DNA of 64,000 nt from Actinomycetota bacterium (GCA_028718945.1 JAQUKT010000002.1:7874-71873); one strand, 5' to 3'; positions 1 to 64,000 are shown, numbered from the stretch's first letter. Notes: generated by a model from the letters alone, not told the origin. Translations and numbers: made by a program.

Positions 1-156
1 GGAATAAGCTCACAAAAAAACAACGTCCTTGAAACGCTGGACCTTCTTTTCCTCTAAGAAGCCTAACAAGACAATCTTCCTCAGAAGTACAAACAACCTT
101 ACTAATTATACCACCGTTTTTGATGATATTTCAGGTCCAATCGAAAACAGCTCGCA

Positions 157-615
157 CTATTGTTTCTCGCCCTTCGGTTTTGCTCTGGCCCTCACCATTC
201 TCTCAAGAGCAATCCTCAAATCCTTGTCCTTGATGTCAGACAACCCATGCATAACAACCGGGCTATCGTCATCCTCACAGTTCAAATGTTCTTCTTTTCT
301 TTTCACTTCGCTCACAAATAGTGTCGGTTTCGACTCAATTTTCACTGCCTTGACTTTCTTCGAGCCAAGAATCGCCTCAGCACAATTTCTTATATTCTCC
401 GACGCCATCTGCAACTCTGCTGCCCACGATGAGCCATTCGCGGCCACGTGAAGCGTGCCGGCTCTAATTCTCATTGGCCGAGAATTTCTGCTGAGCTCCT
501 CACCCACTACTTCCCCCCACCTCATCCTCAATATCTCGAGCTGATACTTCCTCTTCACCCTTGCTTTCATTGGGATTGATGATATTACTTTGCCGATTCT
601 CTCAGGACCGTCCAT
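157..615 (-). CDS. DUF721 (DciA-like) domain protein in origin cluster
   Basis: 152-aa ORF. Motif 'RIRAGTLHVAANGSSWAAELQ...ILGSKKVKAVKI' is typical of DUF721 proteins found next to dnaN/recF/gyrB. Confidence 0.7.
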   Translation of the reverse strand: MDGPERIGKVISSIPMKARVKRKYQLEILRMRWGEVVGEELSRNSRPMRIRAGTLHVAANGSSWAAELQMASENIRNCAEAILGSKKVKAVKIESKPTLFVSEVKRKEEHLNCEDDDSPVVMHGLSDIKDKDLRIALERMVRARAKPKGEKQ

Positions 616-792
616 CCGACTCCTCTGACTTCATCCCAACTTCCACCACAATAGATATTCTCAAGTAGAAACCCTTCTCCCTTCTATCAAGCCAGAACAC
701 ACCTCCCAAAAATCAACCATGAAAAAAGGACTCTTGAGAGTCCCTTCTTCCTCTTTGCCCCATGCTGTAATATGCGGCTTTTGTTCTTACGT

Positions 793-1887
793 CTAACGCA
801 ATCTCACTGGCATCAAAACGTATTTGAATTTGTCGCTCTCCTCCCCCTTGATCAAAGCCGGCTTTTGCGGCTCCTCGAGATAAATCAAAACATTCTCTCC
901 ATCCACGGCCCCTATCCCCTCGACAAGATATGAGCCGTTAAAACCAACTACAATTCCATCTCCTTCAACCGAAGCCGGTATGACCTCACTTGAATTACCA
1001 ACCTCAGGAGTCTCCGCCATGATTGATAGCCTGTCTTCTCCCACTTCAACCCTTAAATTGTGACCAAAAATAATCGCTCTCTTTATCGCTTGAAGTGCCG
1101 CCTCCTTTTGAATATTTACAACCGTCTTGCCTCCCGAAGGAACCAACTGTTTGTAGTTCGGAAACTGACCTTCTATTAGTCTCGTGGAGACAACAGTTTC
1201 ATCAAGGGAAAAAACAGCAACTTTCCCAATTGTTTTTAGTTGAACATCAACGTTAGAAGCGCCACAAATCCTTGACACTTCACTCAATGCCCTTGATGGA
1301 ACAATCGAGTCATCCCATGCTGCCATGCTTCCATCGACCTTTATCTCTCGCATAGAAAGTCTGTAGCTATCCGTCGAAACAAGCCTCATCAAACCTTCTT
1401 GTGAATCCTTCTCCATCAATGTTCCGGTTAGCACAGGCCTTTTTTCATCATTGGAAGACGCTCTTGCTGTCTGTTGGACTCCCCTTGTAAAATCATTTCC
1501 ACTAACTTTCAAAGCTTCTCCTTGGTCCCATTCAGTAACTTGCGGGAAGTCCTCAGGTAACATCTCTCTCAATCTGAATTCTCCAGAAGTGCTCTTTATC
1601 ACTAAATACTTTTCTTCCGTCCTTAATAGAAGCGATTCTCCCTCGACATTCTTCACGATATCACCGATTAACCTTCCGGAAACCACCGTCAAGCCTTCCT
1701 CCTCGATATTTGCCTCACAATTAACCCTTATGCTCATCTCAAGGTCCGTTCCTGCTACTGTTAACTCCTTTCCCTCAGCTCTCATAAGCAGTCCGGTTAG
1801 TACTGGCATTGTGACCCTCGTTGAAACAGCTCTCAGTGAAGTTTGCACTAATCTGTTTAGGTTCTCTCTTGAAACGGAGACAATCAT
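793..1887 (-). CDS. dnaN: DNA polymerase III beta sliding clamp
   Basis: 364-aa ORF immediately downstream of dnaA on the same strand. Three-domain clamp-like length and sequence (LTGLL...GTDLEM...). Canonical dnaA-dnaN synteny. Confidence 0.9.
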   Translation of the reverse strand: MIVSVSRENLNRLVQTSLRAVSTRVTMPVLTGLLMRAEGKELTVAGTDLEMSIRVNCEANIEEEGLTVVSGRLIGDIVKNVEGESLLLRTEEKYLVIKSTSGEFRLREMLPEDFPQVTEWDQGEALKVSGNDFTRGVQQTARASSNDEKRPVLTGTLMEKDSQEGLMRLVSTDSYRLSMREIKVDGSMAAWDDSIVPSRALSEVSRICGASNVDVQLKTIGKVAVFSLDETVVSTRLIEGQFPNYKQLVPSGGKTVVNIQKEAALQAIKRAIIFGHNLRVEVGEDRLSIMAETPEVGNSSEVIPASVEGDGIVVGFNGSYLVEGIGAVDGENVLIYLEEPQKPALIKGEESDKFKYVLMPVRLR

Positions 1888-2266
1888 TTCGCTTCTCCTT
1901 CCTTAATAAGAACAAAGTCAAAAACGGTAGTATTATATCTCAGTTCACTACCTTTTTGATTCAGTATTTCAAGACAAGTGGATTGTAAACATGCGTGAGT
2001 TTTACCGGTGTCGTATTTATAATAATAAGAGTAGTAGTAGTAAGGAACTGTTGAAAAGTGGAAAGAAGCGGAAATAGCTGTAAAAACGTGGTTTGTTGAA
2101 AAAAATCTGCTGGAAAAACTGTTGAAGTTGAGGGATTATTTGAACATCGTGAACCGTGATGTTAGGGAAGTTACACTATAATAGTGGAAATTGTAGACAC
2201 TAAGAACAAGGTTTCCACAGGCACATCCACATTTGTGGCTATTTAAAGAGTGAAGGTTAGCCTTGG
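1888..2266. promoter_or_regulatory. dnaA-dnaN intergenic region with degenerate DnaA boxes and an AT-rich stretch (possible second origin half)
   Basis: GTTTCCACA at 2212-2220, CATCCACAT at 2224-2232 and TGTGGCTAT at 2235-2243. AT-rich 'tatttataataataagagtagtagtagtaagg' at about 2016-2045. Confidence 0.35.
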
Positions 2267-3706
2267 TCAGCCGCCACAGATTGATCTGTTGACCGTGTTC
2301 GTGAGTTCGCTAACCTCTTTCAGGGTGTCCCTGCTGCTCCTTAGGAGGGACTCAACTTTATGACAGGAATGGAGTACTGTACTATGGTCCCTCCCCCCGA
2401 ATTGCGAACCTATTGATATGAGCGTCTCATTAGTGAGCTCCCTGGAGAGGTACATGGCAATCTGCCGACCATAAACCAGGGATCTTGATCTGCTTTGTCC
2501 AGTAAGGTCCGCAACCGGGAGCCTGTAGTAATTCGAGACAACGCTCTGGATTAATTCTACAGTGGCAGATTTAGATGGGTTCTGCTCTGCGAACTGGTCC
2601 TTCAGGACCTCCTGAGCCATGGGCAAGTCAATCTTCAGCCCATATAATCTGGCGTAGGCAACGACGATATTCATATGACCCTCGAGAGTTCTGATATTGT
2701 CCTTGACCATGGAGGCAATGAACACCAAGACATCATCTGGTATATCAATACTTTCGGCACGAGCCCTCATTCTGAGTATTGCAAGTCTCGTTTCAAGGTC
2801 GGGGGGCTTGATGTCAATGATGAGCCCACCTTCGAATCTCGATTGTATCCTGTCCGAAAGCTGTGCCATATCTCTTGGTGGCCGATCACTCGACAGAACG
2901 ATATGGCTATCAGAGCCATATAGAACGTTGAAGATGTCGAAGAATTTGGTTTGTGTAGCGTCTGTTCCCGAGAGTGCCTGAATATCATCAAAAAGCACTA
3001 TTTTGTTGTTGATGTACTTCTTGTCAAAGGTAGCTTTATCTCTCTTGAGGGTTATGGTAACAACAAACTCATCTATAAACTCCGAGGTTCGGACATAGCG
3101 GACTTTGATGTTTGGATGAAGCTTCTCAGCGTAGTCTTTGATGGCATAAAGGAGATGCGTCTTGCCAAGCCCAGTTCCTCCGTAGATGAAAAGGGGGTTG
3201 TAATTACGACCGGGCATTTCTGAGACCATGAGGGAGGCATTGTATGCAAACTTGTTTGAATCTCCTACGACGAAATTTTCGAAGGTGTACTTTTTTATCT
3301 GGGGAATTTCGGCGATTACCTTTCCTCCCTTGCCTTCATTGTTTGATTCGAGGTACGGCTTGGTTACGAACTGGTCGTTTTTTTCATCAATTTCAGCCGG
3401 GTTCTGGGTTTCTGACTGTGGAAGGATGACCAGCGAGACTGAAACTTCTCTCTTGAGGACAGAGGATGCAGCATGCCTGATCGGCTCAAGATAGCTTGAT
3501 TCTATGAGCTCGCGAGTGAAGGAGTTTGGCACACCGAGAGTAATACTTCCGTTTTCTATGGAGATGGGCTTCAACTGTGACAGAACCGACATAAGGATCG
3601 AAGAAGGTATCAGCCCGCTAAGATCCTTGAGGATCCCTTCCCAAGCGTTATCAATGGAGGAAGTTGTTTGACATACGCTTGATTCGTAACGTTCATCCAT
3701 CTTCAT
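2267..3706 (-). CDS. dnaA: chromosomal replication initiator DnaA
   Basis: 479-aa ORF with AAA+ Walker A 'GGTGLGKTHLL', sensor motifs and a C-terminal DnaA DNA-binding domain ('...VLHSCHKVESLL...'). Diverges from rpmH. Confidence 0.95.
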   Translation of the reverse strand: MKMDERYESSVCQTTSSIDNAWEGILKDLSGLIPSSILMSVLSQLKPISIENGSITLGVPNSFTRELIESSYLEPIRHAASSVLKREVSVSLVILPQSETQNPAEIDEKNDQFVTKPYLESNNEGKGGKVIAEIPQIKKYTFENFVVGDSNKFAYNASLMVSEMPGRNYNPLFIYGGTGLGKTHLLYAIKDYAEKLHPNIKVRYVRTSEFIDEFVVTITLKRDKATFDKKYINNKIVLFDDIQALSGTDATQTKFFDIFNVLYGSDSHIVLSSDRPPRDMAQLSDRIQSRFEGGLIIDIKPPDLETRLAILRMRARAESIDIPDDVLVFIASMVKDNIRTLEGHMNIVVAYARLYGLKIDLPMAQEVLKDQFAEQNPSKSATVELIQSVVSNYYRLPVADLTGQSRSRSLVYGRQIAMYLSRELTNETLISIGSQFGGRDHSTVLHSCHKVESLLRSSRDTLKEVSELTNTVNRSICGG

Positions 3707-3739
3707 ATCCCCCGGTTCGTTGGAGTGATGAGAGCAATT

Positions 3740-4060
3740 AAATTTCTTGTGGAATTTACATTAGCGTGTTTTAAGGAGTTTTCCACAATATTGTTATTAA
3801 CCGAGAGCCTAAAAATCCTCATCTCGTTCCCCCCTGAGACTCAGAAAAAGTTTGTCAATACATCTCCTGCAGTAATCCACAAGGTTTTCCACACTTGTGG
3901 AAAAGCTGCCAAAGAGAACTTAAGCCCCGGGATTTCTCCCATGGGCTTCGGTGGGATTATAGCAACGCATATGGGGGGAGGCAATAATGTTTGAAACAAA
4001 AGTTGATTAAATTATTTTATTAGTTCGATAAGCATATGTTGTAATTGGTGCGCACGGATG
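3740..4060. promoter_or_regulatory. candidate oriC / dnaA autoregulatory region: five DnaA boxes plus an AT-rich unwinding element
   Basis: TGTGGAATT at 3748-3756, TTTTCCACA at 3779-3787, TAATCCACA at 3873-3881, TTTTCCACA at 3885-3893 and TGTGGAAAA at 3897-3905. AT-rich 'aataatgtttgaaacaaaagttgattaaattattttattagttcgataagcatatgttgtaatt' at about 3984-4050. Confidence 0.6.
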
Positions 4061-4141
4061 GTCAAGGAAGATCGTGCCGGGGCACAGGGCGACTGCGGCA
4101 GAAAAGAGGAGTTGGCTTGAAGTACTACGTAGCAGCGCTTC

Positions 4142-4169
4142 TTGACACGAGATTACACCAAAGTATAAT
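4142..4169 (+). promoter_or_regulatory. sigma70-type promoter for rpmH operon (TTGACA-16-TATAAT)
   Basis: TTGACA at 4142-4147, 16-nt spacer, TATAAT at 4164-4169, about 47 nt upstream of the rpmH start. Confidence 0.6.
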
Positions 4170-4215
4170 TACTTAATCCGATGGCTACAGCTTAAGACAG
4201 TCTAAGGGTGGAGCA

Positions 4216-4350
4216 TTGAAGAGAACTTACCAGCCAAAAGTCAGGAAAAGAAAGAGAAAGCACGGTTTCAGGAAGAGAATGAGCACGGAGTCTGGTAGAG
4301 CAATACTAAAGAGAAGGCGTGAAAAAGGAAGAGTTAGGCTTACGATTTGA
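4216..4350 (+). CDS. rpmH: 50S ribosomal protein L34 (TTG start)
   Basis: Translation [44 protein letters not shown] (44 aa) matches the universal L34 sequence. It is not in the ORF track because it is under 60 aa. Confidence 0.9.
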
Positions 4351-4351
4351 T

Positions 4352-4711
4352 TTGGCGGGAGCGAGTCCTAACCTTCTGTGGTTGAGAAAGAGACATGCGC
4401 CCTTCGAAGCCAGAAAAAATCTGCGGGCATCGAAAGGCAAATATGCTGATGTCCGGTTCGGAAGATACTGCTGCAGCGCTTCCCAGGACGGGGTATTTGC
4501 GAGTGTTGAAGCCCACGGATTTCGGCGCGCGGTTGACCGGAACTTGGCGAAAAGGAGAGCCAAGGGTTGCCTGTACGATTTGAGGGACTTCTTGAAACCG
4601 GGAAATCTTTATATAGTTATATGTAGGCCTGGATCGGAGGCAATGGATTACCAGGTATTGGTAAATGATATCAAGAAAGCGATTTCGGAATCCGAGAGAT
4701 TCGGGAAGTGA
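4352..4711 (+). CDS. rnpA: ribonuclease P protein component (start uncertain: TTG 4352 or 4382; track gives ATG 4319 overlapping rpmH)
   Basis: Immediately follows rpmH. Basic protein with RnpA-like 'LRKRHAPFEARKNLRASKGKYADVRFGRY...RRAVDRNLAKRRAKG' motifs. Conserved rpmH-rnpA-yidD-yidC-jag order. Confidence 0.75.
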   Translation: MAGASPNLLWLRKRHAPFEARKNLRASKGKYADVRFGRYCCSASQDGVFASVEAHGFRRAVDRNLAKRRAKGCLYDLRDFLKPGNLYIVICRPGSEAMDYQVLVNDIKKAISESERFGK

Positions 4712-4937
4712 ATCCCGTTTCCATATCTGGATTGTTTGGCTTTTCCTTCTCCCAATCCGATTCTACAGATTGTTTGTTTCCCCAAACCTGAAGCCAAGGT
4801 GCAGGTTTTACCCGAGTTGTTCGGAGTATTTTGAGATCGCAGTCAGAAAATATGGTGTTTTGAGGGGAGCCGGGAAGGGTATGTGGAGGATATTGCGTTG
4901 CAACCCGCTTGGTGGTTCGGGTTACGATCCGCCATGA
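4665..4937 (+). CDS. yidD: membrane protein insertion efficiency factor YidD
   Basis: 90-aa ORF with the YidD signature 'IRFYRLFVSPNLKPRCRFYPSCSEYFEIAVRKYGVLRG...RILRCNP'. Overlaps the rnpA 3' end as is usual. Confidence 0.8.
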   Translation: MISRKRFRNPRDSGSESRFHIWIVWLFLLPIRFYRLFVSPNLKPRCRFYPSCSEYFEIAVRKYGVLRGAGKGMWRILRCNPLGGSGYDPP

Positions 4938-4990
4938 TGCGTTGTCGGACATGGCTATTTTAAGAAAAGGTTGCTTGGCGGTGATGTTAA

Positions 4991-5977
4991 TTGATTTCGT
5001 CAATAATCCCGGGGCTCGACGTGCTTTCCAAGGGAATAGCATACGTGCTCTGGGGATGCAATAAGATTACGGGGAACTTTGGTTTGGCAATAGTGTTGGT
5101 AACGCTTGGCATACGAGCGATACTCCTTCCACTGACGATCAAGCAAACGAAGTCCATGATACAGATGCAGAAGATACAGCCTAAGTTGAAGGAGGTTCAG
5201 AAGAAACACAAGGATGACCGCGAAAAGATGGGTCAGGAGATGATGAAACTCTATAAGGAGCATAATGTGAGTCCATTAGGTGGTTGTCTACCTCTCATTC
5301 TGCAACTCCCCATTATCTTTGCTGTTTTTGAGGTGTTGAGGGCTCCATTGAATTTCAAGAGTATCATAGGGGAACCGAATTTGATGTTCATAGGCGTTGA
5401 CGTTACAAAAGCGGGGAGTTTTGCTTGGCAACATGGACATTACTGGCAATTTATTCTGTTCGCAGTTCTAACCATAGTGACAGGATACGTTTCTTCAAAG
5501 CAGATGCTGACCGACCCAAAACAGTCAAAGATGATGCTAATGATGCCTTTACTGATGGGTGTTTTTGCATGGACTCTTCCAATTGGCGTGACGGTATATA
5601 TTGTGGCGACGAATGTTTTCACGATTGCTCAGCAATTCCTGCAACTCGAAATCGAAGGGTTTTATAAGGAGAGAATTGAGAAATTGAGGAGACAAACCGA
5701 GCCTGATGGCAGGGTAGACAGGTTTGTGTTTAGGTTTAGGACGTTGCTGGACAGACTGCTCGTTTGGATGAAAATAAGGAAGCCGCCAAAAAGAACGATG
5801 CCGGCAGAAAAGGATGTTGGGAAGAAAGATAAAGGGAAAGCAACAAGCAAGGGAGGCTCTTTAGGGAAGACCGATAAAGTGCGTAAAGAAGCGGAGGGTG
5901 TAAGTAAGGTTGGGGAAATTAAACGGCAATCCCAAAAGGGAAAAGGGGGAAGTCGAAATAAAAGGAGAAAGAAATGA
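4991..5977 (+). CDS. yidC: membrane protein insertase YidC (short Gram-positive-like form with Lys-rich C-terminal tail)
   Basis: 328 aa with multiple TM segments and conserved YidC/Oxa1 core residues. C-terminal tail 'KKDKGKATSKGG...RNKRRKK'. ATGA overlap with jag. Confidence 0.85.
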   Translation: MISSIIPGLDVLSKGIAYVLWGCNKITGNFGLAIVLVTLGIRAILLPLTIKQTKSMIQMQKIQPKLKEVQKKHKDDREKMGQEMMKLYKEHNVSPLGGCLPLILQLPIIFAVFEVLRAPLNFKSIIGEPNLMFIGVDVTKAGSFAWQHGHYWQFILFAVLTIVTGYVSSKQMLTDPKQSKMMLMMPLLMGVFAWTLPIGVTVYIVATNVFTIAQQFLQLEIEGFYKERIEKLRRQTEPDGRVDRFVFRFRTLLDRLLVWMKIRKPPKRTMPAEKDVGKKDKGKATSKGGSLGKTDKVRKEAEGVSKVGEIKRQSQKGKGGSRNKRRKK

Positions 5978-6651
5978 GAAGTGATTCACGAGATTACTCA
6001 GGGAAGACTGTTGAGGAAGCGGTGCAAACAGCTCTCGAGGAGCTTGGCGTGCGGAGAGAGGATGTAAGTATAGAGATTGTCGAGGAACCACAAAAAAGCT
6101 TCTTTGGAATAGGCGGGAAGGAAGCAAGAATTAGAGTGGAATTGATTCAGGGAGAAGAGAGCGGTGGGAGCGATAAAGAGAGCCCGGCTGAGCAAATACT
6201 TGGTACTCCGGATGAGATTTTGCGAAAAATAATTGAGATATTTGAATTTGATGCGGTTATTGATTCGAAGGAGACTCTGGATGAGACAAGCTTGGAGGTC
6301 TGGGGTGATAATCTTGCACTGCTTATTGGAAAAGGTGGTTCTACCCTGGACGCGCTGGACTTTCTGGTTAACGTGTGTGCACGGAAGAGAGGCGTGAGAA
6401 AGAGGGTAACAGTTGACATAGAGGGTTACCGAAAAAGAAGAAATTCAAGAATTGAGAAGGAAGCAATAGAGTTAGCAAAAAGGGCACTCGCTGAGGGGAA
6501 AACCTTAGAGATGCCCGCAACGGGTTCAGCAAACAGGAGAATTGCCCATATAGCAATTCGTTCTGTTGAAGGGGTGTGGTCTGAGAGTGTCGGGGAAGAG
6601 CCACAAAGGAGGGTTGTTGTTCATCCGAAAAATGAAAAAAGTTTCACGTGA
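5974..6651 (+). CDS. jag: Jag/KhpB RNA-binding protein (KH + R3H domains)
   Basis: 225 aa. KH-like N-terminal region and a C-terminal R3H domain ('GYRKRRNSRIEKEAIELAKRALAEGKTLEMPATGSANRRIAHIAI'). Conserved position after yidC. Confidence 0.85.
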   Translation: MRSDSRDYSGKTVEEAVQTALEELGVRREDVSIEIVEEPQKSFFGIGGKEARIRVELIQGEESGGSDKESPAEQILGTPDEILRKIIEIFEFDAVIDSKETLDETSLEVWGDNLALLIGKGGSTLDALDFLVNVCARKRGVRKRVTVDIEGYRKRRNSRIEKEAIELAKRALAEGKTLEMPATGSANRRIAHIAIRSVEGVWSESVGEEPQRRVVVHPKNEKSFT

Positions 6652-6654
6652 AAC
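6641..6654. repeat. perfect 14-bp palindrome GTTTCACGTGAAAC, copy 1 (overlaps jag stop codon)
   Basis: Exact self-complementary 14-mer. An identical copy lies at 7170-7183. The two copies bracket an ORF-free region. Confidence 0.8.
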
Positions 6655-7053
6655 AAAGACCTTCCGATTGGAATCAGTTGCTTGGTATTGGGCGAATAGG
6701 GCATCTTGCCTAAAAATTTGAGTTGGAGCAACTCCCCGGTTGATTTCAAATAGCCTAAACCTCGACCTTAGATTCTAAGTCAATATTGTGTTTATGTACA
6801 TATGCTTACGTATATTTCGAGAACGAGTTCTGATGTTTCGAGCCGGAATATAAAATTTGTCGGAAATGGGGCCAAGAATTTTACAGGTGCCCTTACCTTA
6901 GATTCTGGAGATATGGGGATATTCAAGGAGATGGGTCAAGTAATTCGATTGTCCCGACCGAAGTATAGTGGTTTTAGTTGAGATACTTGGTTAAAGACTT
7001 TCAAGAATTAGAAGGTTGAGATTTGCGCTCCTAAAGATGGATATTGGTTTTTT

Positions 7054-7130
7054 TGTGGAAAATTGACGAAATCGGCAGGATTTCTTTTCATATTAGGGCG
7101 ACTTTTCAACAAAGTGTGTTTTTTTCCACA
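7054..7130. promoter_or_regulatory. pair of perfect DnaA boxes (TTTTCCACA) in inverted orientation in jag-rsmG gap
   Basis: TGTGGAAAA at 7054-7062 (bottom-strand box) and TTTTCCACA at 7122-7130. This matches the box variant used three times upstream of dnaA. Confidence 0.5.
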
Positions 7131-7169
7131 AAATTTGTTGATAAACGTGGCGTGAGAGTGGATGTTGCA

Positions 7170-7183
7170 GTTTCACGTGAAAC
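7170..7183. repeat. perfect 14-bp palindrome GTTTCACGTGAAAC, copy 2
   Basis: Identical to the 6641-6654 copy, 529 bp away. Confidence 0.8.
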
Positions 7184-7384
7184 ATGAATCTAAGCCGATT
7201 TAATTTTTCTTGAATGATAAATTGATAAGGACCGGATAAGAGGATTGTCTTGATGTAGTATGTTCTATCTGATAGTACAGGTTAAAAAATGGAAGAGATA
7301 ATGTGAATAAGAGAGAAGGGAATGACGAGGGATCAAAGAACGAAGTTGGCAAGATTTACCAATATTAGCTGAGGGCAGCTTGTT

Positions 7385-8068
7385 GTGGTGGGGGTAAATA
7401 AATTGGCACACGAGCTGATCGCGAGGATAGCAATGAGCTATGGGTTCGAGGAAACTGAAAAGTGTGTGGAAATGGTAGAAAGGTACGTTCACATATTGAA
7501 GACTGATAACAAATGGGGGAAGTTGGTTTCTGAGAATGTGCTCAAGCAGCCGGATTTGTTCTTAGAGCCAGCTCTTGGTGTTTTTAGCTTCCTCTCTCCG
7601 GGTGGGAGGAGGAAGGTTGGGGACTTGGGAAGTGGGGCGGGGGTAGTTGGAATAATGGTTGCTATGCTCTGTGCCGATTGGGAGGTAAGCCTTATTGAGG
7701 CGTCGGCGAAAAAATGTGCTTTTCTGGCGGAGACAATAGGGAAGATGGGGCTTACGAACGCCAAGGTTGTCGCGGGAAGGGCAGAAGTAGTGGACAAAAA
7801 AGATTGTGTGGATGTGGTAATTTCTCGCAGTTTGGGTAGAATATCGAAAGTCGCACCAATTGTTGCGAATCTTCTTCGAGAGGGGGGCTATTATATAGCA
7901 ATTAAGGGCAGGGACCCGGCTCGCGAGGTGGAGGAATCCCTGAAGGACATAAACAGCGCTGGGATGTCGCTCTATCGGATCTTGGTTCCGAGCCATTATA
8001 GGAAGCTACAAATAGAGCCCAGGTCATCGCTCGTGGTGCTCAAGAAATCTAACTATTGCGAGAATTGA
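7385..8068 (+). CDS. rsmG: 16S rRNA (guanine527-N7)-methyltransferase RsmG (GidB)
   Basis: 227 aa with SAM-binding 'VGDLGSGAGVVGI' and an RsmG-like N-terminal region. Lies upstream of parAB as in many bacteria. Confidence 0.9.
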   Translation: MVGVNKLAHELIARIAMSYGFEETEKCVEMVERYVHILKTDNKWGKLVSENVLKQPDLFLEPALGVFSFLSPGGRRKVGDLGSGAGVVGIMVAMLCADWEVSLIEASAKKCAFLAETIGKMGLTNAKVVAGRAEVVDKKDCVDVVISRSLGRISKVAPIVANLLREGGYYIAIKGRDPAREVEESLKDINSAGMSLYRILVPSHYRKLQIEPRSSLVVLKKSNYCEN

Positions 8069-8120
8069 AGGGATTGACAAGCCCTTGAGAGAATGAGGGA
8101 ATCTCTGTTGAGGGAGGGCA

Positions 8121-8903
8121 ATGAGGACGATTGCGATAGCGAATCAGAAAGGTGGAGTCGGGAAGACAACGACCGCAATAAACTTGAGTACTGCGCTCGC
8201 AATACTTGGCATGAGGGTGCTCATGGTTGATATGGACCCGCAGGGGAATGCAACAAGCGGGGTTGGAATAGGAAGAAGTGAGATCGGGGAGTGCGTCTAT
8301 GACGTCATTATGAACGGCTTGGATCCCGGGGGGGCCATAAAGAACGGGCCGGTGGACGGCATGAGGGTTCTTCCTTCAACGCTTGACCTTGCGGCGGCTG
8401 AGATAGAGCTTGCGGCGGAGCTTTCAAGGGAAAACCGCTTGAAGAGCGCTCTTGAGAAAGTCGAGAAGGATTACGAGTACATAATAATCGACTGTCCGCC
8501 GTCACTGAGCTTGCTGACCGTGAACAGCCTCACTGCGGCACGTGAGGCAATCGTTCCTATTCAGTGCGAGTTTTACGCTCTTGAGGGTCTCGTTTACCTC
8601 ATGACAACGATGCGAAGGATAAAAACTCATCTTAACCATGAACTAAGAATAACGGGTATTCTACTGACCATGTTCGATGTCAGGACAAATCTTTCCCGGG
8701 AAGTGGAAAAGGAAACAAGGCGGGTGTATCCGGAATTGACCTTGAGGACGGTCATCCCGCGCACTGTAAGGCTCTCGGAAGCCCCGGGCTTCGGGAAGCC
8801 GATTGCTCTCTATGAGCCGAAATCCAAGGGTGCCAAGGCTTACATGGAACTTGCGAAGGAAGTGATGGACTGTGGCCAGGAAGGGTCTGGGAAAGGGACT
8901 TGA
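8121..8903 (+). CDS. parA: chromosome partitioning ATPase ParA/Soj
   Basis: 260 aa with deviant Walker A 'KGGVGKTTTAINL' and ParA family motifs. Confidence 0.9.
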   Translation: MRTIAIANQKGGVGKTTTAINLSTALAILGMRVLMVDMDPQGNATSGVGIGRSEIGECVYDVIMNGLDPGGAIKNGPVDGMRVLPSTLDLAAAEIELAAELSRENRLKSALEKVEKDYEYIIIDCPPSLSLLTVNSLTAAREAIVPIQCEFYALEGLVYLMTTMRRIKTHLNHELRITGILLTMFDVRTNLSREVEKETRRVYPELTLRTVIPRTVRLSEAPGFGKPIALYEPKSKGAKAYMELAKEVMDCGQEGSGKGT

Positions 8904-9750
8904 TGCAATTATTGGATCTGCCGCGAATACTGAGGGGCAGAGGCTCTTAGAGGTGCCGGTGGCGGACATCAAACCCAACCCCGGCCAGCCGCGAACCAGA
9001 TTTGATAGAGAGTCAATTGAGGGGATGGCTCGGTCGATAAAAGCTTTCGGGGTCCTTCAGCCGGTGATCCTCAGGCCAGTTGGAACGGAGTATGAGCTGA
9101 TTGCCGGTGAACGGAGGTGGCTTGCTGCAAAGGAAGCGGGGTTAGAAAGAATACCAGCCATAGTGAGAGAGTCATCGGAGACAGGTTCACTTGAAATTGC
9201 ACTGATTGAGAATATCCACAGGGATGGGCTAAATGGAATAGAGCAGGCGCATGCGTATCAACGCTTGCTGGATGACTTTGGCATTACGCACGAGGAACTT
9301 TCCGGAAGGCTCGGGAAAAGCAGGGTATCGATATCAAACACAATGAGATTGCTTAAACTGCCTTTGGAAGTCCAGGACTACATTATGAATGGGGAAATCA
9401 CCGAGGGGCATGCTCGGGCGATTCTACAGGTGGAGGGCGACGAAGCACGGAAAAATCTTGCGAGAAGGGTCGTAAAAGAGGGTCTGTCGGTAAGGGAGAC
9501 TGAGATTTATGCCGGAAAGTTAGAGAATGCTGCTCTTGATGCTGGGGCCGAGAAGAGAAAGAAGGGTACAGTTCCAGTTGAGGTTTCGAGCATATTGAGG
9601 AGACTCGAGGAGATTCTCGATACACGGGTCAGAGCAAGCTTTGGGAAGAAGAAAGGCAGAGTGATTGTTGAAGTAAAGGATATTGGTGATCTCAAAAGGA
9701 TAGCCGATATTGTCGAATCCGGCGTGGCTGACACGGAACGCTTCAGGTAG
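8872..9750 (+). CDS. parB: chromosome partitioning protein ParB/Spo0J
   Basis: 292 aa with N-terminal 'GLGKGLDAIIG' and ParB box 'GERRWLAAKEAG' plus an HTH region. Overlaps the parA 3' end. Confidence 0.9.
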   Translation: MARKGLGKGLDAIIGSAANTEGQRLLEVPVADIKPNPGQPRTRFDRESIEGMARSIKAFGVLQPVILRPVGTEYELIAGERRWLAAKEAGLERIPAIVRESSETGSLEIALIENIHRDGLNGIEQAHAYQRLLDDFGITHEELSGRLGKSRVSISNTMRLLKLPLEVQDYIMNGEITEGHARAILQVEGDEARKNLARRVVKEGLSVRETEIYAGKLENAALDAGAEKRKKGTVPVEVSSILRRLEEILDTRVRASFGKKKGRVIVEVKDIGDLKRIADIVESGVADTERFR

Positions 9751-9815
9751 CCTTCGTAGTTTGGTAGCCTTTCCTTAGATAGTCCCTCCGCGAAATCGGC
9801 GCGTCTTGATTAGCA

Positions 9816-10754
9816 TTACTCCCCAAGAGCCAAGCGGACGAGTCTTTCAACGAGATCCCCGAAGGAAATGCCGGCTGCCTCAGCAGCGATTGGTAGCAAA
9901 CTGGTCTCAGTCATGCCGGGGCTTACATTCAATTCCAGAACGTAAGGAACACTGTCTTTGCCCACGATAATATCGACTCTTGATATGTCTTTACAGCCAA
10001 GGAGTTTGTGAGCCTCGAGTGCCATCCTCTCAGCTTCTTTGAGCACCTTCTCTTCGAGCCTTGCTGGGACGAAATACTCTGTTTTGCCCGGAGTGTACCT
10101 GGAGTCGAAATCGAAGAATCCCGATTCTGGGACTATTTCGACTGGCGGAAGGACAGAGAGGTCCTGATCGCCGATAACACTGACTGCGATTTCGCATCCA
10201 TCGATAAACTCTTCAATGAGAACCTTGTCATCGTAGCCAAGAGCGGAAAGAATTGCGCTTGCCATGTCGCTTTTGTTGGATACTATACTGAGGCCGAGTG
10301 CAGAGCCCTGGGCAGAAGGCTTGACGACGAGTCGGGGACCTAACTTCCCCCAAATTGGATCGAGTAGTTTTGCCGCTCCCATACCCTCAAACGTCGGCGC
10401 GCTGAGGGCATAGTATCTTGGCGTGGGTATTCCATGCCTCTTGAACAACTCCTTTGAAAGTATTTTGTTGAAGCCAATGATGCTTGACAGGGGCCCCGGA
10501 CCAGTGAAGGGAATTCCCATCAATTCGAGAAGTTCCTGAATAGTCCCGTCCTCTCCATATTTACCGTGCAGTGCGATGTATACGAGGTCGGGTTTCTGTT
10601 CAAGGAGGGTGGGGACCAGTAATTCGTTGACATCTATTTCTAACACAGAGAAGCCTCTACCCCTTAAAGCCTGTGCCACTCTTCTTCCGGATTTGAGCGA
10701 TACGCTCCTTTCAAGCGAGCGACCACCCATCAGTACTGCTATTTTTGACTTCAT
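9816..10754 (-). CDS. ddl: D-alanine--D-alanine ligase
   Basis: 312 aa with ATP-grasp fold. N-terminal 'IAVLMGGRSLERSVSLKSG' and C-terminal 'LELNVSPGMTETSLLP' are typical of Ddl. Confidence 0.9.
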   Translation of the reverse strand: MKSKIAVLMGGRSLERSVSLKSGRRVAQALRGRGFSVLEIDVNELLVPTLLEQKPDLVYIALHGKYGEDGTIQELLELMGIPFTGPGPLSSIIGFNKILSKELFKRHGIPTPRYYALSAPTFEGMGAAKLLDPIWGKLGPRLVVKPSAQGSALGLSIVSNKSDMASAILSALGYDDKVLIEEFIDGCEIAVSVIGDQDLSVLPPVEIVPESGFFDFDSRYTPGKTEYFVPARLEEKVLKEAERMALEAHKLLGCKDISRVDIIVGKDSVPYVLELNVSPGMTETSLLPIAAEAAGISFGDLVERLVRLALGE

Positions 10755-10771
10755 GCGATTTCCTCCTTTGG

Positions 10772-12019
10772 TCAGTGGCTATTGTTGAGCCCTAACGAGT
10801 GATAAAGGCTTATCTCCCTTTCTACAACCTTGCCGAGCCTCATGATACCCTCGGATATCTGAGGCTCCGTAGGGAAGCTGAAGTTCAATCTCATCATGTT
10901 TGCCCCGCTGCCATCCGCAAAAAAAGCGACGCCAGGGACGAATGCGACCCCGGATTCGATTGCTAAAGGCAGCATCTTGGTTGTATCAAGGTATTCCGGG
11001 AGTGTAACCCAAATAAACAAACCACCCTCGGGGTTTGTCCAACGGCATTCGCTCGGGAAATGTTTTTCTAATGACCTTATCATGGCATCCTTTCGCGATT
11101 TGTAGATTGGTTTCAGGTTGTTGATGTTCTTCTTCCAAAGGTCACGCGAGATGAGACGCTCTGCGAACATTTGATTTAGGCTGGATGAGCAAAGGTCTGC
11201 GGACTGCTTGAGTATGGCAAGGCGGTCTATTATCGGAAGAGGTGCGTTGACCCACCCGATGCGGATTCCCGGAGAAACTATCTTAGAGAGAGTTCCAAGG
11301 TAAACTACTCGGGTTTTCTCGAGTGCAACTATTGGCAGGAGCGGCTCCCCGTCGAACCTCAGGAGACCGTACGGGTTGTCTTCTATTATCAGGAAGTCAT
11401 ATTCTTCGGCAAGTTCAATAAGCCTTTTTCGCCGGGGTGCGCTCATTGTGACACCCGCCGGGTTGTGAAAGTTGGGGACCACGTAGGCAAACTTGGGCTT
11501 AAGGCCATTTTTGAGTTCTCTTGAAAGAATATCTACATCCATCCCCATGTGGTCTAATGGTATCGTCGTAAAATTTGGCATCGCGGCACGAAAGGCTGAC
11601 AGGGCTCCAACGTATGTTGGACCTTCCACTACGATGCTGTCACTGGGATCTATGAAGATTCTGGCGAGAAGATCGAGCGCTTGCTGGCTTCCTGTTGTGA
11701 TGAGGATGTGGTTTTCTTCTGCCGTTATTCCTTCGGAAGCCATCACTTTAATAAGTGCTCTTTTTAGAGGCATTCTTCCTTCAGTTTCGCAATATTGAAG
11801 TGCCTCAGCGTGGGACTCCTTGAGGACTTGGAGCATGGCGTCGGAGACTTCCCCAGCGGGAAGACTTTCCGTAAATGGTAGCCCGCCAGCAAAAGAGATA
11901 ACATCGCCACGGCCACCAGCACTCATCAGGTCCCTGATTTCTGAAGACCTGAGATGGTGACTCGACGAAGAGTAGAAACTGGCGTACGGGTCGAAAGTTA
12001 TTCCGGAAGACATTCTCAC
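10772..12019 (-). CDS. PLP-dependent aminotransferase, fold-type I (AAT-I / LysN-MocR-like catalytic domain, no HTH)
   Basis: 415 aa. 'ISFAGGLP' N-terminal motif and 'YLGTLSKIVSPGIRIGW' containing the PLP-lysine region. Lies 17 nt upstream of ddl on the same strand. Confidence 0.8.
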   Translation of the reverse strand: MRMSSGITFDPYASFYSSSSHHLRSSEIRDLMSAGGRGDVISFAGGLPFTESLPAGEVSDAMLQVLKESHAEALQYCETEGRMPLKRALIKVMASEGITAEENHILITTGSQQALDLLARIFIDPSDSIVVEGPTYVGALSAFRAAMPNFTTIPLDHMGMDVDILSRELKNGLKPKFAYVVPNFHNPAGVTMSAPRRKRLIELAEEYDFLIIEDNPYGLLRFDGEPLLPIVALEKTRVVYLGTLSKIVSPGIRIGWVNAPLPIIDRLAILKQSADLCSSSLNQMFAERLISRDLWKKNINNLKPIYKSRKDAMIRSLEKHFPSECRWTNPEGGLFIWVTLPEYLDTTKMLPLAIESGVAFVPGVAFFADGSGANMMRLNFSFPTEPQISEGIMRLGKVVEREISLYHSLGLNNSH

Positions 12020-12278
12020 TCCATCCTATTCCATCCTATTGCCCGCGGCTTAGGTGAAACTAATGCAATTGAAGGCTGCTGTCAAATCATCCAAATGGTA
12101 GGATAACTGGTAAGGGGGAATTCCTAAAAGCGCACGGGGCACGCCCATGCGCAGTTGCGTTGGTTTCATGGCTTGCGTCGTTTATGCTGAAAGAAAACAA
12201 AGTTCTTGGCAGGACGATGATTATTCGCTTTCGGTGAAATATAATTGTTGGCGGAAACAATTGAGGGGGCACTAAGAG

Positions 12279-13133
12279 TTGGACGAAAAAGAGGCTTTGG
12301 CGCTCTTGAAGAGAAGAATCCTCATTGACCGAGGGTTTGATGTTAGGCAATACAAAGAAAACTATCTGAAGAGAAGGGTTGCCGTCAGAATGAGAGCAAC
12401 AGGCACAGCGAACATGTTTGATTATTTGAGACTCCTCAGGGATGACTCAGGCGAATACTCGAAGTTGTTTGACGAGCTTACCATAAACGGGACCCAGTTT
12501 TTCAGGGACGAGGATGTATATATAAAGCTTAGAGACAAAGTGATTCCCGACATAATAGATAGGAAGAAGGATATATCGGCGAGATCCATAAGGGCCTGGA
12601 GTGTCGGTTGTGCGAGTGGGGAAGAGCCGTATTCTATTGCAATGCTCATTGACTTCCTCCTCGGAAGCGAGATGAACAGTTGGAATGTTAGAATACTCGC
12701 AAGCGATATTGATGAGGGAAGCCTTGAGGCCACAAAGCGAGCAATATACCAGACCTGCGGGGTGTTGAAGGGCATGGACCCCGATAGATACTTCATTGTT
12801 GAGGAGACTGAAAGTGGCAGGGTTTACAGGGTGAGAGATGAGATAAAGCGACACGTCAGGGTAGAGAAGATAGATTTGCTCAAGGAAAACGAAAAAAAGC
12901 ATTTTGACCTCCTGCTTTGCAGGAATGTGCTTATCTATTTTTCGAAAGAGGTTCAAAGGGAAATAGTTTTATCGCTTGCGTCGAGCATGGTCAGAGATGG
13001 CTATCTTGTTCTCGGTAAGTCGGAGACACTTGGTCCCGAGGGATTGTCCATTCTTGAACCCGCTTTTCCACGGGAGAGAATATTCAGACTTGTTGGAGAG
13101 ACTCGAGGTGAGGTTAGCAGGCGGCATTCTTAG
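12279..13133 (+). CDS. cheR: chemotaxis protein methyltransferase CheR (TTG start)
   Basis: 284 aa. N-terminal all-helical domain followed by SAM-MTase 'RAWSVGCASGEEPYSIAM'. First gene of the che operon. Confidence 0.9.
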   Translation: MDEKEALALLKRRILIDRGFDVRQYKENYLKRRVAVRMRATGTANMFDYLRLLRDDSGEYSKLFDELTINGTQFFRDEDVYIKLRDKVIPDIIDRKKDISARSIRAWSVGCASGEEPYSIAMLIDFLLGSEMNSWNVRILASDIDEGSLEATKRAIYQTCGVLKGMDPDRYFIVEETESGRVYRVRDEIKRHVRVEKIDLLKENEKKHFDLLLCRNVLIYFSKEVQREIVLSLASSMVRDGYLVLGKSETLGPEGLSILEPAFPRERIFRLVGETRGEVSRRHS

Positions 13134-13145
13134 ACGGGGGCAGAG

Positions 13146-14489
13146 GTGAAAGAGAAAGGGATAATGGAAGAGAGAAATAGCAATGAGACTGGTGAGTCGG
13201 GAGTCGTGCTCAAATGGCGGAACCTTCCAATGAGCACAAGATTCATGCTGAGAACCGCAGCCTTTTCGCTTCCGGCAACTATCATTGCTGGAGTCATATT
13301 TGTGATTGTTCTCGTTCCCCATCCGAGCCTCGGGAAGTATCTTCAGGGCGTGGGCCTTGGTTTCGCAGCTGGGGTAGTCGCAATCGCCACTGCTGGAACT
13401 GCTGCGGTCATAATGTATGTAAGACCCGTGGAGCGAATGAGGCAGGTTGCTGAGAGCCTTGCCGGACGCGATTTCACCGTAGAGGTTGACCTCGGCAAGC
13501 GATTGGAACTGCTTCCAATACAGGATTCTTTCAACGGAATGATCTCCTCGATCAGGGAAATAGTTGAACAGATGCGTTTGGTTGCTGATAGCGTGGCAGG
13601 TTCGAGCAGCTTAATGGCGTCGGTTGCAAAGGATACGAGCGATGCGGTCCAGAGCACTGCGTCAACTGTTGCAGGTCTTGCGAAGGGTGCGGAAGATCAG
13701 GTCAACTCTATGATGGTTGCCTCGAGCACCATAAATCAGATGGCGGAGGAGATAAACAGGGTTGCTGAAGCAACACGTGAGGTTGCAAGGTATAGCATAG
13801 AGGCAAGGGTAACCGTTGAGGAGGGTGTCAACGCGATTGATCAGTCGAGACAGAAGATAGAGAGACTTGTTGAAACCACAAGCGCAAGCGCAGCTTCTGT
13901 GAGAAACCTCGGAGAGCTCTCGGAGCAAGTGGGACTGATTGTTGATGTGATCACTGACATTGCAGACCAGACGAATCTTCTTGCTCTCAATGCTGCGATC
14001 GAGGCCGCAAGAGCTGGGGAACATGGAAAGGGCTTCGCTGTTGTTGCGGGCGAGGTGCGAAAGCTTGCTGAGGGTTCGGCGCGAGCCGCAAGCCAGATTG
14101 CGAGCATCATACGGGAAATCCAGAAATCGATAGGTGAAACTTCCAAGTCAATGGAGGGGAGTTCCAAGGATGCCTCAGAAGGTTCGAGTGCAGTCGGCGA
14201 TGCCGAGAGCGCGCTCCATACAATAAAGGAAGCGGTTGAGACAATTGGTGCAGAAACTCACGAGATCTCTCAGGCTACGGAGACTCTGGATGAGGGCTCA
14301 AACAAGGTCGTGGAGATAATAGGCTCGGTGGCGAGCATCTCGGAAGAGTCGGCCTCTGCGACGCAAGAAGTATCTGCAACGGTTGAGGAGCAGACTGCTT
14401 CAATGGAGGAAGTGTCGGCAACGGCAGCTGAACTTGCCGAGGCTGCGGAGAGGTTAAGAAAAATAATCGAGGAAATAAGGACGCAGTAG
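13146..14489 (+). CDS. methyl-accepting chemotaxis protein (2 TM, HAMP, MA domain)
   Basis: 447 aa with two TM helices, a HAMP domain and the conserved MCP hairpin '[37 protein letters not shown]'. Confidence 0.9.
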
Positions 14490-14506
14490 ACCAGCGTGGA
14501 GGGGAA

Positions 14507-15010
14507 ATGGGAGAAAGAAGGTTTACGGTTGCGGGCGAGATGCAGCTGGTAGCTTTCAAAGTAGGGAAAGAGAGCTTTGGCGTGGATGTAAAGAAGGTTG
14601 AGGGTGTAATTTCTCTGGTTGACATAACAAGGATGCCCCGCTCCCCTTCCTTTGTTGAGGGAATAATAAACTTAAGGGGACAGATAATTGCCGTTGTTGA
14701 TCTTGCTTCGAGGCTCGGGATAGAGGGTTCAGGGCGGGGATCGAAGACGAGGATTGTTGTAGTTGAATCCGAAGATGTGAAGATTGGGCTGATTGTTGAC
14801 TCGCCAGAAGTGATTGCGATCAATCCGGAAGATATTGAACCCACTCCACAAATTGCTGTTGGTGAGGTTGAGTCATCATTCATAAAGGGAGTGGTGAAGA
14901 TGGATGACAAGCTGCTGATCCTGCTCGATGTGGACAGAGTTCTCTCGGAAGAGGAGAGGGCTGACGTTAGCGATTTCGAGCATGAGGAAAAGGGAACAGG
15001 GGGTATCTGA
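14507..15010 (+). CDS. cheW: chemotaxis coupling protein CheW
   Basis: 167 aa with CheW-like domain ('VAFKVGKESFGVDVKKV...INLRGQIIAVVDL'). Confidence 0.9.
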   Translation: MGERRFTVAGEMQLVAFKVGKESFGVDVKKVEGVISLVDITRMPRSPSFVEGIINLRGQIIAVVDLASRLGIEGSGRGSKTRIVVVESEDVKIGLIVDSPEVIAINPEDIEPTPQIAVGEVESSFIKGVVKMDDKLLILLDVDRVLSEEERADVSDFEHEEKGTGGI

Positions 15011-15051
15011 CCCCGTGGGGAATTTCCATCACAAGAGGAGGGAATACGCGT

Positions 15052-15423
15052 ATGGGTCCTACCGTGCTGATTGTTGATGATGCGCTTTTCATGAGGATGA
15101 TGATAAGAGACATCCTTACGAAAGATGGATTTGAAATTGTTGGCGAGGCTGAGAATGGCGTCGAGGCGGTCAAGAAATATGCCGAGCTCAATCCTGACCT
15201 CGTGACGATGGACATCGTGATGCCGGAAATGGACGGAATCGAAGCCGTGAGGAACATAATAAAAAACGACCCTGGTGCCAAGATACTTATGTGCAGTGCA
15301 ATGGGGCAGCAACCGATGGTGGTGGAGGCTTTGGAAGCGGGTGCCAAGGATTTCATCATAAAGCCGTTTCAGCCGGCAAAGGTGTTGGAGGCCGTGAGGA
15401 AAGCTTTACGTGGAGAAGAGTGA
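15052..15423 (+). CDS. cheY: chemotaxis response regulator CheY
   Basis: 123-aa single REC domain ('VLIVDD...VTMDIVMPEMDG...K'). Confidence 0.85.
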   Translation: MGPTVLIVDDALFMRMMIRDILTKDGFEIVGEAENGVEAVKKYAELNPDLVTMDIVMPEMDGIEAVRNIIKNDPGAKILMCSAMGQQPMVVEALEAGAKDFIIKPFQPAKVLEAVRKALRGEE

Positions 15424-16477
15424 TTTGAGCAAGCGGGGAGAAAAGATCTCTGTTCTGGTTGTTGATGATTCTGCGCTGGTAAGGCAGATTCTGACGGACA
15501 TGATTTCAAAGGATCCCGATCTCTTCGTTATCGGGACAGCTAAGGATGGAGTCGAGGCGGTGAAGCTCACAAGTGAGCTCGACCCCGATGTGGTAACGAT
15601 GGACATTAACATGCCTGACATGGATGGTCTTTCTGCACTCGAGTACATAATGAAGAAGAGCCCGAGACCGGTGGTGATGCTTTCCGCCCTCGTGAAAGAG
15701 GGGGCGGATGTGACGATGAAGGCTCTCGAGCTTGGGGCAGTTGATTTCATTTTGAAGCCGTCGGAGTTTCCCACTTCCGTGTGTGAAATCAAAGATGATG
15801 TGATCGGTAAGATAAAAGCCGCGGCTGGCTCGAGGGTAAGAGAAGTCTGGGAGAGAGCGCGCAAAATAAGTGCTCCAAGAAGGCTGAAACTCAAGAAGGC
15901 AGGAGTACGAGGGGGGAGAATGGTTGTCATTGGTGCGTCTGCTGGTGGGCCAAGGGCAATAAGCGAGGTACTCGAGGTTATACCAAAGGAATTTCCGGGC
16001 TACATGGTTGTGGTTCAGCACATGCCGGGACACTTTACAGAGTCATTTGCGGAAAGATTGAATGAAAGGTCCGGCATATTTGTGAAGGAAGCGGAAGACG
16101 GGGAAGAAGTTACTCCAGGGTGTGCCCTCGTTGCTCCCGGTGGGAAGGACATGTTGATCGAGGGAGAGGGGAGTTCGTTAAGGGCCAGGCTTCTACAGAC
16201 CGTTGCGAGGCATGGAGCGAGCCCCGTGATTGATGTCACCATGGAGAGCGTCGCTAAGGTTTTCTCTGACAAGGCTATTGGCGTGATATTGTCGGGCATG
16301 GGCAACGATGGGGCTATGGGTCTCGGGATGATTAAGGATGCAGGCGGCTTGACCATCGCCCAGGACGAATCCACCTGTCTCGTGTATGGAATGCCTAGGG
16401 TAGCTATCGAGATGGGGCTTGTGGATGTCGTTTTGCCGCTGGAGAAAATCGCCAAGGAGATACTGTCCAACTTATGA
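15410..16477 (+). CDS. cheB: chemotaxis response regulator protein-glutamate methylesterase CheB (GTG start)
   Basis: 355 aa with an N-terminal REC domain and a C-terminal CheB methylesterase ('VVIGASAGGPRAISEVL', 'GMGNDGAMGL'). Confidence 0.9.
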   Translation: MEKSDLSKRGEKISVLVVDDSALVRQILTDMISKDPDLFVIGTAKDGVEAVKLTSELDPDVVTMDINMPDMDGLSALEYIMKKSPRPVVMLSALVKEGADVTMKALELGAVDFILKPSEFPTSVCEIKDDVIGKIKAAAGSRVREVWERARKISAPRRLKLKKAGVRGGRMVVIGASAGGPRAISEVLEVIPKEFPGYMVVVQHMPGHFTESFAERLNERSGIFVKEAEDGEEVTPGCALVAPGGKDMLIEGEGSSLRARLLQTVARHGASPVIDVTMESVAKVFSDKAIGVILSGMGNDGAMGLGMIKDAGGLTIAQDESTCLVYGMPRVAIEMGLVDVVLPLEKIAKEILSNL

Positions 16478-16489
16478 GAGGTTTTTGTC

Positions 16490-18541
16490 ATGGAGATGGA
16501 TGTTTCACAGTATAAGGAGCTATTTATCTCTGAATCGAAGGAACACCTCGAGTCTCTTAACAGATTTCTTCTCGAGCTGGAGAACGACCCGTCGAACACA
16601 GATGTACTAAACGAGATATTCCGCTCCGCGCATACACTGAAGGGCATGTCAGCCACCATGGGTTATGACGCACTGATGAAACTCGCTCATGAGATGGAGA
16701 ATCTCTTGGAGCATTTGAGAACGGGCTCTATAAAAATCAGTGCTGCTGTCATTGATACACTTTTTATGTGCTTTGATGCTCTTGAGGCGATGATAAATGC
16801 GATAGCGGAGGACAAGCTTGATCAGGCGGAGCTTGAAACCGTTATCGCGGCAATAAGGGAGATAATAGGAGGCTCCGAGGAGCAATCGATTTCGAGAAGA
16901 GTGCTCGCTACTGATGAACGCGAGCGTGAGAAGGAAGCCGAGAAGCCGGAAGAGAGGCACGAAGCTCTTGCTGAGAGAATAGAAGGAGAACACGAGGAGC
17001 AGAAGACCTTAGAGGTCGAGGAAGAGAAACTTAAAAGATATTCCTCTATTCCGGGAATGAGGGTTATGAATGTAGAGGTAGGGCTGGCAGCCGGGTGCCT
17101 CCTTAAGTCTGTGAGAGTATTCATGGTTTTCAAAAAATTATCTCAAGTTGGAGATGTGATTGCTTCCCAGCCACCTGTTGAGGAGCTTGAGGACGAAAAG
17201 TTTGAAACAGCTTTCAAAGTTGCGGTTGCCTCGCCCGAGACGCCGGAAAAGGTCGAAAAAGCACTGCTTGGGATTGCCGAGATAGAGAGAGTTTCGGTTG
17301 AGACGATTCTTGAGCCGAAGATTGCCGCTCCTTCGGGAGAGGTTGAGAAACCAGAGGTGGAAGCCAGAGCTGGAACAGCTGCGGTCTTGCGGAAGACTCA
17401 GAGCGTGAGGGTGAATATCGAAAGGCTGGACACTCTGATGAATCTCGTCGGGGAGCTCGTGATAAACAGAACCAGGCTTTCCGAGATAGCTTCTTCGTAC
17501 AATATACCCGAGTTGAGAGAAGCGCTTGACCAGACTGCCAGACTGACGTCGGAGTTGCAGGACGAGGTAATGAAAACGAGGATGGTTCCCGTTGAGAACA
17601 TATTCAACAGATTTCCGAGAATGGTGCGAGACCTCGCGCATTCCAGTGGCAAAGAGATTGATTTTGTCATTGAAGGAAAAGAAATTGAGTTGGATCGCGC
17701 CATACTGGACGAAATATCCGATCCGCTCGTACACATGATACGAAACGCTGTTGATCATGGCATATCGACGCCAGAGGAAAGAGTGAAGCGTGGCAAGCCG
17801 GCGAGGGGGATGATAAAGCTCTCCGCGTATCGCGAAAGGAATTTTGTTGCGATTGAGGTTGAGGATGACGGGGAGGGAATTGACCATCATGAGGTTTTCA
17901 AAGCGGCGGTGAAGAGGGGGCTCGTAGCAGAAGATGAGAGCAGGCAACTTACCCGGGATGATATATTGAGGGTGATTTCAATGCCTGGTTTTTCTACCAC
18001 CGAGGAGGTCAGCGGGGTATCGGGACGTGGAGTAGGCATGGATGCCGTAAAGTCCAAGACCGAATCTCTCGGAGGGCATGTTGTTCTCGATACCGAGGAG
18101 GGAAGAGGAACGAGGGTAACTCTAATGCTGCCGCTCACTCTTGCGATAGTCCAGGCGCTCCTCGTTGAGGTTTCAGACGAGATATATGCGATTCCGCTTG
18201 GGACAGTGAGGGAAACGCACGTTACGAGTCCCGCAGAAATAAAAACAGCCCAGAATCAGGAAACTATCTTTTTGAGGGACAGCGTTATCCCCCTGGTGAG
18301 ACTTGATAGACTGCTTGGATGCAGCAGAGTTTTGAATGGTTCTGAGGCGTTTCCTGTGGTGATAACCGAGAGTGGCCACAGGCTTGTTGCGATAGGTGTT
18401 CATTCCCTGATCGGACAGCAGGAGATAGTGATAAGCACGCTCGATAAGTTCCTCAAGAAGATAGAAGGTTTCGCTGGGGCGACGATCATGGGGAGTGGGA
18501 GGGTTGCGCTAATACTGGATGTTCCGAGCTTGGTTTTTTAG
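16490..18541 (+). CDS. cheA: chemotaxis histidine kinase CheA
   Basis: 683 aa. HPt 'AHTLKGMSATMG', dimerisation domain, HATPase_c ('IRNAVDHGIS...IEVEDDGEGID') and a C-terminal CheW-like domain. Confidence 0.9.
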   Translation: MEMDVSQYKELFISESKEHLESLNRFLLELENDPSNTDVLNEIFRSAHTLKGMSATMGYDALMKLAHEMENLLEHLRTGSIKISAAVIDTLFMCFDALEAMINAIAEDKLDQAELETVIAAIREIIGGSEEQSISRRVLATDEREREKEAEKPEERHEALAERIEGEHEEQKTLEVEEEKLKRYSSIPGMRVMNVEVGLAAGCLLKSVRVFMVFKKLSQVGDVIASQPPVEELEDEKFETAFKVAVASPETPEKVEKALLGIAEIERVSVETILEPKIAAPSGEVEKPEVEARAGTAAVLRKTQSVRVNIERLDTLMNLVGELVINRTRLSEIASSYNIPELREALDQTARLTSELQDEVMKTRMVPVENIFNRFPRMVRDLAHSSGKEIDFVIEGKEIELDRAILDEISDPLVHMIRNAVDHGISTPEERVKRGKPARGMIKLSAYRERNFVAIEVEDDGEGIDHHEVFKAAVKRGLVAEDESRQLTRDDILRVISMPGFSTTEEVSGVSGRGVGMDAVKSKTESLGGHVVLDTEEGRGTRVTLMLPLTLAIVQALLVEVSDEIYAIPLGTVRETHVTSPAEIKTAQNQETIFLRDSVIPLVRLDRLLGCSRVLNGSEAFPVVITESGHRLVAIGVHSLIGQQEIVISTLDKFLKKIEGFAGATIMGSGRVALILDVPSLVF

Positions 18542-18561
18542 TGAAGTTTAGAGGGTCGAAA

Positions 18562-19188
18562 ATGAGCGAAAAAAAGTTCGATGGTGTCTTGAGCAGCGTG
18601 CAGATAGACGCTCTCAGGGAAGTAGGAAACATAGGGGCGGGGAATGCAGCAATAGCCCTTTCGGAGATGGTCGAGAAAAGAGTAGAACTTTCGGTTCCCA
18701 AAGCGAACCTTCTACCTCTGGCGAAGGTGCCCGCTCTCGTGGGCGGCCCGGAAACGCCGGTTGCCGGTGTGTACTTGCGGGTATTCGGCGAGACGCGTGG
18801 AAGCATCCTTTTGCTCCTGGAAAGGGACAGCGCGATGTCGCTCGCGGATTTCATGGTGAACCGCAAGCTCGGCAATTTTGACGATGAAAAATTGCGTAGG
18901 TCGGCGCTCAAGGAAACGGGAAGCATAATCTCCGGGGCTTACCTTTGTGCTTTGAGCGAGCTGACGGGGCTGAATTTCAAGCAATCAGTTCCTGCCTTTG
19001 CAATGGATATGGCGGGGGCGATACTCGACCATGTCCTGGTTGGCCATGCAGAGTGTGAAGACTACGTGCTGGTTGTTGAAACCGACTTCAAGGTCGAGGG
19101 AGTGAGAATTCAGGGGCATCTCATTCTCTTTCCTGACCTTGGGACATTGAGTGTTATTCTTGAACGTCTTGGAGTGCCGATTGAGTGA
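18562..19188 (+). CDS. cheC: CheC-family chemotaxis phosphatase (probable ATG 18562; track ORF starts GTG 18541)
   Basis: CheC/FliY motifs 'DALREVGNIGAGNAAIALSEM' and 'ETGSIISGAYLCALSEL'. RBS GAGGG before the ATG at 18562. Confidence 0.8.
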   Translation: MSEKKFDGVLSSVQIDALREVGNIGAGNAAIALSEMVEKRVELSVPKANLLPLAKVPALVGGPETPVAGVYLRVFGETRGSILLLLERDSAMSLADFMVNRKLGNFDDEKLRRSALKETGSIISGAYLCALSELTGLNFKQSVPAFAMDMAGAILDHVLVGHAECEDYVLVVETDFKVEGVRIQGHLILFPDLGTLSVILERLGVPIE

Positions 19189-19696
19189 GGTAACGCCGGT
19201 TGGCGTCGCCGAAATAAGGGCTTCGAAGAATTCGGAGATACTTGCAAGCTACGGGCTTGGCTCCTGTGTTGCAGTGGCTATTTTCGATCCCATGAAGAAG
19301 GTGGGGGGCCTTGTGCATGCCCTGCTCCCCGAAAGCCGCGGGAGAGATTCCGGTGAAAATCCAGGGAAGTTTGCTGACACCGGAGTTGCAAGCCTCGTGG
19401 AAAAGCTTATTGAATTGGGGGCGAGGCGCCGCTTCCTTAGAAGCAAGATAGTGGGAGGAGCCTGCATGTTTGAGATGCCTTCGGGTGCATGGAGCTCGAG
19501 TGGAAAGGATGGAAGAAGTTTCCTGTCCGATATCGGTAGAAGGAATGTCGAGGCGGCGAAGCAAAAGCTTGAAGAATTGAAGATACCCCTTGTGGCGGAA
19601 GATACTGGGGGGAACTACGGAAGGACCGTGAAGCTCAATACTGAAACGGGAGATATTGAAGTGAATTCGCTCTTTCATGGGAGCACTCATATTTGA
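19151..19696 (+). CDS. cheD: chemoreceptor glutamine deamidase CheD (start may be TTG at 19178)
   Basis: CheD signature 'LASYGLGSCVAVAIFDP...GGLVHALLP'. Paired with cheC as in Bacillus/Thermotoga-type systems. Confidence 0.8.
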   Translation: MLFLNVLECRLSEVTPVGVAEIRASKNSEILASYGLGSCVAVAIFDPMKKVGGLVHALLPESRGRDSGENPGKFADTGVASLVEKLIELGARRRFLRSKIVGGACMFEMPSGAWSSSGKDGRSFLSDIGRRNVEAAKQKLEELKIPLVAEDTGGNYGRTVKLNTETGDIEVNSLFHGSTHI

Positions 19697-19735
19697 AGAA
19701 ATCCTGGTTGGGGCTTGAGCTTCTTGGACGGATTT

Positions 19736-21232
19736 TCATAGTTTGAACCGCTTGACCATCCCTTTCAAATCGCTTGCCATTTTTGATAACTTTCTCGCGG
19801 CAGAGGCAATTTCCCTTGACGCCAAGCGCTGCTCCTGACTCGCGGTTGCTATCTGGGCTGCTTTACTTGAGCAAATGTCGATGAGCATCTCTTCCTTTGA
19901 TAGAAGTTCTCTCTGTTCGGCGTAGGGGGATGTTTCGAGGAGCTCGGGCGGAATCTTACTCAGACGCTCTTTCAGCCCAGAAATTTCCCTTTCTTGTTCC
20001 TCGATGTTTCTAATGAGCACGAGTAATGAATCAACGACTTCCTCGGTTTCCTTAAGGAGGTCTCTTGTGGCGGATATTTGCTCTTCGGCAAGGGCGGATA
20101 TTTCCTCGCAGGCATATGAAGTCTCTGAGAGAGCCACGCGGAGGAAATCCCTCATCCTTAGCATGGAGGCGGCAAGTGTTCCTATCTGGTCGTGGGTTCT
20201 TATCTTCACCTCAGGCGTGAGGTCGCCAGAGCCAAGTGCTTCAGCGACCAAGGCGAGTTCTTTGATGGGGGTAGTGATGCTCCTCCCAAGGAAGATGGAA
20301 GTTATTGTTGCGACCACTAATATCACAAGCGTAAGGAAGATCAAAATGGAAAGAATTTTTCTGGGCGCGGCATACGCCTCGCCTTCCGGGACTGCTACCC
20401 CAACTCCCCAGTCGGCTTCGGATATTGAGGCTGATGGTTTTGATATGGGCGTATGTGAGACAAGATAAGTTTTTCCCTTGAGACGAATTGTATCCTTTCC
20501 CGGACGGCCACTCGATATACGCTGGGCGAGTTCAGTAAGTTTGCTTTTCTCTTCTCTCGAAAGGGACATTCGAGCTCTACCGAGATATCCTGCTATGAAT
20601 ACGCTATCGCTTGCGATGAGAAACGCGTGCCCGGAGTCAGAGATCCTGACTCCCTCGATGGCTTTCGTTATGTCATCCACTGTTGTGAAGGCAATCACGT
20701 ATGCGAAAATCTGACCCCTTGAATCTCTTACTGGAGTTGACGCTGTGATTACAGGGTGCTTGAAGGAGAGGCTTAGGAGTTCGCTTTCTGCGCTTATATA
20801 TGTGAAGGTTACGTGCGCGGTCTGGGCGAGACTGAACCATTCCGTGCCGCTTATATTACCGATGGCACCAAGGTTTCCACTTCCGCATATAACCTTGCCG
20901 GCGGTGTCGGCAATGAGTAAGCCTTCGCCGATTGTCCAGTCGGAAATAAATAGCTCGAGGGTAGATTTCTTGGACTCGATACTGGCGTCGGGGTCTCTCA
21001 GGATGGGAAAACTTGAAAGGAGTTTCATTCTTGAAACCCTCCGCTCGAGAGCAACCTCGACGAGGTTCCGGGTCATTTCGGCTGATTCAACCATTGTCTC
21101 GTCGATGTTGCTGCGGACGACATGGTCTATTAGCAGGTATGAGATGGTTGAAGAGACCACAAGTGAGAGGAGCGCCAATCCAGTCATGAAAACGATTATT
21201 CTTGCACGAAGGTCTTTCCCAAAGATTCTCAT
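19736..21232 (-). CDS. Cache-domain / HAMP sensor with short MCP-like C-terminal coiled coil (no canonical MCP signalling hairpin)
   Basis: 498 aa. N-terminal TM, a periplasmic Cache-like region, a second TM and a HAMP domain. The C-terminal tail is only about 150 aa and has methylation-region-like 'EEISALAEEQISATRDLL', but the '[13 protein letters not shown]' motif is absent. Confidence 0.6.
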   Translation of the reverse strand: MRIFGKDLRARIIVFMTGLALLSLVVSSTISYLLIDHVVRSNIDETMVESAEMTRNLVEVALERRVSRMKLLSSFPILRDPDASIESKKSTLELFISDWTIGEGLLIADTAGKVICGSGNLGAIGNISGTEWFSLAQTAHVTFTYISAESELLSLSFKHPVITASTPVRDSRGQIFAYVIAFTTVDDITKAIEGVRISDSGHAFLIASDSVFIAGYLGRARMSLSREEKSKLTELAQRISSGRPGKDTIRLKGKTYLVSHTPISKPSASISEADWGVGVAVPEGEAYAAPRKILSILIFLTLVILVVATITSIFLGRSITTPIKELALVAEALGSGDLTPEVKIRTHDQIGTLAASMLRMRDFLRVALSETSYACEEISALAEEQISATRDLLKETEEVVDSLLVLIRNIEEQEREISGLKERLSKIPPELLETSPYAEQRELLSKEEMLIDICSSKAAQIATASQEQRLASREIASAARKLSKMASDLKGMVKRFKL

Positions 21233-21254
21233 TTTACGGACACCTTTTCAAGGT

Positions 21255-22352
21255 TCACTCCTCTGCACTGGATTTCACACCCGAGAAGTACTTCTCGGTT
21301 GCCCTCAGAATTGCCGTGGCTATCCTCAAGATGAACCCTTCTTCTTCTGCTATTTTCTCGTCAACTGGATTTGTGATGAAGATGGGTTCGGTTACTACAA
21401 CCGGCATCTTTGTTTCTCTAAGGAGAATGAAGGCGGCTCCGTTTGCTTTTAGATCCGGAGCTTGGAGTTCACTTGTGAGCTCGCTCTGAAGATGGTGGGC
21501 AAGCCTGAACCCATACGGCGAGCGGTAACCGCCCCTTGCATAATAACTGGAGGAGACACCACGCACAACCGGGTCGGCTGACTCGTTCGCGTGTATGCTC
21601 AGAACAAGATCTACACTCATTTCATTTGCTCTTGAGGCGCGTTCAGACTCGCTCGGGCACTCTCCCCGCCTTCTCGAATATGTGACGAGGGCGCCGCCCT
21701 TGATCAGGAGCTGTCCTAAATGCTCGGATATTCTTTCGGCAAGGTCGCTTTCACACATTCCTGAATGGCCAACCTTTCCGGGATCTACCGGAGAGCCATG
21801 TCCAGGGTCTATCATGATTTTCCTCCCTTTCATGCCACATTCTGGCAGGCCTCTTTCGGACTCGCGGACGTAGGCAATTCCTTCGTGTCTTGTTATTCTG
21901 GAAAGACGGAGAAGAGCCTCAATTGTTTTTGGGCCGGCAATCCCATCGGGGTGGAGACCGGAGTTCCTCTGAAATTGCTCAACTGCTGACGCCGCCTGCT
22001 CATCAAATATCCCGTCTTCCTTTCCGCTGTAGAAGCCGAGTGCATTAAGCCTGCGCTGTAGCTCGGCAACGTCATCGCCCCTGAAACGGGGCTCTTTGAG
22101 GTAGAGAAACCGACAACCGAGAGTGTATCCAGCTTCCACAAGAGAGTGCCATGTGTCTGGACCAACTATGCCGTCAACCCTCAAGCCTCTGCTTTCCTGG
22201 AATTCCCGGATTGCCCTTTCCGTCTCGCTGCCGAAGAATGAATCGGCAAGTTCAGAAGACTTGGCCGAGAGAAACCCCAGAGAAACAAGCCTTGATTGGA
22301 TATCTAAAGCTTCGCGACCACTTGACCCTTTCTTGAAGAGAACCAAGATCAA
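21255..22352 (-). CDS. N-acetylmuramoyl-L-alanine amidase (Amidase_3) with two N-terminal peptidoglycan-binding domains
   Basis: 365 aa. Two PG_binding_1 repeats ('AIREFQESRGLRVDGIVGPDTW', 'AVEQFQRNSGLHPDGIAGPKT') followed by an Amidase_3 domain ('IMIDPGHGSPVDPG...'). Confidence 0.85.
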   Translation of the reverse strand: MILVLFKKGSSGREALDIQSRLVSLGFLSAKSSELADSFFGSETERAIREFQESRGLRVDGIVGPDTWHSLVEAGYTLGCRFLYLKEPRFRGDDVAELQRRLNALGFYSGKEDGIFDEQAASAVEQFQRNSGLHPDGIAGPKTIEALLRLSRITRHEGIAYVRESERGLPECGMKGRKIMIDPGHGSPVDPGKVGHSGMCESDLAERISEHLGQLLIKGGALVTYSRRRGECPSESERASRANEMSVDLVLSIHANESADPVVRGVSSSYYARGGYRSPYGFRLAHHLQSELTSELQAPDLKANGAAFILLRETKMPVVVTEPIFITNPVDEKIAEEEGFILRIATAILRATEKYFSGVKSSAEE

Positions 22353-22504
22353 CCCCTCATTTGAGTGAAATCAGAAGGATTCCCTGACAATTATGCAACT
22401 TTAGATTAACATTTCATGCTTGAATGTTGTAATTATATTAGCGAGAGATTTTGAGGTAAACCGTTTTAGGATTTTGGGTAAATTAGTTTGTGTCGATTTG
22501 GGCT

Positions 22505-22534
22505 TTGACTTCAGGTGCCTTGTCTTCTTATACT
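22505..22534 (+). promoter_or_regulatory. promoter for SRP RNA (TTGACT-18-TATACT)
   Basis: TTGACT at 22505-22510, 18-nt spacer, TATACT at 22529-22534, about 10 nt upstream of the predicted SRP RNA 5' end. Confidence 0.5.
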
Positions 22535-22544
22535 AAGAAACAAG

Positions 22545-22822
22545 AGTGACTGTGCTAGGTGGGGAGCTAGCGGTGCCCTGTACCCGCAATCCGCTATAGC
22601 GGGACCGAATTCCCGCCCGAGGCTGGAAGGAACCGGTACCCATGCTCCGGAAAGCGGTGATGAAGACCGGGTCCCACGCAACGGAAATTTGCGAACCCCG
22701 TCAGGTCCGGGAGGAAGCAGCGGTAAGCAAAATAATTCTGTGTGCCGTGGATAAACGTGGTTGGAGCTGGCTTCCGGGTCATAGTCCTGTTCCAAAGGTC
22801 GGAGGTGGGTGCACGGTCACTT
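22545..22822 (+). ncRNA. ffs: signal recognition particle RNA, long Bacillus-type (with Alu domain)
   Basis: Domain IV motif 'GUCAGGUCCGGGAGGAAGCAGCGGUAAG' at about 22699-22727. The 5' region 'GUGCUAGGUGGGGAGCUAGCGGUGCCCUGUACCCGCAAUCCGCUAUAGCGGG' closely matches the B. subtilis scRNA Alu domain. A terminal helix pairs 22546-22555 (GUGACUGUGC) with 22811-22820 (GCACGGUCAC). Conserved ffs-dnaX-ybaB-recR synteny. Confidence 0.8.
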
Positions 22823-22854
22823 TGCTGTGGTATGCTTTGATACGGTGAATTGTC

Positions 22855-24759
22855 ATGGAGCATATTTCTCTTTATCGAAAATGGAGACCAAAGGATTTTT
22901 CTGAACTGGTTGGTCAGAAGCACATCACGAATACTCTTGCGAGTGCTCTCGAGAGTAGAAAGATTGTTCACGCCTACCTTTTTGCCGGTCCCAGGGGTAC
23001 TGGCAAAACAAGCACCGCGAGAATTCTTGCTAAGGCGATAAACTGCTACGAGGGTCCCACCGCAACGCCATGCAACAAATGCGATGCGTGCGTCTCGATA
23101 TCGGAAGGGACGGCACTTGACGTTATTGAGATTGACGCTGCAAGCAACAGAAAAATCGATGAAATAAGGGGACTCCTCGAAAAGATACCATTTTCTCCAA
23201 CTGCGCTCAGATCAAAGGTGTATATCATCGATGAGGTGCATCAGCTCACCGCGGAGGCTTCCAGTGCTCTATTGAAAACTCTCGAAGAACCTCCGGCTCA
23301 TGTGATTTTTGTCCTTGCGACAACAGAACCGCAAAAATTACTTCCGACAATTGTTTCGAGGTGCCAGAGGTATGATTTCAAGCTCGTGCCGGCAAGGGAA
23401 ATTGATAAGGTCCTCAGGTCCATTTCAAGGAGCGAGGGAATTGAAATCGAGGATGAGGCTGTCACGGTTATTGCCGAGCATGCCCGAGGTTCCGTAAGAG
23501 ATGCAATAGGGGTGATCGACCAGGTTTCGGGTTTTCAAAGAGAGCGAATAACTTCAGCACAGATTGCTGAACTTCTTGGTGCGGTTGAATCGGGCGTCCT
23601 CTTCAAAATGATCGACCTGATTGTCGAAAGAGACACGCCCGGTGTCCTTGCTCTAATTGGGGAAGTTGTCGAGTCCGGCAGGGATCCAAGCAGGTTCGCT
23701 GAATCATTGATTTCTCATCTGAGATCTTTGTTTCTTGTGCAGAATGCTTACAATCCGAGGGAGATTGTAAGCGCAACCGATGAGCATTTTGAGAGGCTTG
23801 CCGAGCAGGCGAGCAGGCTGAAAACCTATGAGGTCTTGAGGTTGATAGAGAGATTTGGCGAAGCTTCGAGGGAAATGCGCTCAAGCGAGTATCCGAGGCT
23901 AATTCTCGAATGTGCCGCAGTCAAGGCAGTTAGAGTTGATGCTGATGTGACGCTTGAAGGGTTGATTTACAGAATAGATGAACTTGAAAGAAGAATAACT
24001 CCTCTGTTGAAAGGTGGTGGGTCACCACGAGCGGGAACCGAAGAGATTTCGGGGGAACCGGCAGGACGAAAAGGGAGAGAGAAAGAGAATGCCCGCGGTT
24101 TGCTGGCCGGGACTCCTGTCGGTGGCGAACCGGGCTCCGGAGATTTGGGGGAAAGAGAGTCTCAAGAGAAGGCGGAGGTTAGGAGGAAACCAGGGGGGCC
24201 TCGAGAGAAGGGTCGCGAGGTTGGTAGTGTTTCAGAGGGTGAGACCGCGGGAGATTATTCGATTGAAGCGTCGATATCAGGCGACGAGCTAACAAGAGAC
24301 GAGGCAAGGAGAGCATGGTCAGCGGTGCTTGCGGAGCTAAAAAGGGCGGGGAAGATAAGGCTTTATGCTTTGCTTGCAAGGGCAAGGGTCGAGGATGTGA
24401 ACGCAGGGAAGGTTTTGATTGTTTTCAGTCAAGGGGCTTCCTTCAATCTTGAAGTCCTGAAAGACTCGCTTGAAGTTTCAGAGGTGGAGAAGATTTTTTC
24501 AAAGGTCATAGGGCGGAAGGTGAGTATAGAACTCAACACCCGAGGAGGTTCCAAGAAAGCAGGAAGAGGCCTCATGAAGGACGCTCCTTTCGTGAGGAGG
24601 GGCGATTCGGGAGGAGCGCCTGATGATTCGGGGGGGGAGCAGAAACCCGAATCACAATTAAATGAAGTTGAGGGAAAGCAGGAACCAAAGGGCTTGGATG
24701 CAGGGGGGATTGTGAATTATATCGAAAAAACATTTGACGGGAGTACGTTGGAGGAATAA
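22855..24759 (+). CDS. dnaX: DNA polymerase III subunits gamma/tau
   Basis: 634 aa. AAA+ 'GPRGTGKTSTARILAKAINC', a Zn-binding Cys cluster, and a low-complexity tau C-terminal region. Confidence 0.9.
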   Translation: MEHISLYRKWRPKDFSELVGQKHITNTLASALESRKIVHAYLFAGPRGTGKTSTARILAKAINCYEGPTATPCNKCDACVSISEGTALDVIEIDAASNRKIDEIRGLLEKIPFSPTALRSKVYIIDEVHQLTAEASSALLKTLEEPPAHVIFVLATTEPQKLLPTIVSRCQRYDFKLVPAREIDKVLRSISRSEGIEIEDEAVTVIAEHARGSVRDAIGVIDQVSGFQRERITSAQIAELLGAVESGVLFKMIDLIVERDTPGVLALIGEVVESGRDPSRFAESLISHLRSLFLVQNAYNPREIVSATDEHFERLAEQASRLKTYEVLRLIERFGEASREMRSSEYPRLILECAAVKAVRVDADVTLEGLIYRIDELERRITPLLKGGGSPRAGTEEISGEPAGRKGREKENARGLLAGTPVGGEPGSGDLGERESQEKAEVRRKPGGPREKGREVGSVSEGETAGDYSIEASISGDELTRDEARRAWSAVLAELKRAGKIRLYALLARARVEDVNAGKVLIVFSQGASFNLEVLKDSLEVSEVEKIFSKVIGRKVSIELNTRGGSKKAGRGLMKDAPFVRRGDSGGAPDDSGGEQKPESQLNEVEGKQEPKGLDAGGIVNYIEKTFDGSTLEE

Positions 24760-24782
24760 GGAAGCAAGAAGGAGAGTCTGAC

Positions 24783-25133
24783 TTGTCGAAAGGAAGATAT
24801 TACCCGAAGGGGGCTAAGCCACAGAAGCAGGGGTCGGCGGAAATCTTGAGGAAGTTAGGCGAGGAAATTGAAAAGGCGCGCGAAAGCTTGAGCGAGATGA
24901 CGGTTGAGCACTCTGCGGGAGGGGGGGCTGTTGTAGCGGTTGTTGACGGCACACAAAAAATAAGGAGCATAAGAATATCGCCGGAAGCGATTGACCCGGA
25001 CGATACTGGGCTCTTGGAAGATATGATAATTGCGGCTGTAAATGGAGCGATCGAGGAGTCGAAGGAAACCGCTGAAGAGACAATGAGCAAGCTTACTGGA
25101 GGACTTGGCCTTCCGGGGGTTCCCGGCTCTTAG
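24783..25133 (+). CDS. ybaB: nucleoid-associated protein YbaB/EbfC
   Basis: 116 aa with YbaB family motifs ('TVEHSAGGGAVVAVVDGTQKIRSIRISPEAIDPDD...LEDMIIAAVNGA'). Between dnaX and recR. Confidence 0.85.
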   Translation: MSKGRYYPKGAKPQKQGSAEILRKLGEEIEKARESLSEMTVEHSAGGGAVVAVVDGTQKIRSIRISPEAIDPDDTGLLEDMIIAAVNGAIEESKETAEETMSKLTGGLGLPGVPGS

Positions 25134-25253
25134 TTGGATGCGCCTTCAAGCAAAGCAGTTGAGAGGCTGAGGCTTCTTTTTTGAAAGGATAGAGAGGCGG
25201 AATTTGCCTGGGCTTGCCCGCAAAGGTGGGGTTATCTGGCAGAATGGAGGGCT

Positions 25254-25859
25254 TTGAAAGTCATGGGTGTTTACGCTGAACCACTCGAGCGCGTCATCGA
25301 GGAGCTTTCAAAACTACCGGGCATCGGTCCTAAGTCGGCGCAGCGGATTGCGTTCTTTCTGATGAACCGCCCGGAAGAAGATGTAGCTGCACTTGCAAGG
25401 GCAATTTTTGAACTTAAGGCGAAAATAAGGTTTTGTTCCGAATGCTATAACATATCTGATGGGGAGAAGTGCTCCATCTGTATGGACGAGAAGCGGGACC
25501 CATCGCTTATCTGCGTTGTAGAGGAGCCGCGCGATGTGGTTGCAATAGAGCGCACCGGTAACTTTCGGGGAAGGTACCATGTTTTAGGGGGTGCGCTTTC
25601 TCCCATTGATGGGATTGGTCCCGAGGAGCTCAGGGTTTCGGAACTTGTTGAGCGTGTTTCAACAGGGGTTACCGAGGTAATAATTGCGACAAATCCTAAT
25701 TCAGAAGGAGATGCAACTGCTCTTTATTTGGCAAAAGTCCTGAAGCCCCTTGGAATCAGTATTTCGCGCATTGCGAGTGGTCTTCCTGTCGGCGGAGACA
25801 TCGAATACGCTGATGAAGTTACCTTGGGGAGGGCGCTCGGGGGGCGCGTTACTCTTTAG
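25254..25859 (+). CDS. recR: recombination protein RecR
   Basis: 201 aa with HhH ('LPGIGPKSAQRIAFFL'), a C4 zinc finger ('CSECYNISDGEKCSIC') and a Toprim domain. Confidence 0.9.
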   Translation: MKVMGVYAEPLERVIEELSKLPGIGPKSAQRIAFFLMNRPEEDVAALARAIFELKAKIRFCSECYNISDGEKCSICMDEKRDPSLICVVEEPRDVVAIERTGNFRGRYHVLGGALSPIDGIGPEELRVSELVERVSTGVTEVIIATNPNSEGDATALYLAKVLKPLGISISRIASGLPVGGDIEYADEVTLGRALGGRVTL

Positions 25860-25867
25860 ACCAGATC

Positions 25868-27064
25868 CTATTCGTATCTGAGTGCCTCAATGGGGTCGAG
25901 CAGGGAGGCTTTGCGCGCTGGATAAACCCCAAAGAAGATTCCAACCATCATTGAGAATACGAACGCGAGAAGTATTATCCAGATAGTAACCTGCGCCTTT
26001 ATATGAAAAATAGCTTCGTAAATGCTGGCTCCGGCAGATGAAAGAGCAACCCCGATTGCTCCGCCAATGAGGCTCAATATGATTGACTCGATCAAAAACT
26101 GGAGCATGATGTCACGCGTTTTTGCGCCAACCGCTTTTCTAATTCCAATCTCGCGGGTCCTCTCGGTTACGGATACAAGCATTATATTCATTATTCCGAT
26201 ACCTCCCACTAAGAGGGATATACCGCCGAGACCGCCCAAGAGATATGTCATTATTCTGGTGGCGTCGCTTGCTATTGACAGGATGTCTTTTTGGGTTATC
26301 ACCGAGACTTCATCGCTTGAGAACTCCTTTGAGAGCGTTTTTTTGATTTCCGCAACCTCTTTTTCTACGGACTCTTGTGATTTTGCCTCAACCATGATCG
26401 TGTCGGGGTTAGGTTTTCCGTACATGCGGATGCAGGTTGTTATTGGAATCCATGCGAACGAGTCAAGGTCTATCATGCCCATCGTGGTGCCCATTGATTT
26501 ATGGATTCCCACTATTTTGAATCTTCGGCCCTTGATTTCTATGTATCTTCCAACTGGGTCTTCGTCCCCGAAAAGGGATTTTGCGGCACTCGGACCCAAT
26601 ACCACCACGGTTTTTGCGGAGTTTACTTCTGCCTGGGAGAAAAATCTACCCGACTGTGGCTTGAGCTTTCTGACGTCAAACTGTTTTTCTGTGGTGGCAT
26701 TGATTAGCATGAACTTTTTTCGACCGCGATGAATTATGTAGGATTGGCGCTGAATTATCGGACTGACTCTTTTCGGGTCTCCTATCGCTTTGGCTATTTC
26801 GTCCACCGTCTTCAGCGTGAGTTTGTTCGCGGTAGTGGTGGGGGAGCCCATCTGCATAAGGGATTCCGGCGTCATGGCTCCCGTCAGATTAATCTTGAAG
26901 GGGACAACCATTATCAGGTTTGAGCCCAATCCCTGTAGTGCCTGTGTAATCTCCGCTCTTGCTCCGGAGCCGAGAGCAACAAGAAGAATCACAGAGCTTA
27001 CTCCGATTATGACACCGAGCATTGTCAGGGCAGAGCGCATCTTGTTTGCCCTCAGTGAATTCAA
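25868..27064 (-). CDS. ABC transporter permease, MacB/FtsX family
   Basis: 398 aa. N-terminal TM, a large periplasmic domain and a C-terminal FtsX-like 4-TM region. Directly downstream of a MacB-type ATPase. Confidence 0.85.
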   Translation of the reverse strand: MNSLRANKMRSALTMLGVIIGVSSVILLVALGSGARAEITQALQGLGSNLIMVVPFKINLTGAMTPESLMQMGSPTTTANKLTLKTVDEIAKAIGDPKRVSPIIQRQSYIIHRGRKKFMLINATTEKQFDVRKLKPQSGRFFSQAEVNSAKTVVVLGPSAAKSLFGDEDPVGRYIEIKGRRFKIVGIHKSMGTTMGMIDLDSFAWIPITTCIRMYGKPNPDTIMVEAKSQESVEKEVAEIKKTLSKEFSSDEVSVITQKDILSIASDATRIMTYLLGGLGGISLLVGGIGIMNIMLVSVTERTREIGIRKAVGAKTRDIMLQFLIESIILSLIGGAIGVALSSAGASIYEAIFHIKAQVTIWIILLAFVFSMMVGIFFGVYPARKASLLDPIEALRYE

Positions 27065-27080
27065 TGCTGTAAGGATGCTT

Positions 27081-27860
27081 TCAAGTAACTTGATTTCGAA
27101 TCGCCCCTTGCTTTTCTTCCTGCACTTCCTTGAGGCGCCTCAAGTTTGAGACTGCCTCGGCTGCTTTCTGTTTCTCGCGAACCGTTTCTTCATCGACGAT
27201 TCTTCCATCCCGTATATGAATTATGCGGTCGCCGTGCTCAGCAACTTCTTTTTCGTGAGTAACCATCACAATTGTGATTCCGCGAGAATTCAAATCCTGT
27301 AAGATAGAGAGGACCTCAGCCCCCGAAAGAGAATCGAGGTTCCCGGTTGGCTCGTCCGCCATTATGATTGGCGGATTCATAATGAGCGCTCTTGCTATTG
27401 CGACACGTTGTTGCTCCCCTCCGGACAGCTGGGATGGATAATGCTTTATGCGATGCGAGAGCCCAACCTGCTCAAGGGCGCTGACCGCCTGCTTTTTTCT
27501 CTCGGATGCTGGCACGCCTCCATAAAGAAGTGGAAGTTCGACGTTGTTCTCCGCGGTCGTCCTCGAAAGAAGGTTGAACTGCTGGAAAACAAAACCTATT
27601 TTCCTGTTGCGCATTTCAGCCAGTCTTGAAACGCTTGCTTTGCTTATGTCCTCGCCATCTATGTAGAGAGACCCGCTTGTTGGATGGTCGAGACACCCGA
27701 GGATGTGCATGAGGGTCGATTTGCCAGAGCCGGATGCTCCCATTATTACTAAGAATTCACCCTTGGCAACCTCAATCGAAACCCCTCTGAGGGCTTCAAC
27801 AGGCTGCTCTCCCGTTTCGTAACGCTTGACAAGGTCGTAAGCTTTAACAATCTTTTCCAT
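27081..27860 (-). CDS. ABC transporter ATP-binding protein (MacB/LolD-type)
   Basis: 259 aa with Walker A 'GASGSGKST', signature 'LSGGEQQRVAIARAL' and Walker B 'IIMADEPTGNLD'. Confidence 0.9.
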   Translation of the reverse strand: MEKIVKAYDLVKRYETGEQPVEALRGVSIEVAKGEFLVIMGASGSGKSTLMHILGCLDHPTSGSLYIDGEDISKASVSRLAEMRNRKIGFVFQQFNLLSRTTAENNVELPLLYGGVPASERKKQAVSALEQVGLSHRIKHYPSQLSGGEQQRVAIARALIMNPPIIMADEPTGNLDSLSGAEVLSILQDLNSRGITIVMVTHEKEVAEHGDRIIHIRDGRIVDEETVREKQKAAEAVSNLRRLKEVQEEKQGAIRNQVT

Positions 27861-27908
27861 GGTTTACAAAACTTTCTGTTTGGCTTCCGATGTGCCTAAT
27901 CCGAGAAA

Positions 27909-29267
27909 CTAAATCTTTACCGGTTGTCCATTTTTGAGTTTTCTGACATTCTTTGTTATTACCCTATCTCCTCTTGAAAGACCCCTTGTTATTTCTACTT
28001 CGGTCTCCGTTGTGATTCCGGTTTCAACCTCGGTGAGCTTGGCTTTCCCGCCCTCGATCTTGAAAACGTAGTTCCTGCCGTTTTTTTCGAGCATGGCCCC
28101 AGCTGGCACAACGATACTATCCTTTTTGGAAGCGACTGTAACATCGCCGCTTCCAGTCATGCCGATTTTCAGGGGAATGTCGGACATGTCTAATTGAATT
28201 GTGATATCAAAGGCTGTAGCCCCAGCTTCATCTGTGGTTGCCGTGTTTGCGATTTTGGTTACCATCCCTTTGAATCGTTTTTCTGGGTATGCTTCAAGTG
28301 AAACCGAGGCAATCTGGTTGACATTGAACTTGACAACGTCAGTCTCTTCAACCTTGGCGACCATGGACATGTTTCTCAGGTCCACAATTGTGTAAATGGG
28401 GCTGCCTGGAATAATGAAAGACCCCGGGACAAGAGTGCCGCCCGATGGCAGTCCAAAGCCACCGAGCGCAGAACCAAGACCGGAAAGAGACCCGAGTGAG
28501 CCAAGGCTTAAGCCCGCTGGAAGTAGACTCGAAAAACTCGACATTAGTGTGGAAAGCATTCCCTCGAGGGAAAACCCTCCTCCTGTTGGGGTGATGACGG
28601 TGCCCGAGACGGGCGCGGCTATCGTTGCGGCTTGGAGGTCCTTCATCGCGTTTTCAATAGCCTTGTTGGCGGAAGCCTCCTGAGCTCCCGTTGAAGCGCC
28701 TCCAACTCCGGGCAAAGTTGGAATCTGACTCTGTGCTGTTGAAGCAAGGTAATCCTGATACGAGCTTTCAATTGCTTTGATTAAATCCATCCTATACTGT
28801 TCAGGAACTGCAGGTACAATAGATTTTGCGAAGTCGAAAAGGCCAGCAACGCCTGTGTCAACGCTTGTCATAACGGAATTCAAGGATTGTGAGATTTCGG
28901 AGGGGATTGAAGCAAGGCTGTTCATCATCGAAGCCATTGAACGAATGGATTCGAGACCCGCCTTTGCCGCAAGAAGTGCTTGCTCGAGGTCGGTTGAATC
29001 CAGTTTGACCAGCGGCTGACCGGCTTGAACCTCCTGCCCCTCTTGGGCAAATACCTGTTCTACTGTTCCATAGACCTTTGGCATTACCTGGCAGGGATTG
29101 CTGGCTTCTAATTTCCCTAAAACCGTTACTTTTTCCTCTATTTCACGCGGCTCGAGCCGGATTGATTCAACTTTCGTAGGTCCACTGCATCCTGCTGATA
29201 TTGATGCGAGGATTATCAAAAGAACTCCAATTTTACAAGCAAGCCTGCCAATGCGACTGGTTTTCAC
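27909..29267 (-). CDS. efflux periplasmic adaptor subunit (MacA/HlyD family) with Gly/Ser-rich low-complexity insert
   Basis: 452 aa. Lipoprotein-like N-terminus ('LASISAGC'), coiled-coil/lipoyl/beta-barrel organisation and an insert 'LLPAGLSLGSLGSLSGLGSALGGFGLPSGG'. Confidence 0.8.
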   Translation of the reverse strand: MKTSRIGRLACKIGVLLIILASISAGCSGPTKVESIRLEPREIEEKVTVLGKLEASNPCQVMPKVYGTVEQVFAQEGQEVQAGQPLVKLDSTDLEQALLAAKAGLESIRSMASMMNSLASIPSEISQSLNSVMTSVDTGVAGLFDFAKSIVPAVPEQYRMDLIKAIESSYQDYLASTAQSQIPTLPGVGGASTGAQEASANKAIENAMKDLQAATIAAPVSGTVITPTGGGFSLEGMLSTLMSSFSSLLPAGLSLGSLGSLSGLGSALGGFGLPSGGTLVPGSFIIPGSPIYTIVDLRNMSMVAKVEETDVVKFNVNQIASVSLEAYPEKRFKGMVTKIANTATTDEAGATAFDITIQLDMSDIPLKIGMTGSGDVTVASKKDSIVVPAGAMLEKNGRNYVFKIEGGKAKLTEVETGITTETEVEITRGLSRGDRVITKNVRKLKNGQPVKI

Positions 29268-29728
29268 TTCTTCCTCCTCAAGTGTAAAATCTCTTTTCCT
29301 TCCTTTCGCCCATTATCAGATAACTCTTCTTTGTTGCCCCAAAGAATCCATTCCCTTGTCTTCAAAGATGAGCCTTAATATTCTTTTGTCAGGTTTTCTC
29401 ATACACCTTCTTGCAATTACATTTTCTTCAAGTTTGTCGGTGAACCTCCATTTTCTGCGGGAAGTACATTCCGAATAGATCTGAATAGCGGCCCCCAACC
29501 ACCAAACCTCTTCGATTCGATGTTTTCCGCAAAACTTCTCGTTTTTGGTTATCGCGCTTTCAACCATCGATGCTACATAAATGTTGCTGTTTGATCATAC
29601 CATTGTTCAACGCGCAACGCACCTGCTAATTTGTATTAGCCGTTGAAATATTTTATCAACAGGGATTTTGATGTCAATTTCATTGGTTTTCTCTCGGCTG
29701 ATGGAGTCTCACTGAACTCGAGCGCAAG

Positions 29729-30676
29729 CTAAATGTGAAAGATGATTGAAGAGAGAAATACGAGTCCGTTGTAAGTGGCATGAAGTGCAACTGGAGCTGA
29801 GATTGAACGATTTTTTGCGTAAAGATAACATGCGCATAACCCGATGAGGAACCTCGGAATAAATCCAATAACCCAGAGGATCGAACCTTCCGTGTGAAGA
29901 GCGGCGAAAACAATCCCATTCATGATCATCGCATTCCGAACGCCCAGTTGGTTTCCCATTGCCGGGAAGAGGTAGCCACGAAAGAAAATCTCCTCGAAAA
30001 GAGGGGCAAGAACCACGATTGTCACAAACAAAATGAAAATGTAAAATGGACCAACCCCGCCCTGCAGGGATTTTGTAAGCATATCATCCTTGGTTGGACC
30101 AATGATAAACTGCCATATTTTTTCCACGAGTATTGCCACAAAGAACAGGGGGACCCCCAAGGCAAGCCCCTTGAGAGACTCCAAGAAATTACAACCATTG
30201 CCCAAGCCTATGTTCCCAAGGCTTCCACCATGCCTTGAGCCGACTGAATATGATACCCCGAAGTACAGCAGAGCATAAAAGATGGCGCTGGTAATGAACG
30301 TGAGGATTACGAACGCCTCTGGATTGGAAGAGGCGGAAGTAGCCCCTACCGCGGATAGGAGGACCGTGGATATTGCCCCAAGAGCAGTGACAACCAAAAG
30401 GGCAATTCCAAATATTATGAGCGCTTCGCCTACTCCCCATTTCGCCTCCGGGAAAGAGTTCTCGCTTCGGGATGTTTTTCCAATAGGAGGTTTGTGCTCC
30501 TGGTACCCTGTTTCATTTGGCTGGGCGTAGAGAATGGCATTTGCGCATGTCTGGCAGTAATTGCGGTTTCCTACAATGCGCCTGCAAGAGGCACAAACCA
30601 GGCGCCCGCAGATAACGCACTTTGCGACTGCGACTCTATTCGCGTGGACGTAGCACGTTTCTAACCCCGGATTCAT
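29729..30676 (-). CDS. CPBP-family intramembrane metalloprotease (Abi/CAAX protease) with N-terminal zinc-ribbon
   Basis: 315 aa. N-terminal Cys4 'CVICGRLVC...CQTC'. Multiple TM segments and CPBP motifs 'EEIFFRGYL' and 'FAALH'. Confidence 0.75.
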   Translation of the reverse strand: MNPGLETCYVHANRVAVAKCVICGRLVCASCRRIVGNRNYCQTCANAILYAQPNETGYQEHKPPIGKTSRSENSFPEAKWGVGEALIIFGIALLVVTALGAISTVLLSAVGATSASSNPEAFVILTFITSAIFYALLYFGVSYSVGSRHGGSLGNIGLGNGCNFLESLKGLALGVPLFFVAILVEKIWQFIIGPTKDDMLTKSLQGGVGPFYIFILFVTIVVLAPLFEEIFFRGYLFPAMGNQLGVRNAMIMNGIVFAALHTEGSILWVIGFIPRFLIGLCACYLYAKNRSISAPVALHATYNGLVFLSSIIFHI

Positions 30677-30706
30677 TCAGCACCACGGACGTCGAGACAG
30701 TCCATT

Positions 30707-31711
30707 TCAAATGTTCCCACTTTTGATGAGAAGTTCGGCGATTTGGATTGCATTGAGTGCGGCGCCCTTTCGCAGATTGTCGCTAACAATCCACATATTG
30801 AGGGAGTTCTCACGGGAAAAATCAAGCCTAATGCGTCCAACGAAAGTAGCATCCTTTCCAACGCAGTGGATTGGAACCGGGTACAGATTTTTTTCGGGCT
30901 CATCGACAACCTCGATACCAGGTGAATCATTTAAGACCTGGCGAGCCAGGTCGGGCGTAATTCGCTTTTCGAATTCAATGTTTACCGACTCGCTGTGTCC
31001 AACGAAAACAGGCACCCTGACGGTTGTTGCAGTTACTGGAAGATCCGGGATTCCCATGATTTTTCGGGTCTCGTTTACCATCTTCATTTCTTCCTTCGTG
31101 TACCCGTTTTCGAGAAATTCATCTATATGTGGAAGGCAGTTGTACGCTATCTGGTGAGGGTAAACGCTCTTGGTCACTGGTTTTCCCTCCTCGATCTGCC
31201 GCACCTGCCCTTTCAACTCCTCAACGGCTTCTTTGCCCGTGCCGGATACGGACTGGAATGTTGTTACGACGACCCTTTTTATGACAAATCTCCGGTGAAG
31301 GGGCGCAAGTGCAACCACCAGCTGTATGGTGGAGCAGTTCGGGTTTGCAATTATTCCCTTGTTGGCGAAGGCAGCATCCGGGTTGACCTCGGGGACGATG
31401 AGAGGAACATCGGGGTCCATCCTGAACGCGCTTGAATTGTCAATGACAGCAGCTCCGCGCTCCGAGGCAATGGGAGCAAATTCCTTGGAAATAGAGGCGC
31501 CGGCGGAGAAGAGAGCTATGTCTATGCTGAGAAACGATTCGCCAGATAGAACCTCAACCGGAATCTGTTTTCCCCTGAACGAAAAATTTCTTCCACGCGA
31601 GCGTTCAGAGGCAAGAAGACGAAGAGAATCTACGGGGAAGTTTCTCTCATCAAGAATTTTTTGCATTTCAATGCCAACCATTCCGGTGGCGCCCACAATT
31701 GCTACGTTCAT
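30707..31711 (-). CDS. asd: aspartate-semialdehyde dehydrogenase
   Basis: 334 aa. 'VAIVGATGMVG' NAD(P)-binding motif and active-site 'NPNCSTIQLV' cysteine motif. Confidence 0.9.
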   Translation of the reverse strand: MNVAIVGATGMVGIEMQKILDERNFPVDSLRLLASERSRGRNFSFRGKQIPVEVLSGESFLSIDIALFSAGASISKEFAPIASERGAAVIDNSSAFRMDPDVPLIVPEVNPDAAFANKGIIANPNCSTIQLVVALAPLHRRFVIKRVVVTTFQSVSGTGKEAVEELKGQVRQIEEGKPVTKSVYPHQIAYNCLPHIDEFLENGYTKEEMKMVNETRKIMGIPDLPVTATTVRVPVFVGHSESVNIEFEKRITPDLARQVLNDSPGIEVVDEPEKNLYPVPIHCVGKDATFVGRIRLDFSRENSLNMWIVSDNLRKGAALNAIQIAELLIKSGNI

Positions 31712-31818
31712 TTCATCACCTGCTTATTGAGGATAACATAAAGAGCGCTCTTTTGTGTTTGTAGTCTGCCTTGAGTATCGGGAGTTGTTTCAAAGAGAAA
31801 AGAGGGCTCAACTCGGAA

Positions 31819-33027
31819 TCAAAGTCCGAATTCTTTGTGGAGCACGCGGACTGCCTTCTCCCCGTTTTCTTCCCTGACGACAACAGAAATCTTGATCGGA
31901 GAGGTGCTTATCATTTCTATGTTCATGCCGTTTTCCGCAAGGGTCCTGAACATACGCGCTGCAATGCCGGGATTGGTTTTCATCCCTGCGCCGATCAGGC
32001 TTACTTTTGCTATTCTCTCGTCAAACCTCGTGTCTTTTGCATGTATCGACTCTGCGATTTTCATTGATATTTTGCGAACATCTCGAAGGTCATCTTGATT
32101 CACCGTAAAAGAGATGTCAGTCCTTTCCTTTTCGCTGACATTCTGAATGATCATGTCAACATTGATATTGGCATCGGCCAGTGCGCCAAACAACTCGGCG
32201 GCGACGCCCGGTTTGTCCGGGACGCCGAGGAAAGTAACCTTTGCTTCACTTGAGTCATGTGTTACTGCGCTTACGATTGGTTTTTCCATGATTTTATCCT
32301 CACTCCTTACCCAGGTTCCCTCCCCTTCGTGGAAACTCGACCTAACGTGAAGGGGAACATTGTAATTTCGCGCGTATTCGACAGAGCGGGACTGCAAGAC
32401 TTTAGCGCCGGTTGCGGCCATCTCGAGCATCTCCAGGTAAGAGACCTCGTCAATCTTGTGAGCCCCTGGCACGACCTTCGGGTCTGCCGTAAAAACTCCG
32501 TCCACATCGGTATATATTTCACAGTAGTCAGCATGGAGCGTTGCGGCGAGTGCAACAGCTGTTGTGTCCGAGCCACCTCTCCCAAGAGTAGTTATCTCAC
32601 CATCACTGGTGACACCCTGGAAGCCTGCTACTACAACTATTTTCCCCTTTCTCAATTCCTGTATTACTCGCTCTGCTCCCACATGCCTGATTTTCGCTTT
32701 CGTGTGACCCGTATCTGTGATTATTTCAACCTGCTGCCCGGTCATGCTGACAGCATCAGCGCCCATTTCGTTGAGCGCCATGGCAAGAAGAGCCATCGAG
32801 ACGTTCTCGCCGGTTGAAAGTAGCATGTCAGTTTCTCTCTCAGGCGGGTTGCTTGTTATCTGTCTCGCGAGCTCTAATAACTGGTCGGTTGTATCGCCGA
32901 GCGCACTCACCACAACCACCAGATGGTCGATTCGCTTCTTACTCTCAGCCACACGTCTGGCTACATTCTTTATTTTCTTTACATCCGCAACGGACGTTCC
33001 TCCGAACTTCTGAACAACTAAAGACAT
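31819..33027 (-). CDS. lysC: aspartate kinase
   Basis: 402 aa. '[10 protein letters not shown]' N-terminus, a kinase domain and two C-terminal ACT domains. Confidence 0.9.
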
Positions 33028-33121
33028 CCTTCCTCCAAGAAGGGGTCAGGTCTTGCAAGGACACATTTTTGGATTTCCTCTTTCTGACCGGAAACATTCT
33101 AAGCGAGTTATCCGGAATGTT

Positions 33122-35410
33122 TTAAGCTTTGATGGCATTTTCCTTGCTGCAAGTTTCGGGGTCTCGCATGCGCTCTGGTGCCTTGTAGCGAAGAAGCGAC
33201 TTGTTTATGGGTCCGAGTTTCTTGATTGCGTCAACCATGTTCTTTATTGTACTTGCGAATTTTTCTCCCTCGGAAGCTGAAATCCAGGCAAGTTCAAGCC
33301 TTTCGGGTTCGATTCCTAAGGCTTCGATATATTCTTTTAGCGCATTGTAGCGCTTTTCGGTCATTAGGTTCGCGGATATATAGTGGCAGTCTCCAATGTG
33401 GCATCCGGACATAAGCACGCCATCAGCGTTGTGCCTGAAGGCCTCTAAAACATAAAGCGGATCTATTCTTGCGGAACACATGAGTCTTATTATCCTTACA
33501 TTTGGAGGGTACTGCATGCGGGAAACCCCTGCATAGTCTGCGCCCGCGTACGAACACCAGTTGCAGGTAAATGCAAGGATCTGTGGCTCGAAGCCCTTTC
33601 CAGGTTTCGTTGGCTCCGGGAAAGCAGCCTTTATCTGCGCAAGTGTTTGGTCCTCCGTGAAATGCTGGGTTTTTATGGCAAGAGTGGGGCAGCCCGCCGC
33701 GCACGCTCCGCATCCTTTGCACAGTGCCGGATTTATTGATGAGACAAGTCTCATCTGTTCATTGATGACCATTTTTACAGCGCCAAACGGACACACCCAC
33801 TCACAGAAACCGCAACCGATGCAGGAATCCTCATCGACGCGTGAGGTTATTGCTTCAGTGCGAACGATTCCCTGCCTCATCGGATTGACCGCGTGAGAGG
33901 CGGCAGCATGAGCCTGTGCGACGCTCTCTGCAACATCTTTTGGTCCTTGGGCTGTTCCGCAGACGTATATGCCATCCGTTGCAAAGTCAACAGGTCTTAA
34001 CTTTGTGTGCGCTTCAAAAAAGAACTTATCCTGCCCAATTGGAACCCGCAAGTATTTTGAAAGAGAAAGACCGTCTTCTGTCTGGATTAGCGGGGTGGAA
34101 AGAACTACGAGGTCAGCGGGATAGGAAGCTTCCCTTTGAAGGAGGTCGAGGTATGTCCTTACCTCGAGTCGCCCATCTTTTTCCGCCACCTCGGGTATTT
34201 TTTCGGGATCAAATTTTCTGAACCTTATTCCTGCGGCTCGAGCTTTCCTGTACCATTCCTCCTGTATTACTCCATAGACTTCAATATCGTTATGAAGTAT
34301 GCTAACGCGCGCGTCGGGAAACTTTTCCTTGATGTTGAGCGCATTTTTTATCGCCACCATGCAGCAAATTCTGCTACAATACGAAACAAGCATGCCCCGG
34401 CTTCCCGCGCATTGTATCATCACAACATCGTGAAGAGCAGGAAGTCTGTCATCTAAAAGCATTTTCTCAAGCTCGCCCTGAGTGATGACATCTTTCAATT
34501 TTCCATATCCGTAAAGCCCTTCAGGCTTCAGTTCGGAAGAGCCGGACGCGACAATTATAGTTCCACACTTTATCGAGAAATCACCTTGCTTTGATGTAAT
34601 TTCAACCTCAAAATTTCCGAAGAATCCCTTGACTGACTTGATAAGCACATCGGTGTAAAGATGTACCTTGGGATTTGAGTTTATTCTTTCAATATAGCCT
34701 TTGATTAATCGCTTAGGATCCGCTCCTGTTGGGGTCAGATTATAAAGGGAGTTGAGCATCCCCCCTGGTTGTGATTCTTTCTCCAACAAGTGAACATCAT
34801 ATCCCTGTTCAGCGATTGAAAGGGCTGCGGTCATTCCGGAAATGCCCGCTCCTATTATGCATGATACAGGATTGATTTCTACAGAAATGTCTTCAAGACC
34901 CTCCAGATGAGAGACCCTCATCACGCTCATTCTTACAAGGTCTTTAGCCTTCTCGGTTGCCCTTTCCCAGTCGTGCATGTGCACCCATGAACACTGGTCT
35001 CTTATGTTTGCGAACTCGAAAAGATACTTGTTGAGCCCCGCGTCCTCGCATGCTTTTCGGAACAGGGGTTCATGTGTTCGAGGAGTGCAGGCGGCCACCA
35101 CCACTCTGTTGAGGTTGTGTTTTGAAATAGCTTCCTTGATTGAAGCGATACCGTCTTCTGCGCATGTATACAGGTTTCTCTTCACGTATTTCACATTGGG
35201 AAGAGTCTCTGCGTACTCTGCCACCTCTTCAACATCCAAGAAGCCCGCAATATTGGCACCGCAATGGCAAATAAAGACGCCAACTCTTGGTTCGGCCTTT
35301 TCCGGCTCAGTTGGTTTTTCTCTTGAAGGTTTTGCGGGTTTGCCCTGCGCACTCTTTACGGTAGCTCGGCTTCTCGCCACCTTTTCGGTGGCCGCCTTCA
35401 CTTCGCCCAA
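33122..35410 (-). CDS. HdrA-like flavoprotein (C-terminal-half type) fused to MvhD/FlpD domain (TTG start)
   Basis: 762 aa. Contains 'GVFICHCGANIAG', 'VVVAACTPRTHE...FANIRDQCSWVH', FAD motif 'CIIGAGISGMTAAL', two ferredoxin motifs 'CIGCGFCEWVCP' and 'CKGCGACAAGCP', and the MvhD domain 'ILAFTCNWCSYAGADYAGVSRMQYPPNVRIIRLMCSARIDP...SGCHIGDCHY'. Confidence 0.8.
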   Translation of the reverse strand: MGEVKAATEKVARSRATVKSAQGKPAKPSREKPTEPEKAEPRVGVFICHCGANIAGFLDVEEVAEYAETLPNVKYVKRNLYTCAEDGIASIKEAISKHNLNRVVVAACTPRTHEPLFRKACEDAGLNKYLFEFANIRDQCSWVHMHDWERATEKAKDLVRMSVMRVSHLEGLEDISVEINPVSCIIGAGISGMTAALSIAEQGYDVHLLEKESQPGGMLNSLYNLTPTGADPKRLIKGYIERINSNPKVHLYTDVLIKSVKGFFGNFEVEITSKQGDFSIKCGTIIVASGSSELKPEGLYGYGKLKDVITQGELEKMLLDDRLPALHDVVMIQCAGSRGMLVSYCSRICCMVAIKNALNIKEKFPDARVSILHNDIEVYGVIQEEWYRKARAAGIRFRKFDPEKIPEVAEKDGRLEVRTYLDLLQREASYPADLVVLSTPLIQTEDGLSLSKYLRVPIGQDKFFFEAHTKLRPVDFATDGIYVCGTAQGPKDVAESVAQAHAAASHAVNPMRQGIVRTEAITSRVDEDSCIGCGFCEWVCPFGAVKMVINEQMRLVSSINPALCKGCGACAAGCPTLAIKTQHFTEDQTLAQIKAAFPEPTKPGKGFEPQILAFTCNWCSYAGADYAGVSRMQYPPNVRIIRLMCSARIDPLYVLEAFRHNADGVLMSGCHIGDCHYISANLMTEKRYNALKEYIEALGIEPERLELAWISASEGEKFASTIKNMVDAIKKLGPINKSLLRYKAPERMRDPETCSKENAIKA

Positions 35411-35425
35411 CTGCTTTGTCCCCCC

Positions 35426-35569
35426 CTACTTCTTTGTCGGCTTCTTCGCAGCTTTCTTTGCCGGCTTCTTCGCAGCTTTCTTCGCAGCTTTCTTCGCAGC
35501 TTTCTTTGCCGGCTTCTTCGCAGCTTTCTTTGCCGGCTTCTTCGCAGCTTTCTTCTTTGCAGTTGCCAT
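35426..35569 (-). CDS. 47-aa Lys/Ala-repeat basic micro-protein (histone H1-like / HupB-tail-like AKKAAKKP repeats)
   Basis: ATG preceded by a strong RBS GGAGGTG (6-nt spacing). Translation MATAKKKAAKKPAKKAAKKPAKKAAKKAAKKAAKKPAKKAAKKPTKK. The TAG stop lies 15 nt before the hdrA-mvhD TTG start. The underlying DNA is a 24-nt-period tandem repeat. Not in the ORF track because it is under 60 aa. Confidence 0.5.
   Translation of the reverse strand: MATAKKKAAKKPAKKAAKKPAKKAAKKAAKKAAKKPAKKAAKKPTKK
35429..35566. repeat. tandem DNA repeat (period about 24 nt, about 5.5 copies) encoding AKKAAKKP units
   Basis: 'ggcttcttcgcagctttctttgcc' iterated. It produces spurious repetitive ORFs in other frames (FFAAFFAG, SCEEAGKE). 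Confidence 0.85.
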
Positions 35570-35579
35570 CTCCCACCTC

Positions 35580-36923
35580 CTATCTTTCCTTACCGACTTT
35601 TACCTCGACCTTAGCCCTGTTTTCTTCAATCTCGTGTGCAGCCCTATCTGCGGCTGCCCCTCCTTGTGTTACTGCATCTGTCACATCCATGGGGCGCGTG
35701 CATGCACCGGCTATGAAGACGCCGGGCACGTTTGTGTCCATTGGCGCAAGAAGATCATCTCGGGCCTTGAAAAACCCGAACTTGTCTGATTCTACACCAA
35801 GAGTTTTCGCAAGTTTTTCAATTCCCTTAGGCGGAACGAATGCCACTGATAGAACTACCATTTCAACTTCAAGCTTCTTAACGCCGCCTGATTCCGTATC
35901 ATCATACCAGATGTAAAGATTCTTTGTTTTTTCATCTTCTGTTATTTCACCTGGTCTTGCTCTTATGTACTTTATCTTATATTCATCCCTTCCTCTTCTT
36001 ATATATTCATCGAAACCTCTGCCGAATGCTCTTATATCTGTGTAAAAAATAAAGTTTTCGGTATCACCGTTGTGCATGTACGCAAGCATCGCGTCCTTTG
36101 TTGCATACATGCAGCATACTGAGCAACAATACGGATGACCAGACTTCAAATCCCTTGCGCCAACGCATTGAATATACGCGATTCTCTTAGGTCTTTCGCC
36201 ATCCGAACGGCGTGTGAGATTCCCCCCGGTTGGTCCACCGGCGTTTATTAGCCTTTCGTATTCCATGGAGTGAATAACGTTTTCAAAACGACCATAACCA
36301 TATTCAGTTACGGGTGTTGGGTCAAAGATGTCGAGCCCGGTTGCCACGATAATAGACCCGACGTTGAGGTTTATGATTTCATCCTTCATTTTGAAATCAA
36401 TTGCCTCTCGGGCACATGCGGTCAGACACTTTGACTTACACTTCCCCTTGGTGAATAAAAGACAGCTTTCAGGGTCAACAAGAGCGGCTCTCGGGACCGC
36501 CTGCGCGAATGGGATGTAAACCGCAGCTCGTTTGCCCAAACCCTCGTCCCACTCGTTTGGGATTCTATTTGAAAGCACACACTCTTCCGCACAGCTTCCG
36601 CATCCGGTACATTTACTCTCATCAATGTATCGTGAATGCTTTCTTACTCTCACACTAAAATTGCCAGACCTCCCCTGGAGTTTCTCCACTTCGGCATAAG
36701 TGATCACTTCTATTTTTGAATGATTGAAGCACGTTATCATTTTTGGGGCTAAAATGCATATCGAGCAATCGTTGGTAGGAAAGACCTTGTCGAGAAGTGC
36801 CATCCTTCCCCCGATTGACGGTTTTTTCTCAACAAGATATACATCATATCCCTTATCGCCGAGGTCAAGGGAAGCTTGAATTCCGCAAACACCACCGCCA
36901 ATCACCAGAACCGAGTCTGACAT
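35580..36923 (-). CDS. HdrA-like FAD-dependent oxidoreductase (N-terminal-half type with inserted ferredoxin domain)
   Basis: 447 aa. 'VLVIGGGVCGIQASLDLG' FAD motif, 'FPTNDCSICIL', inserted 4Fe-4S 'CTGCGSCAEEC', 'YIQCVGARD' and 'CCSVCCMYATK'. Homologous to residues 1-440 of the 1002-aa HdrA at 38685-41693. Confidence 0.8.
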   Translation of the reverse strand: MSDSVLVIGGGVCGIQASLDLGDKGYDVYLVEKKPSIGGRMALLDKVFPTNDCSICILAPKMITCFNHSKIEVITYAEVEKLQGRSGNFSVRVRKHSRYIDESKCTGCGSCAEECVLSNRIPNEWDEGLGKRAAVYIPFAQAVPRAALVDPESCLLFTKGKCKSKCLTACAREAIDFKMKDEIINLNVGSIIVATGLDIFDPTPVTEYGYGRFENVIHSMEYERLINAGGPTGGNLTRRSDGERPKRIAYIQCVGARDLKSGHPYCCSVCCMYATKDAMLAYMHNGDTENFIFYTDIRAFGRGFDEYIRRGRDEYKIKYIRARPGEITEDEKTKNLYIWYDDTESGGVKKLEVEMVVLSVAFVPPKGIEKLAKTLGVESDKFGFFKARDDLLAPMDTNVPGVFIAGACTRPMDVTDAVTQGGAAADRAAHEIEENRAKVEVKVGKER

Positions 36924-36929
36924 ATTATC

Positions 36930-38651
36930 TCACCCCTGTTTCTTCTTGACAGATTCCTGTGCTTTTGGACTCTTTTTTGCGGCTTTTTTCGTAGGAACGG
37001 GCTTTCCCTTCTTCTTTTCTGTTTTAGAGATTGGCTTGGCTTCTGACGTGGATTTTACGCCAGGAGCCTTCATTGCTTTGGCGATGATTGAGGTTATGTC
37101 ATGAACGTCGATGGCTGGCTTTTCCCTTTCGGTAGGGACCTTCCCCGAAAGCGCGCATCTGAAGTGAATCAGGCACTTTGGGCATGAGGTCAGAAGAGCG
37201 TCCGCGCCAGTCGAGCAAGCCTCCTCGAGCCGGTCAATCTGAATGCACTTTGATGTTGCGCCACAAAGTACCCAGGAACTGACACCACAGCATATTGCGT
37301 CGGCACCGGAGTGTTTCATCTCAACGAGTTCAACACCAGGTATCGAGTTTATGACCTTCCTTGGCGCCTCATATATCCCCATGTGACGACCGAGCCGACA
37401 GGGGTCCTGGTAAGTGACTTTCATTTCGAGAGTCTTGTTGAAAGAGATCTTTTTTTCATCAAGTAACTTGCTCGTGAGTTCCGTTATATGCATAACGTCA
37501 ATGTCCCAGTTCTTGATGACCCTCGGGTATTCGCGTGAAAAAGTGAGGTACCCTTCAGGACATGAAAAAACAACCCTTCTGACCCCTGCTTCTTTGATTG
37601 CTTTTGCATTCTTTTTTGCAAGTGTTTCGAAGGATTCGGTGTCGCCTGCCGCAAGAAGGTCATGACCGCAGCAGCATTCGTTTTCGAGCACAACTGGAGT
37701 GATTCCGGCAGCGTTGAGTATTGAGATGGTATTTTTTGCTATGTCAAGGGAACCAGGTCTTATGTACGAGTGTGAGATTTCATAATACGGCAGGCAGCCA
37801 ACAAAATACATTATGTCATTCTTGCTGCTGGCACTTCTTTTGATTCTCATCCCATCGGTAAAGGAAGTGCGGTTCTGGCGAATGCCTTCTGAAGCCATTA
37901 TTCTCATCCAGGAATACATGAGCCCTGATTTCGTTCCAACTTTATTATCCCTTATTTCCTTTGAGGCAACCCTTCGCTGGTAGATGAAGTCCGAGAATCG
38001 GACATCGAAGGGGCACCGTTCCTCGCACGTCGCGCAGGTAAGGCACTCCCATATCCCGTCGGTTTTTTCGAGGTCCGAAACAAGGTTTTCAAGTGAGTAT
38101 TCCACCAGTTTCCTTGGGCTGAACTCAGGGTTTCTCCTCGCAACGGGGCATGACGCGGTGCACTTCCCGCACTCAACGCAGAGCATGGCGTTGGTGCTTT
38201 CTATAGAGTCGTCGAGGGATGGTGCTTTCAAGACCCTTTGCCTGGCTTTCTTGAGAGGATTCGGACCGAGCTTCTTGAGAGCCTTGACGAAATCGGTGAT
38301 TTCTTCTGCAAACTGCTCCCCTTCATTTGCGTTGACCCACTTTATTCTCAATCTATCTGAACCGAGACCAAGAAGGTCGAGGAGCCTCCCGGTTGACTCG
38401 ACTCCCTCCTTTGCCCTCATATTGCCTGTTTTGTAGTGGCAGTCGGCTTCGTGACAACCACCGACCAAAACGCCATCAGCACCGCTTTCGAAGGCTTTAA
38501 GGATGAAGGCAGGTTCAATCCTGCCCGAGCACATGACGCGGATTATTCGTACATTTGCCGGATACTGGATTCTCGATACGCCAGCGTAGTCGGCGCCGGC
38601 ATATGCGCACCAGTTGCATGTGAACGCAATTATCCTTGGCTCAAAAGCCAA
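36930..38651 (-). CDS. MvhD-HdrC-HdrB fusion protein (MvhD domain + 2x[4Fe-4S] + two CCG domains) with Lys-rich C-terminal tail
   Basis: 573 aa. N-terminal MvhD 'IIAFTCNWCAYAGADYAGVSRIQYPANVRIIRVMCSGRIEP'. HdrC-like 'CVECGKCTASCP...CLTCATCEERCP'. HdrB-like CCG motifs 'CCCGHDLL' and 'CCGVSSWVLCG'. Tail 'KKKGKPVPTKKAAKKSPKAQESVKKKQG'. Confidence 0.8.
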   Translation of the reverse strand: MAFEPRIIAFTCNWCAYAGADYAGVSRIQYPANVRIIRVMCSGRIEPAFILKAFESGADGVLVGGCHEADCHYKTGNMRAKEGVESTGRLLDLLGLGSDRLRIKWVNANEGEQFAEEITDFVKALKKLGPNPLKKARQRVLKAPSLDDSIESTNAMLCVECGKCTASCPVARRNPEFSPRKLVEYSLENLVSDLEKTDGIWECLTCATCEERCPFDVRFSDFIYQRRVASKEIRDNKVGTKSGLMYSWMRIMASEGIRQNRTSFTDGMRIKRSASSKNDIMYFVGCLPYYEISHSYIRPGSLDIAKNTISILNAAGITPVVLENECCCGHDLLAAGDTESFETLAKKNAKAIKEAGVRRVVFSCPEGYLTFSREYPRVIKNWDIDVMHITELTSKLLDEKKISFNKTLEMKVTYQDPCRLGRHMGIYEAPRKVINSIPGVELVEMKHSGADAICCGVSSWVLCGATSKCIQIDRLEEACSTGADALLTSCPKCLIHFRCALSGKVPTEREKPAIDVHDITSIIAKAMKAPGVKSTSEAKPISKTEKKKGKPVPTKKAAKKSPKAQESVKKKQG

Positions 38652-38684
38652 CCGTCCTCCTTAGTCTTTGCGCAAACGAAAGCC

Positions 38685-41600
38685 TCATTTCACTGCTGAC
38701 CTTATCATCGCTTCGATTTGCTCATCCGTAAAGTGAGAAATTGTTATGGCGTCGCTCCAGCATGACACCGCGCACATGCCGCAGCCGACGCAAAGAGCCT
38801 CATTGACTTCGGCGACAGGAATTTTTGTACCATCGCTTTTGACACTTATGGCTCCGAATTCGCATGCGTCCTCGCAAGCACCGCAGCCCCGACATCTTTT
38901 CGGGTCAACTTTTGCTATCGCACCTTCACCGATGACATATTCTTTTGACAGGACTGTGATGGCTCTTCCTGCGGCACCGAGACCCTGGGAGATTGCTTCA
39001 CACGCAAGCTTTGGATGATGGCATGTTCCGGCGAGGAATATTCCCGCTGTCGAGAAATCGAGTGGTCTCAGTTTTACGTGGGCTTCAAGGAAGAAGCCGT
39101 CCTCATCGGTAGGTATCTTCATCATCTCGGAAAGGGCGACGTTCTCATCATCGGGGACAACCGGTGTGGAAAGAACAACTAAGTCAGTTTCTATTTCAAT
39201 CTCGTGGGGAACTTGAGGGCTATTGAGATTGACGGTTAAACCATTCTCTTCCTCCTTGATTTGCGGCGGTTCCTTGTCATCGTATCTTATGAACAGTATC
39301 CCTCGCTCTCTTGCTTTCCGATAGAGTTCTTCGTGAAGTGCGTAAACAACAATATCGCGGTAGAGAACAAAAACGTTTGCTCCTGTGTTTCTTTCCTTGA
39401 ATGCAATGGCGTTCATGAGGGCATGGATACAGCAAACGCGGCTGCAGTAAGGTCTCTCCTCGTTCCTCCCCTCGACGCATTGAATCATCACGACCGATTT
39501 TGCTTTTAGTGTGGGGAGTTTTTGCCTGAACTCTTTTTGTGTCATCACTTTTTGGCTCTTACCGAAGAGATAGGAGGATGGGATATGCTCTCTTCCTCCG
39601 GTTGCAACTATTACCGCGCCCGGCTTGATTTCTTTCAAGCCTTCCCCGGATTGAACGAGTGCCCTGAAATTTCCAATGTAGCCGGAGAAGTCAACGACTC
39701 TTGATGAAGTGTGAACGACCACGTTCCTTAGTTTCTTGAGTTCCGAAATCACAGACAGGATGCCCGTGCGGATGTCTTCTGTTTCCTCGATGCCAAGGTT
39801 AGCCGGAATGCTGTTGACGCCTCCACCCAGGTGTTCTTCTTTCTCAACGATGTGAGTTTTGAAACCCGATTTTGCAAGTACGAGCGCTGAGGAGATTCCC
39901 GCCGGACCGCCGCCTATTACAAGAGCTTCGTGGTTTACCTTTACCGGAAGTAGAGGGAGCGGCTCGAGCAACCTTGCTCTTGAGACTGACATCCCCACAA
40001 GGTCCTTTGCTTTCTCCGTTGCTCTTTCGGGCTCGAGGCTGTGAACCCACGAACACTGGTCGCGGATGTTCGCGAATTCAAGGAGGTAACGGTTCAAACC
40101 AGCCTCCCGAATTGTGTCTCTGAAAAGTTTTTCGTGAGTTCGGGGAGTGCATGCCGCCACGACTACCCTCGTGAGTTGGTGCTCATGAATTGCCTGCTTT
40201 ATTCTTTCGCAGGATTCCGATGAGCATGTATATGTGTTTTCCTCGACATATACCACATTCCCAAGAGTGCGAGCATATTCTGCGACGGCACCCGTATCTA
40301 CGAAGTTAGCGATGTTCTTCCCGCAATGGCAGACAAAGACGCCGATTCTTGGTTCCCTCACTTTTGTATCAGCTTCAGGTGGCAGTTCCTTTTCTTGAAT
40401 GAGTGTTCCGCGAGCCTCAGAGAGAATCGAGGAGCAATTGCCAGAAGCGCCCGCTGCCTGGGAAACAGTTTCCGGTATGTCCTTTGGACCAGTCGCTGAG
40501 CCACATGCGAATATCCCGGGCACTGAAGTTTCGGTAGGATTCTCCTGCTTGGTTTCGATGAAGCCGTATTGATTCAACTTTACGCCTGCTTTTTCGAGCG
40601 CGGTTATCGGGGAGGCTTTGAGCCCGACGGAAAGTGAAACGATGTCAAACTCATCTTCTTCCCATCCATCTTCCGTGAGGAACCGTATCCTCAAAGTATC
40701 CGGACCTGCGATTTCAACCGAGGGAATCTTGAATCTGGTAAATCTTATTCCGTACTCGTCTTCTGCTCTTCTTTTGAATCGTTCAAATCCCTTGCCAAAT
40801 GTTCGCATATCGATGTGGAATATGTGGCAGGCTATATCCGGGTCGTGTTCCTTGATAACTGTTGCCTGCTTTATTGCGTAGGTGCAGCAAACCCCGGAGC
40901 AGTAGGGATTGTGGAAAATGTCGCGAGAGCCGGCGCACTGGACGAAGGCAATTCTTTTTGCCGGTTTTCCATCCGATGGTCTTACTATTTTCCCCGCGTA
41001 CGGACCGCTTGCGCACATGATTCTTTCGAGTTGAATCGAGGATACTACATTCGGGTGTTCAGGGTGGTAGGGAGAAAGCTCCTTGATACTTGATGCATGA
41101 GCTCCGGTGGCAGCGACTATCGAACCCACCTCGATTTTCTTGGGTTCCGGTTTCTGGTCGAAGTCTATCGCTTTGGCGGTGCATGCTTCCTGGCACGGAG
41201 CCTTGCACTTCCCCTTCGTGAACTTGAGGCAGGCATTTGTATCAATGAGAGCAATGCGAGGGACGCTCTGGGCGAAGGGGATATAAATTGCACTCCTTTT
41301 TGAAAGACCGGCGTCGAATTCCGATGGGATTCTCTCGGAGAGAACGCATGCTTCTGAACATGCGCCACAGCCGGTGCATAACTCGGTTGAAACGAAGCGA
41401 GGATTTTGAATATATTCAACTGCGAAGTCCCCGGGACCGCCTTTGATTTCTTTGATTTGGGCAAGAGTGATTATCTCTATGTTCGGGTGCTGGCTTGCCT
41501 CCACCAGTTTTGGAGAAAGGATGCACATTGAGCAGTCGTTGGTAGGGAATGTCTTGTCTAACATTGCCATCAGGCCACCTATGGATGGACTGCTTTCAAG

Positions 41601-41693
41601 AATGTAAGCCTCAAAGCCGCTCTCTGCTACATCGAGCGCTGCTTCGATCCCGCCTATTCCTCCACCGACTACGAGGACAGAGCCCTTTTTCAT
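38685..41693 (-). CDS. tandem (double) HdrA-like flavoprotein, 1002 aa
   Basis: Two FAD-binding units ('VLVVGGGIGGIEAALDVA' and 'ALVIGGGPAGISSALVLA'). Inserted ferredoxin 'CTGCGACSEAC', Trx-like 'GVFVCHCGKNIANF', and C-terminal 2x[4Fe-4S] 'CRGCGACEDACEFG...CVGCGMCAVSC'. Confidence 0.85.
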   Translation of the reverse strand: MKKGSVLVVGGGIGGIEAALDVAESGFEAYILESSPSIGGLMAMLDKTFPTNDCSMCILSPKLVEASQHPNIEIITLAQIKEIKGGPGDFAVEYIQNPRFVSTELCTGCGACSEACVLSERIPSEFDAGLSKRSAIYIPFAQSVPRIALIDTNACLKFTKGKCKAPCQEACTAKAIDFDQKPEPKKIEVGSIVAATGAHASSIKELSPYHPEHPNVVSSIQLERIMCASGPYAGKIVRPSDGKPAKRIAFVQCAGSRDIFHNPYCSGVCCTYAIKQATVIKEHDPDIACHIFHIDMRTFGKGFERFKRRAEDEYGIRFTRFKIPSVEIAGPDTLRIRFLTEDGWEEDEFDIVSLSVGLKASPITALEKAGVKLNQYGFIETKQENPTETSVPGIFACGSATGPKDIPETVSQAAGASGNCSSILSEARGTLIQEKELPPEADTKVREPRIGVFVCHCGKNIANFVDTGAVAEYARTLGNVVYVEENTYTCSSESCERIKQAIHEHQLTRVVVAACTPRTHEKLFRDTIREAGLNRYLLEFANIRDQCSWVHSLEPERATEKAKDLVGMSVSRARLLEPLPLLPVKVNHEALVIGGGPAGISSALVLAKSGFKTHIVEKEEHLGGGVNSIPANLGIEETEDIRTGILSVISELKKLRNVVVHTSSRVVDFSGYIGNFRALVQSGEGLKEIKPGAVIVATGGREHIPSSYLFGKSQKVMTQKEFRQKLPTLKAKSVVMIQCVEGRNEERPYCSRVCCIHALMNAIAFKERNTGANVFVLYRDIVVYALHEELYRKARERGILFIRYDDKEPPQIKEEENGLTVNLNSPQVPHEIEIETDLVVLSTPVVPDDENVALSEMMKIPTDEDGFFLEAHVKLRPLDFSTAGIFLAGTCHHPKLACEAISQGLGAAGRAITVLSKEYVIGEGAIAKVDPKRCRGCGACEDACEFGAISVKSDGTKIPVAEVNEALCVGCGMCAVSCWSDAITISHFTDEQIEAMIRSAVK

Positions 41694-41726
41694 GCCGCGC
41701 TGCTCCTTTGAGTCATTGGTTTCTGC

Positions 41727-42662
41727 CTAAAGCACTCCTGCTTCGGATCGCCTGACGAGTCTTTCAAATGAATCGTCAACTCTTTTCTGAATTTCCTTTA
41801 TGTCTTCCTCTTTGAGATGGCGAAAGCGACCCTGTGACCTTAGGTATTCGAGAACTGGTTTTCTTTTTTCCATGAAATAGTTCAATTTGAGTTTTCCGTC
41901 TATGATTTCATAGAGTGGGAAGACGCCTGTTTCGACCGCAAGCCTTCCCATTTCAACGGTAAGTTTGCTGTCGAACCTCCACCCGGTAGGGCAAGGAGTC
42001 AGGATGTGAAGATAGGTTGGTCCTTCTGTTTCGAATGCTATTTTTGCTTTGCGCAGAAGGTCCATGGGGAAACTTGGGCAGCATGTCGCAAGATAGGGAA
42101 TTTCATGAGCTGCAACGATCATGGGAAGATTCTTTTTGTTTGTAACCTGCCCTATTGATTCCTTTCCCGCAGGGCTTGTTGTGGTGCTTGCGCCGTACGG
42201 GGTTGCGGATGAGCGCTGGATGCCGGTATTCATATATGCCTCATTGTCTGTGCAGATGTATGTGAAATCGTGAAATCTCTCGAAAGCGCCAGAGAGAGCC
42301 TGAAGACCGATGTCTGCGGTTCCTCCATCACCGGCAAGGGCGATAATTGTTGTCCGCCCCTGCTTGTAGCGCTTCTTGTTCCTTAGTGTCTTGATTGCCG
42401 ATTCAACTCCGGATGCCACCGCAGCGGCATTTTCGAATGCAACGTGTATCCAGGGAACTCGCCATGCGGTTTGCGGATAGGGGCTTGATATGATTTCAAC
42501 ACAGCCTGTCGCGCTGCATACAATTGTATCCGGACCTGCCGCTTTCATAAATTGCCTGATGGCAAGAGCTTCTCCACAACCTTGGCAGCCACGGTTGCCC
42601 TCGGCGAAATATTCCTGCGGAGGAATAAGCCTGGGGATGAAGTCGAAGTTGCTCTCCGTCAT
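41727..42662 (-). CDS. porB: 2-oxoacid:ferredoxin oxidoreductase beta subunit (TPP-binding; PorB/VorB type)
   Basis: 311 aa with 'GCQGCGE' and the TPP-binding 'GDGGTADIG' motif. Fourth gene of a porG-D-A-B order block. Confidence 0.85.
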   Translation of the reverse strand: MTESNFDFIPRLIPPQEYFAEGNRGCQGCGEALAIRQFMKAAGPDTIVCSATGCVEIISSPYPQTAWRVPWIHVAFENAAAVASGVESAIKTLRNKKRYKQGRTTIIALAGDGGTADIGLQALSGAFERFHDFTYICTDNEAYMNTGIQRSSATPYGASTTTSPAGKESIGQVTNKKNLPMIVAAHEIPYLATCCPSFPMDLLRKAKIAFETEGPTYLHILTPCPTGWRFDSKLTVEMGRLAVETGVFPLYEIIDGKLKLNYFMEKRKPVLEYLRSQGRFRHLKEEDIKEIQKRVDDSFERLVRRSEAGVL

Positions 42663-43837
42663 TCCCTCACTCCTATCATGAAGTACTCCTCCTCAAAACC
42701 CTCTGAAAGCGCTCGTTCGGCAATTTCTACGATTTGTGTGAAATCTTCAATTGTGACATCTCTACCGCCCAGTCCTGCGATGAAGCCTATGGTTAGCGGC
42801 TTTTTCTCGAGGGGATACAATGCACTTCTGAGCTCTGAGCACATGGGCCCGCCCGGCCCCCCGAAGGAAAGGCATCGGTCAACTACGGCTACGGCTTTTG
42901 CATTTTGAACGGCATCCCTTATGTCATTGAAGGGGTATGGTCTCCATAGCCTGGTTGTAAGAAGCCCGACTTTCTTGCCAGACTTTCGCATCTTGCTCAC
43001 AGCGACTTTTGCGGTTCCGGAAATCGAGCCCGCAAGATTGATGATGATTTCAGCATCTTCTGTCATGAATTTCTCGACGGGAGAATATTTTCTGCCAAAC
43101 TTCAAAGCGAAATCTTCCCAAACCTCGAGAATCACGGGATAAGCCCCGAGAATCGCTTCGTTCTGCTGCTTTTTTATCTCTGTATAGATTTCCGGAAAAC
43201 CAACCGGACCAATGGATACGGGGTTTTCGGGGTCGAGTTTCAATTTCGGATTGAACGGGGGGAGAAAGGAATCAATGTCCTCCTGGCTCTCGACGAACAG
43301 CGGTTCAATAACATGAGAGAGTGTAAATCCGTCAATGTTTACGATTGAGGGAGTGAGCACCCTTTCATCTTCAGCCCACTTGAACGACTGTATGGTGAGG
43401 TCGAAGGATTCCTGCCCTGTTTCGGCAAAGACCTGTATCCAACCGCAGTCTCTTTCGGCCATTATGTCACTCTGGTCTCCCCAGATTGAAAGAGGTGCCG
43501 ATAATGCTCTGTTCGCAACAGCCATCACAACGGGGAGTCGGAGACCAGAAGCAATGAAGAGAACCTCGTGCATGAGCGCGAGGCCCTGTGACGCTGTAGC
43601 GGTGAAGGTGCGCGCGCCTGCAGCGGAGGCGCCGCAGCAAGCGCTCATTGCGGAATGTTCGGATTCAACCATGATAAACTCTGAGTCGAGTTCTCCATCG
43701 GCTACCATGCGAGCCAGCTCTTCTACGATATGTGTTTGTGGCGTAATCGGATAAGCCGCAATTACATCCGGCCTGCACAGCTTTGCCGCTTCGCTTATTG
43801 CAAAGGAAACCTCGAGTCCGACTCTTTTGCCCATCAC
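42659..43837 (-). CDS. porA: 2-oxoacid:ferredoxin oxidoreductase alpha subunit
   Basis: 392 aa with PorA-like N-terminal 'AYPITPQT' and 'ESEHSAMSACCGASAAGARTFTATASQGL'. Confidence 0.85.
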   Translation of the reverse strand: MMGKRVGLEVSFAISEAAKLCRPDVIAAYPITPQTHIVEELARMVADGELDSEFIMVESEHSAMSACCGASAAGARTFTATASQGLALMHEVLFIASGLRLPVVMAVANRALSAPLSIWGDQSDIMAERDCGWIQVFAETGQESFDLTIQSFKWAEDERVLTPSIVNIDGFTLSHVIEPLFVESQEDIDSFLPPFNPKLKLDPENPVSIGPVGFPEIYTEIKKQQNEAILGAYPVILEVWEDFALKFGRKYSPVEKFMTEDAEIIINLAGSISGTAKVAVSKMRKSGKKVGLLTTRLWRPYPFNDIRDAVQNAKAVAVVDRCLSFGGPGGPMCSELRSALYPLEKKPLTIGFIAGLGGRDVTIEDFTQIVEIAERALSEGFEEEYFMIGVRE

Positions 43838-44121
43838 TTCTCCTCTTCAACCATCTTTATCGCGTTTCTCGGACATTCGTGGGCGCATATCCCGCATCCC
43901 TTGCAGTGTTCATAATCGACCTCATAGTATCCCTCTTCGTTGATGAACAGCGAGGATTCGGGGCAGAGAATCCAGCATAGTCCGCATTTGTTACAGGCTT
44001 CCGGGTCGCGCAGTGGCTTTTCGCTTCTCCATTCCCCAGTTTTTTGTTGCGTCGCGCTTCCCGGCTCAGAAATTGCAGCCGCAAGCGGGAAGGCTTTCCA
44101 TTTTGGAAGATCAGTCATCAC
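43834..44121 (-). CDS. porD: 2-oxoacid:ferredoxin oxidoreductase delta subunit (2x[4Fe-4S] ferredoxin)
   Basis: 95 aa with 'CNKCGLCWILCP' and 'CKGCGICAHECP'. Confidence 0.8.
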   Translation of the reverse strand: MMTDLPKWKAFPLAAAISEPGSATQQKTGEWRSEKPLRDPEACNKCGLCWILCPESSLFINEEGYYEVDYEHCKGCGICAHECPRNAIKMVEEEK

Positions 44122-44693
44122 TCACCCTCAAGGATCGTTTCGCTGTAAGCTCGCTTCATAGCATTTACGTTTTTTTCTGCGACTTGAGGAAACATCTCTT
44201 CAACTTGTTTTGCCAGCGAATCAATTGAAACCAGGCCGGAAACTCTCGAGAGAGCTCCCATCATTGTTGTGTTGGTTATGGGCCTCCCAATTTCCTCGTG
44301 TGCTATTTTGCTTGCGTTAACAATACAGACTTTCTGAGATATCTTGAATTCCTGCTTTACTTCCGAAATCGTTTTGCGCGTGTTGACTATAAGCGTGCCG
44401 TCTGGAGAAAGACCCTCGGTGGTATCAACCGCACTCATTACCGAGGGGTCGAGAACAACAACAATATCCGGACTCGTTATGCCGGACCTTATGAAGATGA
44501 ATTCATCGGATATCCTCGTGAACGCCATCACGGGGGCTCCCCGCCTTTCAGGTCCAAAACTCGGGAAAGCCTGGGCGTATTTGCCATCTTCTATTGCTGC
44601 AAGTGCAAACATCTGGGCCGAGGCAACGGCTCCCTGGCCGCCTCTCCCGTGCCATCTTATCTCGGTAATATTTTGAGCGCTTAAGTCTTCCAT
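44118..44693 (-). CDS. porG: 2-oxoacid:ferredoxin oxidoreductase gamma subunit
   Basis: 191 aa with 'IRWHGRGGQGAVASAQMFALAA', typical of the PorG/KorC gamma subunit. Confidence 0.8.
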   Translation of the reverse strand: MEDLSAQNITEIRWHGRGGQGAVASAQMFALAAIEDGKYAQAFPSFGPERRGAPVMAFTRISDEFIFIRSGITSPDIVVVLDPSVMSAVDTTEGLSPDGTLIVNTRKTISEVKQEFKISQKVCIVNASKIAHEEIGRPITNTTMMGALSRVSGLVSIDSLAKQVEEMFPQVAEKNVNAMKRAYSETILEGE

Positions 44694-44696
44694 GGT

Positions 44697-45569
44697 TTAC
44701 CCGATTTTTTTCATAAGACCATCGACTCCCACCCTGTGAGCCTGAAGCCCGAGAGCGGAAGGGTCGTTGCCGAGGGAGATTGCAAGCAACTGGCAATAAT
44801 GTAGCACAGGAATCTGATAGTCTTTTTTGAGCTTGCGTTTGATTTCAAGTTGACCAAAGTCAAACTGCTCGAAACAGGCGGGGCAAACTACGACAATTAC
44901 ATCTGCGCCGGAATCTTTCATGGCCTTGCATTTGTTGCTTGCCATTGAAAGAGAGAGCTCAGGGGAGCGAACCGCATTTCCACAGCAGTCCGTGTAACCA
45001 TCGTACTTCACGACCTCACAGGAGAGAGCCTCAACCAAGTGCTCGAGAACTTCTGGATTGAATGGATCGTCGAATGAGACCAAGCGGGAAGGTCTCAAGA
45101 GATGGCAGCCATGATGAATCGCAACTTTCAGACCTTTGAGCGGCTTTCTTACAAGTGATGATATTCTTTCCGCGCCGACCTCTGCGAGGCACTCTGCAAC
45201 ATGCTTGACCTTCGCTTTTCCATTCAAAGAAAGCCCGAGCGGTGAAAGCTTTTCTGAGATAGTTTGTTTTTCGCCGTTTTCTTTGAGGATTTGGGAGGCT
45301 TCCTTGAGTGTCGAATAACACCCGTTGCAAAGTGTAAGCAAATCGCGGTTTCCCCTTTCGGCAAGAGCGATATTTCTGGAAGCAAGAGTAAGCCAGTCTT
45401 CGAGGGAGGAAGCTTTGATATTCCATGGTTCGGGGCAACAGGAGAAACCTCTGACATCTATCAGGTTTATTCCGCATTGTGGTAGAGCAATACGCGCCGC
45501 AAGTTCTATTTGCGGATGTCTCAGAGGTATCATGCATCCTGGAAAGAAAGTAAAATCCGTCCCTTTCAA
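44697..45569 (-). CDS. hdrB: HdrB-like protein with two CCG (Cys-rich) domains
   Basis: 290 aa. Two CX(n)CCX(n)CXXC units ('...SCCPEPW...CNGC' and '...DCCGNAV...CPAC'). Confidence 0.8.
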   Translation of the reverse strand: MKGTDFTFFPGCMIPLRHPQIELAARIALPQCGINLIDVRGFSCCPEPWNIKASSLEDWLTLASRNIALAERGNRDLLTLCNGCYSTLKEASQILKENGEKQTISEKLSPLGLSLNGKAKVKHVAECLAEVGAERISSLVRKPLKGLKVAIHHGCHLLRPSRLVSFDDPFNPEVLEHLVEALSCEVVKYDGYTDCCGNAVRSPELSLSMASNKCKAMKDSGADVIVVVCPACFEQFDFGQLEIKRKLKKDYQIPVLHYCQLLAISLGNDPSALGLQAHRVGVDGLMKKIG

Positions 45570-45572
45570 TTG

Positions 45573-46028
45573 TCACTCCATGATTTTTTTCACTTGTTCG
45601 GCGACCGTTGAATCAACTTCAGGCAGTCCAAGTTCTCTCCTTCTTTTCTTGATTGCTTCAGAAAGAGGGATGAATGTTCCGTTTTCGATTACATGAACAC
45701 GCGAGTCTTTTATTTCTTCGGGTGAATTTCCAGACTTATACGCCACGTTCTTGAGCGCTGTTATGACTTCAACGGGGTGTGTTCCCTGGGGACAGAACTC
45801 GTAGCATTTGTAACATGTGGCACATTCCCAGATTATGGAATCCTTGTCGATTAGTTCCCCTAAACCAAGCGACGCGGAAAGCACTATTTCGGCTGGATTG
45901 AAGCGAGAGTCAAGGCGAGCTGTCGGACATTCAGATACACACGCATTACATTGATAGCAGTGGTCGATTTCTCCTGCTTTTTCAACCTCACTCAGGTTTT
46001 TCTTGAAATCAGGGTTTACTGAAACCAA
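45573..46028 (-). CDS. hdrC: HdrC-like 2x[4Fe-4S] ferredoxin subunit
   Basis: 151 aa with 'CYQCNACVSECP' and 'CATCYKCYEFCP'. First gene of the hdr-por operon. Confidence 0.8.
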   Translation of the reverse strand: MVSVNPDFKKNLSEVEKAGEIDHCYQCNACVSECPTARLDSRFNPAEIVLSASLGLGELIDKDSIIWECATCYKCYEFCPQGTHPVEVITALKNVAYKSGNSPEEIKDSRVHVIENGTFIPLSEAIKKRRRELGLPEVDSTVAEQVKKIME

Positions 46029-46076
46029 GGTGACGCCTCATCGAAAGAATTTTTTCAGCAAAAAATTATAGGCGTC

Positions 46077-46106
46077 ATTATATTCAAATCAATGGTCAAA
46101 CGTCAA
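46077..46106 (-). promoter_or_regulatory. candidate sigma70-type promoter of the hdrC-hdrB-porGDAB-hdrA... operon (TTGACG-18-TATAAT on minus strand)
   Basis: Minus-strand -35 TTGACG (plus coordinates 46101-46106), 18-nt spacer, -10 TATAAT (46077-46082). About 50 nt upstream of the hdrC start, with palindromes in the leader. Confidence 0.5.
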
Positions 46107-46178
46107 ACGCGTAAACAAGAACCTTACTGTTTGTGCGCAAACAGCCAGAGTTCGTAACTATGCCTGGGGGCGCTCAGG

Positions 46179-47279
46179 TTATTCCGATTCAATCTGCTCA
46201 TAAGTTGGTATCCACTCGTTCTCCATATACCACCTGACGGTTTCAAACCATCCCTTCCTCAAGTCCGGATACCTGAGCTTGTAACCGAGTTTTTTGAGTT
46301 TCTCATTGGAGAAGTAGTATTCTCCTCTACCGAATGAAGTAAATCCCGGGTCGAACCTCGGGCTCATTGCTGGAACAAGACGATGCTCAGTTATGACTTT
46401 ATCCCACTGACTCTGGAAGAATTCGGTAACCTTCGTGAAGAAGATTTGTGGAAAATGGGAAATAGCACTTGCGCCGATTGCAATCAATTTGTTTGCGGAC
46501 GGTAATACTCTTTTTGTCTCAATTCCCACTGAGTTTAGCAGTACTTCAATCAATCCTCCGTATGGCATCGCCGAGTCATCTGAAACGTTATATGCCTGAC
46601 CAATTGCTTCGTCTTTTTCAAGAAGGAATGCGGCGGCACCCACGATGTCCTCCACATGAACGAGATTTGCATTGAAGCCATCCTTGGGAAGGGGGACCAT
46701 TTTCAGCCCTGTTTCTTTCAGCAGAACCGGGAGTCCAAGGAACAGACCCATTACATACACACATCTTGGTCCGTAGATTGTTGTTGGTCTGATAACGGTT
46801 ACCGGAAGGCCGTGAAGCTTGTGATAGCGAAGGGCGGCCTGCTCGCCGAACAGCTTGGTTATTGAATAAAGATTTATCGGCTTTTGGGGATAGTTCTCGT
46901 AAACGGGCGAATATTCCGGCGGGCCGTATGTGTCGCATGTGGAAAAATGCACGAAGTGTTTGACGCCTTTTGAAAGAGCCGCTTCACATGTCGTGACAGT
47001 GACGTGGTAGTTCGCAAGTTCATACTCCGGGCGCGTCATAAAATAATTCATGCGTGCTGCAGTATGCACGACCCTATCAACCCCGTCCATAGCCTTGAGT
47101 GCTTCTTTGAGTTTCAGAAGATTAGCAGGAACTATCTCGCAGTTCTGGCGTTCGATGGCGGAATAATCAGCCTCGGGAAGGTCGGTCGCGCGAACCTCGT
47201 ATCCTTTTTTCTGAAGCTCCTCGATCATAAATGGGCCTACGAACCCACACGCACCTGTAACGAGTACCTTTTCTGCCAT
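46179..47279 (-). CDS. NAD-dependent epimerase/dehydratase (extended SDR family)
   Basis: 366 aa with 'VLVTGACGFVGPFMIEEL' Rossmann motif and a YxxxK catalytic motif. Confidence 0.85.
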   Translation of the reverse strand: MAEKVLVTGACGFVGPFMIEELQKKGYEVRATDLPEADYSAIERQNCEIVPANLLKLKEALKAMDGVDRVVHTAARMNYFMTRPEYELANYHVTVTTCEAALSKGVKHFVHFSTCDTYGPPEYSPVYENYPQKPINLYSITKLFGEQAALRYHKLHGLPVTVIRPTTIYGPRCVYVMGLFLGLPVLLKETGLKMVPLPKDGFNANLVHVEDIVGAAAFLLEKDEAIGQAYNVSDDSAMPYGGLIEVLLNSVGIETKRVLPSANKLIAIGASAISHFPQIFFTKVTEFFQSQWDKVITEHRLVPAMSPRFDPGFTSFGRGEYYFSNEKLKKLGYKLRYPDLRKGWFETVRWYMENEWIPTYEQIESE

Positions 47280-47480
47280 AACGAAATCACCCCTCTCTTG
47301 TTTCGTTACATTTATTTTTCAATGAAGGCATTTAATTCTCTCTAATGAAGCCTCAAAAGTCAAATTTAGTTCATCCTTGCTCAGTGTTTTTAGCCGAGTG
47401 AGTCCAATTGTGGGTTTAATTTTGTTTTGATGATACTTTTCTAATCTTGTAGTATTCTCTGTGCAGGATAGGAGGGAAAC

Positions 47481-47975
47481 AATGTATATGTCGGTTTGCG
47501 GGAGTTCTCATTGTAACGAGGAAGTTGCGTCAACCGCTTACAAAGTCGGTGCTGAAATTGCAAAAGGGGGCACATCCTTGTATGTGGAGGTCTTGGAGGC
47601 GTGATGGATGCCGCTGCGCACGGGGCTTATGATGGAGGAGGGATGGCGGTTGGGATACTTCCGGGACCCGACAGGTCCGAGGCAAGCAAGTGGCTGAAAG
47701 TTGCGATCCCGACTGATATGGGACATGCGAGGAACGCACTCGTTGCTCTTTGCGCCGATGCCATAATTGCGGTTTCTGGCGGGTATGGGACACTTTCTGA
47801 AATTGCCCTCGGGCTAAAGATGGGCAAACCAGTTGTTGGGCTCAATACATGGGAGCCGGGTGAATGCGCGGAAGAGGAATCAAGAGTAATCAGGGCGGAA
47901 ACATGCGAGGAGGCAGTTTCAATTGCTGAAAAACTTGGCAGCAAGCCAGCACATTTCAATCCTGCCTTCGCATAG
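47481..47975 (+). pseudogene. TIGR00725 / LOG-like Rossmann-fold protein with apparent 1-bp frameshift near 47560-47600
   Basis: The N-terminal 40 aa 'MYMSVCGSSHCNEEVASTAYKVGAEIAKGGTSLY' end in frame at a TGA stop at 47602-47604. A neighbouring frame continues '(C)GGLGGVMDAAAHGAYDGGGMAVGILP...AIIAVSGGYGTLSEIALGLKMGKPVV', and the track ORF 47601-47975 is that second half. Together the two halves match a single TIGR00725 protein of about 165 aa. Confidence 0.55.
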
Positions 47976-48281
47976 GTCTAAGACAAATTCTAATCTACAC
48001 AGAATCGAGGTCAATGAAAGTTCAACCGGGTGCCGTTCCTGCTTCCAAACAGTTATTGAAAGAGAAACTCTAAAAGCCGCGCAAAAGAATGCTATTGCCG
48101 CAAAGGCAGGGGAATGGCCGTTGTTACTTCTTGTCCGGGAGGAGATAGATTGTGGTGGCCACCTGTTGTCAGGCACTATTCGAAAAGAAAGCATTTCCGC
48201 CGAAAACTTGCATTTGATGTTCGACATTCAGTTGAGAGCTGTTAGCTTAAAGCCAAGCGCGAGCTCGGAAAGGGGTTATTC

Positions 48282-49511
48282 TTGAGGGAATTCAAAGTTG
48301 TCATAGCGCCGGATAAGTTCAAGGGAAGCCTTACTGCAGTTGAGGCTGCAAAGTCTATTGAGGCAGGCGTAAGGGACGTGGTGCCGGAAGCTCAGATTGT
48401 ACTTTGCCCGATGGCTGATGGCGGGGATGGTACCGTTGAGGCGGTGGCTCAAGCGATTGGGGCTCAAATACACAGTGAAGATGTACAGGGGCCCCTTCCC
48501 GGCCAGAGAGTGCGAGCTATGTGGGCTTCATTCAATTCTGAAATGATATCTGGGCGGGAACGCACCGAGAGGCTCCTGGAGGAATATGGATTTTCTGTAG
48601 ATGCAGGAATTGCTTTAGTTGAAATGGCGCAGGCTTCGGGGCTTTCCCTAATAAGGCCAGTGGGGTTGAGAGACCCGATGAAAACAAGTACGGTTGGGAC
48701 CGGGGAACTTGTCAAGAGAGTGATGGATGAGGGTTTCAGACAAATTATCGTGGGAGTTGGAGGAAGCGCCACTGTGGATGGAGGCGCCGGACTCGCGGCG
48801 GCGCTCGGCTACAGGTTTCTTGGTTCGGGAGAAGCAAAGATTGAGCCATGTGGGGGATCGCTTGAGGAGATTGTGGATATAGATGTAGCGGGCAGAGACC
48901 CGAGAATTGAAGAAGCAAAATTCCTTGTCGCCGTAGACGTCAGTAATCCACTCTTGGGAGAAAATGGGGCGGCAAGGGTTTTTGGTCCGCAAAAAGGGGC
49001 AACGCCTGAGCAGGTTGAGATTCTTGAGAGGGGGCTTGAGAGTTTCTATTCACTGATTGAGGAGAGGCTTGGTGTGGATGCAACAAAACTTCCTGGCTCG
49101 GGGGCAGCTGGCGGACTTGCAGCGGGGATGGTTGCGTTCTGCGGCGCAAAAATTGTAAGTGGTGTTGAGGTCATATCGGCGACTGTTGGGCTTGAAGAAA
49201 TGATGGAAGGCGCCTCTCTTATTCTTACCGGCGAGGGGAACTTTGATGCGCAGACAACATCGGGGAAGGCTCCAGCAGGAGTTGCTGAAATCGCTTTTCG
49301 GAAAAGAATACCGGTTATTGTTCTTGCCGGGGGCATTGCCAGTGAGAAAAAGCCAAATGAGCTGACGGTCCCCGTCACGGTGGTTCCCGGTCCCGTTGCG
49401 GAGGATTACGCGATGGAAAATGCGCGGGAGCTTCTACGTCAGGGGACAAGGCGAACAATGGAGCTTCTCAGGCTTGGATGCCTCGTTTTTGGAGACATGA
49501 ACCCAGCGTAA
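48282..49511 (+). CDS. glycerate kinase (TTG start)
   Basis: 409 aa. 'KVVIAPDKFKGSLTA' N-terminus and Gly-rich motifs of the GlxK/GckA family. Confidence 0.85.
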   Translation: MREFKVVIAPDKFKGSLTAVEAAKSIEAGVRDVVPEAQIVLCPMADGGDGTVEAVAQAIGAQIHSEDVQGPLPGQRVRAMWASFNSEMISGRERTERLLEEYGFSVDAGIALVEMAQASGLSLIRPVGLRDPMKTSTVGTGELVKRVMDEGFRQIIVGVGGSATVDGGAGLAAALGYRFLGSGEAKIEPCGGSLEEIVDIDVAGRDPRIEEAKFLVAVDVSNPLLGENGAARVFGPQKGATPEQVEILERGLESFYSLIEERLGVDATKLPGSGAAGGLAAGMVAFCGAKIVSGVEVISATVGLEEMMEGASLILTGEGNFDAQTTSGKAPAGVAEIAFRKRIPVIVLAGGIASEKKPNELTVPVTVVPGPVAEDYAMENARELLRQGTRRTMELLRLGCLVFGDMNPA

Positions 49512-49672
49512 TTTGCTTGTCGAAGTCATTTTGGGATCGCATGAGGTTTGGCACTATAGAATTTTTACTGCGGATAGCAGGATGTTGGGGTATAATCAAA
49601 TTCGAGTTGGGGGATCTATCGAGGGAAATGTATTATTGCAAGACCTGACCCTCTGGAGGGGAGGCGCCTGTT

Positions 49673-52255
49673 TTGAATGGCGAAGAGTCCGATAGAGTGC
49701 TTGATGATGAATACGAAAGGGATGCAGTTCTTTTCGTTGTGAATTTGCACGCGGCTACTGTGAATATGCGTCTTTATCCTCCCACAAGTTCTATGGTAAC
49801 CGAAACAATCGAAAAGGCTTTTTCAATTCTTGACGGGCTTCTTTGCAAAGGTGAACGCCTCGCTATAAGTGTTGTTGAGAATAACCTTGTCGTGAACGGG
49901 GTAAGGCTCGATGATACCGAGCAATCGAGGACTCCGGTAAAGTCATTCGTTGCCTGGATGACAGAGCGCGAAATATCAAGCATTGATTTCTTGAAGGGTG
50001 TTACCCCTGAAGAACTCAAGAAACTTTTTGAAATTCTCGCGGGACTTTCTGATAGTGAAACAAGGGCAAATCTGCCAGGCATTCTTTCGGAGGCTCATAT
50101 TGAGCATATAACCGTGAACCAGAGAGTTTATGTTGCAATTTCCACCGGGGATGATGTAGCGGGAATCTCAGGTGGAATAACTGCCGCGGACCTTTCAGGA
50201 AGGAAAGAATCATCACTCGACGCATTGAAGGACGAGCTCCTTATCCGTTACCTGATGGGCAAAGTCAGCCTTAGCGATGTGGGGGAAGAGGATGTGAAGC
50301 AAATAATCGCAAGCCCCTTGAAGGTTGGCGGGCTGTTATCGAAATTCATTGAGGAGGAGGGTGAAGAAGGCAGCGGCATCTTGGTGAGAAGCGAAAAGGC
50401 TGAGGAAGCACTCGAGAAGCTCTCGGATATGATTTCCGGCGTCAAGGATGAGAGCCTCAAGGAAAAGCTCTCCGGGCAGGTATCTGAAGTGATTGCCGAG
50501 ATGGACCCGAGGCAAATGACAAGCGTCCTTTCCGGAGGAACACTGAAGATGGACATGGCGCATGTCCGTGAGGACGTAATAAGAATGATTACAGATGAAA
50601 AACTGCTTGACATTGTTGATGCTTTGATTGATGAGTACCTGGAAATGGGGGACAAGCCCGGCGAGCTCAGTGATGAGTGGACCACAGAGCATCTTCGAAA
50701 CCTCAATGAAGTTCTTTTACAACTCAAACGCGGTTCGCGAGGGGAGACGCTCTCGGACGCGATAGATGAAAAAATAAGAAAGGCAGGAATTCAAGAGGAG
50801 AGGGATAAAAGCACCGGCAAGAGAGTTCTTTCGGCATGCCAGATACTTGGCAAACCGCTCGAAGAAGAGCAGATACCCGATTTGGGCGAGGGTGTTGATG
50901 AGAATGTTTCAAGGCAGGTCTGTAAGCTTCTCGCCATGGGAGAAAAAGACCTTTCCTCGGGGATTCTTCTGAAACTTGTTGAGCATCTCAAAAGTGAAGA
51001 CAGGTCAATAAAGAGATATGCAGCCTCTCTCATCTTTGACACCTGGGATAATCTTGAGAAACTCGGACCTTCTGAGAGAATTCACGCGTCCTTCGCTATC
51101 GAGCCCGAGTTGCGAAGGAGTGCCATAGGGGAGACAGATTATCAGGTATTTGTTTTCGTTACCGATTGCCTCGCGGGAATATGCGCACTTTACTTGAAGG
51201 AGGGCCTTGCTGAGGAGGCATTGAAGATACTTGAGGTTCTCTCGGCTCAAAGTTCGCCTGAAAGTGGCAAGGAAATAGAGCTTAAGAGGCATGCGAGAAG
51301 GGTTTTCGAGGGGCTGCTTGGCTCCGAGGGGGCTGTTTCTCCGGTGCAGATACTATCCGAGCCTGACCGAGAAAAGAGGGCGAGGGTTGTAAAAGCCCTT
51401 TCGAAACTTGGTCCTGAAGGGATAGCGCCGATTGTTGATCTCGTTAAGGACAGGGGACAGATGGAATTCCGGGGAAGGGTACTCGAGGCCATAGGAGAAG
51501 CTGGTGAGGCAGGAACCGCTTCACTGCTTTTGGAATTAGGAAAGGACAATCCATGGTATGTTTACCGGAACTTGTTGGGCGTCATTTCCGAATTGAGGCT
51601 CGCCGGAGCGCTTGACCAGATTGAGGCAATGGTTTCACACCCCGATGAGAGGATAAGAAAGGAAGCAATAAGAGCGGCTGCAAGAATAGGAGACAAGCGT
51701 TCACTTCCTGTGGTGATGGAGAAAACAAATGATTCGAGCGCGTCAGTTCGAATGACTGCAGTCAGAGTGCTTGGTCTTTTCAAGGAGCCCGGGGTTGGTG
51801 ACTATCTTCTTGATATCATTGTAGGAAAGGGTCCACGCGGAAAGGAAGAGGAGCAGGCAATAGTCGAATGCGCATGCCTTGCTCTTGGGGACCTGAATGA
51901 TCCGGCTTATATCGATGATTTGGCTGGACTGATTCGTAAAGGCGGGGTTTTCAAAAAAGGAAGGGCTGACGAAGTAAGAGCAGCAGCCTGTGTTGCACTT
52001 GGGAATATTGGTCATGAGAAAGCAATTCCGGCGCTCGAGAAGGCGATGAAGGATTCAGCCATGATGGTGAGAAGCAGCGCCGAAAAGTCGATCAAGAAGA
52101 TTAAAGGGGAGGTTACCGCGCCTCAAATCGCTTCACCCAATGAGAGGGCGGAGATTTCACGGGGAACCGAAGGGAAGCGTTTATTGAGCAATGTTGGGGA
52201 GGAGAAACCCGATAAGTCGGGCATGGAGAGAAACGAGCCCTCAAGCTGGAAGTAA
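49673..52255 (+). CDS. large HEAT/PBS-lyase-repeat protein, function unknown (TTG start)
   Basis: 860 aa. C-terminal 300 aa carry repeated HEAT-like units ('ERIRKEAIRAAARIGDKRSLPVV', 'ASVRMTAVRVLG', 'DEVRAAACVALGNIGHEKAIPALEKAMKDSAMMVRSSAEKSI'). The N-terminal 500 aa are acidic and helical with no recognised domain. RBS GGAGG 8 nt before the TTG. Confidence 0.6.
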   Translation: MNGEESDRVLDDEYERDAVLFVVNLHAATVNMRLYPPTSSMVTETIEKAFSILDGLLCKGERLAISVVENNLVVNGVRLDDTEQSRTPVKSFVAWMTEREISSIDFLKGVTPEELKKLFEILAGLSDSETRANLPGILSEAHIEHITVNQRVYVAISTGDDVAGISGGITAADLSGRKESSLDALKDELLIRYLMGKVSLSDVGEEDVKQIIASPLKVGGLLSKFIEEEGEEGSGILVRSEKAEEALEKLSDMISGVKDESLKEKLSGQVSEVIAEMDPRQMTSVLSGGTLKMDMAHVREDVIRMITDEKLLDIVDALIDEYLEMGDKPGELSDEWTTEHLRNLNEVLLQLKRGSRGETLSDAIDEKIRKAGIQEERDKSTGKRVLSACQILGKPLEEEQIPDLGEGVDENVSRQVCKLLAMGEKDLSSGILLKLVEHLKSEDRSIKRYAASLIFDTWDNLEKLGPSERIHASFAIEPELRRSAIGETDYQVFVFVTDCLAGICALYLKEGLAEEALKILEVLSAQSSPESGKEIELKRHARRVFEGLLGSEGAVSPVQILSEPDREKRARVVKALSKLGPEGIAPIVDLVKDRGQMEFRGRVLEAIGEAGEAGTASLLLELGKDNPWYVYRNLLGVISELRLAGALDQIEAMVSHPDERIRKEAIRAAARIGDKRSLPVVMEKTNDSSASVRMTAVRVLGLFKEPGVGDYLLDIIVGKGPRGKEEEQAIVECACLALGDLNDPAYIDDLAGLIRKGGVFKKGRADEVRAAACVALGNIGHEKAIPALEKAMKDSAMMVRSSAEKSIKKIKGEVTAPQIASPNERAEISRGTEGKRLLSNVGEEKPDKSGMERNEPSSWK

Positions 52256-52503
52256 GTGATTTCTGCTTTCAATTCTGTTCAGGGCTTTCGGGCTTTCGAA
52301 CGTCTTTCCGTCGGAACAGACGGCGAGCGTTTTGAACCCTCTTTTGACTTCTCTTTTTATATGTAACTTATCCCTACGACATTCTTTTTTACATCATAGG
52401 AAAATACTGGTATTCTTGTCTTTAGAAAATTGGTCCGCCTTCATCTCTCACCTAAAGGAAGTGGGCTTCCCAGCGGACGGAAGAAATTAAAAGGGGTAGT
52501 TTT

Positions 52504-53019
52504 ATGGATGTTTCGATGAGAATGAGAGTTACTAAATTCTTGCTGGCTTGCATTCCGATTGCTATTGCGCTTTTCCCTATTTTGGGATGCGAAGGCACCT
52601 CTCGTACCACACCCCCAGAGAGCCTCGTGAGTTCTCCTTCTGGACCCAAGAGTGTTGAGAAGAAAGTCAAGATATTTCTTCTAAGGGGCGAGGAAATGAC
52701 TCCTGTCGAGAGAGCTTCCAAGCAGAGCGGGGTTGAGGCTGCCCTTGAGGAGCTCCTTTCTGGTCCCCGGGCGAGTGAGGAGAAAGCCGGAATAACAACT
52801 TCTATCCCCGCGGGAACAAAGCTTTTGAGTTACAGGCTGGAAGATGACACGGCAAAGGCAGATTTCTCGCGTGAGATTCTTTCGTATGGAGGCGGCTCCG
52901 CCATAGTTCAGGCCATAACGGGACAGATTGAAAAGACAATTCTCGCTAATGATGAGAATGTAAGAAAGGTTGAGATTTTTGTTGGGGGGGAACCAGCTGA
53001 GGAGGCTCTTCAACCCTGA
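52504..53019 (+). CDS. GerMN-domain lipoprotein
   Basis: 171 aa. Signal peptide plus lipobox 'FPILGC'. Germane-domain-like 'VKIFLLRGEEMTPVERAS...ALEELLSGP...AGTKLLSYRLEDDTAKADFSREI'. Confidence 0.6.
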   Translation: MDVSMRMRVTKFLLACIPIAIALFPILGCEGTSRTTPPESLVSSPSGPKSVEKKVKIFLLRGEEMTPVERASKQSGVEAALEELLSGPRASEEKAGITTSIPAGTKLLSYRLEDDTAKADFSREILSYGGGSAIVQAITGQIEKTILANDENVRKVEIFVGGEPAEEALQP

Positions 53020-53054
53020 TTTCTCAAGAGAATAAAATGCAGTGAAGCAAATAC

Positions 53055-53483
53055 TCAGTCATCTATAGTTAGTCTTTTTTGCATACGGATCGTTGTTCCC
53101 AGTTCGCTTGATGTCGCCTCGACCTCATCCATGAGTGAGTAAATCAAGAAAAGCCCACGACCTTGCTGCGCGAGCGGCTTCGGATCTTCTGGCGGAATGA
53201 AATTCCGGACCTCAAATCCGTGCCCCCTGTCACTCACCTCCACTGTTACACCTTCATCATGAATTCTCAAGACTATGTCAACGGGGCTCTCACAGTTGGG
53301 GTTATGCTCGATGGCGTTCTTGCACGCCTCATGAGTGGCGGTAATTATGTCACAGATGTGTGGGGAAATCGAACTGAAGGGCTCAAGAGTGGAACGAATG
53401 AATTCGCGCACACTTGCCAAGCTCGCCCTGCCTGGATACATTGCGTATCTTGACATCTTTCTGCTCTTTTTTTCAGGGCTCAT
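53055..53483 (-). CDS. anti-sigma factor serine-protein kinase (RsbW/SpoIIAB-like, HATPase_c)
   Basis: 142 aa. 'HEACKNAIEH' N-box, 'VSDRGHGF' G1 box and 'GRGLFLIYSLMDEV' G2 box. No adjacent STAS or sigma gene. Confidence 0.7.
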   Translation of the reverse strand: MSPEKKSRKMSRYAMYPGRASLASVREFIRSTLEPFSSISPHICDIITATHEACKNAIEHNPNCESPVDIVLRIHDEGVTVEVSDRGHGFEVRNFIPPEDPKPLAQQGRGLFLIYSLMDEVEATSSELGTTIRMQKRLTIDD

Positions 53484-53708
53484 GAAATTGTTTTCCTGGC
53501 TCCTTGCAAAAACTCGTTAATTTTACATTTTCGCTGACTCCCAGTAAACAGGGGTTTCAAGAAAATTTTTTCAGGAAATTTACCAAGATCTCTTGGTGCT
53601 CCGCTTGGCACCTCTTGATTGAATGTTAGTATTGACCGATAGATTCGAATCTTGAATCCGGGTAAAATCTGGCGTATTGGTAACGGTACATTTCGTGAAG
53701 GAGGAAAG

Positions 53709-54260
53709 ATGCCTATCATAGAGTTCAACGGAAAGAAGCCAAGGATTGCCGAGGATGCGTTCATAGCCCCAACCGCTGTCTTGATCGGTGATGTTGTTGT
53801 AGAATCTGGCGCCAGCGTTTGGTGGGGTGCGGTCCTTCGAGCAGATTGGAATACAATCAGTGTGGGAAAGAGAACAAGTGTTCAGGATAACTGCGTTGTT
53901 CACTGCACTCTTACTTCTGGGACAAAAATAGGAGACGATGTCACAGTTGGGCACGCAGCGGTTATTCACGCATGCACGGTTGGGGACGGTGCACTTGTGG
54001 GGATAAACTCGGCTGTTCTCGATGGCGCGGTGGTGGGGGAGAGAAGCGTGGTCTCGGCAGGAGCGGTTGTTACTCCGAGAACTGTCGTTGAGCCAAAAAC
54101 ACTTTATGGCGGAGTCCCGGCGAAAAAAATCAGGGAACTATCCGAGGATGCGATGCGGGGATTTGAGTCTGGGAAGACCGCTTATGTTGAGCTTGCCAAG
54201 GTTTACTTGAGCAGGCAGGCTGGGAAAACGAAATCGTGCGGAGGGGATGGACAGGATTGA
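53709..54260 (+). CDS. gamma-class carbonic anhydrase family protein (left-handed beta-helix, hexapeptide repeats)
   Basis: ATG at 53709 preceded by RBS GAAGGAGG. 'IAPTAVLIGDVVVESGASVWWGAVLRAD...IGDDVTVGHAAVIHACTVGD' are LbH repeats, and the His ligands of the YrdA/PaaY type are conserved. Confidence 0.8.
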   Translation: MPIIEFNGKKPRIAEDAFIAPTAVLIGDVVVESGASVWWGAVLRADWNTISVGKRTSVQDNCVVHCTLTSGTKIGDDVTVGHAAVIHACTVGDGALVGINSAVLDGAVVGERSVVSAGAVVTPRTVVEPKTLYGGVPAKKIRELSEDAMRGFESGKTAYVELAKVYLSRQAGKTKSCGGDGQD

Positions 54261-54335
54261 TGGGCAGACTGTTTGTTTATGTGCACCTTTGGGTTAGAAT
54301 CAAATGCATGACGAGCGAATGGAAGGATTTGGGGA

Positions 54336-54704
54336 TTGAAAGGAGGCCCAATGGGATTTCTTGACAAAGTGCAGGAGACAATAAAGACAGCCACTGACCA
54401 GACCAAGACGAAGGCGCAGGAAGCCCAGTTTAAGCGTGAGCGAAACGCGAGGCTAAAGGATCTCGGAGAGCAGGTTTATGGGCTTTTCCTTGCTGGCAAT
54501 CCTGTTGACGAACAAATCGCTTCTGTTTGCAGGGAAATAGCCGAAATTGACAGAAAAATTGCTGATGCTGAATCCCAGAGTCAAGCGGCAAGACCAGGGC
54601 CAGGAGGGTCTTGCGGAATTTCTGAGAGTGGCGAAACGCCCCAATCCTCGGGAGAGACCAGCGGGCAGGATGTGCCTCCGCCTCCTCCCCCAAGCTGCGC
54701 GTGA
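54336..54704 (+). CDS. hypothetical small protein (N-terminal helical, Pro/Ser-rich C-terminus)
   Basis: 122-aa ORF with helical 'KVQETIKTATDQTKTKAQEAQFKRERNARLKDLGEQVYGLF'. No recognisable domain. Confidence 0.4.
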   Translation: MKGGPMGFLDKVQETIKTATDQTKTKAQEAQFKRERNARLKDLGEQVYGLFLAGNPVDEQIASVCREIAEIDRKIADAESQSQAARPGPGGSCGISESGETPQSSGETSGQDVPPPPPPSCA

Positions 54705-54842
54705 TTTTTTGACCGGAGCCTGAGGGTGAATCCCATGGCAGGAGTTCCAAAGGGGGGCAAAAACAGGGTAGTTAGCCGGAGAAGTGATATTTTTCACGTC
54801 TCTAATAATAAGTGGGCGAGATTCGGTGGAGGTAGAAATTCG

Positions 54843-55403
54843 ATGCCTATATTTGAAAGAAGAATGAAAGACTGCTGCATAAGGGTATTTTTTGCCGTTT
54901 TTTTGCTTGTGCTTTTTGTTCCGGTACTTCAAGGGTGCTCTCCTTCTTCTGCAAAGGAAGCAGCCGTCAGGTACATTGAGGCACGTGACAGCAATGACTG
55001 GGAAGGCGTTATGCGAGTGGTTCTTCCGGATAGGGTTCGTTCGATGACGCAGAGGGATATTGATTACAGGAAGCAGTTACTTCAAAAGATGTCTGAAGGG
55101 ATGGACTTTAATGTTGATAAAATGAAATTCAAGATCAGATACGAGGGAGTGGACCGCGCTGTTGTCGAGATAGTAGATGGAATTATCAATTTCAAGTCGC
55201 CTACATATCCGGAGGGGACGCTTGACATGAAGAAGATGGAAATCAGATATAAAGACCCTGCAACAAGAGAGGAGCATGTGGAGGTACTAAAGGGCGATGA
55301 CCTTGAGATGATGAAGAATAGCTTCGCAATAATAGATATGAAAAAATACAAAGGCCACTGGTATGTTGACGTCGACCTGAGTGCTCCCGAGGAGAGCTAT
55401 TAG
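54843..55403 (+). CDS. lipoprotein, paralog A (DUF4878-like; 'SNDWEG...VLP' motif)
   Basis: RBS GGAGG 9 nt before the ATG at 54843. Signal peptide with lipobox 'VLQGC'. 'AAVRYIEARDSNDWEGVMRVVLPDRV' parallels the downstream paralog. Confidence 0.55.
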   Translation: MPIFERRMKDCCIRVFFAVFLLVLFVPVLQGCSPSSAKEAAVRYIEARDSNDWEGVMRVVLPDRVRSMTQRDIDYRKQLLQKMSEGMDFNVDKMKFKIRYEGVDRAVVEIVDGIINFKSPTYPEGTLDMKKMEIRYKDPATREEHVEVLKGDDLEMMKNSFAIIDMKKYKGHWYVDVDLSAPEESY

Positions 55404-55522
55404 GTTATATTCAAGATGGATCGCTTTTTGTGCGGTACGCAGATTTATGAATGATCAATATGGTTGATTAGAGCAGATTTTCAATTATCCGAGGAAAGAC
55501 AAGATTCGAGGAGGTTTGACAA

Positions 55523-55978
55523 ATGGCCATTAGGGAAAAGGGAGTCCGCCTGATAGCTCTTTTTTCTTTTCTCGTGATTGCTCTAATTCTTCAGTGTGGA
55601 TGTGGGGGCGATTCTCCCGAGGCGGCTGTGAAGAAATTTGTCGGTGCGTGGAGCAGTAGTGACTGGGAAGGAATAAAAAAGGCGGTCCTGCCGGAGGATG
55701 CGAAGTTTACTAAGGAGCAGGAAGAGCTTGCTAAACAGAAGTTTGAGCAGATAAAGGTGAAATTTGAGAATGTCCGGATGGAAACGTCTTTTGATAAGAA
55801 AGATAGGAATAAAGCACGCGTGGTTCTTGTTTCCGGGGAAATTACTTACCAGGCGAGGATTGGCGGGAAAATTCAGAAGCAGGCAATGGACATAAAGAAG
55901 ATGGAAAAAAGCACTCGCCCTTATTTTGATTGCATCAGAAGAAACAAGACCTGGTACGTGCACAGAAAAATTGATTGA
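55523..55978 (+). CDS. lipoprotein, paralog B (DUF4878-like)
   Basis: RBS GGAGG before the ATG. Signal peptide with lipobox 'ILQCGC'. 'AAVKKFVGAWSSSDWEGIKKAVLPEDA' is homologous to paralog A. Confidence 0.6.
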   Translation: MAIREKGVRLIALFSFLVIALILQCGCGGDSPEAAVKKFVGAWSSSDWEGIKKAVLPEDAKFTKEQEELAKQKFEQIKVKFENVRMETSFDKKDRNKARVVLVSGEITYQARIGGKIQKQAMDIKKMEKSTRPYFDCIRRNKTWYVHRKID

Positions 55979-56002
55979 GATTTGTTTCCCTTGGAAGCTT
56001 TG

Positions 56003-56416
56003 CTATTCCTTAGAAAGAACTTCGATAAGAGTTTTGATCAAATCTGTCTCGGTGATAATCCCGACGAGCTTATCGTTATCACAGACAGGAAGGCCCCCGA
56101 CTTTCAACTCGAGTATCAGGCGCGCCGCTTTGGCGATGTCGTCGTTCGGTGAGACAGTTTGAGGATTTGCCGTCATGATTGATTCAATCTTGACCGTATC
56201 GAGTAGGAAGTCATGGTATTTCTTTTCCGTCAGAACTACCGAAGAGGCAGTTGCGTTTCTCAAGTCGCGGTCGGTGACAATCCCGACGAGCTTATCTCCA
56301 TCCAGCACCGGAAAGCGTCTGATTTTTCTTCCCTGAACAATATCCCAGGCAACTCTTATTGGTTCGTCCACTTGAACGGTTACCAATTCTGTGCTCATTC
56401 GTTCCCGAACCTTCAC
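56003..56416 (-). CDS. CBS domain pair protein
   Basis: 137 aa with two CBS motifs ('VAWDIVQGRKIRRFPVLDGDKLVGIVTDRDL' and 'AARLILELKVGGLPVCDNDKLVGIITETDL'). Confidence 0.8.
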   Translation of the reverse strand: MKVRERMSTELVTVQVDEPIRVAWDIVQGRKIRRFPVLDGDKLVGIVTDRDLRNATASSVVLTEKKYHDFLLDTVKIESIMTANPQTVSPNDDIAKAARLILELKVGGLPVCDNDKLVGIITETDLIKTLIEVLSKE

Positions 56417-56514
56417 TTCTCCTCCCTTGATTTTGTTTTTGCATCTTGCAACGTCATTTCAATTATACTTGTTCTGGCAATTATAGTCGCTTTTATGGTT
56501 AGACGGAGCCGACT

Positions 56515-57309
56515 TTGAGAAGAGCAAAAAAAGAGCAAAGGAAGAAGGAGGAAAAGCAACCTCGGGAAAGCACTCTCAAGCCTGGTGAGGCAAAAAGACC
56601 ATTGTTCATTGCAGGCTGGGGGGGCGTCCTCGGTGAAACACTATCGCCGCCAAAACCTGAAGCTCCTCCACGAAAGAACAAAAAAGCGCTCGATACTCCC
56701 CGTGGGATGGTGGAAATTGAAAACTACTCCCCTTCTTCAATGCTCGAGAAACTGAGTATTGATGATGGAATCTTCATGTTCAGCAGGCACAACCCAGAAA
56801 GGCAAAAAGAGGCGCTTGTCAATGTTGCGAAATCGGATGGTGGCAATGTCGTCACGGCCGTAATTGGGGAAACATTGGTTGGTTATGTTGGAATTCACCA
56901 CCCCTCTGAAAGGGAGCGATGGGGCAAGCCAAAGTACAACTGGCTTTTTGAGCTTGGGGCAATAGAAGTAAGCAGGAACTACAGGAAGCTCGGGATTGCA
57001 AACGCGATGCTACAGGCTACCTTTGACGACCCGTTCTACGAGGACAAAATTGTTTTCGCGACGGGCTTTACTTGGCACTGGGACATGGAAGGAACGGGAC
57101 TCGACAAGTTTCAATACAGGTCGATGGGTGTGAAATTTTTTGGCAGGTATGGCTTCATGGAGATGTCAACGGACGAAAGCAACATATCAATGGACCCCGC
57201 TAACTTATTCTTGGTTAGGCTCGGCAAAAGCACAACCTTCAGCCAGTACCAGAAGTTTGCGGCGCTCCTTTTCGCAAATGAGTGGGAAGCGATGCTCCGG
57301 GGAATTTAG
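56515..57309 (+). CDS. acuA: acetoin utilization protein AcuA-like GNAT acetyltransferase (possibly shorter: ATG 56707); Lys-rich N-terminal extension
   Basis: The C-terminal 200 aa align with B. subtilis AcuA ('LFELGAIEVSRNYRKLGIANAML' and 'TGFTWHWDMEGTGLDKFQYRSMGVKFF...MDPANLFLVRLGKS'). The N-terminal 'MRRAKKEQRKKEEKQPRE...' may be a mis-extended start. Confidence 0.7.
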   Translation: MRRAKKEQRKKEEKQPRESTLKPGEAKRPLFIAGWGGVLGETLSPPKPEAPPRKNKKALDTPRGMVEIENYSPSSMLEKLSIDDGIFMFSRHNPERQKEALVNVAKSDGGNVVTAVIGETLVGYVGIHHPSERERWGKPKYNWLFELGAIEVSRNYRKLGIANAMLQATFDDPFYEDKIVFATGFTWHWDMEGTGLDKFQYRSMGVKFFGRYGFMEMSTDESNISMDPANLFLVRLGKSTTFSQYQKFAALLFANEWEAMLRGI

Positions 57310-57326
57310 CTTCCTTCGTCAATGCC

Positions 57327-58421
57327 TTAAGCCGGCAAGAATCTGTCTTTCAATTTCTTCATGACGCTTGGCATGGTCGTATATTCCATCTCGTCAAGCG
57401 GCAAGCGGTGTGGCTCAAAAGGTCCATGTCTTCTTAGGTAATCCGCAGCATCGAGAGCAAGCTGCCTTGCATTGTCGAAGCTTTTGTCTCCGAGCATATC
57501 CCGAGGACCGATGAGTTTCCCATCCTTTAACTGAAACCCACGCCCGACAACTCGAGGCGGACCATCAAAGCGAGTCGGAGTGTCATCTTCAAGAGCAACT
57601 GGCATAAGAGGACCGTGATGAGAGCCCCTCATCCAGCCGGCGACCGCGTGAGGAAAGGCGAACGGCTCCACGACCTCCCCCACTGCCGGAAGGCCGCTTT
57701 GGCAACGAACAGCCATTACCGGATCGTCTTTTCCTATGTATCTGCCGGCCATGAGAAAAAGCCTCTGAGTGGAGGTTACTGCTACGGGTTCATCGCTACT
57801 CTTCCTGAAAACGTGTTTTATGACAAAGCGAGATGGAGAACCGATGAACACGAGCATGTCATACATCTCTTCCGGGCAGTTGAAAATTATCTTCTTCTCA
57901 TCGATCAGGTCATGGACCTCGAATCTGAATCCATCGTGCATGCTGGGGTCAATCACGAGACCAATTGTGTTGAACGGGTCTGCAAACATTCTGAAAAGTG
58001 GCATGTTCCATGCTCCGGGCTCGGTTTTGTCGGCAAGAAATATAATAACCGGCTCACTTGGCCTTTCGTTGAAGGTCATCTCGGCGAAGCCTGGACCCAT
58101 TCCCTTTAAATTCCCTGAGAACGCATCAACCAACAGGTCCTGCCCTGCGCCGTACTGCCCGAACTCTTTTGCGACTTCGGTCATTGCAGTGAAGGTGTCC
58201 CAGGCAAATTTGTGGATTTCCTCGTTTTCCACTCCTTTCTGGTGCGTCATAATCAGGGCAATGTCATCTCCAACCTCGCCTTGGCTGAAATCAATTATCA
58301 GGCCATTCTTTTTTGCCTTTTCGAGTTGCTCCACAGCCTTACGTCTGAGCTCAGGGTGAACGTCAGAATGACCGACGTAGCCCCCAACGTCAGCTTTTAT
58401 GATGCTTAGCGTTATTTCCAC
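57327..58421 (-). CDS. fbp: bifunctional fructose-1,6-bisphosphate aldolase/phosphatase (class V FBPase)
   Basis: 364 aa. 'ITLSIIKADVGGYVGHSDVHP' N-terminus and overall collinearity with archaeal/Aquificae FBP aldolase/phosphatases. Confidence 0.85.
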   Translation of the reverse strand: MEITLSIIKADVGGYVGHSDVHPELRRKAVEQLEKAKKNGLIIDFSQGEVGDDIALIMTHQKGVENEEIHKFAWDTFTAMTEVAKEFGQYGAGQDLLVDAFSGNLKGMGPGFAEMTFNERPSEPVIIFLADKTEPGAWNMPLFRMFADPFNTIGLVIDPSMHDGFRFEVHDLIDEKKIIFNCPEEMYDMLVFIGSPSRFVIKHVFRKSSDEPVAVTSTQRLFLMAGRYIGKDDPVMAVRCQSGLPAVGEVVEPFAFPHAVAGWMRGSHHGPLMPVALEDDTPTRFDGPPRVVGRGFQLKDGKLIGPRDMLGDKSFDNARQLALDAADYLRRHGPFEPHRLPLDEMEYTTMPSVMKKLKDRFLPA

Positions 58422-58777
58422 CTTGAGGACCTCCTTTTTCTCTGGAACGAAACTGTTGCCTCCAAAATTCGCTCAGAATTTCCTTGAGCGATTTTATTAC
58501 ATTGGCATTAGTGTTTCAAATTCGAGGTTGGGTGTCAAATTGAGCGTTGCTGTGAGTGCCATGGATTAATAATGAAAATCTCAATTGAACAAGGTAGGGA
58601 CGTAGGTTGTGGCTCTTCCTTCCGTCAAGTTGCTTCTTGAGTCCCCCCTTTGCACTTAGGGGTCTTTTTGAGGGAAATGCGAAAGTTTCAAGTCAGGAAA
58701 ACTCGAGTGGCATTATCGAAATTTCTAATGATGTGCGCGACAGGATAAAGATTTTGTCTTGAGGAATCAGAGCCGGG

Positions 58778-59539
58778 TTAAATTCTATCCCTGACAAAGT
58801 CGAAGTGTTTTTCTCCCGTGAGGAACTTATCGAGATCTTCCCCGTCGTAAAGTTTAGTTACTATTCTTCTTACCTTTGCGGCAATCATGTCCATCAGGTT
58901 TTTTGTTATTGGTTCTTCGTAAAGAGGTGAAAGGTCGAGAGGGCGTCCGATTCTTGGGGTGACTTTTCGGTAAGTGATAAGTTCAACTCCCTTTTTCGCT
59001 TGCGGGTGTTTTACGAACGGGCTTGTGAGGAAACCGGGGATCTTGAAAAATTCCTTTTCTTCCTCGGCAACTATGGCGCAGGGAATGATTGGTACATGGT
59101 TTTCAAGTGCTATCCTTGCAAATCCGGTCTTGAATTCAGATATTTTGTTTCCTCTGTGAACATACATGAATGACTCTATTCCTTCGGGGAAAAGACCCAC
59201 CAACTCCCCGTTTTGCAGCAGGCGTCCGGCCTCGTCAATGCTTTTGTCACCTTCCTCGCCGCCGTAAATGCTGACTTGGAAGAAACCAAGTAGTTTCATT
59301 ATTGGTTTCGAGCCCGGAACAAGGTAGAGGTGTGAACCTGCCCCGAAGTTTACGAAGCGTTCGATAGAGTACGCTATGACAAGAGGGTCAAGGTACGAAC
59401 GGTGATTAGCGATAACAATCGCGCCGCCTTCCTGCGGAACATTTTCCTCGCCCTCGGGTTTGAGTCTCAAGTGAAGTGAAAAAAGAGGACCGAAAAACGT
59501 TCGCAGACCTTCATAGAAAAGCATGCTTCCTATTTCCAA
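58778..59539 (-). CDS. plsC: 1-acyl-sn-glycerol-3-phosphate acyltransferase family protein
   Basis: 253 aa with HX4D motif 'NHRSYLDP' and 'FPEGIES' acyltransferase motif III. Confidence 0.8.
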   Translation of the reverse strand: MEIGSMLFYEGLRTFFGPLFSLHLRLKPEGEENVPQEGGAIVIANHRSYLDPLVIAYSIERFVNFGAGSHLYLVPGSKPIMKLLGFFQVSIYGGEEGDKSIDEAGRLLQNGELVGLFPEGIESFMYVHRGNKISEFKTGFARIALENHVPIIPCAIVAEEEKEFFKIPGFLTSPFVKHPQAKKGVELITYRKVTPRIGRPLDLSPLYEEPITKNLMDMIAAKVRRIVTKLYDGEDLDKFLTGEKHFDFVRDRI

Positions 59540-59554
59540 ATGGATCCTTTCGGT

Positions 59555-60637
59555 TTATTCCGCGGATATGGTGTATTTACCGTATGACGGCTCGTTTTCC
59601 CCCCAGGTAATGTTCGAGTTCCTGTCCGTCAAGGCTTCGACTGCGCCTGCAATTTTTGCCGCATAGAGTATCTGGTTGTATGCACTTTTTATCTCGACCG
59701 AAACGGAACTTTCGGTTGTTTGAAAGGAAACCGGATAGCCAAACCCGCGAGCCCCCATTTCGGAAAGGTATTCGTTCCAGAAAGAGTGGTGGTTGGCGGT
59801 CTCGGCTTTCTTTGATTCGAGTTTCTGCCGCGAGTACTGTTTCTGGGAGTCATAAAGCATGTCCAAGACTTCCTCGCCGAGTTCATGGGCAAGCTCTCTC
59901 AAAATTGCGTTCATGGACTGAACTGCCACCATTCCCTCTCTCATTCCGGTTTTTTTATTTCTTATTTCTCCGGCTTCTAAGTTCCAGATGAAAGATTGGG
60001 AAATTCTTTCAGGCACCCCGCACCTGCATTTTTCAAAGGTAAGCTTCCCTTCCCCGGATGAAGGTTCCTCCAGATAAAGGCGTTCGGCTGAAACTCGGGA
60101 TTCCTCTGCATGGCTCATCCGCACGTAGAGAGTTCCGCCCTCGACCTTATATTCCGCACTCGAGCCCGGCATCTCCTCGACACATTCGTAAATGCCGAGA
60201 CAGTTGCCGACTACCATCGGTATCAAGCAGGGATTTATGAATGAGAGAGTTGCGGATTCTCCTGCTTTGTAAGAAACAAGGCCTATACTTCCTGCTCCCA
60301 TTGCTGCTACGTAATTTCTCACAGACCAGATGAGGAGTTTCGCGAGAAACTGAAGTTTCAAAAACGAGGGGATGCGCTTGACATCTATGTTCATATACAA
60401 TCCCCGGGCTATCTCATATATTGTTTTCCCGACGTTTTTCTGGGCTTCGATGAGGATATGCTCGACTGGCGAGCCAACCTTGCTCGTAAGTTCGTTGAAA
60501 ATGAAATCCCATTCATTGACCTCGAGGAACATGAGCGGCATTCTTAGCCTTTGGCTTGCTAAGATTGTCCCGTCGCCTTGCCATTCGAAGACGGAAGAAT
60601 ATCTCCTCGGGAAACCGCAAATTTTGCACCTGAGCAT
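59555..60637 (-). CDS. hypothetical protein (no recognised domain), 15 nt upstream of plsC
   Basis: 360-aa ORF with N-terminal 'CKICGF' and later 'CRCG' cysteine pairs. Same strand as plsC with a tiny intergenic gap. Confidence 0.5.
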   Translation of the reverse strand: MLRCKICGFPRRYSSVFEWQGDGTILASQRLRMPLMFLEVNEWDFIFNELTSKVGSPVEHILIEAQKNVGKTIYEIARGLYMNIDVKRIPSFLKLQFLAKLLIWSVRNYVAAMGAGSIGLVSYKAGESATLSFINPCLIPMVVGNCLGIYECVEEMPGSSAEYKVEGGTLYVRMSHAEESRVSAERLYLEEPSSGEGKLTFEKCRCGVPERISQSFIWNLEAGEIRNKKTGMREGMVAVQSMNAILRELAHELGEEVLDMLYDSQKQYSRQKLESKKAETANHHSFWNEYLSEMGARGFGYPVSFQTTESSVSVEIKSAYNQILYAAKIAGAVEALTDRNSNITWGENEPSYGKYTISAE

Positions 60638-60759
60638 TTTAGCCCCCTTGCGCTGATTGCCGACTGACTGAGAACCATGCCGAATCCCAGTACAAAAACT
60701 GAGTTCTTACATTTTGAGGTACATAATACCAGATCACTCGAGTGCAGTCTTATGCCTTG

Positions 60760-63285
60760 TTAGAAGCCGACCACATCGTGCCCACCGGTCCAACCGTTGT
60801 AGTTGAAGTACATTGGGCGCTCAGCCACCACGGGCTTGTCCGCCTGCACCCTGGCCGAGACATCATGGCCGCGGCCGATCACGCCGGCGACATTCAGGGT
60901 CGCGCGCGCGCGCGCGCTGATGTCTAACTGCTGGGCTCTCTGCTCACCCGTCCCGAGCATAAAGGTGATCGTTACGTGTGCCTTCTCGCTGCCCGGGTTC
61001 CCTATGCAGATGTACTCGTCGAAGCCCTCGCGGGTGCACCCCTCGGCGAAGAACCAGCTCGTCTTGTCCGTTGATGAACCGAGCACATCGTGCCCACCGG
61101 TCCAACCGTTGTAGTTGAAGTACATTGGGCGCTCGGCAACCACGGGCTGGTCGCTCTCGATGGTCATCGAGGAGTCGACCCCTTGCCCGAGGGGCACGCT
61201 CACGTCCAGAGTCCAGCGGGAGTTGGAACCGACTGTGTAACTCTCGCTCTGCTGGGTCCCGTCCCCCTTGAAGAAGTGGACCGTTATATGTGCGTCGGCG
61301 GGGTTCGCGTTCTGAACTGCAAGCCACTCCTCGAAGCCGGGCTGGGTGCTCCCCTCAGCGAAGTACCACAAGTTCTTGGGGAAGTCGGCCCCCATCACGA
61401 CATGGCCGCCGTCCCACTTGCTGTGGTAGTTGAAGTACATTGGGCGCTCGGCGACGATGGAGTCATCGCAGTGAACGTGCACGGAGACATCCTGGCCGGG
61501 ACCCACGTCGCCGTTCACGAAGACGGACACGCGCGAGTGTGCCGGCACGTTGTACTCCTTCTGCTGCATGTAGGCGCCAGCGGATATGTAGAAGACCTTG
61601 ACATTGACAGCCTTGCTGTTCGGGTTCTGTATGCAGATCCACTCCTCGAAGCCTTCTCTGGTTGTGCCCTCCGCGAAGTACCAGTCGCACCCGGGCGAGA
61701 CGGCCCCGGTCACGCAGTGCCCACCCGTCCAGGAGAAACCAGGCTGACCCATCTTGTAGTTGAAGTACATGGGGCGTTCGGCGTAGAACTCACCCTCGGC
61801 GAGTAGCATCACCGATACGTCCTGCCCCGGTCCTATATCTTCATTCACGTTTATGGAGGTGCGCGAGGTGGCATCGATGGTGTAAGTTTTTTCGATAGGC
61901 GCCCCTCCGGCCAGCATATATGTGGCGGTGACCTCCAGCGCTTTTTTGCCCGGGTTCTGCAGGCATAGCCATTCATTGAAGCCCTCGCGGGTGCACCCCT
62001 CGGCGAAGTAGTAGGAGTAGTAAGTGGGTGTAATCACGGTGAAGGTCTTGGGATTGGAGATGCCGCCGGGCGTCACGACCTTCAACTCCACCTGGCCCGA
62101 AGCCCCCGCGGGGACCTTTGCGCTTATGCGCGTATCCGACCAGGCTGTGTACTCGGAGGCATCAATGGAGCCGAACCCCACGTACGAGCTGTCCCGGGTG
62201 TCCCCGAAGTCTGTACCTCTTATGGTTACCTCCGCGCCGACGCGCCCGGAGGTCGGCGCGATGCTCGATATGCGGGGCGGGTTGCGGTAGCCGCCTCCAT
62301 CGGTGGTGTGCAGTACAATGCCGCCCTCCCCGACGGCCCAGGCGTTCTTCGCATCCGCCGCCGCCACGCCGGTGAGTTCCGCGGTTACGCCGGACGACTG
62401 CGGGAACCAGGTCTTCCCACCATCGACCGTTTTCCAGATCGTCCCCCGCCCACCGACCGCCCAGGCCGTGTTCTCGTCGACCGCGCAGACTGAGACTGAA
62501 CCTTGCGATTGAGGATCCAGCTGCTTGTTCCAAGTCGAACCACCGTTCGTCGATTTGTATATGCCGCTTCCCACGGCCCAGATTACCTGTGAGTTGACGG
62601 CCCATATATCGGACATCACCGTTCCCATGTCATTGACCGTCCAGTGCGCTCCGCCGTCGGTTGTCTTGATGAGCGAACCGTCGGTCCCGAGCGCCCATGC
62701 GGTCTGGGCGCTGACGGCGGTCACCGATCGCAAGAAGCTTGAGTATCCGGTCTTCTTCCGGCTCTGCCAGTGCGCTCCGCCGTCGGTGGTCCTCGCGATG
62801 GCGCCACCTTCTCCCACGACCCACACGGTCTGGGTATCGACGGCCCATATGGCCCAGTAGGTCTGGGAGAGTCCCGTATCTATCTCTGACCAGTTCGTGC
62901 CACCATCGAGGGTGTGGAGTATCCGGTCTAACCCGATCGCCCATGCGTCGTTCGCGCCGGCTATTGAGATGTCTAGGGCCTGCCTCGGGGGGACATATCT
63001 ATTCCAAGTGCCGCCCCCGTTATGAGACCACAGCAATATGCCCGACGGATTGGCTCCGCCTATGTAGACGTTGTCCTTGCCCCAGTTGGCGACCCCGGTC
63101 AGGCCGATCGAGGTCCCAGCGTCCACCAACTGCCATCCGAGAGGAGTGGCGGCGGTGGTCTCTGCCTTGATCGATGGAGCTGCAACCGACATCGCCAGCA
63201 GCACGAGCAGCGGTACTACCACTGCGACCGAATGCCTCAGCCTTCTGCTGTTCGCCATCTCTCCAACCTCCTTGTTATCAGACAA
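60760..63285 (-). CDS. secreted beta-propeller (BNR/Ycf48-like) - IPT/TIG - 5x repeat-domain protein; high-GC island
   Basis: 841 aa. Signal peptide 'VAVVVPLLVLLAMSVAAPSIKA'. About seven 'TxDGGxxW' blades. IPT-like 'PRISSIAPTSGRVGAEVTIRGTDFG'. Five repeats of about 104 aa ('YFAEGxTREGFxEWxCxQNP...AERPMYFNY'). Local GC is about 62-65% against about 50% in the flanks. Confidence 0.7.
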   Translation of the reverse strand: MSDNKEVGEMANSRRLRHSVAVVVPLLVLLAMSVAAPSIKAETTAATPLGWQLVDAGTSIGLTGVANWGKDNVYIGGANPSGILLWSHNGGGTWNRYVPPRQALDISIAGANDAWAIGLDRILHTLDGGTNWSEIDTGLSQTYWAIWAVDTQTVWVVGEGGAIARTTDGGAHWQSRKKTGYSSFLRSVTAVSAQTAWALGTDGSLIKTTDGGAHWTVNDMGTVMSDIWAVNSQVIWAVGSGIYKSTNGGSTWNKQLDPQSQGSVSVCAVDENTAWAVGGRGTIWKTVDGGKTWFPQSSGVTAELTGVAAADAKNAWAVGEGGIVLHTTDGGGYRNPPRISSIAPTSGRVGAEVTIRGTDFGDTRDSSYVGFGSIDASEYTAWSDTRISAKVPAGASGQVELKVVTPGGISNPKTFTVITPTYYSYYFAEGCTREGFNEWLCLQNPGKKALEVTATYMLAGGAPIEKTYTIDATSRTSINVNEDIGPGQDVSVMLLAEGEFYAERPMYFNYKMGQPGFSWTGGHCVTGAVSPGCDWYFAEGTTREGFEEWICIQNPNSKAVNVKVFYISAGAYMQQKEYNVPAHSRVSVFVNGDVGPGQDVSVHVHCDDSIVAERPMYFNYHSKWDGGHVVMGADFPKNLWYFAEGSTQPGFEEWLAVQNANPADAHITVHFFKGDGTQQSESYTVGSNSRWTLDVSVPLGQGVDSSMTIESDQPVVAERPMYFNYNGWTGGHDVLGSSTDKTSWFFAEGCTREGFDEYICIGNPGSEKAHVTITFMLGTGEQRAQQLDISARARATLNVAGVIGRGHDVSARVQADKPVVAERPMYFNYNGWTGGHDVVGF
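60772..60822. repeat. exact 51-bp intragenic DNA repeat, copy 1 (second copy 61084-61134)
   Basis: 'cacatcgtgcccaccggtccaaccgttgtagttgaagtacattgggcgctc' occurs identically 312 bp (104 codons) apart. It marks a recent duplication of the last protein repeat unit. Confidence 0.85.
61084..61134. repeat. exact 51-bp intragenic DNA repeat, copy 2
   Basis: Identical to 60772-60822. Confidence 0.85.
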
Positions 63286-63621
63286 CCCCTACTCCACGCG
63301 GAACCTCTATTCTTTAATTCAGCGCCTGGAACGTACCGCTTATGTAAAGATACTGCATATGTATGCGCCATTAACCTTTTCGGGAAGTGCTGCCATTTTG
63401 CTCATGGTTTTCATCGACATGGTAGCGGATGAACTTTACCCTGTCAATCGCTCGAACTGTGAGTTTGCCCCGGGCTGCCTTTTCTATTCCCGCTCCTTCA
63501 CGGTTGTTGTCTGGAATCTCAAAGCCCCGTCGTATGAATGAAACAGTTGACCGAGGACTTACCGAGGAGTAGTATTCTCCCCCGGGATACATCAACTTTA
63601 GGGAGTTTCAAGGAGGTTTCG

Positions 63622-64000
63622 ATGAGAAGAGCAGTTTCTTTTTTATCGGTCCTATTTTTACTCGTTCTTCTTCCATTCTTTTCGCTCCCCGCTTTGGCTG
63701 AGCACTCCGGTGGTTCGATTGGCTCATGGAGCCTCGAAGTGTCGCGTGGATTTGGAGCGGGAGCGGCAAACACGGCAGCGGGTCCTCTTGTCACTTATAA
63801 TGGAAAACTATACGCCGGGGTTGCAAACGAAGCAGGCGCACGGGTGATGGTGAGGGATGGGAACTGGAAGGCTATAAATACCGCTGGCTTTGGAGATTCA
63901 AAAAACGCGGATATCCCAAGGATGGTTGTGTACAAGGGGAAGCTCTACGCCGGGACCATGAACCAAAATGGTTGTCAAGTATGGAGTTATGATGGGAGCA
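63622..64000 (+). CDS. secreted repeat protein, 5' partial (runs off window end)
   Basis: RBS AGGAGG at 63611-63616. Signal peptide 'VLFLLVLLPFFSLPALA'. Repeated 'GKLYAG(V/T)xNxxG' motif (beta-propeller-like). Divergent from the high-GC gene. Confidence 0.5.
   Translation, partial: MRRAVSFLSVLFLLVLLPFFSLPALAEHSGGSIGSWSLEVSRGFGAGAANTAAGPLVTYNGKLYAGVANEAGARVMVRDGNWKAINTAGFGDSKNADIPRMVVYKGKLYAGTMNQNGCQVWSYDGS

Follow-up and report, generated by a model that had tools for sequence, protein, structure and literature searches.

Domains of the ASRAH superfamily, among them ASRT of Anabaena and TM1070 of Thermotoga (Pfam PF07100), share two hallmarks, a Trp that starts strand 1 and a near-invariant Asn that ends strand 2 (De Souza, Iyer, and Aravind 2009; PMC2739507). 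Binding of sugars in the strand-2 pocket is a prediction of that study, which is also the source of the dyad/tetrad rule for these domains. It further describes Chloroflexi ASRAH tetrads (family 2), mainly chloroflexal and always fused to a MurNAc-L-Ala amidase, and an actinobacterial cell-surface lipoprotein with two ASRAH domains that is linked to WhiB and a glycosyltransferase (PMC2739507); DUF5719 (PF18986) appears to be this lipoprotein. The module family is very large, was described bioinformatically in 2009, and is labeled only DUF5719/ASRT, and the function of its secreted forms is predicted only. A full-text literature search for "DUF5719" found no paper. Here, we compare with these systems a secreted protein encoded in a 64-kb window (the whole stretch of DNA analyzed) from an uncultivated, hot-spring-type member of the class Geothermincolia with a low GC content (~49%). 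Its domains follow the order signal peptide, Ycf48-like seven-bladed propeller, IPT/TIG domain, and four ASRAH units of ~104 amino acids (aa).

Gene model and domain architecture

The coding sequence occupies 60760..63258 on the minus strand (832 aa plus stop), as judged from the open reading frame (ORF), an ATG preceded by AAGGAGG, and the N termini of orthologues. An NCBI protein from a metagenome-assembled genome (MAG), "DUF5719 family protein" of an Actinomycetota bacterium, matches it at 100% identity, but its 841-aa model starts at a TTG at 63285, nine codons too early. The initial annotation likewise extended the gene to 63285; the real start is the ATG at 63258, since the Shine-Dalgarno sequence AAGGAGG (63267..63273, minus strand) lies 8 nt upstream of it and orthologue N termini align at MANSRRL.

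The signal peptide (63166..63258, minus strand; aa 1-31, MANSRRLRHSVAVVVPLLVLLAMSVAAPSIKA) was read from the sequence. AlphaFold2 (AF2) models a helix over residues 5 to 24 followed by a low-confidence linker, and the N termini of orthologues are similar. A lipobox cysteine is absent, the first Cys of the protein lying not before residue 258. A Tat signal was also considered and set aside because, judged by eye, the SRRLRH stretch resembles the Tat consensus only weakly.

The Ycf48-like seven-bladed Asp-box beta-propeller follows at 62293..63141 (minus strand; aa ~40-322). It matches Pfam PSII_BNR at 68.6 bits (cutoff, 27), is modeled with a pLDDT above 90, and aligns in Foldseek with the Ycf48 structures 5oj3, 5ojr, and 2xbg (TMt 0.70 to 0.77, 21 to 23% identity). 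The seven blades and the PSII_BNR match are thus shared with Ycf48/HCF136, but besides this low identity, the match to NCBIfam NF010237 reaches 76.5 bits against an equivalog cutoff of 326. Unlike Ycf48/HCF136, the protein is multidomain, secreted, and actinobacterial, and the window showed no photosystem genes. An IPT/TIG immunoglobulin-like domain comes next (62035..62277, minus strand; aa 328-408; Pfam TIG, 50.1 bits; cutoff, 20.9). The full-length AF2 model has a pLDDT of 92.8. The combination of signal peptide, BNR/Ycf48-like propeller (Pfam PSII_BNR), and IPT/TIG domain (Pfam TIG) proposed in the initial annotation is therefore present in full, as are the repeat motifs that it listed, YFAEG, EW(L/I)C(L/I)QNP, and ERPMYFNY.

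The C-terminal ASRAH units

The remainder of the protein consists of unit 1 (61693..62022; aa 413-522), unit 2 (61378..61692; aa 523-627), unit 3 (61066..61377; aa 628-731), and unit 4 (60763..61065; aa 732-832), all on the minus strand. Unit 4 ends the protein in GGHDVVGF, as in most relatives. Five repeats had been proposed, but the spacings of 312, 315, and 330 nt and the four ERPMYF motifs give four. For the module alone, AF2 gave a pLDDT of 97 and a pTM of 0.93 and predicted a single rigid body composed of all four units.

Foldseek relates the units to TM1070 (1nc7; TMt 0.81, rmsd 1.7 to 1.8, probability 1.00) and to ASRT (2ii7/2ii8/2iia; TMt 0.72 to 0.85). Single-sequence searches of the PDB gave marginal matches only, and a unit profile was needed to reach TM1070; this profile (A3) matches 1nc7 at an E value of 1e-4 (W, E, C, and N coincide in the alignment) and 2ii7 at 0.015. 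At the level of sequence families, DUF5719 is the best match to the whole protein (63.0 bits; gathering cutoff, 26.2), with Pfam ASRT at 21.5, under its gathering cutoff of 25; among single units, 17 of 28 match DUF5719 and 8 of 28 match ASRT. The proposal in the initial annotation that a profile search of the repeat might find a named DUF was thus borne out by DUF5719/ASRT, with the closest homologues in ~62% GC genomes. It had stated that a match to a well-characterized domain of known function would count against its reading; this objection does not apply, as DUF5719 and ASRT are named families whose secreted forms have only a predicted function.

Each unit shares with the superfamily an eight-stranded beta-sandwich (TMt ~0.8, rmsd 1.2 to 1.8 Å, 22 to 28% identity), and the alignment extends to the strand-1 Trp, the Asn that closes strand 2, and the E-x-h-C-h-h-N pocket strand. 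The Trp is found in units 2 to 4 and is a Tyr in unit 1, while the Asn occurs in every unit of the protein and does not vary across 28 aligned units; both align with the W and N of TM1070. The pocket strand itself is conserved as E-W-h-C-h-Q-N. Its Cys, the only conserved one per unit, is kept in units 1, 2, and 4 and replaced by Ala in unit 3. Since it aligns with Cys29 in the ligand pocket of TM1070, it is not obviously a disulfide residue; of the earlier suggestion of conserved cysteines and possible disulfides, the former stands for three units, whereas the latter is weak. A row of four agrees with the tetramer formed by the solo proteins. In contrast to ASRT and TM1070, however, these units are secreted and covalently linked, and their pocket His is replaced by N, E, or D. 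They also have an extra conserved tail, AERPMYFNY..W.GGHDV.G, compared with the ASRT core. We assign the C-terminal region to an ASRAH tetrad of the ASRT/TM1070 fold with high confidence.

Among these systems, the DUF5719/ASRAH lipoprotein is the best sequence-family match (63 bits) and is similarly secreted and found in Actinomycetota. It differs from the protein described here, which has four units rather than two, lacks a lipobox Cys, and is fused to a propeller and a TIG domain. Furthermore, the genes nearby encode no WhiB, glycosyltransferase, or zincin; instead, they encode p360 (described below), a PlsC-like protein, an FBP aldolase/phosphatase, and a secreted repeat protein.

The number of units is four in all orthologues, and exactly four motifs were counted in 95 of 113 motif-carrying relatives; in 99 of these 113, the module is C terminal. 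Partner domains in relatives include papain-like, S8, M23, CHAP, PGA_cap, RCC1, PD40, and ice-binding-like domains. At an E value of at most 1e-3, the module family comprises 6165 cluster representatives (50% identity), of which 2631 are retained at 1e-30. The module appears to be the usual C-terminal tail of secreted proteins in this uncultivated actinobacterial class. Phage and plasmid collections, searched by tblastn with the module, gave no match. The gene neighborhoods of orthologues offered no consistent functional clue.

Possible role of the tetrad

The suggestion of an extracellular binding module in the initial annotation is reasonable, as the units belong to a superfamily of predicted sugar binders (PMC2739507). 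In the mechanism we propose, the product would be exported by a Sec-type signal peptide, the propeller may serve as a ligand-binding head, and the tetrad may bind a glycan, for which a wall polymer of the producing cell is the likeliest candidate; this binding would hold the protein on the surface. We infer the glycan or wall role because thousands of relatives join proteases, peptidoglycan hydrolases, and other propellers to the same, usually C-terminal, tetrad. We give this putative role, glycan binding or wall retention, about an even chance. The amidase-linked tetrads of Chloroflexi are comparable in that a secreted tetrad is attached to another extracellular domain, and wall-glycan binding is predicted for both. 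They differ in lineage, which here is Actinomycetota, and in their partners, which here are a Ycf48-like propeller and a TIG domain with no amidase, and other domains in relatives.

SLH and CWB2 are cell wall-binding modules of Gram-positive surface proteins, built from a few tandem domains of fixed number that assemble into a single pseudo-symmetric body. The tetrad resembles them by functional analogy, being placed at one end of many unrelated secreted heads, but its fold is unrelated and its binding of wall polymers is putative. Should the tetrad prove to anchor proteins to the wall, the way in which these organisms display proteases, lysins, and propeller proteins would be explained, and the tetrad would be a tool for surface display or for capturing their cells.

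Even with the transfer described below taken as real, the tetrad might instead be a substrate-targeting carbohydrate-binding module or an oligomerization scaffold directed at environmental polymers rather than a device for wall retention. Some relatives do contain a GH5-type cellulase match or ice-binding-like or PD40 domains, stand-alone secreted tetrads exist (L088), and ASRAH pockets have been likened to CBM4 (PMC2739507). However, fusions to CHAP, M23, and, in Chloroflexi, MurNAc-L-Ala amidase point to peptidoglycan, and a C-terminal position with a fixed copy number across diverse heads would be typical of anchoring modules. We consider this alternative somewhat unlikely.

Base composition and codon usage

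An abrupt rise in GC content over this one gene was reported in the initial annotation, and we found the same: GC content across 60800-63200 ranges from 0.59 to 0.65, while no other 1-kb bin of the window exceeds 0.53. GC content is 0.616 for the gene and 0.43 to 0.53 for the window background, and the drop to background occurs only a few bases away from the stop codon at one end and from the ribosome-binding site (RBS) at the other. The excess is mainly synonymous, with GC1/GC2/GC3 of 0.561/0.502/0.791 against 0.552/0.409/0.518 for 46 pooled window genes. The checks of GC, codon usage, and tetranucleotides that the initial annotation had proposed all single out the same gene: its GC3 of 0.79 compares with 0.52±0.04 for the 46 window genes (z=6.8), its region is the strongest tetranucleotide outlier of the window, and its RSCU distance to the window genes is 1.55, against a spread of 0.96±0.21 among those genes themselves. 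Per-domain GC3 is high throughout (0.755 to 0.857). In contrast, the RSCU distance to the gene sets of L001 and L002 is only 0.73 and 0.78, respectively; in codon usage, the gene resembles the ~62% GC genomes in which its closest homologues lie, not the host. Spurious ORFs in all frames had been reported only here. Other-frame ORFs of at least 80 aa are indeed many and overlapping over 60803-63541, but sporadic ones occur elsewhere in the window too.

Evidence for horizontal acquisition

Most Geothermincolia have a GC content of ~62%, and named homologues of the gene come almost entirely from Actinomycetota MAGs. The host FBP aldolase/phosphatase shares 90% identity with its counterpart in "Ca. 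Geohydrothermomicrobium daggyaiense" (GC, 0.49) and 85 to 88% with those in Geothermincolia MAGs whose GC contents are 0.63 to 0.67. The homologues P0002 (74% aa identity), P0003, P0006, and P0016 lie on contigs of 60 to 63% GC among neighbor genes with GC3 of 0.71 to 0.90, and a neighbor-joining tree places the protein as sister to P0002 inside a clade of homologues from high-GC genomes. Against P0002, dS is unsaturated at 0.93, with a dN/dS of 0.17, while dS for the flanking FBPase, PlsC, and p360 genes is saturated against every sampled relative. The best homologue has only 76% DNA identity, and the donor would be a ~62% GC genome of an unsampled taxon that carries this gene lineage.

Downstream lies the native gene p360 (59555..60637, minus strand; 360 aa, no family match), which served as a syntenic anchor for comparison with the empty site and is followed by the PlsC-like and FBP aldolase/phosphatase genes. 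A single-protein search of species-representative genomes found no close relatives of p360, and the FBP aldolase/phosphatase was used in its place as the anchor for finding relatives. In L006 and L008, p360, PlsC, and FBPase are kept, and the upstream gene is DnaE2, not the high-GC gene, which is likewise absent from the syntenic site in L005 and L010. The gene thus appears to occupy a position where relatives have a LexA-DinB-DnaE2 cassette; the LexA, DinB, DnaE2, and IscS genes of L005 are absent from the window.

DNA homology to L001 (76%) is confined to the ORF and RBS, and that to the closest orthologue begins within the Shine-Dalgarno sequence, at 63271. An 8-nt direct repeat, TAACAAGG, marks the 5' edge of the foreign segment (63270..63277, minus strand), with a downstream copy at the 3' edge (60755..60762, minus strand) that consists of the stop TAA plus CAAGG. 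Its significance is uncertain; the 8-mer occurs only four times in the window on both strands, and the flanking pair may be a chance occurrence. In relatives, the corresponding empty site is not marked by TAACAAGG. We found no integrase, transposase, or clear target-site duplication beside the gene, no tRNA genes in the 64-kb window, and no terminator-like site 3' of the gene, including the stretch up to p360.

Altogether, horizontal acquisition of the single gene, as the initial annotation had proposed and as seen here on a MAG contig, is strongly favored, if slightly less firmly than the fold assignment, because composition, codon usage, phylogenetic nesting, the empty syntenic site, and an unsaturated dS agree. 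In the sequence of events we propose, a single ORF with its own RBS (63271-60761) would have entered a ~49% GC Geothermincolia chromosome ~57 kb from dnaA and, without a terminator of its own, would read toward the native p360-PlsC genes. The explanation as a whole, covering transfer, product, and the later conversion described below, is one that we regard as probable. The transfer itself, a clean single-ORF exchange between relatives of strongly different base composition, is fairly ordinary and no surprise to a specialist; the compositional contrast renders the event conspicuous and allows it to be dated roughly.

A transfer also seems to have occurred in the opposite sense. The L086 orthologue, from another sample, is a low-GC copy in a higher-GC contig beside two transposase genes, a mirror case which shows that such mosaics recur. 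We might speculate that Geothermincolia and uncultivated Actinomycetota related to them use the tetrad as a general module for envelope retention; such a wall anchor would have no relationship to SLH, CWB2, or LysM and would copy the ASRT/TM1070 homotetramer in covalent form. Genes for its surface proteins would be swapped as ORF-precise cassettes between lineages ~15 GC points apart, and the exchange would run both ways, with a high-GC copy in the window and a low-GC copy in L086. This generalization is rather doubtful.

Since the source is a MAG contig and high- and low-GC Geothermincolia share similar habitats, a high-GC piece from a co-occurring member could have been stitched into a low-GC contig during assembly or binning. 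Low-GC host DNA lies on both sides, however (60 kb on one, the gene at 63622 on the other), so that two chimeric junctions would be required, one coinciding precisely with the RBS and the other with the stop codon of a single ORF. These junctions have just 8 nt in common, too short for an assembler join, and the mirror case in L086 comes from another sample. We consider such an artifact improbable. It is more improbable still that a native gene has kept a high GC3 by selection, whether to adapt the codons of a strongly expressed surface protein or to satisfy constraints on mRNA structure. Selection on a native gene would accommodate the intact reading frame, the purifying selection (dN/dS of 0.17), the strong Shine-Dalgarno sequence, and a family that is native to the class. 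However, none of the 46 other genes reaches a GC3 of 0.61, including dnaA, dnaN, dnaX, and the FBP aldolase/phosphatase gene, and native members of the family in low-GC genomes are themselves low in GC (0.47 for a partial gene of L005 and ~0.51 for the gene from 63622). Codon usage that fits specific foreign genomes, a syntenic site without the gene in relatives, and a dS to the high-GC homologue far below that of any flanking gene against any relative also argue against native origin and for acquisition.

Gene conversion between units 3 and 4

The exact 51-nt identity reported between the last two units has the coordinates given in the initial annotation (60772-60822 and 61084-61134) and lies in a 74-nt stretch with 95% identity. 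Over the initial 228 nt of units 3 and 4, identity is only 52%, compared with 91% in the final 75 nt. The orthologues in L001 and L002 retain a different unit-3 tail, six codons longer (...FCYKEGEPGYGWTGGHD), and the sequence type shared by the two units here is the one conserved in unit-4 tails of orthologues. Codon usage by itself would produce a match over 17 codons with a probability of 2.7e-5. We conclude that intragenic gene conversion of ~60 to 75 nt very probably ran from the unit-4 tail (donor tract, 60767..60840, minus strand) to the unit-3 tail (acceptor tract, 61079..61152, minus strand; 74 nt). After acquisition or divergence, the unit-4 tail would have overwritten the ancestral unit-3 tail and left the number of units unchanged. 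The initial annotation had read the identity as recent duplication with ongoing expansion. Duplication of a whole unit is difficult to reconcile with 52% identity over the first 228 nt, and expansion with four units fixed in all orthologues and 95 of 113 relatives in one predicted rigid body.

The probability that a native gene became GC rich through GC-biased conversion among repeats or paralogous modules is negligible: intragenic conversion did happen and a probable paralogue-bearing gene adjoins, but the nonrepeated propeller and TIG domain are equally GC rich (GC3, 0.76 to 0.81), the converted tract includes codons that do not end in G or C (CCA, GGT, and GAT), and the neighbor gene is at native GC. 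A version of this process restricted to the repeats was likewise disfavored by the uniform GC3 along the gene. The neighbor in question is divergently oriented, starts at 63622 on the plus strand, and is cut by the window end (63622..64000; GC ~0.51). It had been described as encoding a secreted repeat protein, and a signal peptide and KLYAG repeats are present. Its homologue in L010, 48% identical, carries ASRAH units at its C terminus.

Composition and limits of the gene

The GC-rich island reported in the initial annotation is real and coincides with a single minus-strand open reading frame (ORF). In 400-nt windows, GC content is 0.59 to 0.65 over positions ~60800 to 63200 and 0.44 to 0.51 in both flanks, and 1-kb bins of the 64-kb window outside the island stay at or below 0.53. 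The ORF listing puts the start of this target gene at a TTG codon at 63285. Since a canonical Shine-Dalgarno sequence, AAGGAGG, stands 8 nt ahead of an ATG at 63258 and orthologue N termini start at the residue aligned with this ATG, we take the gene to be 60760 to 63258 (832 amino acids [aa]); the publicly annotated protein (841 aa, from the TTG) seems to carry nine extra codons at its start (63259 to 63285).

GC3 of the target gene is 0.79, compared to 0.517 ± 0.041 (maximum, 0.602) for the 46 other ORFs in the window (z = 6.8). GC1/GC2/GC3 values of 0.561/0.502/0.791 for the target gene and 0.552/0.409/0.518 for the pooled window genes indicate that roughly three quarters of the GC excess is synonymous. 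The RSCU distance to the window genes is 1.55, against 0.96 ± 0.21 (maximum, 1.42) for the window's own genes, and positions 60501 to 63000 are the strongest tetranucleotide outlier in the whole window. ORFs in other frames overlap the gene densely, as expected for GC-rich DNA.

Origin of the gene

NCBI holds an identical protein ("MAG: DUF5719 family protein [Actinomycetota bacterium]"), and the next best match among 5.8 billion clusters, P0002, has only 74% identity. We recovered contigs for homologues sharing the target's architecture, namely, P0002 (contig L001), P0003 (63% identity; L085), P0006 (57%; L002/L003), and P0016 (44%; L004). All of these contigs have 60 to 63% GC, and neighboring genes have GC3 values of 0.71 to 0.90, so the gene has native composition in these genomes. 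Codon-usage distances from the target gene to the L001 and L002 gene sets are 0.73 and 0.78, while those of the window genes are 2.04 ± 0.24. A neighbor-joining tree places the window protein as sister to P0002, within the clade of high-GC homologues, and the named members of this gene lineage are almost all Actinomycetota MAGs. DNA homology to L001 (76%) is confined to the ORF and its ribosome-binding site (RBS), from 63271 to 60761; the flanking sequences show no relationship. Downstream of the target gene, p360, the gene for a native 360-aa protein, begins after 122 nt on the same strand, followed by genes for a PlsC-like protein and an FBP aldolase/phosphatase (FBPase). This synteny is kept in L006 and L008, where the end of a LexA-DinB-DnaE2 cassette lies upstream of p360, and the target gene is absent at the corresponding site in L005, L006, L008, and L010. 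Between the target gene and P0002, dS is 0.93 (dN/dS, 0.17). Comparisons of FBPase, PlsC, and p360 with each of the relatives sampled, the low-GC one among them, all gave saturated dS. The distance from the host to any known relative is therefore much greater than that from the target gene to a homologue residing in a high-GC genome.

Taken together, composition, codon usage, tree position, the empty syntenic site, and divergence support well the horizontal transfer proposed initially and indicate that the acquisition was recent. The donor would be an unsampled genome of ~62% GC belonging to the gene's own lineage. Given a GC3 of 0.79 in the target gene, 0.82 to 0.86 in its clade, and 0.52 at host equilibrium, we roughly infer that the time in the host makes up just a small fraction of the branch between the target gene and P0002.

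An assembly chimera is an unlikely source of the island: both of its junctions would have to fall precisely on the RBS and the stop codon of a single ORF, with 8 bases only in common. The proposals that a native gene was kept GC rich by selection, or was made so by GC-biased conversion restricted to the repeats, are contradicted by a GC3 that is uniformly high in nonrepeated parts too (propeller, 0.76; TIG, 0.81; units, 0.755 to 0.857), by the low GC of native paralogues (0.47 for a partial gene at L005 1 to 614, a module-family member in a low-GC genome, and ~0.51 for the window gene at 63622), and by an incongruent pattern of divergence.

The 8 bases shared by the junctions, TAACAAGG, form a direct repeat at both edges of the stretch homologous to the closest orthologue. 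One copy (63277 to 63270) lies just 5′ of and overlaps the Shine-Dalgarno sequence, and the other (60762 to 60755) comprises the stop codon plus five bases. The 8-mer has only 4 copies in the window, counting both strands; by our estimate, its occurrence at both edges has a chance probability of ~0.01 to 0.05, given the latitude in defining an edge. The repeat could represent a target-site duplication, microhomology, or chance. Hairpin terminators follow the stop codon in orthologues; none follows the target gene in the window, and no tRNA or mobility gene was found near it.

A possible mirror case occurs in L086, a contig of 11.7 kb that comes from a different sample (JGI 3300018080, Ga0180433_10009690). 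Its positions 2711 to 5257 encode an orthologue, P0008 (54% identity), with a GC of 0.478 and GC3 of 0.45 among neighbors with GC3 of 0.62 to 0.81. The codon-usage distance of P0008 is 0.91 to the window background and 1.51 to its own neighbors, a contrast that is suggestive only, as composition is uneven along the contig. Two transposase genes, IS110-type and DDE (398 to 2332), lie directly upstream. These observations hint at repeated movement of the gene between lineages that differ in GC.

Protein fold and the C-terminal tetrad

Pfam searches of the target protein returned PSII_BNR/Ycf48, TIG, and DUF5719, with a subthreshold match to ASRT. In the AlphaFold2 full-length model (pLDDT, 92.8; 60 homologues), the N-terminal domain can be superimposed on the Ycf48 structures 5oj3, 5ojr, and 2xbg (TMt, 0.70 to 0.77; 21 to 23% identity), but it falls far under the NCBIfam equivalog threshold for Ycf48. 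We therefore describe it as a Ycf48-like Asp-box propeller. The remainder contains four repeat units, not five as first counted. The 421-aa C-terminal part modeled alone gave a pLDDT of 97 and a pTM of 0.93, which predicts a single rigid body of four domains.

A single unit resembles TM1070 (1nc7; TMt, 0.81; rmsd, 1.7 to 1.8 Å; 22% identity) as well as the sensory rhodopsin transducer of Anabaena (2ii7 to 2iia; TMt, 0.72 to 0.85; 27 to 28% identity); higher-ranked multidomain structural matches were meaningless (rmsd, >20 Å). A profile of 28 single units also matches 1nc7 (E = 1e-4), with WYFAEG aligned on WFFPDGY and E-W/Y-h-C-h-Q-N on H-E-S-L-C-I-M-N. The repeat belongs to the ASRAH superfamily, described bioinformatically by De Souza, Iyer, and Aravind in 2009 (PMC2739507), whose secreted forms have been characterized by prediction only and whose hallmarks, a strand-1 Trp and a strand-2 Asn, are present in the target units. 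Nonsolo members "always occur either as dyads ... or as tetrads," dyads being actinomycete lipoproteins and tetrads amidase-linked forms in Chloroflexi, and sugar binding is predicted (PMC2739507). In TM1070, H25 and C29 were identified as ligand-contacting residues of a pocket to which the dimer interface contributes (PMC2739507). The cysteines previously proposed to form disulfides align with this pocket Cys, which weakens that proposal; each is the sole conserved Cys of its unit, with Ala instead in unit 3 of the target and its orthologues.

The 51-nt identity noted earlier between units 3 and 4 was confirmed (P = 2.7e-5 for codon usage alone to produce it when the residues are identical), but reading it as a recent duplication or expansion is wrong: the two units share only 52% identity in their first 228 nt, compared to 91% in the last 75 nt. 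In orthologues on L001 and L002, the unit 3 tail is ERPMYFCYKEG(E/D)(P/S)GYGWTGGHD, six codons longer, and the unit 4 tail is ERPMYFNYNGWTGGHDVIGF. Since unit 3 in the window bears the unit 4 type of tail, we conclude that gene conversion copied a short stretch of unit 4 onto unit 3 in the lineage of the window. The stretch GAGCGCCCAATGTACTTCAACTAC, common to units 2 to 4, hints at further homogenization among them. Repeat expansion is disfavored by the unchanged unit number and the predicted rigid tetrad.

An ERPMYF-like motif occurs in 113 of the 120 best relatives, exactly four times in 95 of these 113, and the last motif lies ≤40 residues from the C terminus in 99 (typical ending, ...GGHDVVGF). 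The tetrad is joined to a wide variety of other domains: papain-like protease (in "Ca. Anoxymicrobium japonicum"), subtilase, M23, CHAP with five TIG domains, PGA_cap, RCC1 propeller with TIG, PD40 with TIG, and ice-binding-like domains. A scan of 1.84 billion cluster representatives returned 6,165 proteins at E ≤ 1e-3 and 2,631 at E ≤ 1e-30, the longest having 2,888 aa; a full-text literature search for DUF5719 found no paper. The fixed number, usually terminal position, and many secreted "heads," including peptidoglycan hydrolases, suggest that the tetrad is a putative wall-retention or glycan-targeting module. The tetrad may hold the protein to the wall of its own cell or direct it to a polymer outside. 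Two contigs classed as viral also carry tetrads. L088:570-6338 (IMGVR_UViG_3300044692_000080) encodes a stand-alone secreted tetrad (488 aa) directly after a 1,173-aa tail-fiber-like repeat protein, and in L087 (193 kb) the tetrad is N-terminal, with a poly-proline linker after it.

Host chromosome and neighborhood

The window is chromosomal and near the replication origin, with dnaN (793 to 1887), dnaA (2267 to 3706), and parA/parB, as well as HdrA-like genes and a chemotaxis cluster with cheA. Both dnaN and dnaA are on the minus strand, strongly negative GC skew gives way to positive values near 2 kb, and the origin probably lies in or adjoins positions 1 to 4300. The window FBPase gene (57327 to 58421) has 90% identity to that of "Candidatus Geohydrothermomicrobium daggyaiense" (class Geothermincolia, family Anoxymicrobiaceae) and 85 to 88% to those of other Geothermincolia MAGs. 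Since GC of the "Ca. G. daggyaiense" locus is 49%, as in the window, and that of the next relatives is 62 to 67%, the host is a low-GC member of a mostly high-GC class.

p360 (59555 to 60637) encodes a conserved protein that begins MLRCKICGFPRR and matches neither a Pfam nor an NCBIfam family; several Geothermincolia keep it in synteny with PlsC and FBPase (50 to 52% identity). In relatives, the LexA-DinB-DnaE2 (SOS mutagenesis-type) cassette sits between a gene for a "KLYAG"-repeat surface protein and p360/FBPase. Comparison of window positions 60638 to 63621 with L005, L006, L008, and L010 shows the imported gene in the cassette's position, and the cassette was not found anywhere in the 64-kb window. 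The divergent neighbor, of native GC and seen over 63622 to 64000, encodes a secreted "KLYAG"-repeat, propeller-like protein. Its homologue in L010 (1 to 1506, minus strand) has ASRAH units at its end, and two tetrad-type surface-protein genes, one native and one imported, may thus sit head to head.

Elsewhere in the window, a run of HdrA-like, MvhD/VhuD-like, and HdrC/GlpC-like Fe-S flavoprotein genes (33122 to 43837), followed by 2-oxoacid:ferredoxin-oxidoreductase-like ORFs, resembles a module of the electron-bifurcation type, here in an actinobacterium. Actinomycetota are usually held to be nonmotile; the chemotaxis cluster spans 12279 to 19696, with cheA at 16490 to 18541 and adjoining che-like ORFs.
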